DNA of 64,000 nt, taken from assembly GCA_052388435.1 (NCBI GenBank), contig JBQTIC010000019.1, positions 13,769 to 77,768 on the forward strand, given 5' to 3'. Positions within the stretch are counted from its first letter, which is position 1, and each line of letters opens with the position of its first letter. A model generated the notes under the pieces. It saw nothing but the letters and a program-made list of their open reading frames with translations, made no database searches and was not told the DNA's origin. Origin of the DNA: Chromatiales bacterium (GTDB lineage: Bacteria > Pseudomonadota > Gammaproteobacteria > JAJPIJ01). This document shows positions 1 to 64,000 of the stretch, one piece after another. The position numbers and the translations under genes are program-made.

Positions 1-23
1 TGCCGGCAAGGCTCGACGACCTG

Positions 24-2393
24 GTGCCGGATCAGATTCATCTGCTGCCCATCGGAGCGCGGCCCTTCTTCCCCGGACAGACCGCCCCCATCGTCACCAA
101 CGAAGAGCACTGGCTGCAGACCGTCGAGCGCATCGGGCAGACGCCGCAACAGATGGCGGGCCTGGTGTACACCACCAGCCCGCCGGCAGAGGTGCCGCAA
201 CCGAAGGATTTTTCCACCGTCGGCACCGTCGTGCGCATGCACCAGCCTGGCCGGATGGACGGCAAGATCCACTTCATCGCCGAGGGTATCCGCCGGTTCC
301 GCATCACCCACTGGCTGACCGAGAGGCCGCCCTACCTCGTCCAGGTCGAATATCCCGACGCGCCGCGTGAGAAGCTCGATGAGCAGCGCGCGTACGCGCT
401 CGCCATCATCAACATGATCCGCGAGCTGCTACCGCTCAACCCGCTCTACAAGGAACAGCTCAAGGCCTTCCTCGAGCGGTTCAACGTTGAGAACGCCTCA
501 CCGCTCACCGACTTCGCCGCGCTCCTGACCAGCGCCTCCGCCTCCGAGCTGCAGCAGGTGCTCGAGACCATCCCGCTGCTTGCCCGCATGGAAAAGGTGC
601 TCGCTCTGCTGCAGACCGAGCTCGAAGTAGCCGGCATGCAGGCCAGGATCCGGCAGCGTGTGGAAGAGAAGATGTCGGAGCAGCAGCGCAGTTTCTTCCT
701 GCGCGAGCAGTTGAAGGCGATCCAGAAGGAGCTCGGCATTTCCAAGGATGACAAGACGGTCGAGGTCGAGCGCTTCCACAAGCGCCTGGAAGGTCTCACC
801 TTGCCGGAGCACGCCAAGTCACGCATCGACGGGGAGATGGAGAAACTCTCCTTTCTCGAGATCGGCTCCCCCGAGTATGCCGTGACACGCAATTACCTCG
901 ATGTCCTCACCGACCTGCCCTGGGGAAGGCACTCGCAGGATATCCTCGATCTGAAGCGTGCACGTGGCATCCTCGATCGCGACCACGCGGGCTTAAGCGA
1001 CGTCAAGGATCGCATCATCGAGTTTCTGGCGGTCGGCGCGCTCAGGGGCGAGGTCGCCGGTTCAATACTGCTGCTGGTGGGGCCGCCGGGCGTCGGCAAG
1101 AGTTCCATCGGGCGCTCGATCGCGGAGGCGCTGGGCCGCCAGTTCTACCGCTTCAGCGTTGGCGGGATGCGCGACGAGGCCGAGATCAAAGGCCACCGGC
1201 GCACCTACATCGGCGCCATGCCCGGCAAGTTCATCCAGGCGGTGCGCGAGGCGGGCACCGCCAACCCCGTTATCATGCTCGATGAGATCGACAAGATCGG
1301 CGCCTCTTATCACGGCGATCCCGCCTCGGCCCTGCTCGAGGTGCTCGACCCGGAGCAGAACAGGGACTTCCTCGATCATTACCTCGACGTGCGTTTCGAT
1401 CTGTCCAAGGTGCTGTTCATCTGCACGGCCAACCAGCTCGACACCATCCCCGGGCCGCTGCTCGACAGAATGGAGGGGATCCGCCTTGCCGGCTACATCA
1501 CAGCCGAGAAGGTTCAGATCGCGAGGGACTACCTCTGGCCGCGGCAACTCGAGCGGGCGGGCATCCGGCGCGCGCAACTAACCATCAACGACACGGCGCT
1601 GCGCGCCATCATCGAGGGATACGCCCGCGAGGCCGGCGTGCGCAATCTCGAGAAACAACTGGCACGCATCGTGCGCAAGGCCGCTGTTCGGATACTGGCC
1701 GACCGCAAGGCGCGCATCCGCCTCGGTCACAAGGACATCGCGGGCTATCTCGGCGCGCCGCTGTTCCGGCCGGAGAACTCCGGCAGAGGCGTCGGAGTGA
1801 TGACCGGTCTGGCATGGACCGCGATGGGCGGCGCCACGCTCAACGTGGAAGCCACGCGCGTGCACGGCAGATCCCGCGGCTTCAAGCTGACCGGTATGCT
1901 CGGCGACGTCATGAAGGAATCCGCCGAGATCGCTTACAGCTACGTCGCCAGCCGGCCGGAGCTGTTCGCGGATCATCCCGATTTCTTCGACAACGCCTCT
2001 CTGCACGTGCATGTCCCCGAGGGTGCGACGCGCAAGGACGGACCGAGCGCCGGCATCACCATCGCGACCGCACTGCTCTCGCTCGCCCGCGCGCGACGCG
2101 TCGGCCGTCCCCTCGCCATGACCGGGGAGCTGACGCTTACCGGCCAGGTACTGCCCGTCGGCGGCATACGCGAGAAGATCGTGGCCGCCAAGCGCATCGG
2201 CATACGCGAAGTCGTGCTGCCGGAGGCGAACCGGCGCGACTTCGACGAGTTGCCGGAGCATCTGCGCAAGGGGATGGACGTGCATTTCGTCCGTCACTTC
2301 GATGAAGTGGCCGCATTGGCCCTGCCTGCATCGAGACAACGCGCCCGCCCCGTCAGGCCCGAGGGCGCCAGGCGCCGATCCGGAGTCGCATAG
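24..2393 (+). CDS. lon: ATP-dependent Lon protease (La); frame is open to the left window edge, so the true start may lie at or before position 24
   Basis: N-terminal LON domain aligns with E. coli Lon. Walker A GPPGVGKSS, RHRRTYIGAMPGK, DEIDK, PEQN, and the protease catalytic PKDGPSAGI motif; 789 aa. Confidence 0.9.
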   Translation: MPDQIHLLPIGARPFFPGQTAPIVTNEEHWLQTVERIGQTPQQMAGLVYTTSPPAEVPQPKDFSTVGTVVRMHQPGRMDGKIHFIAEGIRRFRITHWLTERPPYLVQVEYPDAPREKLDEQRAYALAIINMIRELLPLNPLYKEQLKAFLERFNVENASPLTDFAALLTSASASELQQVLETIPLLARMEKVLALLQTELEVAGMQARIRQRVEEKMSEQQRSFFLREQLKAIQKELGISKDDKTVEVERFHKRLEGLTLPEHAKSRIDGEMEKLSFLEIGSPEYAVTRNYLDVLTDLPWGRHSQDILDLKRARGILDRDHAGLSDVKDRIIEFLAVGALRGEVAGSILLLVGPPGVGKSSIGRSIAEALGRQFYRFSVGGMRDEAEIKGHRRTYIGAMPGKFIQAVREAGTANPVIMLDEIDKIGASYHGDPASALLEVLDPEQNRDFLDHYLDVRFDLSKVLFICTANQLDTIPGPLLDRMEGIRLAGYITAEKVQIARDYLWPRQLERAGIRRAQLTINDTALRAIIEGYAREAGVRNLEKQLARIVRKAAVRILADRKARIRLGHKDIAGYLGAPLFRPENSGRGVGVMTGLAWTAMGGATLNVEATRVHGRSRGFKLTGMLGDVMKESAEIAYSYVASRPELFADHPDFFDNASLHVHVPEGATRKDGPSAGITIATALLSLARARRVGRPLAMTGELTLTGQVLPVGGIREKIVAAKRIGIREVVLPEANRRDFDELPEHLRKGMDVHFVRHFDEVAALALPASRQRARPVRPEGARRRSGVA

Positions 2394-2508
2394 GTCGGCG
2401 GCGCGAACTGCATGTGCATTGTCGCAACAGCAAAATCCCAACAGCCGTGATCGTATCCCCACCCAAAGAGGACCCTCTTCCGTCAGCCCAAGAAAAAGAC
2501 GAAATCGA

Positions 2509-3966
2509 GTGGGCATCGTCACCAAGATAGCGCTGCTGAAGCAGCGGCGTACCAAGATCGTTGCGACACTGGGTCCCGCCTCCAGCGACTCGGGCGTTAT
2601 CCGCCGTATCATTGAGGCGGGCGCCAACGTCATCCGCCTCAACATGTCGCACGGTGATCACGACAGCCACGCGCGGCGCTACCGGGCGGTGCGCGGCATC
2701 GCGGTGGAGCGCGACGAACCGATCGCGATATTCGCCGACCTCTGCGGCCCGAAGATGCGGGTAGGGAAGTTCTTCGACGGCCAGATCACGCTGACGGAGG
2801 GCAGGCACGTCACCGCCACCACGCGCGAGGTGCTGGGCGAGCCCGGCCTGATCCCGTCCCTGTACCCCAAGCTCGCCCACGACGTGAAGCCCGGCGATCG
2901 CATCCTGCTCAGCGATGGTGACCTGGAGCTGCGCGTGGACACCGTCGAGGACACGGAAGTCTCCTGCACGGTGGTCCACGGCGGCCTGCTGCAGGATCAC
3001 AAAGGGATGAACCTGCCGGGCGTGGACATTTCGACGCCGGCACTGACGGACAAGGATCGGGAGGACGCCCGCTTCGCGCTGGACCTGGGGATCGACTTCC
3101 TCGCGCTTTCCTTTGTGCGCGAACCGCAGGACGTGCAGGAGCTTCGCGATCTCATCCGCGCCAGCGGTCACGACGCCGGCATCATCGCCAAGATCGAGAA
3201 GCCGGAGGCGCTCGAGAAGGCCAGCGTCATCCTCGATCTGGCGGACGCTATCATGGTGGCCCGCGGCGATCTGGGCGTGGAACTCAGCCCGGAGCAGGTG
3301 CCGATCGCGCAGAATCAGCTCATTGCCCGCGCCCGCTCAAAAAACCGCCCGGTGATCGTGGCCACACAGATGCTGGAGTCGATGATCGAGCGCACACGGC
3401 CCACGCGCGCCGAGGTCACCGACATCTCGCAGGCGGTGTCCGCCGGGGCCGACGCCGTCATGCTGTCGGGCGAGACCGCCGCGGGCAAGCATCCCGTGGA
3501 GGCCGTGGAGATGATGTCCCGCATCGTCAGGCAGACCGAGGCCTATCACTTCTGGCAGCACCGGCCCGCATGGACCACCGACGTGGCGGCCAGGCACGAT
3601 GGCCCTATGCTGTTCGGCGATGCGATCGCGGAGGCGGCAGCCCATCTGGCCTTCGATCTGAGCGCCCGTGCGGTGGTGGTGATCTCGCAGAGCGGCATGT
3701 CCGCGGTGACGATCAGCTCGCGGCGCCCATCCGCGCCAGTGGTTGCTGTTACCTCGACCGCGAAGGTGGCCCGGCGCATGAACCTGATGTGGGGCGTGAT
3801 CCCGATCGTCACCGCCGATGTCGGCGCGACCAATCCGAACCAGATCGTGCGCCGCATCGCGCGCGAGCTGGACCTGGCCGATCCCGGGGAGTACGTTCTG
3901 CTGGTACGCGGCTTCCACAGCGACCCTGCCCTCAACACACCCTCCATCACCCTCCTCGCTGTGTAA
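2509..3966 (+). CDS. pyk: pyruvate kinase; start placed at GTG 2509, because the reported ORF start at 2302 overlaps the lon 3' end and lacks PK homology
   Basis: TKIVATLGPAS, NMSHGDH, GPKMRVGKF and MVARGDLGVE motifs; about 486 aa from 2509, matching PykA/PykF size. Confidence 0.88.
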   Translation: MGIVTKIALLKQRRTKIVATLGPASSDSGVIRRIIEAGANVIRLNMSHGDHDSHARRYRAVRGIAVERDEPIAIFADLCGPKMRVGKFFDGQITLTEGRHVTATTREVLGEPGLIPSLYPKLAHDVKPGDRILLSDGDLELRVDTVEDTEVSCTVVHGGLLQDHKGMNLPGVDISTPALTDKDREDARFALDLGIDFLALSFVREPQDVQELRDLIRASGHDAGIIAKIEKPEALEKASVILDLADAIMVARGDLGVELSPEQVPIAQNQLIARARSKNRPVIVATQMLESMIERTRPTRAEVTDISQAVSAGADAVMLSGETAAGKHPVEAVEMMSRIVRQTEAYHFWQHRPAWTTDVAARHDGPMLFGDAIAEAAAHLAFDLSARAVVVISQSGMSAVTISSRRPSAPVVAVTSTAKVARRMNLMWGVIPIVTADVGATNPNQIVRRIARELDLADPGEYVLLVRGFHSDPALNTPSITLLAV

Positions 3967-4030
3967 CGCGGGTGTGGCTGTTGCACCTCGCCTGCCGCGT
4001 CAACCGGCACTGCCCACGCCACCTTTACTG

Positions 4031-4369
4031 CTACAAACCGCTGGCCTGCTTGGCAATGACCTTGCCGTTGACGAAGGTAATCATGATTACCTTCTGGTCC
4101 TCCCGCCAGACGGAGTGTTTTGCCCCTTTGAGGATACCCGGCATCTCAGAGGTGTTTCCCCCGGTGAGCGCTCCCAGATCCGGCACGTTGAACTCCGTCG
4201 TCTCACTGGGCGGTCCCAATAGATCGGTGACCTCCTGCTCCGTCATTCCCGTGTTGACCATGTTGGCGTTGGTCTTGTTGATCTTGCTGCCACAGCCGGT
4301 AAGCGCGAGGGAAAAACCGATGACAAGAGCGAGCAGAACGGCTCGGGTCGAGAAGCAACTACGGCTCAT
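4031..4369 (-). CDS. small lipoprotein, SmpA/OmlA (BamE-like) fold
   Basis: Signal peptide with lipobox LALTGC; GMTEQEV...LG.P...TF..G.V pattern resembles the BamE/SmpA_OmlA domain; 112 aa. Confidence 0.5.
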   Translation of the reverse strand: MSRSCFSTRAVLLALVIGFSLALTGCGSKINKTNANMVNTGMTEQEVTDLLGPPSETTEFNVPDLGALTGGNTSEMPGILKGAKHSVWREDQKVIMITFVNGKVIAKQASGL

Positions 4370-4581
4370 AGACCATCCTCCGCCATGATCAGCGATTATG
4401 AGCCGGCCGGTTCAGGTTGTCAGCTTGCAGCCGACTGAAGAACCGGCCTCTCCCCCTTCGAAGGGGATGATTGAAGTGGGGGGTGGGACGCCGCCACAAT
4501 ACCGCCGCCTTCGAACCCATCCACAGCTTCCCCCTCGTAAGGAGGAAGAATTCACGGCTTGATCCCCCTCACACGGCCGAT

Positions 4582-5064
4582 CTAGCGGTAACGGTAGATC
4601 GGTCCGGCGTCGTCGGCAGCGGGCTGGTAACGGACGCTGAACTCCTTGAAGGCATTCAGCGCATCCTCGATGTTCTTGTCCTCGCGAACCGCGAAGGAAT
4701 CGATGCCGCAGCGGCGCATGAAGTAGAGCTGATCGCGCAGCACATCCCCTATGGCGCGCAGCTCTCCCGTGTAGCGGTACCGCTCGCGCAGGAGGCGCGC
4801 GTGCGAGAAGCAGCGGCCGTCACCGAATTTGGGAAACTCCAGCGCAACAAGCGCGAAATGTCCCAGGTCCTCCGCTATGGCGGAGGCTGGAATGCTGCCG
4901 TCAACCCGCACACCGACATGTCCGTCGCGGGCAAGGAGCTCCTCGCGCTCCTTCTGCCAGCGAGCATGACTGACGATGACGTCGCCGTTCGGCAACTCCT
5001 CCTCGTCACCGACGAGGATCCAGCCGTCGTCGACGATTCTCAGATCCTTGTTAATGACCCGCAT
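4582..5064 (-). CDS. DUF934-family protein associated with sulfite reductase; start at ATG 5064, overlapping the cysI stop by 14 nt
   Basis: About 160 aa protein immediately downstream of the CysI-type gene, the arrangement seen for the Pseudomonas cysI partner. GGAGAAGG Shine-Dalgarno 9 nt upstream of ATG 5064. Confidence 0.65.
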   Translation of the reverse strand: MRVINKDLRIVDDGWILVGDEEELPNGDVIVSHARWQKEREELLARDGHVGVRVDGSIPASAIAEDLGHFALVALEFPKFGDGRCFSHARLLRERYRYTGELRAIGDVLRDQLYFMRRCGIDSFAVREDKNIEDALNAFKEFSVRYQPAADDAGPIYRYR

Positions 5065-6757
5065 AGGCGCGCACCTTCTCCGTCTCGCCGCCACCGTCGT
5101 AGACCCGCTGCTTGAACGGCTCGATCCCTATGCGCCGCACGCAGTCCAGGAATGGCTCGTCGCCTTCGCGGTGCTCGACGAACACGTCGAGGATCCTGCC
5201 GATGGCATCCGCGACATCGGACTTGGCCAGCGACGGCCCCAGACGCTCTCCGAGCGAGGCATCGTTACCCGCCGAGCCGCCCAACTGGAACTGATAGAAC
5301 TCCACGCCGTCCTTGTCTACCCCCAGTATGCCAATGTGGCCGGCATGGTGGTGACCGCAGGCGTTCATGCAGCCGGACATCTTCAACTGAATCTCGCCGA
5401 GGTCGTAGAGGTAATCGAGATCGGTGAACTTGTCGTTGATCTGCTTTGCGATCGCGATGGAGCTGGCATTGGCCAGCGAACAGAAATCCAGGCCAGGGCA
5501 GCAAATCATGTCGGTGAGGGTGCCGATATTGGGCGTGGCGAAGTTGCAGCGCTTCAGCTCCTGCCACAATGCGTAGAGATCGCCCTGACGCACATCGGAG
5601 AAGAGCAGGTTCTGCGTGTGGGTGACGCGGATCTCGCCGAAGTTATAGCGTTCCGCCATGTCGGCGACGGCGTCCATCTGCTCCGCCGTCGCATCGCCGG
5701 GCGCCACCTCCGGCGCCTTGAGTGAAATATAGACGACGCGGTAGCCGGGCACTTTGTGATTGGCAGTGTTACGCTTCACCCAGGTGGCGAAGGCCTTGTC
5801 GCCGGCGAGGTGATGCTCGAAGGTCCTGTCCCTGACCGCCGCCGTGTCATAGGCCGGCGGGCCGAAGAAGGCCTTGACCCGTTCGATCTCCTTCTCATCG
5901 AGGATGTAGGAGTCTTTGATCTGCGCCCATTCCTCCTCGACCTTCTGCCGGAACTTTTCTGCGCCGAGGCTCTTCACCAGGATCTTGATCCGCGCCTTGT
6001 GGATGTTGTCTCGACGACCCTCAAGGTTATAGATGCGCAGGATGGCGTCGAGGTAGGAGAGCAGGTACTTCTTCTCCAGGAACTCGCGGACCACCACGCC
6101 GATGACCGGCGTGCGGCCCATGCCGCCACCGACCAGTATCTTGAACCCGACCTCGCCCTGGGCGCTGCGGACCAGATAGAGACCGATGTCGTGCCACTGC
6201 ACGGCCGCGCGGTCCTCCAGGGCACCGCTGAAGGCAAGCTTGAACTTGCGGGGTAGCCAGGAGAACTCGGGGTGGAACGTCGACCACTGGCGCGCGATCT
6301 CGCAATACGGCCGCGGGTCCTCGATCTCGTCCCCGGCGACTCCCGCCAGATGATCGGCGGTGATGTTGCGCACGCAATTGCCGGAGGTCTGGATGGCATG
6401 CATCTGCACGCTTGCCAGGTGCGCTAGGATGTCGGGCACGTCCTCCACCTTCGGCCAGTTGTACTGGATGTTCTGGCGCGTGGTGAAGTGGCCGTAGCCC
6501 TTGTCGTAGCGGCGCGCGATGTGGGCCAGCATGCGCAACTGCCCGGAGCTGAGCAGGCCGTAGGGAATGGCCACCCGCAACATGGGCGCAAAACGTTGGA
6601 GATACAGACCATTGCGCAGGCGCAGCGGTCGGAACTCGTCGTCGGCCAGCTCACCAGCAAGATAGCGGCGCGTCTGGTCCCGAAACTGCGCCACGCGCTC
6701 ATTCACGATGATCTGGTCGTAGTGGTCATAGTGATACATCAGTTTTCTACCCAGCAA
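5051..6757 (-). CDS. cysI: assimilatory sulfite reductase hemoprotein, CysI type (siroheme / 4Fe-4S, nitrite/sulfite reductase family)
   Basis: 568 aa; N-terminal MYHYDHYDQ; two NIR_SIR ferredoxin-like halves; cysteine cluster CCPGLDFC...SGCMNACG. Confidence 0.85.
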   Translation of the reverse strand: MLGRKLMYHYDHYDQIIVNERVAQFRDQTRRYLAGELADDEFRPLRLRNGLYLQRFAPMLRVAIPYGLLSSGQLRMLAHIARRYDKGYGHFTTRQNIQYNWPKVEDVPDILAHLASVQMHAIQTSGNCVRNITADHLAGVAGDEIEDPRPYCEIARQWSTFHPEFSWLPRKFKLAFSGALEDRAAVQWHDIGLYLVRSAQGEVGFKILVGGGMGRTPVIGVVVREFLEKKYLLSYLDAILRIYNLEGRRDNIHKARIKILVKSLGAEKFRQKVEEEWAQIKDSYILDEKEIERVKAFFGPPAYDTAAVRDRTFEHHLAGDKAFATWVKRNTANHKVPGYRVVYISLKAPEVAPGDATAEQMDAVADMAERYNFGEIRVTHTQNLLFSDVRQGDLYALWQELKRCNFATPNIGTLTDMICCPGLDFCSLANASSIAIAKQINDKFTDLDYLYDLGEIQLKMSGCMNACGHHHAGHIGILGVDKDGVEFYQFQLGGSAGNDASLGERLGPSLAKSDVADAIGRILDVFVEHREGDEPFLDCVRRIGIEPFKQRVYDGGGETEKVRAYAGH

Positions 6758-6899
6758 GCGTCCAGCTCAATGGCTCCGGCCTTTGCCGGTGGCGCGGCAC
6801 TTTAGCAATAAGTGTTTAGTCTGAAAAGAACTTAAGGTATACGATTTATTCTCTTTCGTTATTTATAGCGCAGGCCCTCCCCTGGTCGTCCCTGGCAAG

Positions 6900-7478
6900 T
6901 CAGTCGGCAAGCCGTTCGAGCAGGTCGGCCACCCCGACCCGTTTCGGCGCCTTTGCTGTGACGCAGAAACGCTCCTTCATGTCCGCCTCCCGCGTCAGGC
7001 TGTAAGCACCGTCGGGGTAGAGCCTCCCGAGGAGCGCGCGCATGCCCGGCTCGAGCTCCGCGTAGGTCGCGTCGCTGTTCGGGGCGACCAGGCGATCGTT
7101 CGAGAAGACCTGCACCTCGTCGCCGCGGAATACAAGCTGGCCCCGCGTCTCCGGCTCCTGCTCCAGAAGCCGGCAGGCCTTGAGCGCCTTGCGGCAAACC
7201 GTCGCAAGTCGCTCCGGCAGTTGGCCGGGCATCGTGTGTTTACTGTAGTAGACGAGACCACGGCGGTTGCCGGTCTCGTCGTAGCCGTAGTTGCCTTCGT
7301 GGGCCACGAGCACGATGCCCGGCCCAGTCCAGACGTGGCTGTAGTCGACAACATCGATGAGCAGGTCCTCAAGCGCCCGCGTCTGGATCCAGCGGTGGAA
7401 GATGGGGATGAACTCGAGTAGCGCGATCGGCGCGCTCTCTTCAGCGAAGAACTTGACTCCGACTCTGTGCAGCTCCAA
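6900..7478 (-). CDS. hypothetical protein, 192 aa, lying between the two siroheme reductase genes
   Basis: Intact ORF; stop of the upstream reductase (7485) is 6 nt from this start (7478), suggesting co-transcription. No family recognised by eye. Confidence 0.5.
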   Translation of the reverse strand: MELHRVGVKFFAEESAPIALLEFIPIFHRWIQTRALEDLLIDVVDYSHVWTGPGIVLVAHEGNYGYDETGNRRGLVYYSKHTMPGQLPERLATVCRKALKACRLLEQEPETRGQLVFRGDEVQVFSNDRLVAPNSDATYAELEPGMRALLGRLYPDGAYSLTREADMKERFCVTAKAPKRVGVADLLERLAD

Positions 7479-7484
7479 CGCCTG

Positions 7485-9776
7485 CTACGTGCCGGTCGCG
7501 CGCGCCACGGAGGCACCGGTGGCCGCCGGCGCTGCACGTCCCTGCTCCAGCATCCGTGCGTGGCAGGCATACGCCGCCTCGATGAAGAGCTGCGCCTCCT
7601 CCAGCAGTCGCCGCGCTTTCTCGTCGCTGAAGTCGCGCGCCGTGTCCTCATGGCGCTTGAAGAGGTACTCGGCGAATTTACCGCCCGCGTACTGGTCGTG
7701 GAAGAGTCGGGTATCGTGGAAGCGTCGGCGGAACTCTGCGACGAGGGTGTCTGGATTATCCCTGATGTCCTGGCCTTGCTGGCGGACCAGCGCCTTGGCG
7801 GCTTCCAGCATCGCCGCATAGGCGGTCTCGTCGGCTCTCCGATGGTCTTTCTCGCGGAGCAGGAGCTGAGCTTCGAAGCACAGACGCTCCGCCGACTGCA
7901 GATCGAACTCGATCCGGGAGACCACCTCGCCGGCGCACTCACCCGTGCCAATGTCACTTACAGTGAATTCGCGCGGATCACGCCAGTCGGAGTAGTACGA
8001 GCGGTCATCCTCGTACGGAGGGACTGTTGCGAACTCGTCGACGAGCGCCTTCACCGCCTTCGGTCCGATGCGCTGGACGTAGTCGCGGAAGGGCTCGCCG
8101 TTCTGCCGTTTTTCCAGATACCGGGCGACAATGCAGTCGACGAAATCGGGGACCCGTTTCGAGGGCACGGCGCCAATCGTATCGCCGTAAGTGCCCGCGT
8201 TTTCACTCCACTGTCCACCCAGCAGGACGCGGAAGTGTGGCACTGTGGTCTTGCCGACCTTGCGGCTCACTCCATAGAAGCCGAGGTCCGCGACCTGGTG
8301 CTGGCCGCAGGCATTGAAGCAGCCGCTTATCTTGATGTGCAGGCGCTGCACGGCGCGGTCGAGCTGCTGGTAGCGCACTGCCAGCCGCTCGCGCAGCACT
8401 GCCGCGAGGCCGCGTGAGGAGGCAATGCCGAGCTTACAGGTATCCGTTCCCGGGCAGGCTGTGATGTCCAGGATGGTGCCGGCACCCGGCTCGCTCAGAC
8501 CGATGCGCTGCAGGTCCCGATACAGGGCCGGAAGGTCTGCCTCTGGCACCCAGCGCAGCACGATGTTCTGCTCCACGGTCGTGCGTACGTTGTCGCCCGC
8601 GTAGCGGCGCGCGATGTCGGCGAGTTGGCGCGTCTGCCAGGAGCTGATGTCGCCAATCGGCAGTGTCACCGTCGCCACCGCATAGCCGGGCTGGCGCTGG
8701 GGATACATGTTGGTGGCGCGCCAGGCCTCAAATGCGGTATCCGGACTCCCGATGTCCAGCTTGTTGGATGGCGGCCGGAGCGGCTTTTCGGCGAAGTCCG
8801 GGACATCCTTGAGGAAGGCTGTCCACGCATCGTCGTGTGAGAGGTGCTTCCGCTCCTCAAGCACCAACTCGCGGAACTTGTCAATGCCGAGCTTCTCGAT
8901 CAGGAACTTGATGCGTGCGCGCCCCCGGTTGCGCTTTTCCCCCAGGCGGGCATAGACGCGCGAGACGGCCTGCGCGAGCGGCAGGATCTCCTCCTGGGGG
9001 ACGAAGTCGGCGAAGAGCTTGGATTTATAAGGGACTGCTCCGAGGCCGCCGCCCACGTACATCTCGAAGCCGCGGCGCTCCGTGCCGTCCTCAACGCGAG
9101 TGCGGGCGATGAACCCTATGTCGTGGATGGCCGTCAGCGCGCAGGCTTCGTTTCCGCAGCCCGAGAAGGCGATCTTGAACTTGCGCCCGAAGTCCTGCGT
9201 GTCCGGATGCCCCAGCAGGAAGTAGGCGCAGGCCTTCGCATAGGGTGTGACGTCAAAGGTCTCGGTGTGGCACACCCCGGCATAGGGACAGGCCGTGACG
9301 TTGCGGATGGCATTACCACAGGCTTCGCGAGTGGTGATCCCGACCGCCGCAAGGCGGCGCATGAGGTCGGGCGTGTCGTCGATGTGGATATAGTGGAGCT
9401 GGATGTCCTGACGGGTGGTCACATGGCAGATGGCGTCTGAGTACTCCTCCGCAACATCCGCCAGTACGTCCATCTGCTCCGGTGTGAGCCCGCCAAAGGG
9501 GATCTTGATGCGCTGCATGCCAGGCGCGTCCCAAAGGGTGTCCGAACCCTTGGTCAGCTCCGCGGGGACGCGCAGCGCGCGCCGCGCAACGCCGTCGTGG
9601 CGCTGCCCGTTGTCGTAGCGCTGGCCGTAGACGCCGCGGCGCAGGCGGGTTTCCGCGAACAGCTTGTCCTCGACCTGGCCCCTGCGCTTCAGCTCAAGCT
9701 GGGTCTCATAGACGTCGATCTCCCGCGCTAGAGCAGGAGCCATCTTGTCCGCCAGCCGCTCTTTCCAAGTAATCAC
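7485..9776 (-). CDS. ferredoxin-dependent nitrite/sulfite reductase (NirA/Sir type) with about 190-aa C-terminal extension
   Basis: 763 aa; two NIR_SIR repeats; siroheme/4Fe-4S cysteines TACPGTDTC...SGCFNACG. The C-terminal about 190 aa beyond the reductase core are helical with no recognised domain. Confidence 0.8.
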   Translation of the reverse strand: MITWKERLADKMAPALAREIDVYETQLELKRRGQVEDKLFAETRLRRGVYGQRYDNGQRHDGVARRALRVPAELTKGSDTLWDAPGMQRIKIPFGGLTPEQMDVLADVAEEYSDAICHVTTRQDIQLHYIHIDDTPDLMRRLAAVGITTREACGNAIRNVTACPYAGVCHTETFDVTPYAKACAYFLLGHPDTQDFGRKFKIAFSGCGNEACALTAIHDIGFIARTRVEDGTERRGFEMYVGGGLGAVPYKSKLFADFVPQEEILPLAQAVSRVYARLGEKRNRGRARIKFLIEKLGIDKFRELVLEERKHLSHDDAWTAFLKDVPDFAEKPLRPPSNKLDIGSPDTAFEAWRATNMYPQRQPGYAVATVTLPIGDISSWQTRQLADIARRYAGDNVRTTVEQNIVLRWVPEADLPALYRDLQRIGLSEPGAGTILDITACPGTDTCKLGIASSRGLAAVLRERLAVRYQQLDRAVQRLHIKISGCFNACGQHQVADLGFYGVSRKVGKTTVPHFRVLLGGQWSENAGTYGDTIGAVPSKRVPDFVDCIVARYLEKRQNGEPFRDYVQRIGPKAVKALVDEFATVPPYEDDRSYYSDWRDPREFTVSDIGTGECAGEVVSRIEFDLQSAERLCFEAQLLLREKDHRRADETAYAAMLEAAKALVRQQGQDIRDNPDTLVAEFRRRFHDTRLFHDQYAGGKFAEYLFKRHEDTARDFSDEKARRLLEEAQLFIEAAYACHARMLEQGRAAPAATGASVARATGT

Positions 9777-10074
9777 AACACCTCACCCCTCACCGTTTTG
9801 GGTCTGAGCCGTCGTCGAAGCATGGCGACAAGCTCTCTTCCCGCTGACCTGGCCCTGCACGCCGACATTCGACTCTGGCGCCCACAACTCATCGCGGGTC
9901 CTGTTAACTAAGATAACAGTAGACGCTTAGTGTTCGTACAGCCTCTTATCGCTAAGAATATAACCGGCAGTGCTTAAGTTGCATGAACGCTCCCCGCGGC
10001 GCGACGGCGTGGAATGCCTCGGATACGCGACACAGGTATTGACACCACCTTGTGCCCGCCCGGTTTCGCGGGGG

Positions 10075-12129
10075 TTAGTCCTCCGTCTCCGCCGGCTTGA
10101 AGTCGGCCATCAGTTGTTGCTGCAATCGCGCCGGCACCGGGTCGTAGTGACTCAACTGGACCGAGTAGGAGCCGGTGCCCCCGGTCAATGATTTCAGACG
10201 TGACTGATAGCCGTTCAGTTCGGCGAGCGGAACCTGCCCGCTGATCGCCGTCATGCTCCCTGCGCCGGCGATGTCGGTGCTGTTCACCCGCCCGCGCTTG
10301 CTGGACAGATCGCCGGCAATGTCCCCCATGCAGTTGCTGGGCGCGGTGATGTTCACGTCAACGATGGGCTCTAGCACGACGGGCCGGGCCTTCTTCACCG
10401 CGTCGATAAACGCCTTTTTTCCGGCTGTCACGAACGCGACCTCCTTGGAGTCCACTGTGTGGTATTTGCCGTCGTAGACCGTCACCTGGATGTCCTGCAT
10501 TGGAAAGCCTGCGATCACACCCTCGGTCAGCGCCTGACGTATGCCTTTCTCGACCGCCGGAATGAACTGCCGCGGTATCACCCCACCCACTACGGCGTCG
10601 ACGAATTCGAACCCCGCGCCCCGCGGCAGCGGCGACACGCGCAGGAACACCTCGCCGAACTGACCGGCGCCGCCGGTCTGCTTCTTGTGGCGGTGATGAC
10701 CCTCCGCCGGTGCGGTGATGGTCTCCTTGTAGGCAATGCGCGGCTGGCTCGTCTCCAACTCAACGTGAAAGCGGGTGCGGAGATCTTCCAGCAGCACCCG
10801 CAGATGCAGTTCGCCCATGCCGCGGATCACGGTCTGATTGATCTGCGGGTTGTACTCCACGCGCATGCTCGGGTCCTCGGCGGCGAGTTTGTGTAGCGCG
10901 TCGGAGATCTTCTGCTCATCGCCGCGGCTCTTTGCATGCACGGCCAGCCCCTGCATCGGCTCCGGGAAACTGATCGGCCGCAGACGTATGTGGTCCTCGT
11001 CATGGGAGTCGTGCACCACGGCGTCGAAGTGCAGGTCATCCACCTTCGCCACCGCGCAGATGTCGCCGGGGATCCCATCACTGATCTCCGCGGTGTCCTT
11101 GCCCTTCAGCTTGAGCAGGTGCGCAACCTTGAACGGCTTGCGACCGTCGCAGATGAAAAGCTGGCTGTCCTTGGTCACCGTTCCCTGGTGGATGCGAAAC
11201 ACGCCGATGCGGCCGACGAAGGGGTCGATAGTGACCTTGAATACATGCGCGAGCGCGTGTCCCTTCGCGTCCGCACTGAAATGAAGACGCTCAGCCGCTT
11301 CGCCCCCGCCCTTGAGAAACGTCGGCGCATTGCCCTCGGTCGGACCGGGCAGCAGCCGGATGACGATCTCCAGCAGCTCTGCGACTCCGGCGCCGCTGCG
11401 CGCGGAGGTGAAGCAGACCGGGATCAGATGGCCCTCGCGCAGCGCCTTCTCAAACGGGTCGTGCAACTGCTCGGGGTCGAGTTCCTCGCCCTGCTCCAGA
11501 TACACCTCCATCAGTTTCTCGTCGACCTCGACGACCTGGTCGACGAGCGCGCTATGGGCCGCCTTCACGGAGGAGAAATCGGTCGGACCGCCGTCGGGCT
11601 TGAAGAAGCAGTCCGCCACGGCGGCGCTCTTTTGCGCCGGCAGATTGATGGGCAGGCACTCCATGCCGAACGCGGCGCGGATGTCGGCGAGGCATTTCTC
11701 CAAGTCCACATTCTCGGCGTCGATGCGGTTGACGATGATTAAGCGATCGAGCTCCCGCTCCTTCGCCCAGGCCATCATCTTGTGCGCCACCATGTCCACG
11801 CCGCTCGCTGCGTTGATGACCACCGCCACCGTCTCCACCGCCGGCAGGACGGCCAGCGCCCGGCCAATAAAATCCGGATACCCCGGCGTGTCAATGAGGT
11901 TGATGTGCTTGCCTTGGTGGTCGAGACTGACGATCGCAGTGTGGAGGGAGTGCTGCAGAACCTTTTCCTGGGGGTCGAAGTCGGACAAGGTCGTTCCCTT
12001 GTCAACCGCCCCCATGGTTTTGATGCCACCGGTACGGTGTGCCAGTGCCTCGATGAGAGTGGTCTTGCCGCCGCCAGCCGTCCCCACGATAGCGACATTA
12101 CGGATGTCCGCCGTGGTGTAGCTCGCCAT
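10075..12129 (-). CDS. elongation factor G-like translational GTPase paralog with divergent G motifs
   Basis: 684 aa; G1 GTAGGGKTT; EF-G domain order conserved. G3 reads DTPGY rather than DTPGH, and G4 reads NRID rather than NKxD. Confidence 0.8.
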   Translation of the reverse strand: MASYTTADIRNVAIVGTAGGGKTTLIEALAHRTGGIKTMGAVDKGTTLSDFDPQEKVLQHSLHTAIVSLDHQGKHINLIDTPGYPDFIGRALAVLPAVETVAVVINAASGVDMVAHKMMAWAKERELDRLIIVNRIDAENVDLEKCLADIRAAFGMECLPINLPAQKSAAVADCFFKPDGGPTDFSSVKAAHSALVDQVVEVDEKLMEVYLEQGEELDPEQLHDPFEKALREGHLIPVCFTSARSGAGVAELLEIVIRLLPGPTEGNAPTFLKGGGEAAERLHFSADAKGHALAHVFKVTIDPFVGRIGVFRIHQGTVTKDSQLFICDGRKPFKVAHLLKLKGKDTAEISDGIPGDICAVAKVDDLHFDAVVHDSHDEDHIRLRPISFPEPMQGLAVHAKSRGDEQKISDALHKLAAEDPSMRVEYNPQINQTVIRGMGELHLRVLLEDLRTRFHVELETSQPRIAYKETITAPAEGHHRHKKQTGGAGQFGEVFLRVSPLPRGAGFEFVDAVVGGVIPRQFIPAVEKGIRQALTEGVIAGFPMQDIQVTVYDGKYHTVDSKEVAFVTAGKKAFIDAVKKARPVVLEPIVDVNITAPSNCMGDIAGDLSSKRGRVNSTDIAGAGSMTAISGQVPLAELNGYQSRLKSLTGGTGSYSVQLSHYDPVPARLQQQLMADFKPAETED

Positions 12130-12300
12130 CTACGCTCCTCCTCGCGCTGTTGTTCTCTGGATGCGTGCCGCGCGGCGCAGCCGCGTGTGTAACCTGCGCG
12201 TCTCCTGAGTATACGAGCCGACGCCCAAACAGCAAGCGAGGCCTACCGCCTGGCGTTAATCACTCAACGTCGCTGAGGACATGTCCCGATACAGGGGCGC

Positions 12301-12331
12301 GAAAAAAAGAAGGGGCTGCGGGTGCAGCCCC
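12301..12331 (-). terminator. rho-independent terminator candidate downstream of the small ORF at 12442-12654
   Basis: 8-bp GC stem GGGGCTGC / GCAGCCCC with GGGT loop, followed on the minus strand by a U-rich tract (plus-strand A run at 12302-12310). Confidence 0.55.
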
Positions 12332-12441
12332 AACTCCTGGTGACAGGCTACGAGGAGGTCCTGTCTTGACGTGCCCACAAAGCGGTCCTCGTATTTGTGA
12401 AGTGTCTCTCTCCCCCAGGCGGAACCGTGGAAACCGCAGGA

Positions 12442-12654
12442 TCAGGCGGCGTTCGACTGCGCGAGCAGAACCCTGCCCTTGCGCGTGATGTAACCGTCCT
12501 GACTGATAAAGCCGCGTTTGACGGCCAGGTTATATACGCGGCGCGGCATGTTCTTGGACAGATACACCACGCCATCGCCAAAGCGATTGCTGAGGATCTT
12601 CACGATATCGGATTCCGTGACCCGCGTATCATCTAGCCATTGTTGCATATTCAT
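12442..12654 (-). CDS. small hypothetical protein, about 70 aa, possibly winged-helix-like; start chosen at MNMQQW, though the ORF is open up to 12747
   Basis: GAAGGA Shine-Dalgarno upstream of clustered ATGs; C-terminal RRVYNLAVKRGFISQDGYITRKGR looks like a recognition helix plus wing. Followed by the terminator at 12301-12331. Confidence 0.4.
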   Translation of the reverse strand: MNMQQWLDDTRVTESDIVKILSNRFGDGVVYLSKNMPRRVYNLAVKRGFISQDGYITRKGRVLLAQSNAA

Positions 12655-12751
12655 CACACTAACCATCCTTCGCTGTCGCAAATTTGTTTCTTGACAGATA
12701 AAAAATCTCTGATCAGTAAGAAATACTGTAGTACTTTTAAGTATCAAGTCA

Positions 12752-12776
12752 AGATCAATAATTAACTTATTGATCT
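12752..12776. promoter_or_regulatory. 25-bp near-perfect palindrome (candidate operator) in an AT-rich intergenic islet
   Basis: AGATCAATAATTAACTTATTGATCT; 11 of 12 arm positions complementary; about 100 nt upstream of the small minus-strand ORF. Confidence 0.5.
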
Positions 12777-12924
12777 AGGCTTGGAAGCTTGCTGCTTAAC
12801 GAATAGTTGGAGCTTCTTTAGTGACCATTAAACCACAAACTACCTGAAGCGGCCCTGAATGACCGCAGTTGGCGACGCCTCATTTTCTGTGTCGGCCTCA
12901 GGTGCAAGACCCCGAAAGCAGGCG

Positions 12925-14031
12925 CTAATCGGAGAGGTGCGGGCGGGCGAGATAATCGTGGGATTGCATCTCCACCAGCCGGCTCACGGTGCGTTCATAG
13001 AGCTTCGCCAGATGTTCGCCGCAATAGAGTTGCGCGGGTGGCGCCGCCGCCGAGACGATAAGCTTTACGTTGCGGTCATAGAACTCGTCGACGAGGTGGA
13101 TGAAGCGCCGCGCGGCGTCGTTGTGTAGATCATGCATGCGGGGAATGTCTGAGATGAGCACGGTCTGGTAACAACGGCCAATCTCGATGTAGTCGGCGGC
13201 GGCGCGCGGACCGTCGCAGATCGCCTCGAAGTCAAACCAGACGACGCCATCGGCGCGCCGCACTGCCGGGATGTCACGTCCCTCCACATCGATGTGCCCC
13301 CCTTCCTCGCCGGCGTCCGGCGCGATCGCATCGAAGCTGTTGCGCAGGCTCGCATGCGCGCGATCATCCAGTGGCGTGTGGTAGATCTCCGCGCGTTCCA
13401 GCGCCCGCAGGCGGTAGTCCGTATCGTTGTCGAAGTGAAAGACCCGCACGTGCGTCTTGATGAGCTGAATGGCCGGCAGAAATCGTTCCCGTTGCAGGCC
13501 TCCCCAGTAGAGGCAGTCGGGATGCTCATTCGAGGTCGCGACCAGCGTGACGCCGCGCTCGAACAGCGCGTGCAGAAGATTGCCAAGGAGCATCGCGTCG
13601 GTGATATCCGAGACATGGAACTCATCGAAGCACAGAACGCGGGTGGTGCGTGCCAGCCGCTCGGCGACGACCTCGAGCGGGCTGGTCACCTCCTTGAGGG
13701 TCTTCAGCTCGTGGTGGATGTGGCGCATGAAGCTGTGAAAGTGAAACCGCGCTTTCTCCGCATGGGGGAGACAGTCGTAGAAGGCGTCCACCACATAGGT
13801 CTTGCCGCGGCCGACACCGCCCCAGAAGTAGAGTCCGCGTACCGGCTTGATGATGTTTGATCGACGCCGCCGCAACAACCGCTCGAGCACACTGGAAGGC
13901 CGCAGCGAAGGCTTTGCCCGCACCAGCTCGCGGTAGAGCCGCTCGGTATGCCGGACCGCGCGCTTTTGCGCCCGATCAGCGACAAAGCCATGGCGTTGCA
14001 GATCCTGACGGTACCGTTCCAGCGGCGTCAT
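12925..14031 (-). CDS. zapE: cell division ATPase ZapE (AFG1-like AAA+ ATPase)
   Basis: 368 aa; RGLYFWGGVGRGKTYVVD Walker A, VLCFDEFHVSDITDAML and other blocks align with E. coli ZapE/YhcM. Confidence 0.85.
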   Translation of the reverse strand: MTPLERYRQDLQRHGFVADRAQKRAVRHTERLYRELVRAKPSLRPSSVLERLLRRRRSNIIKPVRGLYFWGGVGRGKTYVVDAFYDCLPHAEKARFHFHSFMRHIHHELKTLKEVTSPLEVVAERLARTTRVLCFDEFHVSDITDAMLLGNLLHALFERGVTLVATSNEHPDCLYWGGLQRERFLPAIQLIKTHVRVFHFDNDTDYRLRALERAEIYHTPLDDRAHASLRNSFDAIAPDAGEEGGHIDVEGRDIPAVRRADGVVWFDFEAICDGPRAAADYIEIGRCYQTVLISDIPRMHDLHNDAARRFIHLVDEFYDRNVKLIVSAAAPPAQLYCGEHLAKLYERTVSRLVEMQSHDYLARPHLSD

Positions 14032-14859
14032 GCGGCGTTGCTCGGACTATCCGGGTGCAGCGAGGGGCGGACTGATCCGGGTCTTTTTCTTTGATGGGCT
14101 TCCGGGACTCAGCTAGGATTTAGTCGAATGACAAAATACCATAGCCGGCATGGCCCAGCTCAACCAGATCCAGTTGCGTTACGTCGCCAGCGAGACAGGC
14201 TCCTTCTCCGCGTCAATACCACTGCCCGCAGCGAATTACGGTTCTGGATCACCCGCCGCTACGCGAGGATTCTGTGCCCCGCGCTCTCGCAACTATTAAC
14301 AGCAGATCCCTACGTTCGCCACGCCACTGACACTCTAAGCCGCCAGGCCATCCTGGCCTTTCAGCACGAGACGGCGTTGCATCAGGTCAAATTTTCGCGG
14401 TCCTTCGAGGATCAACCGACGGAATTGCCGCTCGTGCGGAGCCGATCCTGCTGTCGCGGCTGCACATGAGACCGCAGCCCGACAGCCGGCGGCTGCTCTG
14501 TCTGCGCCCGCAGGAAGGGCACGGCGTGGAACTCGCGCTGACTCCGAAGCTCCTGCATGCGCTGACCCGGCTGCTCGCCGATGCCGTGGCCAAAGGCGCA
14601 ATGGGATCTCGACGTTACCGTGCCGTTACCACCCTCTGCACCGCCCGCGCGCCTTACCCTGAACTAGCCAGCCCCATCTGGCGGTCCCGACGGTCATTCC
14701 ACGCCGTCGACCAGGCGGCGCAGCGCAATACCTGCGCATCCCTATTGCAAAGAGATCACAAATTGGAAGTTCCTTCGCGGTCGGCTAATACAAGGGAAAA
14801 TTGGCGCTGATCAATAGCGCGAGCTCGCCCTGCACATCACGCCGCGCGCGTGTGCAGGT

Positions 14860-15909
14860 TCAGTCGCGGGCCTGTTGCGGTTGCCTCACGTAATCCCTGG
14901 TCAGCAGGGCGGCCACTTCCTGCGCCTGCTGAACCTGCTCTTTACTCATCGAGGGAAGCAGGTTGGTGCGCGCCTCCTGTGCGTCCGCGGAGCCGTTGGC
15001 GACAGCGACCTCGCACCACGCATACGCCTTCACAACATCCACTTCCACCCCACGCCCCAGCGCGTAGGAAGTACACATCAGCTCCTGCGCCGCCACGACG
15101 TTCTGCCGGGCCGCGCGCGCATACCAGTAAACTGCCCGCTGGTAGTTCTGCTTCACACCGCGGCCCAGTCCATACATGGTTCCCGTGTAGTGCTCGGCCT
15201 GCGGGTGACGCTGATCGGCGGCAAGCCCCAGCCAATGCACCGCCTCCGCATTGTCCACCCTGCCGCCCTTGCCGTCGCGATACCACATTCCGAGTGCGTA
15301 CTGCGCATCGGCAAGCCCCTTGTCGGCGGCCTCGCGGTAGTAACGTTCGGCTTCCTTGAGATCGACCTCCACGCCCCGCCCGCTCGCATGCACGCCCCCC
15401 AGGTTATGGAGCGCCTGCGGCTCACCCTGCTGCGCGGCCTTTCGGTACCACTGCAGGGCCGCTGAGTCATCGGCACGCACTCCTCTGCCCGCTGCGTACA
15501 TGTAGCCAAGGTTGACTTGCGCCCGTGCGTGTCCGCTCTCGGCCGCGCGCTGGTACCAGCGGGCTGCCTCGGTGTCATCCGGCGGTGCGCCGCGGCCTTC
15601 CCGGAACATGTTGCCGAGGTTGAACTGCGCAACCGTGTGGCCTTGCTCGGCCGCCTTGAGATACCAGTACATTGCCTGCGGGTGATCCGCTTGCACGCCG
15701 AGCCCCTGCTCGAACATGACCCCGAGGCTGTACTGGGCGCGCGCGTCCCCGCTTTCGGCGAGCGGTTGCCAGGCGTCAAACGCCGCCGCGTAATCGCGGC
15801 GCGTGGCCGCCTCCCTGCCGGTTTGAAAGTCGGCATAGAGCGGCCTCGCGCAGACCAAGAGGATCGCAGTGAGGATACAGCGAGGTAAAAGCGCCACGCG
15901 TCCCGACAT
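14860..15909 (-). CDS. secreted Sel1-repeat (SLR/TPR-like) protein
   Basis: Signal peptide followed by about 8 tandem Sel1 repeats (A.A/GQ..LG.MY..G.GV..D...A..WY..AA). Confidence 0.8.
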   Translation of the reverse strand: MSGRVALLPRCILTAILLVCARPLYADFQTGREAATRRDYAAAFDAWQPLAESGDARAQYSLGVMFEQGLGVQADHPQAMYWYLKAAEQGHTVAQFNLGNMFREGRGAPPDDTEAARWYQRAAESGHARAQVNLGYMYAAGRGVRADDSAALQWYRKAAQQGEPQALHNLGGVHASGRGVEVDLKEAERYYREAADKGLADAQYALGMWYRDGKGGRVDNAEAVHWLGLAADQRHPQAEHYTGTMYGLGRGVKQNYQRAVYWYARAARQNVVAAQELMCTSYALGRGVEVDVVKAYAWCEVAVANGSADAQEARTNLLPSMSKEQVQQAQEVAALLTRDYVRQPQQARD

Positions 15910-15978
15910 GCGGGTATTATAGGCACAGCCTTCGCGTCGTGTTTCTCGCCCACTGAGCGTGCATCCCTGCCGGCTTCA

Positions 15979-17103
15979 ATGCCCATGAACGTCAAGGAAT
16001 CCGCGCCGTTGCTCCGCACCCCGCTGCACGCCCTGCATGTCTCGCTCGGGGCGAGGATGGCGCCGTTCGCCGGCTATGAGATGCCAATCCATTACGGGCA
16101 GGGGATCGTTCGCGAACACCTGCACACGCGCGCGGCCGCCGGCCTGTTCGATGTCTCGCACATGGGCCAGATCCGGCTGACCGGCAAGCTCGCGGCGCTG
16201 GAGCGGCTCTGCCCCATCGATGTGACGGCAATGCAGCCTGGCCGGCAGCGCTACAGCTTTTTCACCACTGGATCAGGAGGCATACTCGATGACCTCATGG
16301 TCACGCGCGTCGGCGATCACTTGCTGCTGGTGGTTAATGCCGCACGCAGGCGCGAGGATGTCGCGCATCTCCGGCAGCACCTGAGGGCGGACTGTTGTGT
16401 CGAGGAACTCTCTGACCGCGCCTTGCTCGCCCTCCAGGGACCGGCCGCTGCGGCCGTGCTGGCGCGGCTGGCGGCGGACACCGCCAGACTTGTGTTCATG
16501 ACCGGCGCATGGTTTGCAATCGCGGACGCAGAATGCTTCGTCACCCGTTCCGGCTACACCGGCGAGGACGGATTCGAGATCTCAGTGCCCGTCGCGCTGG
16601 CCGAGCACCTCGCCAGGGCGCTGCTCGCTCATCCTGAGGTCGCGCCTGCCGGCCTCGGGGCACGTGATTCGCTGCGACTGGAGGCCGGGATGTGCCTGCA
16701 CGGCCATGACATTGACGCCACGACCACTCCCGTGGAGGCCAACCTCGGCTGGGCGATCCCGCCTAGCCGCCGCGAAGGCGCGTGCACGGGTGGTTTCCCG
16801 GGCTCCGAAGTCATTCTCCCGCAACTGCGCGAGGGCGCATCGCGCAAGCGCGTCGGCCTCATTCCGGAGGGTAGAATACCCGTGCGCGAAGGCGCCGAGC
16901 TGCTCACTAACGAAGGCGAGCCGCTCGGACGCGTCACCAGCGGTGGCTTCAGCCCAACGTTGAACCGTCCTATCGCCATGGGCTATGTCAACACGGCCGC
17001 GAGCGCGGCCGGCACGCCGCTCGGGACATCGGTGCGCAGCAAGCCGGTGGCCATCCAGGTGGCACGCCTCCCGTTTGTCACGCCGCGATACCATCGGGGC
17101 TAG
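15979..17103 (+). CDS. gcvT: glycine cleavage system T protein (aminomethyltransferase)
   Basis: Aligns along its full length with E. coli GcvT (TPLH..H..LGARM..FAG..MP..Y, GLFDVSHMG). Confidence 0.9.
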   Translation: MPMNVKESAPLLRTPLHALHVSLGARMAPFAGYEMPIHYGQGIVREHLHTRAAAGLFDVSHMGQIRLTGKLAALERLCPIDVTAMQPGRQRYSFFTTGSGGILDDLMVTRVGDHLLLVVNAARRREDVAHLRQHLRADCCVEELSDRALLALQGPAAAAVLARLAADTARLVFMTGAWFAIADAECFVTRSGYTGEDGFEISVPVALAEHLARALLAHPEVAPAGLGARDSLRLEAGMCLHGHDIDATTTPVEANLGWAIPPSRREGACTGGFPGSEVILPQLREGASRKRVGLIPEGRIPVREGAELLTNEGEPLGRVTSGGFSPTLNRPIAMGYVNTAASAAGTPLGTSVRSKPVAIQVARLPFVTPRYHRG

Positions 17104-17150
17104 AATTCCTACGAACACATTTCATCTCACGCGAGAGGGAGAGCACCGAC

Positions 17151-17531
17151 ATGAGTGAACTGAAGTTTACGCGGGACCATGAATGGATACGGCTGGAGGG
17201 CGACGGCATCGCCGCGGTCGGCATCACCGAATACGCCCAGCAACAGCTTGGTGACGTGGTGTTCGTGGAACTCCCGGCAGTCGGCGAAGAGGTGGATCAG
17301 GGCGAGGAGGCGGCGGTCGTGGAGTCGGTCAAGGCGGCTGGCGAGGTAAAGGCGCCCGTGAGCGGCAAGGTGCTGGAAGTGAACAGCGCGCTCGGCGACG
17401 AACCGCAGAAGGTCAACGCCGATCCGACCGGCGACGGCTGGTTCTTCCGCCTGAAGCTCGGCGACCCGGAAGAGCTGGACGGATTGATGGATGAGGCCGG
17501 CTACGCGGAGTATGTCAAGGGTCTGGACTGA
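17151..17531 (+). CDS. gcvH: glycine cleavage system H protein (lipoyl carrier)
   Basis: 126 aa; lipoyl-lysine motif ESVKAAGEV; typical GcvH N-terminus. Confidence 0.9.
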
Positions 17532-17539
17532 TTGACACC

Positions 17540-20467
<2,928 letters not shown>

Positions 20468-20562
20468 GTTAGATTGAGACCAGTCTTTCCCCTCCCCTTG
20501 AGGAGGGCCAGGGTGGAGGTGAAACTTTTTTGACATTCGTAGCCCTTTCACCCCCACCCCAA

Positions 20563-20585
20563 CCTTCCCCCTTGCCGGGGGAAGG
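20563..20585 (+). promoter_or_regulatory. 9-bp GC hairpin sitting across the gcvR ribosome-binding region
   Basis: CCTTCCCCC ttgcc GGGGGAAGG, 23 nt upstream of the gcvR ATG; a second 6-bp hairpin lies at 20490-20507 just after the gcvP stop. Confidence 0.35.
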
Positions 20586-20608
20586 GACACGACAACGAGG
20601 AGATAGTC

Positions 20609-21139
20609 ATGGCAACGTCGCTCGTGCTGACGGCGATTGGTGTTGATCGTCCGGGTTTGGTTGAGGCGCTCTCGCGGACCGTCGCGGCGCACGGCGGCAA
20701 CTGGCTGGAGAGCCGCATGTCGCGGCTGGCCAGCCGCTTCGCCGGCATCCTGCTGGTAAGTGTTCCCGGGGCCAATGCCGAGGCGCTCAAAGGGGCGCTG
20801 CTCGCGCTGGAGTCCGAAGGTCTGCGGATCGCGGTCGAGGAAAGTGCGCCGGATACAACGGTGATCACCTACCGCACCGTCAAGCTCGAGCTAATGGGAC
20901 AAGATCGCGCCGGCATCATCCATGAGATATCCGAGGCGCTCGCAAAGCATCGTGTCAGCATCGACGAGTTGGTCACCGAGGTGCAGAGCGCCTCCTGGTC
21001 CGGCGAGACGCTGTGCCAGGTGCACGCCGAGCTGCGTGTCCCGCGCGACGTGAGCACGGCAGCCCTGCGCGAGGTGCTCGAGGATATCGCCAATGAGTTC
21101 ATGGTCGACATCACCCTGGACGATCTGCCCACTTCCTGA
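20609..21139 (+). CDS. gcvR: glycine cleavage system transcriptional repressor GcvR (tandem ACT domains)
   Basis: 176 aa; LVLTAIGVDRPGLVEALSRTV aligns with E. coli GcvR LVITALGADRPGIVNTITRHV; second ACT domain present. Confidence 0.8.
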   Translation: MATSLVLTAIGVDRPGLVEALSRTVAAHGGNWLESRMSRLASRFAGILLVSVPGANAEALKGALLALESEGLRIAVEESAPDTTVITYRTVKLELMGQDRAGIIHEISEALAKHRVSIDELVTEVQSASWSGETLCQVHAELRVPRDVSTAALREVLEDIANEFMVDITLDDLPTS

Positions 21140-21518
21140 TTCAGGCGGTCTGGCAGCGGGCACCAGCGCTTCGTTCAGGGTCCTTCGGAGGACTGTGCCT
21201 CGTCGGATGAGTTCACTGCCGCTGTTTGACATCCTGGCTCTGGCAGTGATCTTGACCAGCCGGAGGGCTCGAATTGGCATGTCCGGGCAAACGTGTTACC
21301 GTGCCAGCGTCTACAGTAGTTTCCAACTGTGGCAAAGGCATTCGGCGCCATTTCTTCTGGAAGCGTAGCGGCTGTTGCCAGCGTTCGTTCTCTGCGAAGT
21401 CCTTACCCGATTTCCTGCGTTGTTGTTGGCATTCTCACCTGTAAGGCACCGCCTCCGCAGTCAGCGCTCGGAGGCTTACATTAACTAAACCGCGATAAGC
21501 GGATCGGAGACATGAACA

Positions 21519-21833
21519 ATGGCAAAGAGCATCTACGTGGGCAACCTCGCGCCCTCGATCACGCAGGAGGAGATCCGCAAACTGTTCGAGGAATTTGGCG
21601 AGGTCGAATCTGTCGAAATACTCATGGATCGGTACACCGGCGAGTCGCGCGGCTTCGGCTTTGTGAAGATGCCGGAGAAGGGTGCGCAGGCGGCAATCGC
21701 TGCGCTCGACAAGAAACTGGTGGGCGACCGAAACCTCAAGGTTAACGAAGCCACCCCGCGCAAGCTGAGCGGCGGATCGCGCCCCCGCGGAGGCGCATTC
21801 GGCAATGGCGGCGGTGGGCGTCGACGTTACTGA
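21519..21833 (+). CDS. RRM-type RNA-binding protein with glycine-rich C-terminus
   Basis: RNP-2 IYVGNL and RNP-1 RGFGFVKM motifs; C-terminal GGxRPRGGAFGNGGGGRRRY tail. Confidence 0.8.
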   Translation: MAKSIYVGNLAPSITQEEIRKLFEEFGEVESVEILMDRYTGESRGFGFVKMPEKGAQAAIAALDKKLVGDRNLKVNEATPRKLSGGSRPRGGAFGNGGGGRRRY

Positions 21834-21889
21834 TCCTGCTTCGCTGCTCGGAACGTCGGCGGCGGGCGGAAACCAAGAGGTGACCACGC

Positions 21890-22117
21890 ATGGATAATGA
21901 CTCCGTTGCAATCTTCCGGCCGACCGCCGAGTTCATGCAGACCTGCGGCATCTGCGGCACCGTGTTTCGTGTCGAGATCGAGAGCAAGAGGCTTAAGGAA
22001 GACCAGCAGATGTACTCCTGCCCGCATTGCGGACATCACCTGTGCCGAATCAATTCCCCGCGCGCACCGCGGATCACGCTGATCTCGGTCGGGCGGGGCG
22101 GCACGAGGGATACCTGA
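21890..22117 (+). CDS. FmdB-family zinc-ribbon protein (an alternative start at 21935 is possible)
   Basis: CGICG...CPHCGHH two CxxC pairs in FmdB-like spacing; AAGAGGTGA Shine-Dalgarno 6 nt upstream of ATG 21890; 57 nt downstream of the RRM gene. Confidence 0.5.
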   Translation: MDNDSVAIFRPTAEFMQTCGICGTVFRVEIESKRLKEDQQMYSCPHCGHHLCRINSPRAPRITLISVGRGGTRDT

Positions 22118-22188
22118 TCCGGACCACCGCAGGCCGGGCAGCAGGAATCGCGGCACACAGGTGCATTGTGCTGGCGAGCCGGCTCGGC

Positions 22189-23550
22189 TCAGTTGACGAG
22201 CTGCGCGTGCAGATCGTAGTCCCCGGCGTAGGTAACCTGCACCGTGGCGAAGTCGCCGGGCCTGACTGATTTCTCGGCGCGGAAGAAGACGTTCCCATCA
22301 ATCTCTGGCGCGTCGGCGGTGCTGCGGGCGACAGCGGTGCTATCCTCCCGCTCTTCATCGACCAGCACGCGCAGGGTCCTGCCGACCTTCGCCGCCAGCC
22401 GCGCGCGGCTGATGGCCTGCTGCACTTCCATAAAGCGCGCGTAGCGTTCCACTTTCACCTCTTCAGGCAGCGCACCCGACAGGTCATTCGCCGCAGCACC
22501 TTCCACCGGCGAGTAGGTGAAGCAGCCCACACGATCGAGCTGGGCGGCATCGAGGAACGCGAGCAGATCCTCAAAGTCGCGCTCGCTCTCGCCGGGAAAG
22601 CCGACGATGAACGTGCTGCGGATCGTCAGATCCGGACATTCCCGCCGCCAGGCCTCGATCCGCTTCAGCGTATCTTCCGCGGCTGCCGGCCGCTTCATGA
22701 GCTTGAGGATACGCGCACTGCCGTGCTGAAACGGGATATCCAGATAGGGAAGGATTCTCCCCTGCGCCATCAGCGGTATGACCTCATCGACGTGCGGGTA
22801 CGGATAGACGTAATGCAGCCGCACCCACACACCCAGCTCACCCAGAGCGCCGGCCAGTCCGGTTAGCGAGGTTGCGTACTCTCGTCCACGCCACGACGCA
22901 GAGGCGTAGCGCAGGTCCACGCCATAGGCGCTGGTGTCCTGTGAGATCACGAGTAACTCTTTCACGCCGGCCGCCACCAGCTTCTCCGCCTCGCGCAGCA
23001 CATCATCGATGCGGCGGCTGACGAGATTGCCGCGCATGGATGGGATGATGCAGAAGGTGCAGCGGTGGTTGCAGCCCTCGCTGATCTTGAGATACGCGTA
23101 GTGGCGAGGCGTGAGCCTGATACCTTGCGGGGGCACGAGGTCGACGTACGGGTAGTGTCGAGGTGGGAGGTGCTTGTGCACGGCACTGACCACTTCCTCG
23201 TAGCGATGCGGCCCAGTGACGGCGAGCACGCTGGGATGGCGTTCGCGGATCTTCTCCTCGCGCGCGCCAAGGCAGCCGGTGACGATGACCCTGCCGTTTT
23301 CCGCCAGCGCCTCACCGATCGCATCCAGCGATTCCGCTACCGCCGATTCGATGAATCCGCAGGTATTGACGACCGCCAGGTCGGCATCGTGGTAGGTGGG
23401 GACGATGTCGTAGCCCTCAACCTTGAGCTGGGTGAGGATGCGCTCGGAGTCGACCAGCGCCTTCGGACAGCCGAGACTCACGAACCCGACTCTTGGCGGG
23501 GATGATTTGATGGCGGCCTTGCCGGCCCGACGCCTGGCGGCTGACTTCAT
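22189..23550 (-). CDS. rimO: ribosomal protein S12 methylthiotransferase RimO (radical SAM, MTTase N-terminal domain and TRAM domain); start uncertain, since the ORF is open to 23652
   Basis: CxxxCxxC radical-SAM motif [10 protein letters not shown], MTTase N-terminal domain, TRAM domain, and the RimO-typical DTSAYGVD block. Confidence 0.85.
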
Positions 23551-23667
23551 GTTCTGATCGAAATAAGTGGGCGATGACGGGGCGGCGATTATACGCGGAT
23601 GAAGGCAGTTACCGTAGACGCTGATTCGTGATGCTGCAGCGGGCCTTTGCAACGGCTCGCGTCGCCG

Positions 23668-24092
23668 TCACTCTGTTTGGTACCACCTTGCCGCCCGTCC
23701 CAATACCAGCTGTTTGACCTTGGCGGCAGCCGCAATCTCGCCGATTACGGACGGCGACATATGCAATCGTCGCTCTACGCCTTGCGCCCCTTCCGGGACG
23801 GCATTGTGGGCAATGAACACATCAGCGTCGCGAGCAAGTTCAGCGAGCGCCCCTTCGCCGTTCGTATCTTCGCTGAACACGGCACTGCGACCCGCCACCT
23901 CCACTCGCCAGGCGAGTGCCGGGATCGCGCCGTGGATGGCGGCTGTGGCAAACGCCTGCAGGTTCGCGCCGGAGTATAAAGATCCGCGCTGTGATCCACG
24001 TGTAAGTGGGTGAACAGCACCACATCGAGATCGGATACGGTGGCTCCTGATTGCCCGAATCGCAGCGCCGCGCCGCCGCCCATGTCGATCAA
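23668..24092 (-). pseudogene. disrupted metallo-beta-lactamase-fold hydrolase, frameshifted and probably N-terminally truncated
   Basis: HxHxDH motif (LFTHLHVDHSADL) in one frame (24092 down to about 23975); MBL C-terminal blocks (FIAHNAVPE...HMSP) continue in a second frame (about 23975 down to 23668). Neither frame alone gives a full MBL protein. Confidence 0.5.
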
Positions 24093-24191
24093 TCAGTGCA
24101 CGCCTTCTCTCGTGCCATATCAGATAACTGCTGGAGAGTCCATAGCGCCGCATTCATTCCGTCGCGCTCGAACGTTCGACATCCCCTGATC

Positions 24192-24638
24192 TCAGGAAGC
24201 ATCTCGCCTCCAGGGATCGTAGTTACCAAAGTTCCAGAGGTGGCCCTCTGGGTCCCGGCAGGAGTAGCCACGGCCACCGTAATCCTCATCCTTGATTTCA
24301 ATGACAATCTCTGCGCCGTTGGTAACAGCACGGGCATAGTGTGCGTCAGTATCCGCGACAATTACATAAGGGCTTTGCGAACCCACGCCGCCGAGATCGC
24401 GAGGCGGCTTCACAAGTTTTCCAAACGCATCATCCCTTGCGGACGCCACCATGATCATGCCGTTGCCAAACGTGAGCTGTGCGTGAGCGATGGTGTTCTT
24501 CTCGCCCGGCACGACAAGGAGCTTCTCGAACCCGAACGTTCGACACAGCCACTCGATAGCGGCCGGAGCATCGTGATAGGTCATGGTAGGGATTACCGTC
24601 GATGTCGTGTTCTTTGCGTGTTCGGTCATGCATCGCAC
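24192..24638 (-). CDS. VOC-family (glyoxalase/bleomycin-resistance fold, PhnB-like) protein
   Basis: 148 aa; paired beta-alpha-beta-beta-beta module pattern typical of PhnB/VOC proteins. Confidence 0.65.
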   Translation of the reverse strand: MRCMTEHAKNTTSTVIPTMTYHDAPAAIEWLCRTFGFEKLLVVPGEKNTIAHAQLTFGNGMIMVASARDDAFGKLVKPPRDLGGVGSQSPYVIVADTDAHYARAVTNGAEIVIEIKDEDYGGRGYSCRDPEGHLWNFGNYDPWRRDAS

Positions 24639-25054
24639 CTCGCTACTACGTGAATTCTCTTACAAGGATATGGGCGATATTGAGGTGGTGAGGCGCCCAG
24701 CAGCTCGAGAGAGTATAACGGGGCAGGACACCGTTCCAGTTCAGTGCACTTACGGACCGGGCATGTCCCGTGTGCGATGGACCAGCCGCCCGAGGCTCAA
24801 CACCCGGGCGGAACGCCGCCAATGCGCGTATAGTGATGATGTTTCCTGAGAGGTTGGCTCGAATTGAGCGCTCAGGTCGTGAAGTCCGGCGGACGTCGCC
24901 GATGGGCGCCGCCAGACTATCGCCGCAAGCTCGCCACCCTCTTAACCTCTTCGTCCGCACCGAGCCAACCGGTGCGCATGTTTTCCGCGCGAGCACATTG
25001 GTCCAGCCCATGAAGGCTCTGACAGAGCGGCGCAGATGACACTGATGGTCGGCA

Positions 25055-25088
25055 TCCGGGCAGGGCAACGCGGATCCGGCCCTTTTTT
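25055..25088 (+). promoter_or_regulatory. terminator/attenuator-like hairpin plus T6 inside the leader of the second RRM gene
   Basis: GC-rich imperfect stem containing the CGGATCCG palindrome, followed by TTTTTT at 25083-25088; 33 nt upstream of the RRM2 ATG. Confidence 0.35.
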
Positions 25089-25120
25089 CGACCTACCCAT
25101 CGCGATCAGAGACAAGATAT

Positions 25121-25405
25121 ATGGCAACCAGCATCTATGTGGGTAACCTCGCCCAGTCGACTACCAATCAGGACATTCGAGCCCTGTTCGAGCAGTTCGG
25201 CAAGGTCGAATCCGTGAACATATTGATTGACGGCCGCACGGGCGCGTCTGGAGGATTTGGTTTCGTGAAGATGAACGATGCGAGCGCGAAAGCCGCCATT
25301 GCCGCCCTCGATATGACGCTGCTCGCCGGACGGAATCTCGCAGTACACGAAGCGGCACCCCGTAGAGTCAGCGATGCATTCGGCCGGGGAGCCTGGCCTC
25401 ACTGA
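25121..25405 (+). CDS. RRM-type RNA-binding protein, second paralog
   Basis: IYVGNL RNP-2 and GGFGFVKM RNP-1 variant; 94 aa; lacks the glycine-rich tail of the first paralog. Confidence 0.75.
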   Translation: MATSIYVGNLAQSTTNQDIRALFEQFGKVESVNILIDGRTGASGGFGFVKMNDASAKAAIAALDMTLLAGRNLAVHEAAPRRVSDAFGRGAWPH

Positions 25406-25515
25406 GTTTGGCAGTATCACATCGACGGGGGCTGCGGGCCGCCTTCGATGTGAGCAACCAGATCGAACACTCATGCCGGTAGTACGAAATAACCGTCAAT
25501 AGGAGAACTGAAATC

Positions 25516-26010
25516 ATGCTCAAAGAGTTTGAACGGGTAAAGAAATGGCAGGCCTCTCCTGAGAAAATGGACGAAAGAATCAACAGACTCAGGACCGCGG
25601 AGGAGTGTGAAATATTCTCGAAAAACGTCACTGAACGTGGTTTCCCTGAACTCGCCGCCAGAGCTCAGCGCCGGGCCGTCGAGTTGCAGGCCGCCACACA
25701 CGACGCGCACAGTGAAGCAGAGAGAGACGCGCTGAAAGCCGTTTACGCCTACGAACAAATCCTCAGCAAAGCGAAGCTGAAGAAGACCCGTGCGACCGGC
25801 ACTTGGCAGCTGGTCAGGCGCCTCGGGGTTATCGGGGCGATACAGTCATTGGTAAATCGAAACGCCGGCGAGGCCCACTTTACGACATTGAAGGAAACGG
25901 GGATGCAAGACCTCGCATTCGAGTCGATAGTCTTGAAGCACCCTGAGGCATACATACCGGAGACTGTGGAGCGATGTGCTGCCCGTCTGGGAGAGTGGAC
26001 GCAAGCGTGA
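25516..26010 (+). CDS. hypothetical protein, 164 aa, in a lower-GC islet
   Basis: AGGAGA Shine-Dalgarno 8 nt upstream of the ATG; hairpin plus T-tract terminator at 26020-26051; no recognised domain; local GC clearly below its surroundings. Confidence 0.5.
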   Translation: MLKEFERVKKWQASPEKMDERINRLRTAEECEIFSKNVTERGFPELAARAQRRAVELQAATHDAHSEAERDALKAVYAYEQILSKAKLKKTRATGTWQLVRRLGVIGAIQSLVNRNAGEAHFTTLKETGMQDLAFESIVLKHPEAYIPETVERCAARLGEWTQA

Positions 26011-26131
26011 GAGTTCGCTGAAGAGCCCCGCCAATGCGGGCTTCTGTTTTATCCTGCAGAAGCAGCCTCTGGACTACCGCCACCCGACGGATCAACACCG
26101 TCATCAGAGATGGCGGACCTCGGTCGCGTCA

Positions 26132-26245
26132 TTAATGCATGAATCTCCTGCTCTCTTTCTTTGCCCTCTTCGCCGCCCTCTTTTCGTCTGCAGTCTTCGC
26201 GGGCTTCTTTTTGCTTTCCTTCTTCCGTTCCATACCTTTACTCAT
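26132..26245 (-). CDS. small lysine/arginine-rich protein, 37 aa, not in the supplied ORF track
   Basis: MSKGMERKKESKKKPAKTADEKRAAKRAKKESRRFMH; GGAGAG Shine-Dalgarno 6 nt upstream of the ATG; an in-frame stop 5 codons upstream confirms a stand-alone ORF. Confidence 0.35.
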   Translation of the reverse strand: MSKGMERKKESKKKPAKTADEKRAAKRAKKESRRFMH

Positions 26246-26681
26246 GTCTGTCTCTCCTCATGATCGAGGTTGATGTGACGTCAGCGGTTTTTCTAAGCAA
26301 ATCATAGAAAGTCTAGTTGACCGGCGCCGTTTCTTGTAGACAGTAAGGCAGTAAATTGGTTGGGTATCATAGCGTAAGGCGGACTGCCCGGTTGGACTAC
26401 CGATGTTTGATCAGATCATCGACGGTGAGCCCTGTACCTTTGGCGATTTGCCGAAGGGGCGGTTAAAAACGGGAGGTGTCTGTTACAGCACGCGGGGCGA
26501 ACGTAAGTTCGCTGAAATAATCGATGATGCGCTTCCATAAACCGGACAAACCTCCCCCTCGATTCGGTGCGGCGAACCCGCGATGCTCACGTTGCGCGCG
26601 TCGCGCGCGTCGCGGTTTCCCCTCACCCCTTCCCTCTCCCGCTGATGCGGGAGAAGGAGAGCAGGAAGGAATTGGGTAGGA

Positions 26682-28808
26682 CTAGGCGCGGGCGACTTCG
26701 ACCAAGTTGTCGAAGAAGGTCGGGCAATGGCCCATGCCGCCAAACACGGCCGGCGCGACACTGTTCACCGTACCTACCGGGTTGAGGGTCCGCCAGTAAC
26801 CCAGTGTGGCCACCACGATGCCGTGGTTCACATCGTCGGTGAGCCTGGCATTGCCGAGGAACTGGCCGTTGTCGTTGTACACGCGCACCTTGTCGCCTTC
26901 CTTGATGCCACGCGCGGCGGCGTCCCTGGGACTGATAAGGACGAACTGCTCGCCCTGGCCATGGATTTTCTTGGCCTCGTTCGCATAGCAGGAGTTGAGG
27001 AAGCCGTGGCTCTTCGGCGCGACGATGTTGAGGGGGTACTTCTTCGCCAGCTCGGCGTTGGTCTCCGGGCGGTAGCGCGGCGGCCGGTAGTCGGGCACCG
27101 GATCGATGGACTCACCGCCCTGCATGCCGTCGTACATCTGCCGGAACACGGTGGCGACGAAATCGCCGTTGGCCGCCCCGCTCGCGTGGATCTCGACCTT
27201 GCCTGAGGGGGTCGGGAAGTTGCCTGCCTTGTGCGGGCAGCGGTTGTCGGGCGTGCCCACATTGAGGTGGGCATAACCGATTTGATCGAAGGTATCCATC
27301 GTGATGCCCTGCATCGCTGGCGCGTCCCAATTGATGTGGTGTTCGATCATCTCGCGATCGCTCATGGTGAACTGCGGGTTGTCGAAGCCCATCAACTTCG
27401 CGAGCCGCCGGAAGATCTCCTGGTTCGGCAGCGACTCGCCCGCAGGCTCGATCGCCTTCTGGTTGTGGGTGAGATAGAAATGGCCCCACGACCACACCAT
27501 GTCCTCGGCCTCGGCGGCCAGCGACGCGGGCAGGATGATGTCGGCATAGGAGGCGGTATCGCTCATGAACTGTTCGGCGGCGACGGTGAAGAGATCCTCG
27601 CGTTTGAGTCCGGCGACGGTCTTGTCGCTTTCCGGCGCCTGGGTTACCGGGTTCGTGTTATATACGAACAGCGACTTGATCGGGGTTTTCAGCGGCAACT
27701 CGCCGGTAAGCGCACGGCCGGTTTGCAGGATGTTGACGACTTGCGTGCCCTCGGGGATCCAGTCCGGACGGCAGACGCGATCCCAGTGGATCGGGAACTC
27801 CCACACCGGCATCTCCAGCGTGCCGCCGCCGACATGCCGCCAGGCACCGATCAGCGCCGGCAGGATGGCCGCCAGGCGTATGGCATCTGTGCCCCCGGCA
27901 CTGCGCTCGAGCCCCACGCCGACGCGGATGGCCGCCGGCTTCACAGTGGCATACTCACGCGCGAGCTTGCGGATGTCGTGGGCCTTGATACCTGTGATGG
28001 TCTCCGCCCACTCAGGCGTGCACTTGAGCGCACGCGCCTTCAACTCTTCGAAGCCGGTGGTGTACTTCTCGATGTAATCGCGATCGAGCAGGTTCTCCGT
28101 GATGAGCACGTTGACCCACGCCATTGCGAGGGCGCCATCGGTGCCGGGCTTGATGGCGATGTGCCAGTCAGCCTTCTTGGCGGTGATCGACTTGTAAGCA
28201 TCGATGACCACTACCTTGGCGCCATTTTCCTGCGCGCGCCGGATGAACGGCCAGTGATGCAGATTGGTGGACAAGGTATTGCACGCCCAGATGATGATGA
28301 ACTTGGAATGGACAAAGCTTTCCGGATCCACCCCGCCGGTCGGGCCGACAGTCAGCAGCCAGGCGGTCGAAGAACCGGACGCGCAGTAGGTTTTTTCGCA
28401 AACGGTCGCGCCGAGGCGGTTAAAAAAGGCATCACCGGCGGTGATGCCATGCACGAGCCCCTGATTGCCGAGGTAGGAGAGCGGCAGGATCGCCTGCGCG
28501 CCGTGCTCCTTGATGATCGCGGTCCAGCGCTGCCTGATCTCGGCGAGCGCCTGCTCCCAGGAGATGCGCACGTACTGGCGGCTGCCTTTGGGTCCGTTGC
28601 GCTTCAAGGGGAACAGCAGGCGATCAGCGTTGTAATGGCGCTCGTCGTAGTCCTTGAGCTTCACGCACAGACCACCCGCCGTCATCGGATGATCCGCGTT
28701 TCCCTTCACACTGATGAGCCGGCCGTTTTCCACGGTATAAACAAAGGCACAGGTGTCGGGGCAATCGTGCGGGCAGGCGCCGTGATATGTCTTGATCTGA
28801 GCTGCCAT
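26682..28808 (-). CDS. cytoplasmic molybdopterin (bis-MGD) oxidoreductase, MopB superfamily, uncharacterised subfamily
   Basis: 708 aa; N-terminal 4Fe-4S cysteine motif CPHDCPDTC...C; molybdopterin-binding and C-terminal MopB-CT domains; no Tat signal. Confidence 0.85.
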   Translation of the reverse strand: MAAQIKTYHGACPHDCPDTCAFVYTVENGRLISVKGNADHPMTAGGLCVKLKDYDERHYNADRLLFPLKRNGPKGSRQYVRISWEQALAEIRQRWTAIIKEHGAQAILPLSYLGNQGLVHGITAGDAFFNRLGATVCEKTYCASGSSTAWLLTVGPTGGVDPESFVHSKFIIIWACNTLSTNLHHWPFIRRAQENGAKVVVIDAYKSITAKKADWHIAIKPGTDGALAMAWVNVLITENLLDRDYIEKYTTGFEELKARALKCTPEWAETITGIKAHDIRKLAREYATVKPAAIRVGVGLERSAGGTDAIRLAAILPALIGAWRHVGGGTLEMPVWEFPIHWDRVCRPDWIPEGTQVVNILQTGRALTGELPLKTPIKSLFVYNTNPVTQAPESDKTVAGLKREDLFTVAAEQFMSDTASYADIILPASLAAEAEDMVWSWGHFYLTHNQKAIEPAGESLPNQEIFRRLAKLMGFDNPQFTMSDREMIEHHINWDAPAMQGITMDTFDQIGYAHLNVGTPDNRCPHKAGNFPTPSGKVEIHASGAANGDFVATVFRQMYDGMQGGESIDPVPDYRPPRYRPETNAELAKKYPLNIVAPKSHGFLNSCYANEAKKIHGQGEQFVLISPRDAAARGIKEGDKVRVYNDNGQFLGNARLTDDVNHGIVVATLGYWRTLNPVGTVNSVAPAVFGGMGHCPTFFDNLVEVARA

Positions 28809-28971
28809 GGGCGACCTCCAGGCCGGAACTTATGATTGTGATAGCGGGACAACACGGGAGTCCGGGACTCTACACCTGTTCGCTGACAGGCGGCAATCGC
28901 GGCCGCATTGCTGCAGCGCACGCACCAAGTGCGCGCCGCAGGTGGGGCGGCCGGGATCAACGCGACCGCGC

Positions 28972-29427
28972 TCAGCTCTGCGCGGGGACAAACTCCATGG
29001 CCACCGAGTTCAGGCAGTAGCGCAATCCCGTCGGCGGTGGTCCGTCCGGGAAGACATGACCAAGGTGACCATCGCAACGCCGGCAGCGGATTTCGGTGCG
29101 GAACATGCCGAGACTCACGTCGCGGATGTTGGCAATGTGCTTCGCATCGTAAGGCTCGTAGAAGCTCGGCCACCCGGTACCGGAGTCGAACTTGGAGTTG
29201 GAGCGGAACAGCGGCAGCCCGCACAGACGACAGGCGTAAACGCCTTGTTCCTTGTTGTCGAGCAGACCGCCGCAGAACGGATGCTCAGTGCCGTGATGCA
29301 GCAGTATGCGCCGCTCTTCAGCGGTGAGCCGCGCCGCCAGCCGCTCGCGCTCCTCGCTGGATAGGGGGGCGATATCGTGGCCGGAGGCGGATAGCGTCGT
29401 CGCCGGTGCGTTCTGCGGCGTGGTCAT
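28972..29427 (-). CDS. msrB: peptide-methionine (R)-S-oxide reductase
   Basis: SelR domain with CxxC...CxxC zinc site and catalytic RCDGHLGHVF block. Confidence 0.9.
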   Translation of the reverse strand: MTTPQNAPATTLSASGHDIAPLSSEERERLAARLTAEERRILLHHGTEHPFCGGLLDNKEQGVYACRLCGLPLFRSNSKFDSGTGWPSFYEPYDAKHIANIRDVSLGMFRTEIRCRRCDGHLGHVFPDGPPPTGLRYCLNSVAMEFVPAQS

Positions 29428-29453
29428 GGGACGTTCCTCTGAGCCAAACCTTG

Positions 29454-30080
29454 TTAACCCTTCAGCTTGTCGGCGAAGTATTCGCGCAGCTTTTCCACCT
29501 TCGGCAACGCCACCGCCTCGATGTAGGGCTGGCTGGGATTGAGCGCTGCGTAGTTCTGATGATAGGCCTCGGCGCGATAGAACGCCTCCAGGGATTCAAG
29601 CCGGGTGGCGATCGGGGCGCTGAACACGCCGGCCTCGTTGAGCTGACAGATGTACGCCTCGGCTATGCGTCGCTGCTCCGCGTCGGCGTAGAAAACCGCC
29701 GAGCGGTATTGGCGCCCTTGGTCATTGCCCTGGCGGTTGAGCTGGGTGGGATCGTGGGCCACCGAGAAGAAGACCTTCAGCAACTGGCCATAGCTGATGC
29801 GCGCAGGGTCGTAGCGCACCTGCACCGCCTCGGCATGGTCTGTCGTCCCACTGCATACGGCTCGATAGTTGGCGGAGGGGGCCGTATCCCCGGTGTAGCC
29901 GGAGGTGACCTCCAGCACGCCCTCCAGTTCCCGGAATACCGCCTCCACACACCAGAAGCAGCCGCCCGCGAGCACCGCCTGGGCGTCAGGGGCGGATTGT
30001 GTAGGAGGCGGGTCCTCTTTCGGGTCCGGGAACTCGTCGGGCGAGACGGTGAGGCTGATTCCACGGATGTCGCAAAGCAT
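29454..30080 (-). CDS. msrA: peptide-methionine (S)-S-oxide reductase
   Basis: GGCFWC catalytic motif and conserved MsrA blocks; 26-nt gap to msrB. Confidence 0.9.
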   Translation of the reverse strand: MLCDIRGISLTVSPDEFPDPKEDPPPTQSAPDAQAVLAGGCFWCVEAVFRELEGVLEVTSGYTGDTAPSANYRAVCSGTTDHAEAVQVRYDPARISYGQLLKVFFSVAHDPTQLNRQGNDQGRQYRSAVFYADAEQRRIAEAYICQLNEAGVFSAPIATRLESLEAFYRAEAYHQNYAALNPSQPYIEAVALPKVEKLREYFADKLKG

Positions 30081-30422
30081 GCCTGCTCTCCTGTGTCGGG
30101 ACGGGACACTGTGACGTTAGATGGACCACGCAGCCCATTCGTTACACGCCAAATGCCCGCGCGCCAGAGACTGCGCGGATCAGGGCGGCAGCATCGGCAC
30201 TGCGGCGCTGGTGTCCTTGAGCGCCACCCCGGATAGCTTCAGGCGCAGCGCCTCGGAGAGCAGGTAGTAGAGCTTGTGGGCGCCAAATCGTAGCTTAAAA
30301 CGGATGAACGAGCTGGAGAAGTTGTGCGAGCAGTGGCCGCTGGGGGGTACGCGTCGGCCAGCCCGACCTCTGAAGCCCAAGGGATGGAACCGTTACCGAA
30401 TCTGTCGCCCTGGAAAGTGGGC

Positions 30423-31853
30423 TTAGTAGTGGCCTGCGCTGGCGGCGAAGAGCTCAAAGCCGCCCTTGCCCACAGACTTGGCCCGGTACATCGCGGCATC
30501 GGCATGGCGGAGCAGCGCTTCGCCATCGGCGCCATCCTGCGGAAAGAGACTGATGCCGATACTGCAGGACGGCGCCCACCGGCGCCCACCGGCGCTGAGA
30601 GGCAGGTTTACGATGCGCAGGAGCTTCTGGGCAACTCGCACAGCGTCTTCGATACCGTGAAGACCCCCGACCAGGACGCCGAACTCGTCCCCACCGAGAC
30701 GGGCCACGGTGTCGGAGCCGCGCACGGAGGCGGTGAGGCGCTTGCCAGTCTCCACCAGAAAGGCATCGCCAACCGGGCGGCCACAGGACTGGTTGACACG
30801 GTGGAAGTTGTCGAGATTGAGATACAGGAATCCCAGCTTTTCAGCGTAGCGCGTAGCGTGGGCTATCCCGTGCAACAGGATCTCCGTCAGGGCCTCACGA
30901 TTGCGCAGGCCGGTTAGCTGATCGCGCGTCCGTAGCCGGCCGGATGCGGAGCGTTCGGCGGAGCTGTTTCCGGAATGGCCGCTGGCTGACTCCAGACACG
31001 CGGTCGTCTGCCGGCCCAGCACCCGCAGCGCATCCTCCTGCGCTGGCGACAGAGAACGCGGCTCCGGATCGAGAATCGCGAGAGTGCCGAATCGCCGCCC
31101 GCCGGCGGAGATCAGCGGCACACCGGCAAAGAATCGCATGGGCCCACCGGCGCAGACGAGCTGTTTGCCGCTGAAGCGGAAGTCACTGGCGATGTCGTTA
31201 ATAAGCAGGATGTCACCGTCGCGCAGCGTTTGCACACACAGCGCCACGTAGAGCCGCGATTCGCCGGCGCTGGCTAGCTGAGACGCACTGGCGGGGATTC
31301 CCGGTTCGTAATCGGCGGTATGGACGTAGGCGACCGCGGCGCCGCACAGTTGCCTTGCAAGCAAGGTGGCATCGGCGATGACCGACGGCGTCGAATGAGG
31401 CGCCGCGTGGAACCCCGCGCCCCTTCGCCCTGGCCTTGTTTCCTCCTCTGTGGTCTCGCCTGACGCCATTTGCGGAGCGCGGTCTGAGGCAACCGTCGAG
31501 CGCAACATCTTCAGTATCTGCGATACCCGTTCAAACTCCAGCGTCTTGTCGAAGAAAAAATCCGCGCCCGCCCGGCGGCACTCCTCGCGATAGGCCGAGT
31601 GTGGGCTATTGGTGAGCATGATGACCCGCGGCCTGGGACTCAGATTGGCGATGGACTTGAGCACGTCCAATCCGCTGCCTCCCGGCATTTCGATATCCAG
31701 GATGACGGTGTCCGGCCGCAGCGCCACGATCCCTTGGACCGCACCCTTGATGTTGCCTGCCTCACCGACGACGCGCACACCATCAAGGTCGGCGAGCATG
31801 CTTACGAGACGCTCGCGCACTACGCGCGAGTCATCGGCAATGAAGACGTCCAT
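30423..31853 (-). CDS. response-regulator receiver / GAF / GGDEF diguanylate cyclase
   Basis: N-terminal REC (DD...D54...K), central GAF, C-terminal GGDEF with an intact GGDEF active site and RxxD I-site. Confidence 0.85.
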   Translation of the reverse strand: MDVFIADDSRVVRERLVSMLADLDGVRVVGEAGNIKGAVQGIVALRPDTVILDIEMPGGSGLDVLKSIANLSPRPRVIMLTNSPHSAYREECRRAGADFFFDKTLEFERVSQILKMLRSTVASDRAPQMASGETTEEETRPGRRGAGFHAAPHSTPSVIADATLLARQLCGAAVAYVHTADYEPGIPASASQLASAGESRLYVALCVQTLRDGDILLINDIASDFRFSGKQLVCAGGPMRFFAGVPLISAGGRRFGTLAILDPEPRSLSPAQEDALRVLGRQTTACLESASGHSGNSSAERSASGRLRTRDQLTGLRNREALTEILLHGIAHATRYAEKLGFLYLNLDNFHRVNQSCGRPVGDAFLVETGKRLTASVRGSDTVARLGGDEFGVLVGGLHGIEDAVRVAQKLLRIVNLPLSAGGRRWAPSCSIGISLFPQDGADGEALLRHADAAMYRAKSVGKGGFELFAASAGHY

Positions 31854-31895
31854 GGGTACCGCCGGACGACGTGTTGCGTTGCTTACACGCCCCGG

Positions 31896-32129
31896 TCAGA
31901 GCTGAATGGGAGTGCGGCGAGCGGGCCCCCGGTCTTGTCCACTTTCCTCGTTGACATCCGTGTCGCGTTGCCATGCCGACTGGTCACCGGTAGTCCCCGG
32001 AGGCGCCGCTTCTAGCGCGGGGCGTTTCCCGGGTTGGCTGCCGCTTTCCGGCTCGCATTCCGCGCCAGTCCCGTTATCGCCCGTTGACACGGCTGCCCAC
32101 TGGCCCCAACGCATATAGCCTGTCGACAT
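31896..32129 (-). CDS. possible small acidic disordered protein (77 aa) between the STAS and GGDEF genes; low confidence
   Basis: GAGGGAGGA Shine-Dalgarno 7 nt upstream of an ATG that lies 20 nt after the STAS stop; low-complexity G/P/E/D-rich translation and moderate GC3 argue against it. Confidence 0.2.
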   Translation of the reverse strand: MSTGYMRWGQWAAVSTGDNGTGAECEPESGSQPGKRPALEAAPPGTTGDQSAWQRDTDVNEESGQDRGPARRTPIQL

Positions 32130-32148
32130 GGCTCGTTCCTCCCTCTGA

Positions 32149-32520
32149 TTAGTTGATTGCGTACACCCTCGACTCGTGCTGCGAACGTGCCGGCGCACGC
32201 GCCTGCTTGCGCAATACCGGTTCGCCATCAACGAGATCGATACCGTGGTCCTCGCAGCACTTCACGAGCCGCGGATGCAGATTGATCACGCAGATTCCGA
32301 CATCAGTCTGCTGCGCCCAGTTCACGAACAGGCGCAGCCATCGTAGCCCGGAATCACGCAGTTCGTTCACCCCGACCATATCCAATACGTACCAATCGCA
32401 ACGCCAGTCATCGGGCCGCAACGACTCCCATAAAGAGAAGCCTGCGGACAGATCGAATGGCCCCTTGGGACTGACGAAGATGGTACGGCCACGACTTGAT
32501 ACTTTTGGTCCATGACTCAT
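32149..32520 (-). CDS. STAS-domain protein (anti-sigma-factor antagonist-like)
   Basis: About 123 aa from MSHGPK; the DMVGVNELRDSGLRWLRLF block matches the SpoIIAA/STAS phospho-serine region. The ORF is open upstream to 32676. Confidence 0.6.
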   Translation of the reverse strand: MSHGPKVSSRGRTIFVSPKGPFDLSAGFSLWESLRPDDWRCDWYVLDMVGVNELRDSGLRWLRLFVNWAQQTDVGICVINLHPRLVKCCEDHGIDLVDGEPVLRKQARAPARSQHESRVYAIN

Positions 32521-33020
32521 AGCGCCTTTCCCCCTACTCGTCTTTCGTTTGCCATATGTTCCAAAGCCATCTGTCCTTTCGCGCCGGTGCGAATCGATCG
32601 GCGCGACGACAAGAAGAAAGATGTCAAGCTGAGACCCTCGCATTCCGACCAATTCGTGTGCCAGCGCGGCGATCATCGACGGGGCGGTGCGAGATCGGTG
32701 ACGTAGCGTGTGAATCCACCCACTTTCTTCACCGGTCCCAGACCGTTACCGCTGAAAACCGGTTCCAGATCAGACCCGCCCAACCACCCCCTAAAGCACG
32801 GCACTGCTGTCAGCGTTGAAAACGCTGTAAACCTTGCAAGGCTTTGCAACTACTTGTCTGCATCCGGACGCCCTGAGCTGTCAAACCCTATGCTGCGTTT
32901 GTGTCTGTACGATGTCGCTTGAATGATGGCTCGCGCCCCGGGGATTCGCGGGCATTCCCTCTAAAGCAGAAAATAGGAAAAGAATCCAGGGCCGCGTAGC
33001 GGCGGAGGACTGAATTTTTT

Positions 33021-33295
33021 GTAGGAGCAGAGATAACCGATCTGTCGGTGCGAGTCCTACAACGTCAGTGCTCGGTTCGGTTAAAGAGAGGCCACGAGCA
33101 GCTTGCTCTTCGTGAATGGACGGCGAATCATAAAAACCGGAGCTTTAGGGAACCTCTGATTAAGTCAGAGGTTCCTGCGGCACAGGGATGTGCCGCCATC
33201 TTCGAAGGCGGCAAGCCGTTGAAGATGAAGCAAAGCAAAAACCACGCTTTTTGCTTTGCGTGCTCTGAGAAGTCCCGGATGGACTTATTCAGAGC
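33021..33295. ncRNA. candidate structured non-coding RNA: seven consecutive stem-loops, two with GGA in the loop; strand undetermined
   Basis: Hairpins at 33021-33060 (6 bp), about 33094-33115, 33149-33175 (perfect 11 bp), 33177-33196 (8 bp, loop GGGA), 33197-33227 (7 bp outer plus 4 bp inner), 33230-33259 (perfect 12 bp) and 33262-33295 (14 bp with bulge, loop CGGAT). They sit inside a roughly 900-bp stretch with no credible ORF. Confidence 0.4.
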
Positions 33296-33416
33296 TTCCT
33301 TAGCAGCCGCGATGATGACCTTCCCTGAACCCGCAGTTGAATTTTAAGCGACGGTCAGGCACAAATATTGTATTGCGCTGCTGGGCTTAACCCGTTGCGG
33401 CTGCAGGAGGTGCGGT

Positions 33417-34055
33417 ATGAAAGCGCACGCAGGAAAGGCCAGCCCGGTCATCACCGGGATGGATGTCCGTGAATACTTCCATTACGAGGTGCATCAGGCG
33501 ATCGACAAGCAGCATGTCGCAGCCAGTGCCGAGGCGACCTGCTACGTCGTTAACCTGCTTACCACGTTCCTGCACACGGATCGCCTCTATGAGCACACAC
33601 CCGACGGGAGGCGAATCAAAGCGCTCGCCCTGATGTACGGCGAGGCCCTGGAGGCGCCGACTGCCGAAGCTCGCCACAATCTGCTGCGACGACTCGCGGA
33701 CGTAGCCCTGTTCATCAGCGGTGTATTCTCCGACAGCCTCAATCGCAACGTGGTCGATGTGGACTACTATGTCGCGATGGGGGGCAGCGCCTACGCGTAC
33801 CTGTCCGATAATGTGCCGCGCTGGATGAGTGGCAGGGCTCTGCACGGTATCTTCAGCGAGTTGTCCGACAAGTTCCAACAGTTCGTTGACGTGCTGAATG
33901 AAGTCAGCGAGCGTGCACATCTCAACTCCGACTCAGACGTGCTGCGCCTGTACGAGGTCTGGCTGAAAACGGGCAGCCCTCGCGCACGACAACGGCTCAT
34001 GGACCGCGGGCTGCAACCCGTATGGCTCCCGGCCAAGGGCCACCATCACAATTGA
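33417..34055 (+). CDS. hypothetical protein, 212 aa
   Basis: AGGAGG Shine-Dalgarno 6 nt upstream of the ATG; helical, no recognised domain; ends at TGA 34053-34055, after which the same frame stays open. Confidence 0.5.
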   Translation: MKAHAGKASPVITGMDVREYFHYEVHQAIDKQHVAASAEATCYVVNLLTTFLHTDRLYEHTPDGRRIKALALMYGEALEAPTAEARHNLLRRLADVALFISGVFSDSLNRNVVDVDYYVAMGGSAYAYLSDNVPRWMSGRALHGIFSELSDKFQQFVDVLNEVSERAHLNSDSDVLRLYEVWLKTGSPRARQRLMDRGLQPVWLPAKGHHHN

Positions 34056-34124
34056 GCGTCGTCCCGGACGGGCACAAGGAGCTGCTCTGCAGCCTGCAAT
34101 GCCGGCTGGAGCGGCTCTACGGCC

Positions 34125-34373
34125 TTGACAATTGGCTATGCGGTTGCCGATTTTCTTACCAGCGATCACGCGCTCGTCGCACGTCTCATGGGCGCGCACG
34201 TGAAAGCCGGCGAGGAACATGTACTCGTTCGGCAGGACGATGACACACTGGATCTCGCTGTTTATCTCGACGCCGGCCTGCTACAACGGCTGCTGGGCAA
34301 CGAGTTGTACTACTTCTACCGACTTCCCCGGCCCGAAAAGCTGCGCCACATCGACCGGGCCGCCGCTCTGTAG
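34125..34373 (+). CDS. possible small protein from a TTG start, or a downstream fragment of the preceding gene; low confidence
   Basis: Protein-like translation in the same frame as 33417-34055 but separated by a TGA; a neighbouring frame (34070-34125) also reads protein-like. Confidence 0.25.
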   Translation: MTIGYAVADFLTSDHALVARLMGAHVKAGEEHVLVRQDDDTLDLAVYLDAGLLQRLLGNELYYFYRLPRPEKLRHIDRAAAL

Positions 34374-34608
34374 CGGTGTCTGAGCCGGGCGGGCGCGGCA
34401 ACCTCGTAGGCAGCGCGACGTACGCGCTGCTCGCGGTCAGGGGTCGCTTCGATCTCCGCTGGCCTCGTGACGTTACTCCTCACCGTGCCTGTCCTTGCTT
34501 GCCGCTGCATCCCCCGTCGTCGGAAACCGAAAAAGGCCGGCCGTGATTACCGCAGACCGGCCTTCCCAGCTTCGATAGGGCACCTGTGTTTTTGCGCGGG
34601 GCTCTTGC

Positions 34609-36144
34609 TTATCTGTCCACGCCGACGGTCGCACGGTGCTTGACGGCGAAATCCTCTTCGGGTGAATACACCAGTGTCTTGCGACCGTATACGGCGAAGT
34701 ACATGATCCCGCACGAGTACCAGATAGCGGTACCGATCACGGCCTGCCGGTAAACCGGATCCTGCAACTGCATGTAAAGGGTCACCGCAGCGATGATGAG
34801 AGTAACCAGCGCGCCAATCCTGCCGAGCGGGCTCACATACGGCCGTTCGATGTTGGGGAAATTGTTCTTGAGCAGGATGTAGGCCAGTGCCTGCATGAAG
34901 TAGGAAATCATGGCACCGAAGACCGCCATGTTGAGCAGGGTGCCGCCGATGATCGCCCCGCTCTCAGCTCCCTTCCAGTAATAGATCACCAGCATCAGCA
35001 CGAACCCCATCACCGCGCCGGTAATGAGCGCCACGTGCGGAACCTTGTGGCGGCCATGGGTGATGGAGAGCCAGTGCGGGAAATACCCGGCGCGCGACAG
35101 CGAGTAGATCTGACGCCCGAAGGCAAAGATGATGGTGTGAAAGCTTGCAATCAACCCGACGACCGCGATCAACGACAACAGATTCGCTGCCTCGCGACCG
35201 TAGATGGCACGGAAACCGTCCAGGATCGGCTCACCGGACCCACCGAGGTAGAAAGCGCCGGTCTTACTCCCGTCCTCGGCTTGAACGCCAATGCCGGTGT
35301 TGAGAAACAGCACCAGGAACGCGCAGACGAGCAGTGTCGCAATTCCGTAAAGCAGGCCCTTGGGCATGTCGCGTTTGGGATCGTGCGTTTCCTCCGCCGC
35401 CAGCGGCAATTCCTCAATGGCCAGGAAAAACCACACAGCAAAGGGTAAAGCGGCCAGCACTCCGTACCAACCGAACGGCATGAACGGACCGTTGCCTTCG
35501 GGCAGTTCGACCGCTGCACCGTCCGCACCCACGCCGATGTTGAGCGCCCAGCGCGAAAAGTCAAAGTGCGGGATTGCGCTCACCCAGAAGATCGCGAGGA
35601 CTGCCAGTGCCAGCACCGTGACCAGCACCGAGACACGGAACGACAACTCCACGCCAAGCACATTGAGGCCGACGAAGACCAGGTAGCCGAGAGCCCACCA
35701 CACCGGCGCAAAACCGGGCGACGTCTCGAATATGCTGCCGAGGTAGGAGCCAGCAAAGAATATGATGACTGCGGGGGTGACGACGTACTCGATGTTTTCC
35801 GCGAGGCCGGTGACAAATCCACCCCACGGACCCATGGCCGTGCGCGCAAAGGAGTAGGCGCCACCGGTGTGGGGAAGCGCGGGGGACATCTCCGCTATGC
35901 TGTAGCAAAGACCCACGTACATGATGCCGATGAGGACGGTGGCCCAGAACAGGCCGCCGAACCCCCCTGGCGCAAGGCCGAGATTCCAACCAGAGAACTC
36001 GCCCGAGATGACCGCGCCGACGCCGAGCGCCCAGAGCGACCACACGCGGGCGTGTTTCCTCAGCTCGCGTTTCGAGAAATATTCCCGTCCCGCCTCGTGA
36101 TATTCAACAGTTCCAACTTTTTTTTTCGGCACTGTTGCCATGGT
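34609..36144 (-). CDS. APC-superfamily amino-acid permease, ethanolamine permease (Eat)-like; start placed at MATVPKKK
   Basis: 12 predicted TM segments; N-terminal WSLWALGVGAVISGEFSGWNLG block typical of ethanolamine permeases. Confidence 0.8.
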   Translation of the reverse strand, partial: TMATVPKKKVGTVEYHEAGREYFSKRELRKHARVWSLWALGVGAVISGEFSGWNLGLAPGGFGGLFWATVLIGIMYVGLCYSIAEMSPALPHTGGAYSFARTAMGPWGGFVTGLAENIEYVVTPAVIIFFAGSYLGSIFETSPGFAPVWWALGYLVFVGLNVLGVELSFRVSVLVTVLALAVLAIFWVSAIPHFDFSRWALNIGVGADGAAVELPEGNGPFMPFGWYGVLAALPFAVWFFLAIEELPLAAEETHDPKRDMPKGLLYGIATLLVCAFLVLFLNTGIGVQAEDGSKTGAFYLGGSGEPILDGFRAIYGREAANLLSLIAVVGLIASFHTIIFAFGRQIYSLSRAGYFPHWLSITHGRHKVPHVALITGAVMGFVLMLVIYYWKGAESGAIIGGTLLNMAVFGAMISYFMQALAYILLKNNFPNIERPYVSPLGRIGALVTLIIAAVTLYMQLQDPVYRQAVIGTAIWYSCGIMYFAVYGRKTLVYSPEEDFAVKHRATVGVDR

Positions 36145-36502
36145 ATCCCCCCTTTTTGAAACTGCTGGTTCTGACCGCCATCCGTGGGACCACGGGCGCG
36201 AAAGCCCCCTCCAGGCAAACATCGATGGCAGCAGCAGGACTTACCGACGACGGCAGCACTTCCGTGCCCGGTTCGCGTGCTATCGACTTTCAGTATCGAC
36301 GATATCCTGCACCGGAGCAACTTCGCTGCACAGTGGGCCCGGCCCTTTTGCCGCGCGCCGGAAGCATATGCGGTTCGTTCAAGCAACGCGTTGACCGCCC
36401 GACCGTTACAATCCGTTCATGCACGAGGAGGCCCAGACCCTTCGGTAGGCTTCACGCGTTCTTCTGGCACTGCTGCTCGTATGCCTGTCGTTACTGGCAG
36501 GA

Positions 36503-36691
36503 ATGTGGGGATACCATCATTTCGAGCGACTGAGCTGGCTCGATGCATTTGTCAGTTCAGCGATGATCCTCTCGGGAATGGGGGCGCTTGCCCCACCAGC
36601 GACAGCGGGCGGCAAGATCTTCGCGGGCCTCTATGCGCTCTACAGCGACTTTGCAGTGATTCTCCTCGCCGGAATCGTGCTCGCCCGATGA
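36503..36691 (+). CDS. possible small membrane protein, 62 aa; low confidence
   Basis: Two hydrophobic segments; a convergent terminator hairpin follows at 36741-36769. Confidence 0.25.
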   Translation: MWGYHHFERLSWLDAFVSSAMILSGMGALAPPATAGGKIFAGLYALYSDFAVILLAGIVLAR

Positions 36692-36740
36692 TACATCGCG
36701 CGTTGCACCATTTTCACCTCGACGCGGACGACGAATGAAA

Positions 36741-36769
36741 ACGCCGCTGGCTGGCCAAGCCGGCGGCGT
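36741..36769. terminator. bidirectional terminator hairpin between convergent genes
   Basis: ACGCCGC / GCGGCGT 7-bp stem with a structured loop; on the minus strand it is followed by TTTCATTCG, downstream of the glycine-zipper gene. Confidence 0.45.
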
Positions 36770-36807
36770 CTCGGTGCGGAGAAGCTGGCGCGGGTCCGAC
36801 GTCGTGC

Positions 36808-37251
36808 CTACCACATCACCGGCTGGTATCCTGCGCCCTCCCGCATGGCGGGGCGATCGGTTCGTTCGAACTTGCCTATGCCACAGGCGGGATCGCTCTC
36901 GTCCATTGAGCGGCCGATGCGGCTGCCGATGAGGTAACCGAAGAATGCACCGGCGGCTGTGGTCGCAACCCTGCCTTTATCCTCGCCCACGCGCGAGCCT
37001 ATCAGGCCGCCAAGCGCGCCTCCAATCGCGCCGACAACCTGTTCATGGTTACAGTGGCCGGTCCAGGGATGATAGGGAGGCGTCTGCCGGTAGTAGTGCC
37101 TGTCAATCTGCCGCTCGCCCCTCAGCCACTCGTCGTAATCGCGCGACCAGGGCAGCGGCGGCTCCGCTTCGGTAACGGTCCCCCAACACGACAACATGAC
37201 CGCAACACTGAGCAGAGCGGCCGCGCGCAAAGCGGTCTTGCTTGATTGCAT
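36808..37251 (-). CDS. glycine-zipper 2TM-domain protein (17-kDa-antigen-like), secreted; start placed at MQSSKT
   Basis: Signal peptide, GxxxGxxxG glycine zipper (GAIGGALGGLIGS...GAFFGYLIGS), GGAGGAG Shine-Dalgarno 5 nt upstream. Confidence 0.6.
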   Translation of the reverse strand: MQSSKTALRAAALLSVAVMLSCWGTVTEAEPPLPWSRDYDEWLRGERQIDRHYYRQTPPYHPWTGHCNHEQVVGAIGGALGGLIGSRVGEDKGRVATTAAGAFFGYLIGSRIGRSMDESDPACGIGKFERTDRPAMREGAGYQPVMW

Positions 37252-37355
37252 GGCTGCTCCTCCCCCAATCCGACGCGCGACACATAGACACCTTGTCATC
37301 ATCCAATTTCCCAAAGGCTACTTTAACCGTCCCTGAACAGGATGCAGGCAAGCCG

Positions 37356-38717
37356 TCAGAACGAGACGCGGGCACGTACGCTGGCACCGCCGAGATCGCT
37401 CCTCGCGACAGTGAGGTCGCCACGATAGACCTCCTCGACCAGCTCCTTAACGATGGCAAGCCCTATTCCATGCCCTTCTACGGCTGCATCGCCGCGGAAC
37501 CCGCGGCGGAAGATGGCATCCCATTGCTCTGCGGGGATACCAGGGCCGTCGTCGTCAACTGCCAGTTCGATGCCGCCGCGCGAAGGCTTTGCGCCGTCGA
37601 CCTTCTTGGCCCGCACCCGCACGCGCCGATTGGCCCATTTGCAGGCATTGTCGGCCAGATTGCCAAGGATCTCCATGAGATCACCTTCGTCGCCGTAGAA
37701 GTCCAGACCCTTGCTCACGTTTCTGTCGAGGGTCAGCTTCCGGTCAGCGTAGACCTTGGTCAGAGACTGCAGCACCTTCGCGACGATCGGCTCCACGGCG
37801 ATGGGCGTGGCCAGCGCACTGCGGCCGGAAGCTGCCGCGCGCTGCAGTTGATAGGCAACGGTGTGATCGAGCCGGTTCACCTGCTCGCGCACGGTTTCGC
37901 GCAACTCTTCGAGCTTCGCTCCGCTTTCCGCGGCGCCTCGCATCACCGCAAGCGGGGTCTTGAAACTGTGGGCCAGGTCTCCGAGCGCACGGCGATAGCG
38001 CTCCAGATGCGCCTCACTGTTGCGGATGAGCGCATTGAGATTCGTGACCAGCCGCTGCAGTTCGGCTGGATAGCCGCCGACCAATGCCCCCTTGCGACCG
38101 GACTCCACCTCCTTCACCTCTTCGGCGACCATGCGCAATGGTCGCAGACCCCAGCGCAGGATGAGCGCCTGCACCGCGAGCAGCACAATGCCAGCCGCCG
38201 CAAACCAGCCCCATAGACTGCGGCGAAAGCTGCTCACTTGCTGCAGATAGCCCTGTTTGCTTTCCGCTACCTGCACGATGTAGGCCTGTTCATCGCCGCG
38301 CCTGTCCTCCCAGGCGACGCTGAATGCCAGGGTAAACAGCGGCGTGCCGTCCGAGGCCGTGGCCGTGCCGAAAGATGGCACGCCCATACGGCCAGGGCGG
38401 CTCACCGGCATCGACAGCCCCAGCATGGACAGCGACCGCCACAGCAGGGTCCCGTCCTCGCGTACCAACTGCGCGTAAAGTCCCGAACCGGGCGTCGACA
38501 ACCTGGGGTCCGGCAGCGTGGTCGGCATCGTGCGCTGGTCCGAGGCCTCGAACTTCGCGGCAGACAGGAGCGTGTACACCTGTCCCTGCAGCCGGTCCTG
38601 CACCGCTGTCAACGCACTCTTCTGGAAGGCCTGATCCAGCGCGAAACCGGTCAGCCCGAGGAAGGCCGCCAGCGTAAGCGTGGCGGCCATGAGCAGGCGG
38701 GCGTTAAGCGATCGCAT
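37356..38717 (-). CDS. two-component sensor histidine kinase with periplasmic sensor domain
   Basis: Two TM segments flank a periplasmic domain; HAMP; H-box HSFKTPLAVMRG; HATPase_c N and G boxes (GIGLAIVKELV). Confidence 0.85.
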   Translation of the reverse strand: MRSLNARLLMAATLTLAAFLGLTGFALDQAFQKSALTAVQDRLQGQVYTLLSAAKFEASDQRTMPTTLPDPRLSTPGSGLYAQLVREDGTLLWRSLSMLGLSMPVSRPGRMGVPSFGTATASDGTPLFTLAFSVAWEDRRGDEQAYIVQVAESKQGYLQQVSSFRRSLWGWFAAAGIVLLAVQALILRWGLRPLRMVAEEVKEVESGRKGALVGGYPAELQRLVTNLNALIRNSEAHLERYRRALGDLAHSFKTPLAVMRGAAESGAKLEELRETVREQVNRLDHTVAYQLQRAAASGRSALATPIAVEPIVAKVLQSLTKVYADRKLTLDRNVSKGLDFYGDEGDLMEILGNLADNACKWANRRVRVRAKKVDGAKPSRGGIELAVDDDGPGIPAEQWDAIFRRGFRGDAAVEGHGIGLAIVKELVEEVYRGDLTVARSDLGGASVRARVSF

Positions 38718-38779
38718 AGCGCGCCCTTATACCGCAGTCAGTGGTTTCGCACACGCCCGTCCGCGTGCGCAGGGGACTC

Positions 38780-39466
38780 TTAAGGGGAGGGAGTGCGCTC
38801 CAGACGCAACAGGTAACCCCGGCCACGCAGGGTCTCGATGGGGTTGAGCGTCCGTTCCGGATCGATCTTCTTGCGCAGCCGTCCGATGATGACCTCCAGC
38901 ACGTTAGAGTCGCGATCCATGTCCTCCTCGTAGACATGTTCGGACAACGCGGACTTGGAGACGACCTCCCCGGCATGGAGCATGAGGTGCTCGAGCACCT
39001 TGTATTCGAAGGCGGTGAGTTCCACGTCCTGCCCGTTGACGGTGACCTTCTGGGCTGCGGTATCGAGCGCGATGGCCCCGCAGTGCAGCACCGATTCTGT
39101 CCATCCGGAGGCGCGGCGGACCAACGCGCGCAGGCGCGCCATCAGTTCCTCCATGTGAAAGGGCTTGACGAGATAGTCGTCGGCACCCGTCTCCAGACCC
39201 TGCACCTTGTCCTGCCAGGTGCCGCGGGCCGTCAGGATCAATACGGGGAACGAGCGCCCCTGCGCACGCCAGCCCTTAATGACCTCCATGCCCGGAATGT
39301 CGGGCAGTCCCAGATCGACGATGGCGACGTCAATCGGATATTCCTTGCCGAAATGCAGTCCATCCCGACCGCAGCCGGCCGTGTCCACCGCGTACTTATG
39401 GTCGCGCAGGTGGGTGGCAACCTGTTCCCGGAGGGCTACTTCATCTTCTACCAGTAGAACGCGCAT
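38780..39466 (-). CDS. OmpR/PhoB-family response regulator
   Basis: REC with D9/D10/D52/K101 equivalents; C-terminal winged-helix trans_reg_C domain (RLRKKID...LRGRGY). Confidence 0.9.
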   Translation of the reverse strand: MRVLLVEDEVALREQVATHLRDHKYAVDTAGCGRDGLHFGKEYPIDVAIVDLGLPDIPGMEVIKGWRAQGRSFPVLILTARGTWQDKVQGLETGADDYLVKPFHMEELMARLRALVRRASGWTESVLHCGAIALDTAAQKVTVNGQDVELTAFEYKVLEHLMLHAGEVVSKSALSEHVYEEDMDRDSNVLEVIIGRLRKKIDPERTLNPIETLRGRGYLLRLERTPSP

Positions 39467-39490
39467 GGTTCCACTCTCTCTGTGTCGGGG

Positions 39491-39766
39491 CTAACGCCGG
39501 CCGCGCGCGGCCACTGGCACGACTTTGATACGCCCGTCGGGCATGAGCACCCTGACCAGATAAACCGGCTGACCTCCGCTGTCGCCCCAGTCGACGCCCA
39601 GCACCCGGCCGCCGGTGCTCGCGCGGGCGACGGCCGCCGCCTGATCCGGGCTCGTTGCGGCCTGCGCAACCTGCACCGCTGCCGCTCCGGCATCAGGGGG
39701 ATGGCCGGCGCTCAGGCCGAGGGGAGCCTCGAGCAGGCCCGCTATCAAAAGAATGCGACTCACCAT
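39491..39766 (-). CDS. PepSY-domain periplasmic protein
   Basis: Signal peptide plus PepSY-like YLVRVLMPDGRIKVV block; immediately upstream of the response regulator and kinase. Confidence 0.55.
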   Translation of the reverse strand: MVSRILLIAGLLEAPLGLSAGHPPDAGAAAVQVAQAATSPDQAAAVARASTGGRVLGVDWGDSGGQPVYLVRVLMPDGRIKVVPVAARGRR

Positions 39767-39818
39767 GGCCGCGGCATGCTAGCAGGGGGCGCTGAACATG
39801 GACTGAACATTCCCCCGT

Positions 39819-40649
39819 TCACGTGGCCGGTGGGAGCAACGGCCTGTCATGCGTGAGGGAGGGTATCATCTGGCGCGCATCCTCGACGCGGTTCGCATCG
39901 ATCTCGGCGATAACAAAACCGGGGTCATCGCCGCCCTGGGCCAGCACTGTGCCCCAAGGATCGACGATGAGCGAGTGCCCGAACGTGGCGCGTCCCCAAC
40001 TGCGCCGGCCGCACTGGCCCGGGGCAAAAACGAAGCTTCCCGTCTCTATCGCCCGTGCCCGCACCAGGACATGCCAGTGCGCCTGCCCTGTCGTGCGGGT
40101 AAACGCCGCGGGAATCGTGAGATAGGATGCTCCTGACTGCGCCAGCAGGCGATAGAGATAGGCGAAGCGGACGTCGTAACAGATACTCATCCCCAGCTTG
40201 CCCCATGGCGTCTCTGCCACCACTGCCTGATTGCCCGGTTCCACCGCCTGCGACTCGCGGTAGCTCTCGCCCCCTTTCAGGCTGACATCGAAGAGGTGCG
40301 CCTTGTTGTAAAAGGCGACAATGTTGCCGGCGTTGTCGAGCAGGTAGGAGCGGTTGTTCACGCGGCCGGAGGGGACCCGGACCGCCAGCGAGCCGAGCAG
40401 GATCCAGACGTTCAACTCGCGCGCCAGCTGCCGGAATGCCGTCAGTGCCGCATGCTCTTCCTCCGCTGGCGCCACCCGCAGCAGTTCCTGGTCGTTCGGC
40501 GCCATGAACGCGAAGTACTCCGGCAGGCAGATGAGCTGCGCTCCGGTGTTCTCCGCCGCGCGCGTCAGTGCCACAGTTTGTTCGATGTTTCTCTCGAGGT
40601 TGTTCTCGGCACAATTCTGCACGCAGGCGACTTTGAATGGCTCGGCCAT
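39819..40649 (-). CDS. carbon-nitrogen hydrolase (nitrilase superfamily), paralog 1; start placed at MAEPFKV
   Basis: E-K-C triad context (CLPEY...AHLFD...MSICYD); AAGGGGA Shine-Dalgarno 5 nt upstream of ATG 40649. Confidence 0.8.
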   Translation of the reverse strand: MAEPFKVACVQNCAENNLERNIEQTVALTRAAENTGAQLICLPEYFAFMAPNDQELLRVAPAEEEHAALTAFRQLARELNVWILLGSLAVRVPSGRVNNRSYLLDNAGNIVAFYNKAHLFDVSLKGGESYRESQAVEPGNQAVVAETPWGKLGMSICYDVRFAYLYRLLAQSGASYLTIPAAFTRTTGQAHWHVLVRARAIETGSFVFAPGQCGRRSWGRATFGHSLIVDPWGTVLAQGGDDPGFVIAEIDANRVEDARQMIPSLTHDRPLLPPAT

Positions 40650-41183
40650 ATCGCTCCCCTTATACAGGACTTTCATCATATACGTTCGCGGCCCGTTTGC
40701 CTCAACGCGCCGGCAACCGACCTGCAATGCGGGCGGGCCTGTGCGCGCCGCAAGGTGGATAGAGACCAAGGCATGTCATGGGAAGCTGGCGACTTACCGG
40801 ACGAGCCAAGGCAGTTGAGCGCGCCATCTATCGACGTCCAGGAGATATTCCACTGCTCCGCTCTGGCGTGTGACGACGCGCAGCGGTGCACGGGCGCCGT
40901 CCTGCGGGCGTGGCGCCGGAACATCGACCTCACGACCCGCCGTCCGGCTCGATTGTCTCGACCGAGACCTGTGTGCCCGCCCCCTGCCGCCGCACAATGC
41001 CGCCAGCTCAAACTTCTGTCACCACAGAGTCCTTCCTTGGGGACGGGAACAGGAGGGCGATGATGACAAAACCGAACTACGAAGCGAGCGCCCCGCCAGC
41101 GGCGGCGCCCATCGGCAGCTTGTCGGCGAGCCAGTCGAGACGGCTCATGCCCGCGTGGTCTCGCGGCGCAGAGACCCGTCTGC

Positions 41184-41663
41184 CTAGTCGAGTTTTCGCG
41201 CTGCGAGCAGGACGCCATCCCCATCGGCGTAAACATAATCACCCGGGGTGAAGGTCACGCCGGCAAAGCTGACCGGAACACCGCGCTCACCGGCGCCGTT
41301 CTTCGCGCTCTTCTTCGGATTAGTGTTGAGCGCCTTTATGCCGATATCGACCTCCCCAATCGTCGCTGAATCGCGGATGCAACCATGAACGATGATACCC
41401 GTCCAACCGTTCTTCTTTGCCAGCACCGCCAGTTGATCGCCGACCATTGCACAGCGCAACGATCCTTCTCCATCCACCACGAGCACCCGTCCGTTGCCAG
41501 GCTCCTCGAGGGCCGTGCGCACCAGCGAATTGTCCTCGAAGGCCTTGACGGTGGCGACAGGTCCGCTGAAACAGCACGCGCCTCCGTAGGAGCGGAACAG
41601 CGGCTCGGCAACCCGGACCTCCCGCTCGTGCGCGTCGTAGATATCGGCAGTGGCAGAAGTCAT
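41184..41663 (-). CDS. rraA: RraA-family protein (RNase E inhibitor / 4-hydroxy-4-methyl-2-oxoglutarate aldolase-like)
   Basis: 159 aa from MTSATADIYDAHE; blocks conserved along the full length, with GD(G/Y) motifs; AGAGGAAA Shine-Dalgarno 6 nt upstream of ATG 41663. Confidence 0.8.
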   Translation of the reverse strand: MTSATADIYDAHEREVRVAEPLFRSYGGACCFSGPVATVKAFEDNSLVRTALEEPGNGRVLVVDGEGSLRCAMVGDQLAVLAKKNGWTGIIVHGCIRDSATIGEVDIGIKALNTNPKKSAKNGAGERGVPVSFAGVTFTPGDYVYADGDGVLLAARKLD

Positions 41664-42566
41664 GGTGTATTTCCTCTTTCTTGCGTCGCCCCTTCCTCTC
41701 CCACACCGTCTCCCGCGAGAAAAAAAGGGGAGCACATGCTCTGACGCCGCGGTGAGACTGGAATAAAATTCAGCGCGCCGGTCCGCAATCAAATCATTGC
41801 GCGCAGTGATGGTCTTGTTGCGTGCCAAAGCCAGGTCTATCTCCATAACGAACAGCGATGCACGTTGCGCTGGCGCCTGACTCAACACCTTGCCGCCGGG
41901 CGCGACGATCTGGCTGCGCCCCGTGAAGCGTAGTTCGCCGTGCGGACGCCTCTCCACCCCGTAGCGGTTGGTCGTAACGGCGTAAACCTTGTTTTCGAGG
42001 CAGCGCGTGCGCATCGTCTCCTGGCAATAATGCAGCACGAGGTTACTGGGGTGACACAGCACGTCGGCTCCCTGCAAGGCGAGGCTGCGCGCCACCTCCG
42101 GGAACGCCCAGTCGAAGCACACCATCATGCCGACGTGCGCGCCGCGCACTTCCCGTACCGCGAGCGGCGTGTCGCCCGGATCAAAGCATGCCTTCTCGGT
42201 GTTAAACAGATGCAGCTTGCGATAGACATGCATGAGCCCCTGCGGCCCGATGAGCAGCGCGCTGTTGAACACTTTGTCGTGCCTGCGCTCGGCGAAGCCC
42301 GTGACGAGGAGGAAATCGCGTTCCCGGCAAAGCGCGACGAGAGTAGCCACGGTCGTGGACATGGACGGATCCTCTGCCAGCGCCAGCGCCTCGTCGCGAT
42401 TAGCGAAGTAGTAGCCGGTAAAGGCGAGTTCGGGCAAGACCACAATGTCGGCGCGAACATCGTTGAGGGCACCCAACACTCGCTTCAGGTTGCGCCGGAC
42501 GTTGCCGAACAACGGCCGGAACTGGTAGTAGCCAACGCGCAGCAAGCCTGTTCCCTCTCTCCCCAA
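41664..42566 (-). CDS. carbon-nitrogen hydrolase paralog 2, reading through into rraA with no in-frame stop (fusion, or frameshift artefact at an A7/T7 run)
   Basis: Nitrilase-family blocks through RRAEFY (a typical C-terminal motif). A T7 homopolymer lies at 41720-41726 (coding strand). In an alternative frame, a TGA would overlap the rraA ATG. Confidence 0.7.
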
Positions 42567-42642
42567 AATCCTCTCCGACCGGTGGAGGGGAAGTATGCGT
42601 GTCGCGTCTTCCCCACACCCCTTCCATTTTGACCGAGGAAGC

Positions 42643-44007
42643 TTACTCCTTCTTCTTTCTTGGACGTTGCCAGCCTTCGATGGTGTGCTGGCGTACGCGG
42701 CTGATCGTCAGTTTGCCCTGCGGCGCGTCGTGCGTGAGGGTAGTCCCGGCGCCGAGTGTCGCGCCATCGCCGACCTTCACGGGCGCCACCAACTGGCAAT
42801 CGGAGCCGATGAAGACATCGTCGCCGATGACGGTCTTGTGCTTGTTGGCACCGTCGTAATTGCAGGTGATGGTGCCGGCGCCGATGTTGACGTTTGTGCC
42901 TACCTCAGAATCGCCGACATAGCTCAGGTGATTGATCTTCGATCCCTGAGCCACCGTGCTCTTCTTGATCTCGACAAAATTGCCCACATGCACATCCTCG
43001 CCGAGCACCGTTTCCGGCCGTATCCGCGAGTAGGGACCAACGCGGGCGCCGCGGCCGATCGTGGCGTCCTCGATGACGCAGTTGGCGAGCACGCTGGCGT
43101 CATCTTCGACCGTCACATTGCGCAGAACATTGTTCGGCCCGATGTGCGCGCGGCTGCCGATCCGCACCCGGCCTTCGAGCACCACGTTGACATCGATGAA
43201 CACATCCTGCCCGATCTCGAGCTCGCCGCGCAGATCGAAGCGCGCCGGGTCTGCGATCGTGACGCCTTGTTTCATGAGGTGTTGGGCCTGTACGAGCTGG
43301 TAATAGCGCTCAAGCTCTGCGAGTTGGGCGCGATCGTTGACACCCATGACCTCGAACACAGACTCGGGGGACACGGTCTTGATTTGCACGCCGTCCTTGA
43401 CCGCGATCTCAATCACATCAGTGAGGTAGTACTCGCCCTGTGCGTTCCTGTTGCTCAGGCGATTCACCCACTTCTTGAGCAGGCGGGCTGCCACCGCCAT
43501 CATCCCCGTGTTCACTTCACGGATCTTGCGCTCGGCGCGGGTAGCGTCCTTCTGTTCGACGATGCGCACAACGTTGCGCTTGGCGTCGCGGACGATGCGG
43601 CCATAGCCCGCGGGGTCGGGGAGTTCGACGGTGAGCAGGCCGAGCGCCTTGGTGCCAGCTTCGACCAGGCGCTCCAGGGTGGAATAGGTGATGAGGGGGA
43701 CATCACCGTACAGCACTAGGACAGTGTCGTTGTGCTTTACCTTCGGCAATGCCTGTTTAACGGCGTGTCCAGTGCCGAGCTGGCGGGCCTGCTCGACCCA
43801 CTCGGCCTTCAGATAGCGCAGGCGCTCCCGCATATTCTCGCCGCCGTGACCGTATACGACATGGACCCGCGACTTGGGAAACCGCATGGCGGCGGTGTAC
43901 ACGTGTTCGAGCAGGGTCCTGCCCGCCAGCGTGTGCAGGACCTTCGGCAACTGCGATTTCATGCGGGTGCCCTGACCCGCGGCGAGGATGATGACACTTA
44001 GCGCCAT
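42643..44007 (-). CDS. glmU: bifunctional UDP-N-acetylglucosamine pyrophosphorylase / glucosamine-1-phosphate acetyltransferase
   Basis: N-terminal LAAGQGTRM nucleotidyltransferase motif and C-terminal left-handed beta-helix hexapeptide repeats; 454 aa. Confidence 0.95.
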   Translation of the reverse strand: MALSVIILAAGQGTRMKSQLPKVLHTLAGRTLLEHVYTAAMRFPKSRVHVVYGHGGENMRERLRYLKAEWVEQARQLGTGHAVKQALPKVKHNDTVLVLYGDVPLITYSTLERLVEAGTKALGLLTVELPDPAGYGRIVRDAKRNVVRIVEQKDATRAERKIREVNTGMMAVAARLLKKWVNRLSNRNAQGEYYLTDVIEIAVKDGVQIKTVSPESVFEVMGVNDRAQLAELERYYQLVQAQHLMKQGVTIADPARFDLRGELEIGQDVFIDVNVVLEGRVRIGSRAHIGPNNVLRNVTVEDDASVLANCVIEDATIGRGARVGPYSRIRPETVLGEDVHVGNFVEIKKSTVAQGSKINHLSYVGDSEVGTNVNIGAGTITCNYDGANKHKTVIGDDVFIGSDCQLVAPVKVGDGATLGAGTTLTHDAPQGKLTISRVRQHTIEGWQRPRKKKE

Positions 44008-44153
44008 GTAATCTACCTGATGTCGTCATACCAGCGAAGCCTGCCCCGGCCAAGGTTGTAAGCCGCGGGCTGGCACCCAGCATTATTTCACCAGCTCCCG
44101 GCTTGCGCCGGAACGACGCACGGGTTTTGCTGGCACTTTGATGAAGAATATCT

Positions 44154-44582
44154 TCAGCCCCGGCGACGGCGCAGGCGCTGGATGGCCTGCAACTGGGCGG
44201 CGAGTGCTGCTATTTCGCCCTCGACGGTGGCCACCTCTGCCTTGTCCTTGGCAGTACGCCTCGCTTCTTCCGCCGCCTTCAGGGCCTCGTTCGCCTTTGC
44301 CTCGTCAAGGTCGCGGCCGCGGATCGCGGTGTCGGCAAGTACGGTCACACGATTGGGCTGTACCTCCAGGATACCGCCGGCAACAAACACAAACTCCTCG
44401 CCGCCATCCGCCTTATCGATGCGTACCGCGCCGGGACGGATGCGGGTAATGAGCGGCGTGTGTTGGGGCAGGATACCCAGTTCGCCCAACTCTCCGGGCA
44501 GCACCACGAATTTGGCCTCACCGGAGAAGATCGATTCCTCCGCGCTCACCACGTCCACATGAATCGTGTTGGCCATCTGCAA
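44154..44582 (-). CDS. atpC: F1 ATP synthase epsilon subunit
   Basis: 142 aa, canonical AtpC N-terminal beta-sandwich and C-terminal helices; position after atpD. Confidence 0.9.
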
Positions 44583-44667
44583 AATCCCGTAATTGGTAAT
44601 CAGTGATTCATGACGGGCAAAGAGCTACCTGCTCAACGGCATTCACCCATCACTGGCCACTCGTCAT

Positions 44668-46125
<1,458 letters not shown>

Positions 46126-46160
46126 TTAGACGAGGGCTCCACAGACCTTGAAGCGTCGCG

Positions 46161-47024
46161 TCATACTGCTGCCGCCCCGCCCACAATTTCTGAGATCTCT
46201 TTGGTGATCGCCGCCTGACGGTTCTTGTTGTAGATGAGCGTCAACTCGTCGATCAGATTCGCGGCGTTGTCGGAAGCGGCCTTCATCGCGACCATGCGCG
46301 CGGACTGTTCCGAGGCCATGTTCTCCGCGATCGCCTGGAAGATGATCGCCTCGATGTAGCGGGTGAGCACCTGGTCGAGGACGGTCTTCGCCTCCGGTTC
46401 GTAGATGTAGTCCCAGTGGCCCTCGGCGGAGCCGAGCCGCTCGCCGGAAAGCGGCAGGAGCTGCTCCATCACCGGGTCCTGCTTCATGGTGTTGATGAAC
46501 CGCGTATAGAAGATCATCAGCCGGTCGAAGCGATCCTGGGTGTAGCCGTCCAGCATCAGCTTCACCGCGCCGATCAGCTTGTCCATCTGCGGCCGGTCGC
46601 CGAGCTGAACCACGTGCGAGGTGATGTTCGCACCCAGGCGCTGCATGAACCCGAGCGCCTTGTTGCCGATGCAGCAGACTTCGCAGCGCTCGCCCTCGGC
46701 CTCCCATTCCTTGATCTGGGCCAAGACCAGGCGCAGCACGTTGGTGTTGAGCGCCCCGCATAAACCCTTGTCGGTGGTTATGACGATGATGCCGACGCCC
46801 TTCACCGTGTCGCGCTCAACCACGAACGGATGGCGATACTCGGGATTGGCGTGGCTGATATGGGCGGCGACGTTGCGGATCTTCTCGCCGTAGGGCCGGG
46901 ACGCGCGCATGCGTTCCTGGGCCTTGCGCATCTTGGACGCCGCGACCATCTCCATCGCCTTGGTGATCTTCCGGGTGTTCTGCACACTGCGGATCTTCAC
47001 CCGAATTTCTTTCGTGCCTGGCAT
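46161..47024 (-). CDS. atpG: F1 ATP synthase gamma subunit
   Basis: 287 aa; conserved N- and C-terminal coiled-coil helices; gene order. Confidence 0.93.
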
Positions 47025-47116
47025 ATGGGTTATCCGTGTTGCACGCCGTCGCGCGGGTTGAGCGCACTACGTGTCCGCTCTAACGAGCGCAGTTGCTGGG
47101 CGTCCAAAGATGTCCG

Positions 47117-48667
47117 TTAATAACTTGCGTTTTTCTTCCAGTCCTTGATCGCCTCATTCAGCTTGTCTTCGTCTTCCTTGGACAGGTCTTTCTTCTCCTC
47201 CATGCGGCCGACGAGATCACCGTACTTGCCTTTGGCGTAGTCGCGCATCGAGTGCTCGGCAGCGAGTGCCCGCTTGACGTCGATGTCGTCGAAATAGCCA
47301 TTGTTCACGGCAAACAAGGTGAGTGCCATTTCCCACACGGCGAGCGGCTGGTACTGGGGCTGCTTCATGAGCTCGGTCACCATTCGGCCGCGCTCAAGTT
47401 GCTTGCGAGTGGCCTCATCGAGGTCAGAGGCGAACTGGGCGAACGCTGCCAGCTCGCGGTATTGCGCCAGCGCCAGACGCACGCCGCCGCCCGTGTCGCG
47501 GCGCTTCATGATCTTGGTCTGGGCGGCACCGCCCACCCGCGAGACCGAGATGCCGGCGTTAATGGCTGGCCGTATCCCAGCGTTGAACAGGTCCGTCTCC
47601 AGGAAGATCTGGCCGTCGGTAATGGAAATTACGTTGGTCGGCACGAACGCGGTCACGTCGCCGGCCTGGGTCTCGATGATGGGCAGCGCAGTGAGCGAGC
47701 CGGTCTTGCCTTTCACCGTGCCTTTGGTGAAGCGCTCCACGTATCCCTCGTGCACGCGCGCGGCGCGCTCCAACAGGCGCGAGTGCAAGTAGAACACGTC
47801 GCCCGGGTACGCCTCGCGCCCCGGCGGGCGGCGTAACAAGAGCGAGATCTGGCGGTAGGCCCAAGCCTGCTTGGTGAGGTCATCATAGATAATGAGCGCG
47901 TCCTGACCGCGGTCGCGGAAATACTCGCCCATGGTGCAACCGGAGTACGGAGCGATGTACTGCATCGCCGCCGATTCCGAGGCGGAGGCCGCGACGATGA
48001 TAGTGTAGTCCATCGCGCCGTGCTCTTCGAGCTTGCGCACCACGCCGGCGATGGTGGAAGCTTTCTGTCCGATCGCAACGTACACGCAGATCAGGTCCTT
48101 GCCATTCTGGTTGATGATGGTGTCGATCGCGACTGCCGTCTTTCCGGTCTGGCGGTCGCCGATGATGAGCTCGCGTTGGCCGCGGCCGATGGGCACCATG
48201 GAGTCAATCGCTTTGAGTCCGGTTTGCACGGGTTGCGCCACCGATTTGCGCCAGATCACCCCGGGGGCCACCTTCTCGATCACGTCGGTCATCTTGGCGG
48301 TGACCGGACCCCTGCCGTCGATCGGCTGGCCGAGCGAATTCACCACGCGCCCCAACAGCTCGGGGCCGACCGGCACTTCCAGGATGCGCCCGGTACACTG
48401 GACGGTATCGCCTTCGGAGAGGTGCACGTACTCACCCAGGATCACCGCGCCCACCGAGTCGCGCTCCAGGTTCAAGGCCAGGCCGAAGGTGTTGTTGGGG
48501 AACTCCAGCATTTCGCCCTGCATCACTTCCGAGAGCCCGTGGATGCGGCAGATGCCATCGGTCACGGAGACGATCGTGCCCTGGGTGCGCACGTCGGCGG
48601 ATAGCGCGAGACCCTGGATCTTGCTCTTGATGAGTTCGCTGATTTCGGAAGGATTCAACTGTTGCAT
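47117..48667 (-). CDS. atpA: F1 ATP synthase alpha subunit
   Basis: GDRQTGKT P-loop; 516 aa. Confidence 0.97.
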
Positions 48668-48682
48668 GATTGCTCCTGAATC

Positions 48683-49219
48683 TTAAGATTGCAGTGCCGC
48701 GGCCATGTTGTTCAACCTGCCGCGCACCGAGCTGTCTATGACTTCGTCCCCGATCACCATCCTGACGCCGCCGATCAACTCCTGGTCCACGCTGACCTCG
48801 ATCTGGACCTTGCGCTTGTAGCGCGCCTCCAGCGCCGAGACGAGCATCGCCTGCTGCGCGTCGTCCAGCGCAAAGGCGGTGGCGATCCTGGCTTCGAGCG
48901 TTCCCTCGCGCTCGTTCTTCAATTGCTCGAACAGATCGCGCACCCCCGGCAACAAGGTCAGCCGGTCGTTACTGATGAGCAGTTTGACGAAATTCTGAGC
49001 CGCGGTGGGGATGTCTTCGCCAATGGGTGACATGAACAGTCCATACAGCCGTTCGGGGGTGAGTTTGGGGTCGCCGATCAAGGTGCGCACGTCAGGATTG
49101 GCCGCCACCGTCGCCATGGTGTGCAGAACGCGGGACCATAGAGCGAGCGTGTTGTTCTCGTCGGCAAAGCGGAACGCCGCTTCGGCGTAGGGTCGGGCGA
49201 GAGTGGTGACTTCTGCCAT
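48683..49219 (-). CDS. atpH: F1 ATP synthase delta subunit (OSCP)
   Basis: 178 aa; OSCP fold; gene order. Confidence 0.9.
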   Translation of the reverse strand: MAEVTTLARPYAEAAFRFADENNTLALWSRVLHTMATVAANPDVRTLIGDPKLTPERLYGLFMSPIGEDIPTAAQNFVKLLISNDRLTLLPGVRDLFEQLKNEREGTLEARIATAFALDDAQQAMLVSALEARYKRKVQIEVSVDQELIGGVRMVIGDEVIDSSVRGRLNNMAAALQS

Positions 49220-49226
49220 GGGCGAC

Positions 49227-49697
49227 TTAGAGTTCCGCCTTGATCGCCGTCAGCAGATCGCTGTGGGCTTTGGCGTCGACCTCCCGACGCAGTATTTTCT
49301 CCGCTCCTGCCACCGCCAACGCCGCCACCTGCCCGCGCAGCGCTTCCTTGGCGCGCGAAACCTCTTGTGCGATATCCGCCTTGGCGGCGGCGAGCAGGCG
49401 CTCGCCCTCCATGTTGGCGCCGGCCCTCGCTTCTTCGATCAGTTCCGCCCCGCGCTTTTCCGCATGGGCGATGATCTCCGAGGCCTGCTGCTTGGCTTCC
49501 CGCAGCACCTCAGCGGAGCGCTGGGCAGCCAGTTCCAGGTCGAGCTTACCGCGTTCGCCCGCGGCGAGCCCGTCGGCGATCTTTCGTCTGCGTTCGGCCA
49601 GCGCGCGCATCAGCGGCGGCCATATGAACCTCATGCAGAACCAGACAAACAAAAAGAACGTTATCGATTGCCCGATCAGGGTTGCGTTGATATTCAT
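49227..49697 (-). CDS. atpF: Fo ATP synthase subunit b
   Basis: N-terminal TM helix followed by a long charged coiled coil; 156 aa. Confidence 0.9.
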
Positions 49698-49740
49698 GGC
49701 CGGACCCTAAAAGCGAAACGTCTCCGTGGACGGGATCGCC

Positions 49741-50881
<1,141 letters not shown>

Positions 50882-50885
50882 TCAG

Positions 50886-51251
50886 CTATCTTTTCTTGAT
50901 CGCGCCCCACCCATAGGCAAATTGCGCTACCGCAAACCCAGCGATTACCGGCAGGGGGTTCAACTTAAGCCACGCAAATCCTATCGCAAACAGAACAATC
51001 GCCGCGGCAAGCCGTTCCGCCAGGCCCATCAAGAGATTCAAATTCCCCCGCTGAGAGGCATTTGTGGAAATTGCCTGCCATACGCTTCTGCGCAACAGCC
51101 AGCTATTAACCAGCGCAACCGCCCCGCCGTACAAGGCAGCACCTGCGGCGGATATTCCCCCGATAAAAAAGCTAACGACTGGCGTTGCCGTTACGAAAAA
51201 TGCCTGCCAGGCAATAATCCTATCGACGCTGTCGCCCGTTTCTGTTTTCAT
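50886..51251 (-). CDS. atpI: ATP synthase protein I; start placed at MKTETG
   Basis: Small hydrophobic protein at the head of the atp operon. Confidence 0.6.
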   Translation of the reverse strand: MKTETGDSVDRIIAWQAFFVTATPVVSFFIGGISAAGAALYGGAVALVNSWLLRRSVWQAISTNASQRGNLNLLMGLAERLAAAIVLFAIGFAWLKLNPLPVIAGFAVAQFAYGWGAIKKR

Positions 51252-51557
51252 CAGGCACCTACAAGGGCTTCCTTGAGGCAGCTGCGAATCCTGGTCTGGC
51301 ACGCCAGCGGACACTGTCAGCCGCTGCGGCACGATGCGCCCTACCGAATTCCGCGGTGCGAGGATCGCTGGGCTGAAGACTTGTGGGCGGCCTTACGGTA
51401 CATGAGGCGTTTCAACCACGAGGCGACGCCGACTTCTGCCTTAGCAAAGGCCGCTGAATTCTACGGGAGGGTATTGAGAGCGTCAACGGCGTTATGTTGT
51501 CCGCGGCTCTCTCGGCCGGCGGCACGTCAATCTTCGTGCGGCGCCCTGGCGCGCCCT

Positions 51558-52418
51558 TCACTTGATGTGAGACAGAATTCCGTCCAATTCCTCCAGGGAG
51601 TTGTAATGGATCATCACCGCGCCGCGCCCCTTGGCACCGTGGCGAAACGACACTCTGGCGCCGAGTCGTTCGCCGAGCTCCTGCTCGAGGCGATGTGTAT
51701 CGGGATCCGTTTTCGACGGCTTGCGCGCGGACGTCTGCAGCAGGTGCTTTACCAACTGCTCCGCCTGACGGACGGATAAGCCCCTCGCGACGATCCGCTC
51801 GGCGGTGGCCACCTGCCGTTCAGGCGGCAGCGCGAGCAGGGCACGTGCGTGCCCCATCTCGAGCCGCCCCTGCTCGACCATGCGCTTGACCGGTTCGGCC
51901 AGATCCAGCAGGCGCAGCAGGTTGCTCACCGCTGCCCGCGACCGCCCGATCGCCTCGGCGACCTGCTGGTGAGTGAGGTCGAATTCGTTTACCAGCCGGT
52001 GCAAGGCGTTAGCCTCCTCGATGGCATTGAGATCGGCGCGCTGGATGTTCTCGATGAGCGCGATACTCACGGCCGCCTTGTCGTCCGCGTCGCGGACCAC
52101 GGCGGGGATGTCGTGCAGCCCCGCCATCTGTGCCGCTCGCCAGCGACGTTCGCCGGCGATGAGCTCGTAGCGACCCTGTCCGGGCAGGCGGCGCACCACA
52201 ACAGGCTGTACCACCCCTTGCGCCTTGATCGAGTCGGCAAGCTCCTGCAACGCCTCGCTCTTCATGTCCACGCGCGGCTGGTAGCGGCCGCGCTGGATAA
52301 GATCGACGGGAAGGCTGCGCAGGTCATGCGACGGGGCGGTGTCGGCATCGGCGTCTGTCGCCTCGCTGCCGATGCCCAGCAGCGCATCCAGTCCTCGACC
52401 CAACCCCCGCTTTTTCAC
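51558..52418 (-). CDS. parB: chromosome partitioning protein ParB
   Basis: GLGRGLDALL N-terminal box, ParB/Spo0J HTH, C-terminal dimerisation domain. Confidence 0.9.
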   Translation of the reverse strand: MKKRGLGRGLDALLGIGSEATDADADTAPSHDLRSLPVDLIQRGRYQPRVDMKSEALQELADSIKAQGVVQPVVVRRLPGQGRYELIAGERRWRAAQMAGLHDIPAVVRDADDKAAVSIALIENIQRADLNAIEEANALHRLVNEFDLTHQQVAEAIGRSRAAVSNLLRLLDLAEPVKRMVEQGRLEMGHARALLALPPERQVATAERIVARGLSVRQAEQLVKHLLQTSARKPSKTDPDTHRLEQELGERLGARVSFRHGAKGRGAVMIHYNSLEELDGILSHIK

Positions 52419-52508
52419 CCGAACCCCCTCTCCGGCCGGTCGCTCCTACCAGCAACGCGTCGTGTGCGATCCCGAAATTATTGGTCCGACTGGCATCGAC
52501 CGCAGCAG

Positions 52509-53291
52509 TCAGTTGATGTGCCCGGTGGCAGTGTCCTTGCGCAGCATTTCACCGGCAAGGGCAAGATAGGCCACCGAGCCGCTCGACAGTCGATCGTAGA
52601 GCAAAACCGGCAAACCGTGGCTTGGGGCCTCGGCGAGGCGCACGTTGCGCGGGATGACCGTCTTGTAGACCTTGTCGCCGAAGTGTTTGAGCAGTTGCGC
52701 CGAGACCTCATTGGCGAGGTTGTTGCGCGGGTCGTACATGGTGCGCAGCAGTCCTTCGATCCTCAGTTTCGGATTGAGGATCTTGCGGATCTTCTCGATC
52801 GTCTCCATCAGTGCCGACAGTCCCTCCAGCGCATAGTACTCGCACTGGGTTGGAATGATTACCGAATCAGCCGCCACCAGCGCGTTGATTGTAAGCATGT
52901 TGAGGGCTGGCGGGCAGTCGACAAGGATGTAATCGTAATCCTCCCTTACCGGCGTCAGCGCGCCGCGCAATTTCAGTTCGCGCCCGAGTTCCTCGAGCAA
53001 GCCCGCCTCCGCCCCGGTCAGGTCGCCATTCGAGGGCACGAGGTCATAGCCCGCAGCGGGCAGCGTAGTTGCCACGTCGACCACTGCGACTTCGTTCATC
53101 AACACGTCAAACGTCGACTTACGCAACCCGCGCTTTTCCACACCGCTGCCAACCGTCGCATTGCCCTGCGGGTCCATGTCGACTAACAGAACACGGCGCT
53201 TTGTCGCCGCCAGCGAAGCGGCGAGGTTGACGCTGGTGGTTGTCTTGCCCACCCCGCCTTTCTGGTTGGTGATCGCGAAGGTCCTGCCCAT
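52509..53291 (-). CDS. parA: chromosome partitioning ATPase ParA (Soj); start placed at MGRTFAI
   Basis: Deviant Walker A NQKGGVGKTTT; full ParA/MinD fold. Confidence 0.9.
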   Translation of the reverse strand: MGRTFAITNQKGGVGKTTTSVNLAASLAATKRRVLLVDMDPQGNATVGSGVEKRGLRKSTFDVLMNEVAVVDVATTLPAAGYDLVPSNGDLTGAEAGLLEELGRELKLRGALTPVREDYDYILVDCPPALNMLTINALVAADSVIIPTQCEYYALEGLSALMETIEKIRKILNPKLRIEGLLRTMYDPRNNLANEVSAQLLKHFGDKVYKTVIPRNVRLAEAPSHGLPVLLYDRLSSGSVAYLALAGEMLRKDTATGHIN

Positions 53292-54048
53292 GGTGAGCCC
53301 GCTATTAAATCTCATGAATGGTCACGTGTGCGACGCTGTGCGATTTTCGATGCACCGACCGGCCCACGGTTTCGCGCAGCGGCGGGTGCGGGACCGAGTC
53401 GGGCCGCCGGAAGGATGGCGATGTCGATGCATTCGCCGCCGCTCCTGCACTCGACGCTGCGCTAGCCAAGTCGCGGCGGCGTTCCAGGCGCGAGCCCGGC
53501 CGCTAGGCCATCCAAGCAAGGGGCGGGCAACATTTTGGCCGGCAACGCATCACGCGAGCATCCATAAGACAGGCATCTTGAGATGCTAAAGGGGATCCTG
53601 TTTGCCGGGAGAACCCCGGGAAGGCTCCAAGACGATTCATTATTGCACACGCATGCGCCCGGCGACACGCGCGTTGGATGCCGGCCGGGGGGCATCGGCA
53701 AGATGTGACGGCACGGTCGTTCTCGGGCGCTCGCCCGTACGCTTTTGGCTACCGCGTCAAAACACAGACGTCACATTACACTCTGTCAAGATTTCCACTC
53801 CAGCCACACTGAAAATGTTGTGTTCTAACAACAGCAGGAGAAGAATGACGATCAATCTGGGTCTGGCGTCACTCTTGCATAACGGCCATTAAGGACATCC
53901 AATCAACCGTGACGCGGCGTACCGTTAATACATGGAAACAAGGATAAGACACGAATCGATCCTGTCCCGGGTGCAGCGTGCTCAGCTATCAGGTCTGGGT
54001 CGACGCCCCGAGCGTCAGGACGCCGACACCGGAGCGGCCGTAACGAAC

Positions 54049-54414
54049 GTGCAGATCGAATGTTGGGGGTTCCATCTGATCGTCGACGTGAAGGGCTGTG
54101 TGACCACCGCCCTCGACGACGACGAGCACCTCAAGGACTGCATCCGCAGCCTCACGCAGGAACTCGGCATCAAAGCCATGGGCGAACCGATACTCCACCA
54201 TTACCGCCCCAACGAACCAGAGAAAGCAGGTTTTGTCGTGGTGCAGACTGGAGAAGGCGCATCGATCACCGCGCATTTTGTCCGCCGGACCGGCGATGCG
54301 TATCTCGATATTGTCTCCTGCACGCAGTTCTCGATGTGGCAGATCGAACGCATCCTTGATCGCCTTTTTATGCCGCAGTCGATGACGCTCACTTTCATCA
54401 CCCGTCAGGCATAG
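54049..54414 (+). CDS. S-adenosylmethionine decarboxylase-family (SpeH/AdoMetDC class 1-like) protein, lacking the canonical Glu-Ser self-cleavage pair; GTG start at 54049, with an alternative ATG at 53932
   Basis: GFHLIVDVKGC and GFVVVQTGEGASITAHFVRRTGDAYLDIVSC align with the SpeH blocks GRHLVAEFYEC and [28 protein letters not shown]; the ES pair is replaced by GAS. Confidence 0.55.
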   Translation: MQIECWGFHLIVDVKGCVTTALDDDEHLKDCIRSLTQELGIKAMGEPILHHYRPNEPEKAGFVVVQTGEGASITAHFVRRTGDAYLDIVSCTQFSMWQIERILDRLFMPQSMTLTFITRQA

Positions 54415-54494
54415 AGCAGCGGCTCCTCCCTCCCACTGCTCGAAGGTGCGCGGTCAACCATCGGGCATGTCCAAGATGCTCGCAAAGACCACTG

Positions 54495-55130
54495 TCAGCG
54501 CCCTGCTCTCTCGCTCGCCTCGATGATGACGAGGTGTCGTTCGGCCTCCACCCCCGGGATGACCAGCCGTTGCGTCCTCGCCACGAGTCCACTGGCAAGC
54601 GCCTTCGTCTTTTCACCTGGCTTCGCGCCTTTCATGGCCAGTAGCCGTCCCCTCGGCCCGAGCATCGGTGCCGCGACCTCAACGAACGCGGAGAGATCGG
54701 AAAACGCCCGCGAGATGATGCAATCAAACAACGCGCCGGGACGATACTCCTCGACGCGGCTGTGTACTACTTCAACGTTGGCGAGCTTCAGTTCGATCAC
54801 CGCCTGGGTCAGAAAGCGTGTCTTCTTGCCGCGGCTGTCGAGCAGCGTGCAATGCAGGTCATCCCGCGCAACGGCAAGCACCAGTCCGGGCAGACCGGCA
54901 CCACTGCCCACATCCAGCAGTCGCGATCCCTCCACATAGGGAAGAACCGCCAGGCTATCGAGCAGATGGTGAGTCACCATCTCCCGCGGCGCGCGGATGG
55001 CCGTCAGGTTGTACACGCGATTCCACTTCTGTAACAGATCCACGTAGTCCAGAAGTAGACAGAGTCGGTCGGTCTCCAGCGCCAAACCGAGCGCAGTGGC
55101 GCCCGCAGAAAGGCTTTCGTCGAGTTTCAT
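54495..55130 (-). CDS. rsmG: 16S rRNA (guanine527-N7)-methyltransferase
   Basis: GidB family; SAM-binding LLDVGSGAGLPG motif; 211 aa. Confidence 0.9.
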   Translation of the reverse strand: MKLDESLSAGATALGLALETDRLCLLLDYVDLLQKWNRVYNLTAIRAPREMVTHHLLDSLAVLPYVEGSRLLDVGSGAGLPGLVLAVARDDLHCTLLDSRGKKTRFLTQAVIELKLANVEVVHSRVEEYRPGALFDCIISRAFSDLSAFVEVAAPMLGPRGRLLAMKGAKPGEKTKALASGLVARTQRLVIPGVEAERHLVIIEASERAGR

Positions 55131-55996
55131 GACACCCCCAGAATCCAGCCCTCGACCTCTGCATAAGCTCGATCCGTCTCGTTCAATGGGAGCTCAAAAT
55201 GGCGTTCAAGCGTGCCGTCCACGTCAACGCGTTGCAGCCACGCAGCGATTGAGAATGCGTCGTGTTGATCAGAGGTTCGATCTTCACGGGGGAACTGCTT
55301 GTTCCAGAGCGATGGATAAACTTCTGCTACACAGGACATCCCCTGGCCGATCCTCCAACCATCGAACGGCCAGATGTGCACGCGTCCGCGCGTCTGTTCA
55401 CGCAGTCGGCGTAGCCAAGGCAGACCGGCATGGGTCGACTTGGCGACCGAACCCGGCACGTCGAAATGAAAGACTGATTTGGCCTTTCCGGCGCGAACTT
55501 CCGTCAGCCGCCGCCAGCGTGTACTGCCGCCGCGTGCAGCGGCGTCCCCGTACAGGCCGTCACGGATAAAATCCACATACATGTGATCACCGTCTGTCGG
55601 CCAGTGGGCGGAGAAGTCACGGAGCAAGGCTGGCCAGTCGGGCGACAGGCCATGTGCCTCGAAGTAGCGCAGCGGGACCGAAAAACCGTGGTCGATACCA
55701 ACTATAGCTAGACTGCCCTCTTCCGAAAGCGTTGCGATCAACCAATGGGCCAGTGCGCTGCGCGTCCAATAGCGTTTCGGACCGAGCGGCGGCGGAATCT
55801 CTTCGGGCAGGTTAGTTCGATTGGCAGCGTAAACGCGCAGCCCTTTCAGGCTGGCCTGCGGCGTCTCAGCACCGGAGTAGTCAATGCCGATATAGCGTTC
55901 AAACTGCGGCATCGTCTCGGATCTGCCATCACCCGCAAGTCTTGCATGTTCCTCAACGATGGCGCGCCCCAAGCAGGTTTCCTGGCTTTTCGTCAT
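55127..55996 (-). CDS. hypothetical protein, 289 aa, inserted between mnmG and rsmG
   Basis: Intact ORF whose TGA overlaps the rsmG ATG (ATGA). It contains two hhGID motifs (YIGIDYSGA, IVGIDHGFS). No family assigned with confidence. Confidence 0.5.
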   Translation of the reverse strand: MTKSQETCLGRAIVEEHARLAGDGRSETMPQFERYIGIDYSGAETPQASLKGLRVYAANRTNLPEEIPPPLGPKRYWTRSALAHWLIATLSEEGSLAIVGIDHGFSVPLRYFEAHGLSPDWPALLRDFSAHWPTDGDHMYVDFIRDGLYGDAAARGGSTRWRRLTEVRAGKAKSVFHFDVPGSVAKSTHAGLPWLRRLREQTRGRVHIWPFDGWRIGQGMSCVAEVYPSLWNKQFPREDRTSDQHDAFSIAAWLQRVDVDGTLERHFELPLNETDRAYAEVEGWILGVS

Positions 55997-56087
55997 AGCT
56001 CCCGCTCCCCGAACCCGACTGTGGAGCGCCGATCCCGGAAGGTTTGTCGTTAGCCTGCCAGCAACAGGCTGATTTGAGCCAATCCGA

Positions 56088-57962
56088 TTAAGCGGAGCGC
56101 TTCTTCAGGTGCACGAGAAGGAGGGACACAGCGGCTGGCGTCACGCCGGAGATGCGCGAGGCCTGGCCAAGCGTTGCAGGGCGGTAATCGCTGAGCTTCT
56201 GCACAACTTCGTTTGAGAGCCCCCTGACGTCGCGATAGTCGATGTCCGGCGGCAGCACCGTCTCCTCATGGCGGCGGGCGCGCTCGATCTCATCGCTCTG
56301 GCGATCGATGTAGCCGCTGTAACGCGCCTGTATTTCCAGCTGCTCGACAACCTCGGTGTCATCCACCCCAGGACCCATGCCCGAGAGTGTCATCAAGGAT
56401 CGGTAGGTCACGTCCGGACGGCGAAGCAGTTCGGCCGCACAGTGTTCGCGCTCGATAGGTCCGCCCAGTACCCGTTCGGTCTCCTCAACGGAATGGCTCG
56501 CTGGCTGCAGCCAGACACCTCGCAGGCGCTGCTGCTCGCACTCGATCATGTCGCGCTTGCACTCAAAGCGCCGCCAGCGCGCCTCGTCGATCAGTCCAAG
56601 CTCGCGGCCCCTCGGCGTCAGGCGCAGATCTGCGTTGTCCTCGCGCAGCAGCAGGCGATACTCCGCGCGGCTCGTGAACATGCGATAGGGCTCGCTGGTG
56701 CCGCGCGTGACGAGATCATCGATGAGCACGCCGATGTAGGCCTCGTCGCGCCGCGGCCACCACGGCTCCCGGGCCTGCACGCGGCACGCAGCGTTGATAC
56801 CGGCGATGATGCCCTGCGCGGCGGCCTCCTCGTAGCCCGTTGTACCGTTGATCTGTCCGGCGAAGTAGAGCCCCGGGACATGCTTCGTCTCCAGCGAGGG
56901 ACGTAAATCACGCGGGTCGAAATAGTCGTATTCGATGGCGTAACCTGGCCGCGTGATGTGGGCATTCTCAAAGCCATCGATGCTGCGCACCATCTCGTAT
57001 TGAACGTCGAACGGCAGGCTCGTGGAAATACCGTTGGGATACACCTCCTGCGTATCGAGGCCCTCCGGCTCGACGAAGATCTGGTGCGAGGACTTCTGTG
57101 CAAAGCGCACCACCTTGTCTTCCACCGACGGGCAGTAGCGCGGGCCGACACCTTCGATCGCACCGCTATACATGGGCGAGCGGTGCAGGCCTGCGCGGAT
57201 GACGTCGTGCGTGCGCTCGTTGGTACGCGTGATGTGACAGTGCACCTGCCGCGGGTGCATGCATGCGTCACCCACGAACGAGAATACCGGCATCGGCTCA
57301 TCGCCCGGCTGCAGCTCAAACCGTCGGTAGTCCAGCGTCCGGCCATCGAGCCGCGGCGGTGTGCCGGTCTTCAGCCGCGCAACTCGGAAGGGTAGCTCGC
57401 GCAAGCGGCACGACAAGGCATTGGCGGGCGGATCGCCGGCGCGGCCGCCCTGATAGTTACTGTCGCCGATGTGGATGCGTCCGCCGAGAAACGTGCCGAC
57501 GGTGAGCACCACGGCGCGCGCACGGAAACGCAGTCCCATCTGCGTCATCACTCCTGCCGTCTCGCGGTGCTCGAGGATTAAATCATCGACTGATTGCTGG
57601 AAGACACTCAGGTTGCGCTGACTCTCGAGGGCCTTGCGCACCACCTGCTTGTAAAGCGCCCGGTCGATCTGTGCGCGCGTGGCGCGCACGGCGGGACCCT
57701 TGCTGCGGTTGAGGACGCGGAAGTGAATGCCGCATCGATCGGCGGCTATGCCCATCCACCCGCCGAGGGCGTCGATCTCCTTGACCAGGTGGCCCTTGCC
57801 GATGCCGCCGATCGCTGGGTTGCAGGACATGGCCCCAAGGGTCTCGATGCTCTGAGTCAGCAGCAACGTGTTTGCTCCCATGCGCGCGGCGGCGAGCGCG
57901 GCCTCGGTACCGGCATGGCCGCCGCCGACTACTATGACGTCAAAATGTTGTGGATGCAGCAT
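56088..57962 (-). CDS. mnmG: tRNA uridine-5-carboxymethylaminomethyl modification enzyme MnmG (GidA)
   Basis: FAD-binding [11 protein letters not shown]-terminus; 624 aa; conserved along its full length. Confidence 0.95.
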
Positions 57963-58024
57963 GGTTGGCTGTGACTGTCGACATTCACCTGCCAGCTAAG
58001 GCGGCCATTATAATCCCTGGCGCC

Positions 58025-59293
58025 ATGCTCCCGACCCGCCGCTCTCGATCCTCCCATCCCAGAACGTCCGCGTTGCGCTGGTTGCTGCTTGCCGCGGCGT
58101 TCGGCTTGCTGGTAGCGGGGTGCGAACGCCCGCGATCGCCCGCCTCCCTGCCCCGCCAGCCCGCCCACAGCTATCCGCTGCACAATGGCGAGGCCGTGCG
58201 CAATATCATCTATATGATCGGCGACGGAATGGGCATGGGCCAGATCGTCGCGGCGCGCATGCGTGCCCACGGCGCCGATGGTCAGCTCGCGCTTGATCGC
58301 ATGCCGGTGCTGGGACACATAACCACCTACTCTTCCGATGAACTGGTGACCGACTCGGCCGCCGCCGGCACGGCGCTCTCAACGGGACTCAAGACCGCCA
58401 ACCGTCGCATCGCCGTGACCCCTGACGGCCAGGTCGCCTACAGCATCCTGGAGGCGGCTCGCGACCGCGGGCTGGCGACGGGGCTGGTGGTAACCTCGAC
58501 CATTACACATGCCACACCGGCCGTGTTCGCCGCTCACCACAACAACCGCAGGGATGAGATGACGATTGCCATCCAGATGCTCGACAGCGGCGTGGACGTG
58601 CTGCTGGGCGGGGGTCGACGCTACTTTCTGCCGGAGTCTGAACCTGGCGGCGCGCGCGTGGACGGCCGCAACCTGCTCGAGGAGGCTCGGCAGAAAGGCT
58701 ATACGATTGTGGCCGATGCCGCGGCGCTCGCGCAGGCGCGCGGTCCGCGTTTGCTCGGCCTTTTCGCCGACGCGGGCATGACCACCGTATCACCCGAACC
58801 GTCCCTGGCTGCGATGGCGGGGCGCGCGCTCGAACTGCTGTCTGCGCGCCAAAGGGATTTCTTCCTCATGATCGAAGGCAGCCAGATCGACTGGGGAGGA
58901 CACCAAAATAACCCGGACTACGCCATTCGCGAGACGCTGCTTTTTGATGAAGCGGTCAGGACCGCGGTCGAGTTCGCGCGCCACGATGGGCACACGCTGG
59001 TGGTGGTCACCGCCGACCATGAGACCGGGGGCATGGCCATCAACGACGGCACCCTCGATGGCAGCCGTCTCGATATCGGCTGGACGACCAGGAAGCACAC
59101 CGGTGTGGACGTCCCTGTCTTCGCCTTCGGCCCGCGCGCCGTCGACTTCACCGGTGTCTATGACAACACGCGGATTCCGAGGCTCTTCGCCGAGTACCTC
59201 GGCGTGCCAGACTTCCCGCGCGTCCTGCCCGATGCGCCTGCAATGGACATTGGCATGGATGAACCATCGGCAATCGACGAAGACGATCGATGA
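58025..59293 (+). CDS. alkaline phosphatase (PhoA family) lipoprotein; start placed at ATG 58025 rather than the reported 57950
   Basis: Lipoprotein signal peptide ending in LVAGC; catalytic-site region DGMGMGQ...S; metal ligands (DHETGG-like, HTG). The 57950 start would overlap mnmG and lacks a signal peptide. Confidence 0.85.
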   Translation: MLPTRRSRSSHPRTSALRWLLLAAAFGLLVAGCERPRSPASLPRQPAHSYPLHNGEAVRNIIYMIGDGMGMGQIVAARMRAHGADGQLALDRMPVLGHITTYSSDELVTDSAAAGTALSTGLKTANRRIAVTPDGQVAYSILEAARDRGLATGLVVTSTITHATPAVFAAHHNNRRDEMTIAIQMLDSGVDVLLGGGRRYFLPESEPGGARVDGRNLLEEARQKGYTIVADAAALAQARGPRLLGLFADAGMTTVSPEPSLAAMAGRALELLSARQRDFFLMIEGSQIDWGGHQNNPDYAIRETLLFDEAVRTAVEFARHDGHTLVVVTADHETGGMAINDGTLDGSRLDIGWTTRKHTGVDVPVFAFGPRAVDFTGVYDNTRIPRLFAEYLGVPDFPRVLPDAPAMDIGMDEPSAIDEDDR

Positions 59294-59548
59294 CGCGAGT
59301 CAATGGCAGGTCCGCGGCAGGCTGGCTCATGCACCAATCGGCGTGATGGGTGCTCGCCGACGACGTGCTCCGCCGCGACGACGCCCCCGCACGGAGAGGT
59401 GTCCGCCGCCCCATGGTAAGGAGCGGCACGGGCAAGGGCCGTATCGGCCGCCCTAACCCGCATGGGCCTCTGGTAAGCGCCGCAGAGCTCGGAGCGGAGA
59501 CACGGGATAAGCCTGGCCGGCCTGACCGCGCCGGCGACATTTCTCCTT

Positions 59549-60094
59549 CTACCAGGGGGGCGAGCGCGAGGCAATGTGCCGATCCTTCAACCGCGCGTAG
59601 TGCGCGGCGGAATAGTCGAGCATCTCCAGCTCGAGTTCCGTGAGCGGCCTCACCCTCTTGGCCGGCATGCCGACCCATAGGTAGCCGCTTTCCAGTTCCT
59701 TGCCGGGCGGAACCAGGCTGCCCGCCCCGAGCATGACACTGGGGTGCAGGACCGCGCCGTCCATTACCGTGGCCGCCATGCCGATAAGACAGAGGTCGCC
59801 GATCGTGCAGGCGTGGAGGATGGCCTTGTGGCCGATGGTGACGCGGTTGCCGACCCGCAGCGACTGGCCGCCGGGGGTGAACTTTCCGTCGTGAGTCACG
59901 TGCATCACCGTGCCGTCCTGGATGTTGGTGTACTCCCCAATCACTATCGTGTTGACGTCGCCGCGCGCCACCACCATCGGCCACAGCGAGGAGTGTGCGC
60001 CGACGGTAACATCGCCGATCACGACCGCGGCAGGGTCGATGTAGGCCGTGGCGGCAACAGCCGGCCGCTTGCCATCGAATTGACGGATTGACAT
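59549..60094 (-). CDS. gamma-class carbonic anhydrase-like / hexapeptide-repeat (YrdA/PaaY-like) protein; start placed at MSIRQF
   Basis: Left-handed beta-helix hexapeptide repeats with conserved His ligands; about 181 aa. Confidence 0.8.
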   Translation of the reverse strand: MSIRQFDGKRPAVAATAYIDPAAVVIGDVTVGAHSSLWPMVVARGDVNTIVIGEYTNIQDGTVMHVTHDGKFTPGGQSLRVGNRVTIGHKAILHACTIGDLCLIGMAATVMDGAVLHPSVMLGAGSLVPPGKELESGYLWVGMPAKRVRPLTELELEMLDYSAAHYARLKDRHIASRSPPW

Positions 60095-60200
60095 TGAAAC
60101 CCTGTAACCAGACCGGGCGTTCGAGTCACTAACCAGGAAAGGGCCCGATCGGCAGACTGCGCGCGAACCGAGACCTGCCAATAGAGTCGAACCGATCAAC

Positions 60201-60239
60201 ACCTTTCCGCTGGACCTTTCCACTGGACCTTTCCACTGG
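60201..60239. repeat. three tandem 13-bp direct repeats ACCTTTCC(G/A)CTGG in a divergent promoter region
   Basis: acctttccGctgg, acctttccActgg, acctttccActgg, head-to-tail; 23 nt upstream of the thioredoxin-like gene ATG. Confidence 0.85.
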
Positions 60240-60261
60240 CGTCCCCACCGGAGAATATCCC

Positions 60262-60822
60262 ATGCGTGCAAGCAATTCGACACTCTCCCTCATCGCGGCG
60301 GTGACCTTGGGCGTGCTCACGCCAGCGGAGCGTGGCGACGCGGTCGTCAACCCCGGAGATGCTCCGCCCGCCCCGGAATTCACTCACCAGCGCACCGAGG
60401 AGTGGATCAACTCTCCGCCGCTGCGGCTTCAGGATCTGCGCGGCAGCGTGGTCCTGCTCGACTTCTGGACCTTCGACTGCTGGAACTGCTACCGTTCGTT
60501 TCCGTGGCTGCGCACTGTCGAAGCCAGGTACGCGGAGAAGGGATTGAAGGTGATCGGCGTGCACAGCCCGGAGTTCGATCATGAGAAAGTGCGCGAGAGC
60601 ATCGTCAAAAAGGTCCAGGAGTTCATGCTCGACCACCCGGTCATGATCGACAACGACTTCAGTTACTGGAAGGCGATGCGCAACCGCTACTGGCCGGCAT
60701 TCTTCCTCATCGACAAGCAGGGGCGCGTGCGCGCGGTCCATGTCGGCGAAACTCATAAAGAGGACGGACAGGCGCGCGAGATCGAACGCGACATCGAGAC
60801 CCTCCTCGCTGAGCCCTCCTGA
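60262..60822 (+). CDS. secreted thioredoxin-fold thiol:disulfide oxidoreductase (TlpA/redoxin-like)
   Basis: Signal peptide; CWNC CxxC motif in a thioredoxin-like context (VLLDFWTFDCWNC...VIGVHSPEF). Confidence 0.7.
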   Translation: MRASNSTLSLIAAVTLGVLTPAERGDAVVNPGDAPPAPEFTHQRTEEWINSPPLRLQDLRGSVVLLDFWTFDCWNCYRSFPWLRTVEARYAEKGLKVIGVHSPEFDHEKVRESIVKKVQEFMLDHPVMIDNDFSYWKAMRNRYWPAFFLIDKQGRVRAVHVGETHKEDGQAREIERDIETLLAEPS

Positions 60823-60861
60823 CACGCACGAGAGCCGTCCCGCACCCGTGCCCGGCGCTGC

Positions 60862-63033
60862 TTAACGCGTCATCCGCCAGCAGCGATGGACGCGGGGATT
60901 GCGCGCGAAATCCCGCGGGATCGTCCGTACGGTGATGTCCACGATCTTGAGATCGCTCAGTCCCTCGACATCGAGCCTGAACCGCTGACGATTGGTGGAA
61001 AAGACCAGCGTGCCGTCCGCGGTCAGCAGCGAAGTCGCCAGGCGGATGAGCTGTACATGGTCGCGCTGGATATCGAGTGTGGTGCGCATGCGCTTGGAGG
61101 TCGAAAAGGTGGGCGGATCCAGGAAGATGAGTCCGTAGCTCCGAGCCTCGCTGTCCCTCGCTCGCTGCTCGAGCCAGGTCAGGCAGTCCGCCTGCATCAG
61201 CCGGTGTCGCGCCGTGTCGAGACCGTTGAGGGCAAAATTGCGCCGCGCCCAGCCCAGGTAAGTCGCGGACATGTCCACCGAAAGACTGCTCGCGGCGCCG
61301 CCCATGGCCGCGTGCACCGTGGCGGCCGCCGTGTAGCAGAACAGGTTGAGAAAGTCACGGCCCTGCGCCCACTCGCTCAAGCGCGAACGGGTGATGCGGT
61401 GATCGAGGAACAGGCCGGTGTCGAGATAGTCGGTGAAGTTGACGAGCAACCGGCAGGGACCTTCGCGCACTTCGTGAAACTCCCCGGTCGCGGCCAGTTT
61501 TTCGTACTGAGAGCGGTCGCTCTGCCGCTCGCGGCGCTTAAGAATGATCCGTTCACGTTCAACCTCCAGCGCCGCCGGCAGAAGGTTGAGAATCTCGCGC
61601 AGCCGCCGCTTCGCCTTGTCAGCGTCGATGTTTTTCGGGGCGGCGTACTCCTGCACGAGCACGAAACGGCGCTCGCCACTGTGGTAAAGGTCGATGGCGA
61701 CGGCGTACTCGGGCATGTCGGCATCGTAGAGACGGTAGCAGGAGATCTGCTGCCTCACCGCCCAGCGTGCGACGTTGCGCAGGTTCTTGTGCAGGCGGTT
61801 GGCGAACATCTGCGCGCCCACGCTCGGCGGCCTCGCGGCGGCGGCCCGCCGCCGCTCCTCCGTGCTCTTCTCGAGAGACTGCTCGTCGAGCCCGAAGCGC
61901 AGCAACCGGCACTCGATGCTGCCGTTGTACAGCACGTGCGTGCGGCGCGCCTTTAGTCCAAGGTGCCGACCGAGCGCCGGGTTGCCGGTGAACACCGCCG
62001 CCTCCCAGCCCGTGTAGCGCTCGCGCAGGCAGGTGCCGAGTTCGGCGTACAGCGTCCGCAGCGATTCGATTTCGCCCAGCCGCTCGCCGTAAGGTGGGTT
62101 GGCCGCGACCAGTCCGCGCGGTGCCCGTGGTTCCGGCGCAACGCTCAGATCGCCACGTTCGATCTGCACAACGCCTTGCAAGCCGGCCCGCGCCACGTTG
62201 GCGCGCGCGGCGCGCACCGCGTTTTCGTCGGAATCGCAACCGAAGATGGACGGCACTCGCGCGCGACCAGCCTGCGTCCGCTCGCGCGCCTCTTCAAGGA
62301 GTCGCCGCCAAAGGGTGGGTACATGCCCCTGCCAGCTTAAGAAACCGAAGTATTGCCGGTTGATGGCCGGTGCTATATCACCGGCCATCAGTGCCGCCTC
62401 GATGGGCAGGGTGCCCGATCCGCACATGAGATCGACGAATGCGTCACCATCGTGCGCTATCGCCGGCCAGCCGGCGCGTAACAGGATCGCCGCCGCGAGG
62501 TTCTCCTTGAGCGGCGCCTCCACCGCACGCTCGCGGTAACCGCGGCGATGCAAACTGTCGCCCGAAAGGTCGATTGCAACGCTGGCCTCGTCACGATGGA
62601 GAAAGACATTGACCCTGATGTCGGGCCGCTCAAGCGCCACGGAGGGTCTCGCCCGGTGACGCTGGCGCAACTGATCGACGATGGCATCCTTGACCTTCTG
62701 CGCGGCAAACCGCGAGTGTCTGATCGGCGACTGGCGCGTGTTGCAGTCGACAGCCAGCGTGCCAGATGGCCTCAGCTGCTCGTCCCAGCGAACGGTCTGC
62801 ACCCCCGAGTACAGTGCCTCGGGGTCCGGTGCCTTGAACTGCGCAATGGAGAGCAGCACGCGGCTTGCCGTGCGCGACCACAGGCAGGCGCGGTAACCGG
62901 TTTCCAAAGTGCCCGCAAAGACCACACCCGCCGCGACCTCGCGCAGCTCCTCGGCGCCAAACTCGCGCAGCTCCTGCATGAGCAGCGCCGTTGTGCCCTT
63001 CGGCGCCGTGGCGAAGAAGCGGAGACTGGACAT
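60862..63033 (-). CDS. rlmL: bifunctional 23S rRNA m2G2445 / m7G2069 methyltransferase RlmKL
   Basis: 723 aa; THUMP plus an N-terminal SAM methyltransferase (RlmL) and a C-terminal RlmK methyltransferase domain. Confidence 0.9.
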   Translation of the reverse strand: MSSLRFFATAPKGTTALLMQELREFGAEELREVAAGVVFAGTLETGYRACLWSRTASRVLLSIAQFKAPDPEALYSGVQTVRWDEQLRPSGTLAVDCNTRQSPIRHSRFAAQKVKDAIVDQLRQRHRARPSVALERPDIRVNVFLHRDEASVAIDLSGDSLHRRGYRERAVEAPLKENLAAAILLRAGWPAIAHDGDAFVDLMCGSGTLPIEAALMAGDIAPAINRQYFGFLSWQGHVPTLWRRLLEEARERTQAGRARVPSIFGCDSDENAVRAARANVARAGLQGVVQIERGDLSVAPEPRAPRGLVAANPPYGERLGEIESLRTLYAELGTCLRERYTGWEAAVFTGNPALGRHLGLKARRTHVLYNGSIECRLLRFGLDEQSLEKSTEERRRAAAARPPSVGAQMFANRLHKNLRNVARWAVRQQISCYRLYDADMPEYAVAIDLYHSGERRFVLVQEYAAPKNIDADKAKRRLREILNLLPAALEVERERIILKRRERQSDRSQYEKLAATGEFHEVREGPCRLLVNFTDYLDTGLFLDHRITRSRLSEWAQGRDFLNLFCYTAAATVHAAMGGAASSLSVDMSATYLGWARRNFALNGLDTARHRLMQADCLTWLEQRARDSEARSYGLIFLDPPTFSTSKRMRTTLDIQRDHVQLIRLATSLLTADGTLVFSTNRQRFRLDVEGLSDLKIVDITVRTIPRDFARNPRVHRCWRMTR

Positions 63034-63277
63034 CAGCGCATTCTACCCGCGGCGCGACGAGTGCCGCGCGCGAACTTAGGAGGCGTCCCGAGGGGCACGG
63101 CGCGACGCCCGGCACGCTGAACACTCAGCTTAACGCGGGTCGCCTGCGGGACGCGGGCGTGTTCGTCGGGGTAGAGGAACCTGACAGGATTGAAAGCGGA
63201 TCAACGCCGATCGGATTGCGCAATGCGCATGCAGGATTTCCGCAGTACGCGCATTTCCGGACCAGCGAGTAAAGAAC

Positions 63278-64000
63278 TCAGTGAGCGGGGACGAGATGGC
63301 CACAAAAGACCTCCGTGCAGCGGCGCCAGGTGTAATTCCGGGCGTGGCGGACGCAGTCCTCGCGATTGAGCTTGAGGGCGCCGAGGACCGCCTGCTTGAG
63401 GTCGCGATCGAGACACCCGGTCCGCCCCGTCTGCACTACATCGATGGGGCCGGGGACCGGATAGGCGGCGATCGGCACGCCGCAGGCCATGGCCTCAAGC
63501 ATGACCAGCCCGAAGGTATCGGTCACGCTCGGGAACACGAACACATCAGCCCCGGCGATCGCGGCGGCGAGTTCGGGGCCGAACAGCGCGCCAGTGAACT
63601 TCACCCACGGATAGGCCGCGCGCAGTTTCGCCAGTGCCGGTCCGTCGCCCACCACGATCTTGCTCCCAGGGATGTCGAGCTCAAGGAACGCCCCAATGTT
63701 CTTCTCCACCGCCACGCGGCCGACGAAGATGGCGATGGGCGCCGGCAGGTCGAATAGCCGTCTGCGGGCTGGCCGGAAGAGATCCGTGTCGACGCCGCGG
63801 CCCCAGATAACTAGGCGCTCGAAGCCGTAGCGCTGCAGCCGCACGCGCTGGGAGGAGGTGGGCACCATGGTCAGGGCGGCGCTGCCGTGGAAGCGCCGCA
63901 GCCAACGGTAGCTCCACGTAAGCGGGACAGGGACGTTGCGCGCGCGGATGTATTCCGGAAACTGCGTGTGAAACGAGGTCGTGAACGCCAGCCGGTGTAC
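63278..64000 (-). CDS. family-1 (GT4-like) glycosyltransferase, 5'-truncated by the window edge
   Basis: C-terminal GT-B domain E..GLVMLEAMACGVPI motif; frame is open upstream of the reported Met through to position 64000. Confidence 0.7.
   Translation of the reverse strand, partial: VHRLAFTTSFHTQFPEYIRARNVPVPLTWSYRWLRRFHGSAALTMVPTSSQRVRLQRYGFERLVIWGRGVDTDLFRPARRRLFDLPAPIAIFVGRVAVEKNIGAFLELDIPGSKIVVGDGPALAKLRAAYPWVKFTGALFGPELAAAIAGADVFVFPSVTDTFGLVMLEAMACGVPIAAYPVPGPIDVVQTGRTGCLDRDLKQAVLGALKLNREDCVRHARNYTWRRCTEVFCGHLVPAH

Follow-up and report, generated by a model that had tools for sequence, protein, structure and literature searches.

Why should two different siroheme reductase genes lie side by side in a Chromatiales bacterium, with no flavoprotein gene beside them? 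The window, which is the whole 64-kb stretch of DNA analysed, holds them in one minus-strand locus. Our answer, to which we give a probability of about 0.6, is that two interchangeable and non-orthologous assimilatory sulfite reductase systems, each CysJ-independent and separately promoted, have been caught together. The features on which the argument turns are as follows.

4582 to 5064, minus strand: DUF934 accessory protein gene, 160 aa, ATG at 5064 (the open reading frame spans 4582-5094)
5051 to 6739, minus strand: Pseudomonas-type CysI siroheme sulfite reductase gene, 562 aa, ATG at 6739 (open reading frame 5051-6757)
6740 to 6899, minus strand: cysI promoter region with an AT-rich core
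6900 to 7478, minus strand: unk192 gene, 192 aa, TTG start 6 nt past the upstream stop
7485 to 9776, minus strand: Nir763 gene, a 763-aa Sir-type siroheme reductase whose reductase part is residues 87-581
9141 to 9290, minus strand: N-half cysteine motif of Nir763, C163-x5-C169 ... C207-x4-C212, a putative second [4Fe-4S] site
8307 to 8456, minus strand: canonical siroheme-coupled cluster motif of Nir763, C441-x5-C447 ... C486-x3-C490
7932 to 7943, minus strand: GECA motif of Nir763 (G612-E-C614-A)
7527 to 7919, minus strand: HEPN-fold helical tail of Nir763, about residues 620-750, without an Rx4-6H motif
9908 to 9965, minus strand: promoter/operator block 5' of Nir763, GGTTATATTCTTAGCGATAAG ... 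CTGTTATCTTAG

The four genes are genuine and not chance open reading frames, since each has conserved homologues numbering from hundreds to thousands. An earlier note on this DNA described the sizes of the genes, a gap of 142 bp and an overlap of 14 nt, and all of these were recovered, the overlap lying between the cysI stop (5051-5053) and the DUF934 ATG (5062-5064). The gap (6758-6899) deserves to be called promoter-like and AT-rich, with 50.7% GC and a core of 38% against 62.6% for the window. The translation of every long open reading frame in the window was read by eye, and doubtful ones were checked by HMM. No CysJ-like flavoprotein, cysH or cysD/N was found in the 64 kb, in agreement with the earlier note, and no nitrate-assimilation genes were found there. 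The molybdopterin oxidoreductase at 26682-28829 was tried as an assimilatory nitrate reductase and rejected (179 bits against a cutoff of 1100; best match in the DMSO/selenate family).

The chromosomal slot of the locus was compared among relatives. In the window its order is ZapE, EF-G, Nir763, unk192, cysI, DUF934, BamE and pyruvate kinase (PK). The closest relative, L093, has ZapE, EF-G, cysI, DUF934, BamE and PK in the same slot, and the more distant L010/14/19/47/48/52 have (ZapE), EF-G, Nir763, unk192 and PK. Neither DUF934 nor cysI is nearby at any of 80 other loci of the Nir763-unk192 module. Only the source genome has the two systems side by side, and the arrangement is not conserved. 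A functional two-reductase locus, as the earlier note had it, is therefore not upheld, because the slot of the relatives holds one system. One slot with alternative occupants is a natural experiment, which argues that the systems are interchangeable. Nir763 is 67-74% identical to its counterparts in the relatives, which tracks the 66-70% identity of the flanking EF-G and fits a long occupation of the slot. In direct alignment, the intergenic DNA of the window and that of L093 have diverged so far that no insertion or deletion could be dated.

The promoters point in the same direction. The block upstream of Nir763 could be aligned both to a block that eight relatives conserve and to the promoter of cysI in L093. 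The conserved block is ATATTTAG ... CTTTTnTGAATAAG ... TGCTATCTTT, from which the window's own two promoters have diverged, having either three mismatches or no core match. The Nir763 block, whose motif is unique within the window, contains the palindrome CTTAGCGATAAG at 9945-9956. In the cysI promoter region, two sequences are related to the conserved operator block: CTTTTCAGACTAAA at 6815-6828 and CTTATTGCTAAA at 6801-6812. The exact CTTA-N4-TAAG is not conserved across module loci; the shared block emerged from a wider alignment. Judging from these alignments, a homologous promoter block may drive whichever gene comes first in the slot. A consensus scan for promoters and terminators gave nothing above chance in the locus, and a search for riboswitches and leader RNAs found nothing in Rfam at E ≤ 1 between 4300 and 10200.

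cysI-DUF934 is an ordinary system of the Pseudomonas type. The DUF934 call is confirmed by PF06073 at 134.8 bits (cutoff 25, E 1.2e-39); an independent gene call in L001 likewise gives 160 aa, and DUF934 is kept 3' of cysI in L093, L094 and P. aeruginosa. The 562-aa length of the reductase (CysI562) agrees with that of its homologues, which are 70-91% identical. Over its full length, CysI562 shares 60% identity with the nitrite/sulfite reductase of P. aeruginosa (PA1838), whose gene overlaps the DUF934 gene (PA1837) directly 3' of it, so the Pseudomonas-type arrangement proposed earlier stands. In both cases the pair is isolated from other cys genes and has no cysJ; the overlap is 14 nt in the window and 4 nt in Pseudomonas, and otherwise nothing material differs. 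The name CysI-type is correct in the Pseudomonas sense only: the E. coli-type CysI equivalog models were far from reached (TIGR02041, 95 against a cutoff of 757; NF010029, 143 against 457), and the best scores were on NirA-like models. CysI562 has the CX5C...CX3C motif in its C-terminal half (CCPGLDFC ... CMNAC) and the RKFK site, and it is without the N-half cysteine motif and the GECA tail. The roles of DUF934 and DUF2849 are drawn from fitness data alone, in which cysI and DUF934 were needed for growth on sulfate in other species. DUF934 was cofit with sulfate assimilation genes and was named an "accessory protein for sulfite reduction", whereas the alternate electron source proposed was DUF2849, not DUF934 (Price et al., bioRxiv 10.1101/072470). 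This corrects the earlier suggestion that DUF934 substitutes for CysJ.

Nir763 and CysI562 each contain PF01077 (NIR_SIR) twice and PF03460 (NIR_SIR_ferr) twice, at 202-206 bits (cutoff 27) and 114-126 bits (cutoff 24), respectively. With 31-34% identity they are distant paralogues of different clades, which bears out the earlier claim of two distinct reductase lineages. Neither reached an NCBIfam equivalog cutoff, the best matches being NirA-like models. Nir763 scored 116 on TIGR02041 (cutoff 757) and 166 on NF010029 (cutoff 457), and the two reductases scored 224 and 223 bits on the NirA equivalog NF007125 (cutoff 594) and 134 and 112 bits on the Sir equivalog TIGR02042 (cutoff 731). By the last of these scores both lie outside the plant/cyanobacterial Sir orthologous group (TIGR02042), though they would be Sir-like in function. 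In the annotation of the source MAG, Nir763 is labelled hypothetical.

The best solved relative of both reductases is M. tuberculosis NirA/SirA (PDB 1zj8, E 6e-54 and 6e-43), a ferredoxin-dependent monomeric sulfite reductase. The M. tuberculosis enzyme shares the two-half architecture, the K-x-K site and the cluster motif of the C-half, and its Cys161 corresponds to C153 in Nir763. It has neither the N-half four-cysteine motif nor the YxDW...GECA extension, and no HEPN tail or unk192-like partner. Nir763 belongs to a group defined in this analysis, the GECA-tailed Sir clade, having both YxDW...G-E-C-A after the reductase core and the K-x-K site. Some members of this clade have a sulfate-assimilation context, the N-half four-cysteine motif is often kept across it, and its short members terminate 1-2 residues past GECA. 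The cluster cysteines C441, C447, C486 and C490 are invariant in 120/120 homologues of Nir763, as are C163, C169, C207 and C212 of the N-half motif, which can be aligned in register with the cluster motif of the C-half. Cys614 of GECA is also invariant in Nir763 homologues, and the corresponding cysteine of the clade was found in 98/111 representatives.

The tail after GECA has the HEPN four-helix fold. PF05168 gave 13.7 bits on it, under the cutoff of 22, and 24.3 bits on the sister protein P0245. The Rx4-6H motif is absent from the tail: at that place in the alignment the conserved residues read R-H-x-D, and the Arg is not followed by a His at a distance of 4-6 residues. In contrast to HEPN/UPF0332 proteins (AF0298, PDB 2hsb), the tail is fused to a metabolic redox enzyme and is not part of a toxin or defence system. 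A defence-system reading of the tail was rejected, as none of three proteins tested had a PADLOC match.

The unk192 gene had been called unknown. That holds as far as family matches go: the 192-aa protein has no sequence match in Pfam, NCBIfam, PADLOC or PDB, profiles built on it found nothing among Pfam and PDB sequences, and the family, absent from Pfam, NCBIfam and PDB, is undescribed. It is not a bystander, however, but an obligate partner of the 763-aa reductase, the two being adjacent in 76/76 loci from five phyla-level groups. Distant unk192 homologues likewise follow divergent HEPN-tailed reductases. A peptide-pattern scan, which detects only relatives with one of two patterns, gave 503 matching stretches in 185,579 species genomes; no match was found in plasmids. 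Lineages with the module include Steroidobacteraceae, Myxococcota, Acidobacteriota and Methylococcales, and carriers in culture include Methylohalomonas lacus HMT 1 and Ectothiorhodospiraceae WFHF3C12. As a remote DUF934 homologue unk192 was rejected (hhalign probability 0.1%), and the two accessory proteins are unrelated. The best Foldseek match was AdoMetDC (E 3e-3, TM 0.40), and no fold was assigned.

Around the module, no further gene recurs at over 13 of the 80 loci; the neighbours that do recur are housekeeping synteny (PEP carboxylase, PK, ZapE, SSB, MFS and GlgB). Genes for an Rrf2 regulator and a globin adjoin one module locus, a possible sign of nitrosative chemistry. Because sulfate assimilation genes are not among the neighbours at the 80 loci, the functional link rests on the sister clades and on slot sharing. 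The Sir-HEPN-TusA fusions of Nitrospirota and Poribacteria share with Nir763 the reductase clade, GECA, the N-half cysteine motif and the HEPN domain after GECA. They end in TusA (62-70 bits) and are encoded between cysH and the ATP sulfurylase gene (sat), whereas Nir763 has no TusA and has unk192 instead; PF01206, the TusA domain, is absent from Nir763 and unk192 and was found in the sister proteins only. Another sister form, a short Sir, is followed by cysH. The fusion proteins are annotated as "sulfurtransferase TusA family protein" or "sulfite reductase (ferredoxin)", and our literature search found no paper on HEPN- or TusA-fused sulfite reductase. At the one TusA-fused form examined there was no unk192 homologue beside it, and a 223-aa unannotated gene nearby was rejected as such. 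From these sequence relationships we infer that Nir763 and unk192 belong to sulfite reduction.

The two systems would then work as follows. In cysI-DUF934, a NirA-like hemoprotein would act together with an accessory protein, one that other bacteria need, on genetic evidence, to assimilate sulfate. In Nir763-unk192, the enzyme would be a ferredoxin-type Sir whose GECA end is lengthened by a HEPN-fold domain, with the gene of the 192-aa protein following; in the sister branches a TusA sulfur carrier fused after the HEPN domain would take the place of this separate protein. For unk192 our guess is that it binds the HEPN tail and serves there in docking or hand-over. Both systems may do the same job, the reduction of sulfite to sulfide (or protein-bound persulfide) for cysteine synthesis, and both probably draw electrons from a low-potential donor such as ferredoxin. 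It is plausible that the locus offers two electron-donor routes for sulfite reduction, as the earlier note had suggested. A shared target, one slot and one sulfur-responsive promoter for both systems, may explain why the two are neighbours. The source genome may keep both as a replacement intermediate or as a pair maintained for different conditions.

It is possible, though unlikely, that Nir763-unk192 is a sulfur-trafficking or sulfite-detoxifying reductase, passing persulfide to a carrier or running in reverse, in a sulfur-oxidising lifestyle in which cysI-DUF934 assimilates. Such a lifestyle is common in Chromatiales, Ectothiorhodospiraceae and Competibacteraceae, and a standard CysI coexists in the source genome. 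The TusA fusions of the sister forms would suit this role, as would the N-half cluster motif, kept as in two-site dissimilatory enzymes, and the invariant Cys614, which stands at the C-terminus of short forms and in our reading is reminiscent of the DsrC arm. However, the TusA-fused form sits with an assimilatory-type PAPS reductase and ATP sulfurylase, many of the lineages with the module, including the four named above, are not sulfur oxidisers, and dsr, sox, dsrE and tusA genes are not conserved as neighbours at the 80 module loci. The slot of the relatives also holds the module instead of, not besides, cysI-DUF934.

Quite unlikely, in our estimate, is the bolder view that Nir763-type enzymes are a mechanistic class of their own, with an N-half metal cluster, a DsrC-like GECA arm, presentation by HEPN and exit of the product as persulfide. 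A metal cluster, possibly with a second tetrapyrrole, would be kept in the N-terminal half; the GECA cysteine would be an in-cis, DsrC-like arm that takes sulfur off the siroheme; HEPN would present the arm to an acceptor or adaptor, which would be the fused TusA in some lineages and unk192 here; and the reduced sulfur would leave as a protein persulfide, not as free sulfide. According to the literature, the second, N-half site was lost in assimilatory enzymes. Nir763 is like DsrAB and Fsr in keeping cluster-type cysteines in both homologous halves, and its N-half matches the cluster-binding region of Fsr, with marginal similarity (E 1e-5 to 1e-14). It differs from them in being a fused assimilatory-type monomer with CX5C...CX3C and in having no inserted ferredoxin domain and no DsrC.

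The earlier note had also offered one paralog as a nitrite reductase, and we consider it improbable that Nir763-unk192 is an assimilatory ferredoxin-nitrite reductase that leaves sulfite to cysI-DUF934. The best NCBIfam matches are indeed "NirA family protein" and ferredoxin-nitrite reductase models, but their scores are far under the cutoffs (279 against 523; 224 against 594). Among the PDB sequence matches, plant nitrite reductases come next after M. tuberculosis NirA, itself a sulfite reductase despite its name. A Lys-x-Lys loop in place of Lys-x-Asn tells sulfite from nitrite reductases; both window enzymes have RKFK and the M. tuberculosis enzyme RKYK, against RKWN in tobacco nitrite reductase, and K-x-K is present in all 111 nearest cluster representatives. 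Since siroheme sulfite reductases generally reduce nitrite too, the K-x-K site does not exclude a nitrite substrate. With a bona fide CysI next to it, a second enzyme could be expected to have another substrate, and the Rrf2 regulator and globin preceding one module locus would fit nitrite. Against this, the sister clades are fused to TusA and placed between cysH and sat, the window has no nitrate/nitrite transporter or nitrate reductase, its lone Mo enzyme being DMSO/selenate-like, and the module and cysI-DUF934 swap in one slot under a homologous promoter.

Just as improbable is that a replacement is under way, with one system as its functionless remnant and no physiological meaning in the pairing: the relatives' slot retains one system only, and the highest identity found for a Nir763 homologue is 77% or less despite a 91% relative of cysI, which suggests recent loss in the sister lineage, but all four open reading frames are intact and full length with every invariant residue and cysteine kept, each operon has its own AT-rich promoter, and GC3 is typical of expressed genes of the source genome.

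If the reading of two interchangeable assimilatory systems is right, the Nir763-unk192 module would be a third, widespread solution for sulfite reduction without CysJ, beside DUF934 and DUF2849. Metabolic reconstructions that look only for cysIJ could then wrongly score sulfate assimilation as incomplete. The retained N-half cysteines and the invariant C-terminal cysteine make the textbook picture that one site was lost testable on one purified protein, and a separate mechanistic class of Nir763 type, if true, would contradict the loss of the second site in assimilatory enzymes.

The chromosomal position that runs from ZapE and EF-G to pyruvate kinase (the slot) holds either of two reductase systems, and both only in the window. 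One is the module, composed of Nir763 and unk192; the other is the cysI-DUF934 pair, whose reductase we call CysI562. The four minus-strand genes described in the earlier note at 4582-9776 are all real:

7485-9776, minus strand: Nir763, 763 aa, with two NIR_SIR_ferr/NIR_SIR repeats at residues 87-581
6900-7478, minus strand: unk192, 192 aa, with a TTG start 6 nt past the Nir763 stop
true start ATG at 6739, minus strand: cysI-type gene, 562 aa, as in its close homologues
start ATG at 5064, minus strand: DUF934 gene, 134.8 bits (Pfam cutoff 25)

This HMM score upholds the DUF934 assignment, and the 14-nt overlap of DUF934 with the cysI stop and the 142-bp AT-rich gap after unk192 (50.7% GC, core 38%, window 62.6%) were also borne out. 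In the source MAG, a Chromatiales genome, Nir763 is labelled "hypothetical protein" by NCBI (ACT4NU_02155); its homologues at 70-77% identity are named nitrite/sulfite reductase. Between the TAG stop of Nir763 and the TTG start of unk192 (7478-7487) lie 6 nt, and both are in one reading frame. In other loci the spacing ranges from small overlaps to ~15 nt without a conserved frame. The junction looks like translational coupling rather than readthrough.

Occupancy of the slot is deduced from gene orders across relatives (L handles are loci of other genomes).

Gene order in the slot and identity to the window
Window, reference: ZapE, EF-G, Nir763, unk192, cysI, DUF934, BamE, pyruvate kinase, Lon
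L093, closest relative, 77-91% protein identity over ten matched genes, except GcvT (74%) and Sel1 (70%): ZapE, EF-G, cysI, DUF934, BamE, pyruvate kinase, Lon; no module
L094/L095, 67-82% protein identity: ZapE, cysI, DUF934; pyruvate kinase next in L094
L010, L014, L019, L047, L048, ~53-71% identical: ZapE (unmatched in L047), EF-G, Nir763, unk192, pyruvate kinase; no cysI or DUF934 in the slot
L052, ~57-67% identical: Nir763, unk192, pyruvate kinase; ZapE and EF-G unmatched; no cysI/DUF934

Nir763 shares 67-74% identity with its orthologues in the relatives that carry the module here, in parallel with EF-G (66-70%), which suggests from sequence comparison that the module has long occupied the slot. 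There is no Nir763 homologue of >77% identity, whereas cysI has a 91% relative. The EF-G paralogue (10075-12129; NF009891, 1000 bits) lies directly upstream of the occupying reductase system in the window, L093 and 8 module loci; this is probably just synteny.

The earlier note had spoken of an "unknown gene" beside the reductase. It is right that unk192 has no match in Pfam, NCBIfam, PADLOC or PDB sequences, and none of its 248 detectable homologues is named, but it is no bystander. Scanning one genome per species by pattern gave 503 stretches encoding unk192 relatives, the majority from uncultured Gammaproteobacteria (Steroidobacteraceae, Competibacteraceae, Ectothiorhodospiraceae, Methylococcales) and others from Binatia, Myxococcota and Acidobacteriota. 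Among the 80 loci kept for comparison, including two named isolates, a Nir763 orthologue with the same tail lies directly 5' of unk192 in all 76 that have upstream sequence. Any other neighbour occurs in at most 13 of the 80, those recurring being housekeeping synteny, and a DUF934 or cysI-type paralogue occurs in none. More divergent tailed reductases (48-51% identical) also have distant unk192 homologues directly after them (hhalign probabilities 98.8% and 99.8%). Two lineages have other neighbours (L003 5914-10576, L005 4466-10576): in one, the module comes after genes for an Rrf2-family regulator, a truncated globin and 5-formyltetrahydrofolate cyclo-ligase; in another, it is oriented divergently from a 2-oxoacid:ferredoxin oxidoreductase, which might supply reduced ferredoxin.

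In the unk192 alignment 37 columns are invariant, many of them His, Asp, Tyr or Arg, and no cysteine is conserved. The AF2 model of unk192 has high confidence (pLDDT 89.7), and fold searches gave weak, partial matches only, to TBP-like or AdoMetDC-like sandwiches. A relationship to DUF934 was rejected by hhalign. Since unk192 goes with tails that lack TusA and itself carries no redox motif, our working guess is that it docks on the HEPN tail of Nir763.

This tail is predicted to adopt a HEPN fold, based on a confident model (pLDDT 82) and agreeing HEPN profile hits; it lacks the Rx4-6H motif. The C-half of Nir763 carries the canonical motif C441/C447/C486/C490. The N-half carries C163-x5-C169 ... 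C207-x4-C212, which all 120 of 120 homologues share and which an internal alignment places in exact register with the C-half motif. The N-half also matches the cluster-binding region of Fsr, a two-site siroheme sulfite reductase. According to the literature, assimilatory enzymes have lost this second site. In a search of 1.84 billion cluster representatives, the N-half motif was present beyond the Nir763 family too. Of the 111 nearest full-length representatives, 111 have K-x-K, 47 the four N-half cysteines and 98 the Cys614-equivalent cysteine in a conserved YxDW...GECA motif. The GECA clade has three forms: a short one (~575-620 aa) ending 1 or 2 residues past GECA, one with a tail of ~130-150 aa and one with ~210-240 aa. 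The longer tails are HEPN plus TusA (PF01206, 62-70 bits); in the sister protein P0245 HEPN is above the Pfam threshold, and two such reductases are named "sulfurtransferase TusA family protein" by NCBI.

The reductases are distant paralogues (31-34% identical), and both score poorly on the E. coli CysI models. The top NCBIfam scores of both are to NirA-like models, with neither reaching an equivalog cutoff, and M. tuberculosis NirA, known to be a sulfite reductase, is the nearest solved structure to each. A nitrite reductase is a main rival reading of the module, and the earlier note had one paralog possibly reducing nitrite. This is disfavoured by the anion-binding loop, RKFK in both enzymes by alignment, where the M. 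tuberculosis sulfite reductase has RKYK and tobacco nitrite reductase has RKWN, and by the sulfate-assimilation context and TusA fusion of sister genes. A Nitrospirota operon (L087 5703-10284) encodes a PAPS-reductase-family protein, a Sir-HEPN-TusA fusion (811 aa) and ATP sulfurylase, in that order, and a short GECA-type gene also has a PAPS-reductase-family gene directly after it. These neighbours, K-x-K and the sulfur-carrier fusion would place the GECA clade in sulfate rather than nitrite assimilation. The other main rival casts the module as an enzyme of sulfur trafficking or detoxification. Fusion of a sulfur-carrier domain to an assimilatory sulfite reductase seems not to have been described so far.

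Along its full length CysI562 shares 60% identity with a P. aeruginosa "nitrite/sulfite reductase", whose gene overlaps a DUF934 gene apart from other cys genes; by sequence, the cysI-DUF934 half is thus an ordinary Pseudomonas-type pair, as had been proposed. On the idea that DUF934 replaces CysJ, the literature differs: in fitness data DUF934 is an "accessory protein for sulfite reduction", and DUF2849 rather than DUF934 is the proposed alternate electron source (bioRxiv 10.1101/072470).

The absence of a flavoprotein partner and sulfur-assimilation genes holds across the 64-kb window: translations of every long ORF gave no recognisable CysJ-like flavoprotein, cysH, cysD/N or nitrate-assimilation gene. 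The sole molybdopterin enzyme (26682-30116, minus strand), cytoplasmic-looking with an N-terminal Cys cluster motif, was rejected as NasA-like; its top match, far under cutoff, is the DMSO/selenate reductase family, and as it adjoins msrA the two may be an S-oxide reductase pair. The window lies near the replication origin region (glmU, atp operon, parB, parA, rsmG and mnmG at 42643-57995). It also contains gcvT-gcvH-gcvP (15979-20467), two RRM-type RNA-binding protein genes (21516-21833, 25046-25405), lower coding GC3 with poorly defined ORFs at ~24-26.6 kb (24000-26600) and ~32-33 kb, and a 507-aa frame (41184-42707, minus strand) joining a nitrilase/CN-hydrolase domain (residues 56-316) to full RraA (residues 350-506) without an intervening stop, through fusion or through loss of a stop codon.

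A candidate promoter/operator block of ~55 nt, ATATTTAG-N2-CTTTTnTGAATAAG-N7-TGCTATCTTT, is found 5' of Nir763 in eight relatives (L008, L010, L012, L019, L030, L047, L048, L052) and, with two core mismatches, in the L093 cysI promoter (about 9905-9960). It is kept between genomes whose proteins share only 60-70% identity and precedes either Nir763 or cysI. In the window, the cysI promoter has a copy with three mismatches and the Nir763 promoter a more diverged version. The palindrome-like CTTA-N4-TAAR occurs in both reductase promoters (9945-9956, 6801-6812) and nowhere else in 64 kb (0.36 expected), weak evidence as the pattern was drawn post hoc from these two sites.

In conclusion, the cysI-DUF934 half is already known. 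New in the module are the undescribed accessory family, the lengthening of a metabolic reductase by HEPN (or HEPN-TusA) and the retained N-half cluster motif, for none of which a describing paper was found in the literature. We infer the substrate, donor, regulator and unk192 role at this locus. A remaining main rival is that one of the two systems is a remnant. In our reading, the two systems of the locus would both serve assimilatory sulfite reduction without CysJ, be interchangeable and be under related sulfur-type control; they may have been caught together in transit during replacement, or may be retained side by side to suit different donors or conditions.

Follow-up and report, generated by a model that had tools for sequence, protein, structure and literature searches.

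A nit–rraA fusion frame at an apparently lost stop codon in a Chromatiales contig

The window, a 64-kb stretch of DNA (64,000 nucleotides) from a single MAG contig of a Chromatiales bacterium, carries a minus-strand open reading frame that stays open from 42566 to 41184. Counted from the first TTG this frame encodes 460 amino acids, while a start at the TTG at 42545 yields 453 aa, in agreement with the N-termini of homologues (MLRVGYYQF). The same ORF is deposited in GenBank as MGQ0656918.1 under the name “ribonuclease E activity regulator RraA”. Two complete proteins, a carbon–nitrogen hydrolase (nit) and an RraA-like protein, lie within it and are joined by an 81-nt linker that includes a T7 run. 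In the Pfam assignment, CN_hydrolase spans residues 14–249 of the fused ORF (E = 1e-40) and the RraA-like domain residues 306–453 (E = 5e-46, profile positions 1–151 of 152). The original prediction had described two hydrolase genes, the one upstream of rraA lacking a stop codon, and a complete rraA with its own Shine-Dalgarno (SD) sequence. Every one of these features was found where it had been placed: the nit frame is open into rraA, the RraA profile is matched over its full length, and both SD and ATG can be read in the sequence. The locus comprises the following features, with the basis of each in brackets.

42643–44007, minus strand: glmU, conserved upstream neighbour of nit–rraA (ORF map, gene order in relatives)
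41184–42545, minus strand: fused ORF, 453 aa (ORF map, profile matches, GenBank entry MGQ0656918.1)
41745–42545, minus strand: nit part, PH0642/PaNit-type carbon–nitrogen hydrolase, 267 codons (PF00795, PDB matches, catalytic triad)
41742–41744, minus strand: TCA (Ser) at the putative ancestral nit stop position (alignment with the stops of relatives)
41664–41744, minus strand: linker, 81 nt, 27 codons, SEHVLPFFSRGRRCGRGRGDARKRKYT, apparently the former nit–rraA intergenic spacer (codon usage)
41720–41726, minus strand: T7 run (A7 on the plus strand) forming the 5' hairpin arm in the spacer (sequence, fold)
41689–41730, minus strand: predicted RNA hairpin, 42 nt, 17 bp including G-U pairs, 8-nt loop (fold)
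41670–41677, minus strand: Shine-Dalgarno for rraA, AGAGGAAA (read directly from the sequence)
41184–41663, minus strand: rraA part, complete RraA-like protein, 159 aa, GD-X20-RD (PF03737, NF006875)
40650–41183, no strand: non-coding gap between rraA and nit2, 534 nt (no Pfam or Rfam match)
39819–40649, minus strand: nit2, Nit1/Nit2-like (deaminated-glutathione-amidase-like) C–N hydrolase, 276 aa (profile matches, orthologue in locus L001)

The nit part belongs to the nitrilase superfamily, with PF00795 scoring the fused ORF at 139.9 bits against a cutoff of 23.2, and it matches the PDB entries 1J31 and 3IVZ with E-values of about 1e-62 over residues 1–261. The catalytic Glu–Lys–Cys triad is present as E46 (LPEL), K117 (YRKLHLF) and C150 (CFDW) in the 460-aa numbering and is invariant in alignment A1. 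With the archaeal nitrilase equivalog NF040852 the protein scores 237.5 bits, below the 500-bit cutoff, and as judged from these profiles it is nitrilase-related but not a nitrilase.

Membership of the rraA part in the RraA family is equally clear, with 157 bits over the full PF03737 profile and 222.3 bits for NF006875 (cutoff 136). It carries the GD-X20-RD signature, which is invariant in the 52/52 syntenic RraA proteins; E. coli RraA has RQ in place of this RD. Mazurkewich et al. reportedly worded the motif in 2014 as a metal- and substrate-binding Arg–Asp pair with an upstream G/D at 20-residue spacing. The scores remain below the cutoffs of the enterobacterial RraA equivalog TIGR02998, which denotes the RNase E inhibitor (161.5 versus 241.25 bits), of the HMG-aldolase model NF009134 (172.5 versus 196 bits) and of the ligK models. 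The protein can be credited with neither RNase E regulation nor aldolase activity. Most RraA homologues carry metal-binding and catalytic motifs of which the Arg–Asp pair forms part; PMC5065237, citing Mazurkewich 2014, confirms the existence of two such motifs and no more.

Beyond rraA, nit2 reads from 40649 to 39819, starting at an ATG (MAEPFKV), and scores 182.6 bits with PF00795; its orthologue in L001 likewise has 276 aa. The two hydrolases had been called tandem paralogs, which overstates their kinship: nit and nit2 share 26% identity, compared with 80–82% between each of them and its own L001 orthologue, and on this measure they are old paralogs from different subfamilies, not recent tandem duplicates. 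The gap between rraA and nit2 has the originally given size of 534 nt and includes a promoter-like TTGAGG-N17-TATAT near nit2. Neither the gap nor the ORFs within it gave a match in Pfam or Rfam. In relatives this gap spans 2–446 nt, and only its nit2-proximal part is conserved.

For comparison we used 53 syntenic nit–rraA loci from other Gammaproteobacteria. A stop codon is present at the nit/rraA junction in 53/53 (TAA in 33, TGA in 13, TAG in 7), so that the genes are fused in 0/53, and the nit tails following the conserved (F/Y)Y are 1–14 aa long. The nearest relative (L001/L002, 80% aa identity) has a nit of 267 aa, a separate rraA and a matching arrangement of genes that runs from the atp operon through glmU and nit to the histidine kinase; a relative closer than 80% aa identity was not found by protein word search, in GTDB species genomes, in JGI metagenomes or by exact-sequence look-ups. 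Judged by gene order, glmU–nit–rraA(–nit2) is a conserved cluster of this gammaproteobacterial clade in which the genes are normally separate.

The search for natural fusions gave a concordant picture. Among the top 120 word-indexed matches no Nit–RraA fusion was found beyond the sequence of the window, and none of the 150 best-scoring among 1.84 billion cluster representatives (176-bit floor) combined both domains, although modest identity across its two halves should lift a fusion above this floor. The sole fused database protein found is thus the window's own, from one MAG contig, and a literature search returned no paper with both Nit and RraA terms. Three kinds of candidates were rejected: L093 has a TAG stop through which tblastn had aligned, P0139 is an RraA-only protein, and the long representatives among the best 150 proved to combine Nit with unrelated domains. 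The suspicion that such a fusion is unusual was upheld within these sets, both by the orthologous loci and by the protein matches listed. With no recurrence and a linker of non-coding appearance, Nit–RraA is, as far as the sequences indicate, not an established multidomain architecture.

The alignment of the junctions locates the point at which the window departs from its relatives. The TCA at 41744–41742 aligns codon for codon with the nit stops of the five closest relatives (TAA in L001/L002; TAG in L003, L012, L083 and L093). Ended at this codon, nit would comprise 267 aa, equal to the nearest orthologues P0002 and P0003, with six residues between the conserved (F/Y)Y and TCA. One substitution would suffice to turn the nearest relative's TAA into TCA (A to C at 41743 on the minus strand, T to G on the plus strand), a putative change placed across the substantial divergence that 80% aa identity implies. 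The 78 nt that follow contain no in-frame stop and are in phase with rraA, whose ATG lies at 41663–41661. Since the TCA sits 18 nt upstream of the T7 run, the stop is already gone before the homopolymer is reached.

The linker itself looks like a former intergenic spacer without coding character. Its codon-usage log-likelihood ratio (LLR) of −0.59 per codon is lower than that of 1209/1209 sampled in-frame gene windows of the same 64 kb (mean +0.41, SD 0.21), lies about 4.7 SD below their mean and is negative in 3/3 frames, and AGA/AGG account for 5/7 of its Arg codons, compared with 8.7% in genes. The rraA ribosome-binding site lies inside the linker, and relatives have purine-rich SDs at the position matching AGAGGAAA. 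The 42-nt hairpin has a predicted ΔG of −24.1 kcal/mol (z = −3.9), and 1/200 shuffles folds as well, for a segment chosen post hoc on its fold; it is strand-specific and formed at the RNA level, with no inverted repeat at the DNA level. This region is specific to the spacer of the window and absent from those of relatives. A/T runs of at least 7 nt, such as the T7 run that makes up one arm, are very rare, numbering three in the 64 kb. Folding of the spacer as a whole is not significantly more stable than that of shuffled sequences (z = −1.46), the 42-nt core alone standing out, and a consensus scan revealed no intrinsic terminator.

Our preferred reading, to which we assign a probability of about one half, is a young stop-loss read-through fusion within the conserved glmU–nit–rraA cluster. 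The ancestral nit stop would have been converted to TCA by the single substitution at 41743, and ribosomes translating nit would run on through the former spacer, including the hairpin and the rraA ribosome-binding site, to produce a 453-aa Nit–linker–RraA chimera. Free RraA could still be translated from the retained SD and ATG, and chimera and free RraA would both be made. The fusion would be young because the linker lacks coding character and no other genome was found to carry it. Such a fusion is easily reached, as 14/53 of the syntenic loci are one stop-loss short of being joined in frame.

A lesser but still appreciable chance falls to the possibility that the C at minus-strand position 41743 arose through a fault in consensus or assembly, or belongs to a minor variant of the population captured in the MAG. 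The anatomy would then be unchanged, and in the organism nit would end at a normal TAA after 267 aa, followed by an 81-nt structured spacer and an independent RraA. This would fit the occurrence of the fusion as a singleton on one MAG contig and the fully non-coding character of the linker, and restoring one base recreates the gene model of the nearest relatives exactly. Yet the local consensus looks clean. Compared with L001, glmU, nit2, a 91-aa ORF and the histidine kinase agree in length within 1 aa and the response regulator within 3, and no fragmented long ORFs were seen in the ORF map of the window, which together argue against an error-prone assembly. In addition, a substitution error at one particular stop codon is rare in short-read consensus sequences, which also counts against a false base. 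Weighing both sides, we lean slightly towards the deposited base representing the true allele.

The T7 run had been proposed as the site of an indel that fused two ATGA-coupled genes. With a true tract of T6, nit would end at a TGA overlapping the rraA ATG, and such ATGA overlaps of nit and rraA do occur in six related loci (L015, L103, L105, L107, L112 and L132). Homopolymers are, moreover, the classic error site in long-read assemblies. What makes this explanation improbable is that the codon matching the orthologous stop reads as sense before the tract is even reached. The T6 reading would further give nit a tail of 33 aa, compared with a maximum of 14 in the 53 loci, and the part of this tail specific to T6 has an LLR of −0.28 per codon, against the gene mean of +0.41 (SD 0.21). 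The ATGA itself is uninformative on coupling in the window: it follows from the second codon of rraA beginning with A, as is also the case in relatives with a nit stop 38–40 nt upstream, and ATGACC is present in L003, L012, L083 and L093, where nit likewise ends far upstream. Frameshifted neighbours are not visible either. The expectation that T6 or T8 would restore a stop holds for T6 and fails for T8, which stays open to 41320, about 135 codons on; neither one-base correction of the tract brings back a gene model like that of the orthologues. The fusion probably does not stem from the homopolymer. As a separate point, programmed frameshifting at the T run was considered from the sequence alone and looks unlikely: the run follows CCC in register with the codons, so that it does not form a canonical X XXY YYZ site, and a −1 shift would enter a frame with no nearby stop.

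Still more improbable is a genuine, selected bifunctional enzyme whose two cooperating activities are held together by the linker. A functional link is plausible from the adjacency of nit and rraA in the 53 loci, both domains are intact with their catalytic residues present, and the Nit subfamily forms other fusions. Against this stand the lack of a second instance in all three sets described above, a linker with the worst codon usage of the segments sampled that retains an SD and a 17-bp hairpin, and the 14 loci that are one mutation away and yet remain separate. The fused gene is a one-off event or a base-call error and not a new conserved enzyme. A phase-variable switch, with T7 giving the fusion, T6 separate coupled genes and T8 a truncated or garbled product, is hardly credible, even though a homopolymer lies between two reading frames and the three tract lengths give three products, since the tract is merely 7 nt long, sits within a hairpin arm of the spacer and is not conserved (T5 in L093, absent from L001, L003, L012 and L083), and contingency loci are not typically housekeeping metabolic genes such as those that follow glmU.

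For annotation, the 453-aa “RraA” is best treated as nit and rraA joined via a lost stop codon, and MGQ0656918.1 is no basis on which to found a new bifunctional family. Of greater use is the tightly conserved pairing of nit with rraA after glmU, in many cases with a Nit1/Nit2-like amidase next in line; this pairing offers a genomic-context clue to RraA-like proteins that retain the aldolase-type Arg–Asp motif. We consider it unlikely, if worth stating, that the fused allele is real and its chimera tolerated or useful, so that it would provide Rosetta-stone evidence for a partnership of a PH0642-type amidase with an RraA-like protein. If this were true, non-enterobacterial RraA-like proteins would gain a metabolic partner; as a speculative example, the amidase might release a 2-oxo-acid that is then converted by an RraA-like aldolase/decarboxylase. 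While the adjacency of nit and rraA in 53 loci is solid, their physical or metabolic coupling is speculation.

Among known systems, PH0642 (1J31) and Pyrococcus abyssi PaNit (3IVZ), with 262 aa, resemble the nit part from end to end, including the triad; the nit of the window differs in scoring below the NF040852 cutoff and in its linkage to rraA and glmU. The rraA part shares PF03737, NF006875 and the Arg–Asp pair with the RraA-like class II pyruvate aldolase–oxaloacetate decarboxylase family, represented by E. coli RraA (1Q5X), the P. aeruginosa (3C8O) and M. tuberculosis (Rv3853, 1NXJ) proteins and the P. putida HMG/CHA aldolase (3NOJ), whereas it stays below the specific model cutoffs of both enterobacterial RraA and the HMG aldolases. 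Other fusions of the Nit subfamily, with 5-FTHF cyclo-ligase, NUDIX, cytidine deaminase or YtxH domains, share the layout in which a Nit of about 265 aa occupies the N-terminus and a small domain the C-terminus, but none of them involves RraA. Only Nit with 5-FTHF cyclo-ligase recurs, in two separate 50%-identity clusters, and this recurrence suggests an established architecture. The closest parallel to the event proposed here is given by Rosetta-stone-type stop-loss fusions of adjacent operon genes, of which the his gene fusions are examples (reviewed in PMC10138114). The case in the window is single and bears no sign of fixation or selection; it agrees with these fusions in the in-frame joining of two conserved neighbours of the same orientation, in a linker derived from the intergenic spacer and in a downstream gene that has kept its start signals.

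The hydrolase part (nit) and the RraA-like part (rraA) form a single uninterrupted reading frame, and the absence of a nit stop codon before rraA is thereby confirmed. The start was placed at the TTG at 42545, based on the N-termini of homologues (MLRVGYYQF) and the 453-aa GenBank model. Pfam assigned a carbon-nitrogen hydrolase domain to residues 14–249 and an end-to-end RraA-like domain to residues 306–453. NCBIfam concurred, with a "nitrilase-related" match under the equivalog cutoff and an NF006875 (RraA) match of 222 bits versus 136, which begins at profile position 2, the residue right after the internal methionine. The T7 run and rraA's own Shine-Dalgarno (SD) sequence and ATG are also present, and the described 534-nt gap lies between the end of rraA and the second hydrolase gene, nit2:

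42566 to 41184, minus strand, fused open reading frame
41730–41689, minus strand, 42-nt RNA hairpin between nit and rraA (17 bp including G-U pairs)
41726–41720, minus strand, T7 run
41677–41670, minus strand, SD of rraA, AGAGGAAA
41663–41661, minus strand, ATG of rraA
40649–39819, minus strand, nit2 (276 aa)

Orthologous loci were collected from GTDB species genomes and JGI metagenomes. In the nearest relative (L001/L002; Nit identity 80%), nit comprises 267 aa, rraA is a separate gene and the gene order matches that of the window (atp operon, glmU, nit, rraA, nit2, 91-aa ORF, response regulator, histidine kinase). Overall, 53 loci (numbered within L001–L141) carry rraA as the next co-directional gene after nit, separated by −4 to 132 nt; glmU lies directly upstream of nit in most of them and nit2 downstream of rraA in about 17. 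All 53 junctions keep a stop codon (TAA 33, TGA 13, TAG 7); locus L093, considered as a second fusion, was rejected since its nit ends with TAG. Nit homologues of other phyla (Desulfobacterales, Calditrichia, KSB1 and other groups) are without an rraA neighbour, and a literature search found no paper naming both RraA and "carbon-nitrogen hydrolase". The durable results are the conserved glmU-nit-rraA linkage (41184–44007 in the window) in a gammaproteobacterial clade, with nit and rraA always co-oriented, and the invariant GD-X20-RD motif of its RraA-like proteins. The 91-aa ORF (39491–39766, minus strand; L001 8409–8684) is conserved as well, shows a weak PepSY match (E 0.002) and is flanked by nit2 on one side and, on the other, by an OmpR-type response regulator with a PhoQ-like histidine kinase, an arrangement alike in L001/L002.

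Junctions were aligned without gaps, starting at the (F/Y)Y conserved in Nit. The nit stops of the five closest relatives (TAA in L001; TAG in L003, L012, L083 and L093) coincide exactly with a TCA codon of the window (41744–41742, minus strand), showing that the nit stop is already missing 18 nt upstream of the homopolymer. Ended at this codon, nit would comprise 267 aa, equal to the database proteins P0002 and P0003, with a tail of 6 residues; Nit tails across the 53 loci have 1–14. On the deposited sequence, a real stop-loss allele appears favoured over a single-base consensus error at about 60:40. The lengths of neighbouring genes match those in L001 (window/L001: glmU 454/455, nit2 276/276, 91-aa ORF 91/91, response regulator 228/231, histidine kinase 453/453) and no fragmented long ORFs were noticed in the ORF map of the window, so the local consensus looks sound. 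Whether real allele or error, the fusion is young and unselected. A single stop-loss would give 14 of the 53 related loci the same kind of in-frame fusion, yet none is fused.

The original prediction considered instead a homopolymer indel joining two coupled genes. Removing one T indeed yields a TGA overlapping the rraA ATG. However, this would merely replace the fusion by a 33-aa nit tail, more than twice the longest among the 53 loci, and the stop is already missing before the tract, which argues against the indel as cause. Of the two altered tract lengths thought to restore a stop, T6 does so, but T8 leaves the frame open until 41320. The ATGA arises because the second codon of rraA begins with A; it also occurs in relatives with the nit stop 38–40 nt upstream and is no evidence of translational coupling. 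Phase variation at T7 is equally unsupported.

Codon usage of the 81-nt linker (41744–41664) was scored against 22 long genes of the window. In the fusion frame its log-likelihood ratio was −0.59 per codon, lower than in any of 1209 27-codon windows sampled from the genes (mean +0.41, SD 0.21); both other frames were negative too, and the T6-specific tail scored −0.28. AGA/AGG make up 5/7 linker Arg codons versus 8.7% in window genes. The Arg/Gly/Lys richness looks like a translated purine-rich ribosome-binding region, and relatives whose nit tail crosses the rraA SD likewise end in KKGK or RKRKPA. The spacer is ~36 nt longer than in the closest relatives, and these extra nucleotides form the hairpin (ΔG −24.1 kcal/mol), with the T7 run as its 5′ arm. 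One of 200 shuffles folds equally well; the z-score (−3.9) is optimistic, as the segment was picked after the fold was seen. At 41730–41689 no DNA-level inverted repeat was found, making the hairpin specific to the sense transcript. Homopolymers of at least 7 nt occur three times in the 64-kb window. Together, these observations point to a former intergenic spacer.

Tails of KKGK, RKRKPA or RRKPRRK were seen in loci L015, L025, L096, L099, L100, L103, L105, L106, L112 and L132, where they are a composition effect of reading across the purine-rich rraA SD, not a functional basic motif. The hairpin is specific to this genome's spacer, with intercistronic stabiliser, processing site and translational decoupler as candidate roles; other structured inserts at this junction are long palindromes in the 86-nt spacers of L038 and L019/L097. 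The longest homopolymer of the window (36118–36126, A9 on the minus strand), a possible slippage site, encodes KKK(K) at codons 6–8 of an amino-acid permease gene, whose protein probably starts MATVPKKKKVG (L001 orthologue 510 aa).

The fusion is unusual, as had been supposed. Among the 120 matches listed when 5.8 billion proteins were searched by word index, the only two-domain match was the fused ORF itself (MGQ0656918.1, from the MAG "Chromatiales bacterium"; a singleton cluster, one 109-kb contig), and the other 119 were Nit alone (261–288 aa). In an exhaustive phmmer scan against 1.84 billion cluster representatives, none of the 150 best matches (score floor 176 bits) combined the two domains; the long ones joined Nit to a YtxH, NUDIX, 5-formyl-THF cyclo-ligase or cytidine deaminase domain. 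The combination was not found elsewhere, and nothing suggests an established architecture. Such other fusions of the same Nit subfamily include the metagenomic proteins P0183, P0229, P0154, P0246 and P0122, and that with 5-formyl-THF cyclo-ligase occurs in two separate 50%-identity clusters.

Both genes described as tandem paralogs encode C-N hydrolases, but a recent duplication is not seen: nit and nit2 share 26% protein identity, whereas each is 80–82% identical to its own L001 orthologue. Nit is PH0642/PaNit-like (PDB 1J31 and 3IVZ, E about 1e-62) and Nit2 is Nit1/Nit2-like, deaminated-glutathione-amidase-like in NCBIfam; they are ancient paralogs. Among relatives, the rraA-nit2 gap ranges between 2 and 534 nt; in the window it holds no Pfam or Rfam content, and conservation is confined to the surroundings of a promoter-like TTGAGG-N17-TATAT before nit2. 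At least in this genome, nit2 appears to be transcribed as a separate unit. Window (40650–40720) and L001 (about 7480–7526) share a conserved promoter-like element, TTGAGGCAA-N-(A)CGTATA(T/C), immediately before nit2.

Should the allele be real, a ribosome completing nit would continue through hairpin and SD into rraA and make a Nit-linker-RraA chimera; some free RraA should still arise from the intact SD and ATG. PH0642-type enzymes form dimers, RraA proteins trimers. Given this mismatch, tethering may, speculatively, be awkward, which would agree with the fusion not being found elsewhere.

The GD-X20-RD motif (G75, D76, R97, D98 in RraA numbering) is invariant in the RraA-like proteins of 52 loci and present in the window's rraA (41184–41663); its Arg-Asp is of the aldolase/decarboxylase type. 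According to PMC5065237, the majority of RraA homologues have one of two metal-binding/catalytic motifs and probably act as class II pyruvate aldolases. Together, the invariant motif and this statement hint that the role of the cluster's RraA-like protein may be metabolic rather than RNase-E-regulatory.

The nit-rraA fusion is one instance of a familiar process, in which operon neighbours become fused through loss of the upstream stop. Its RraA-like part differs from E. coli RraA, which has Arg-Gln in place of the Arg-Asp found in this cluster.
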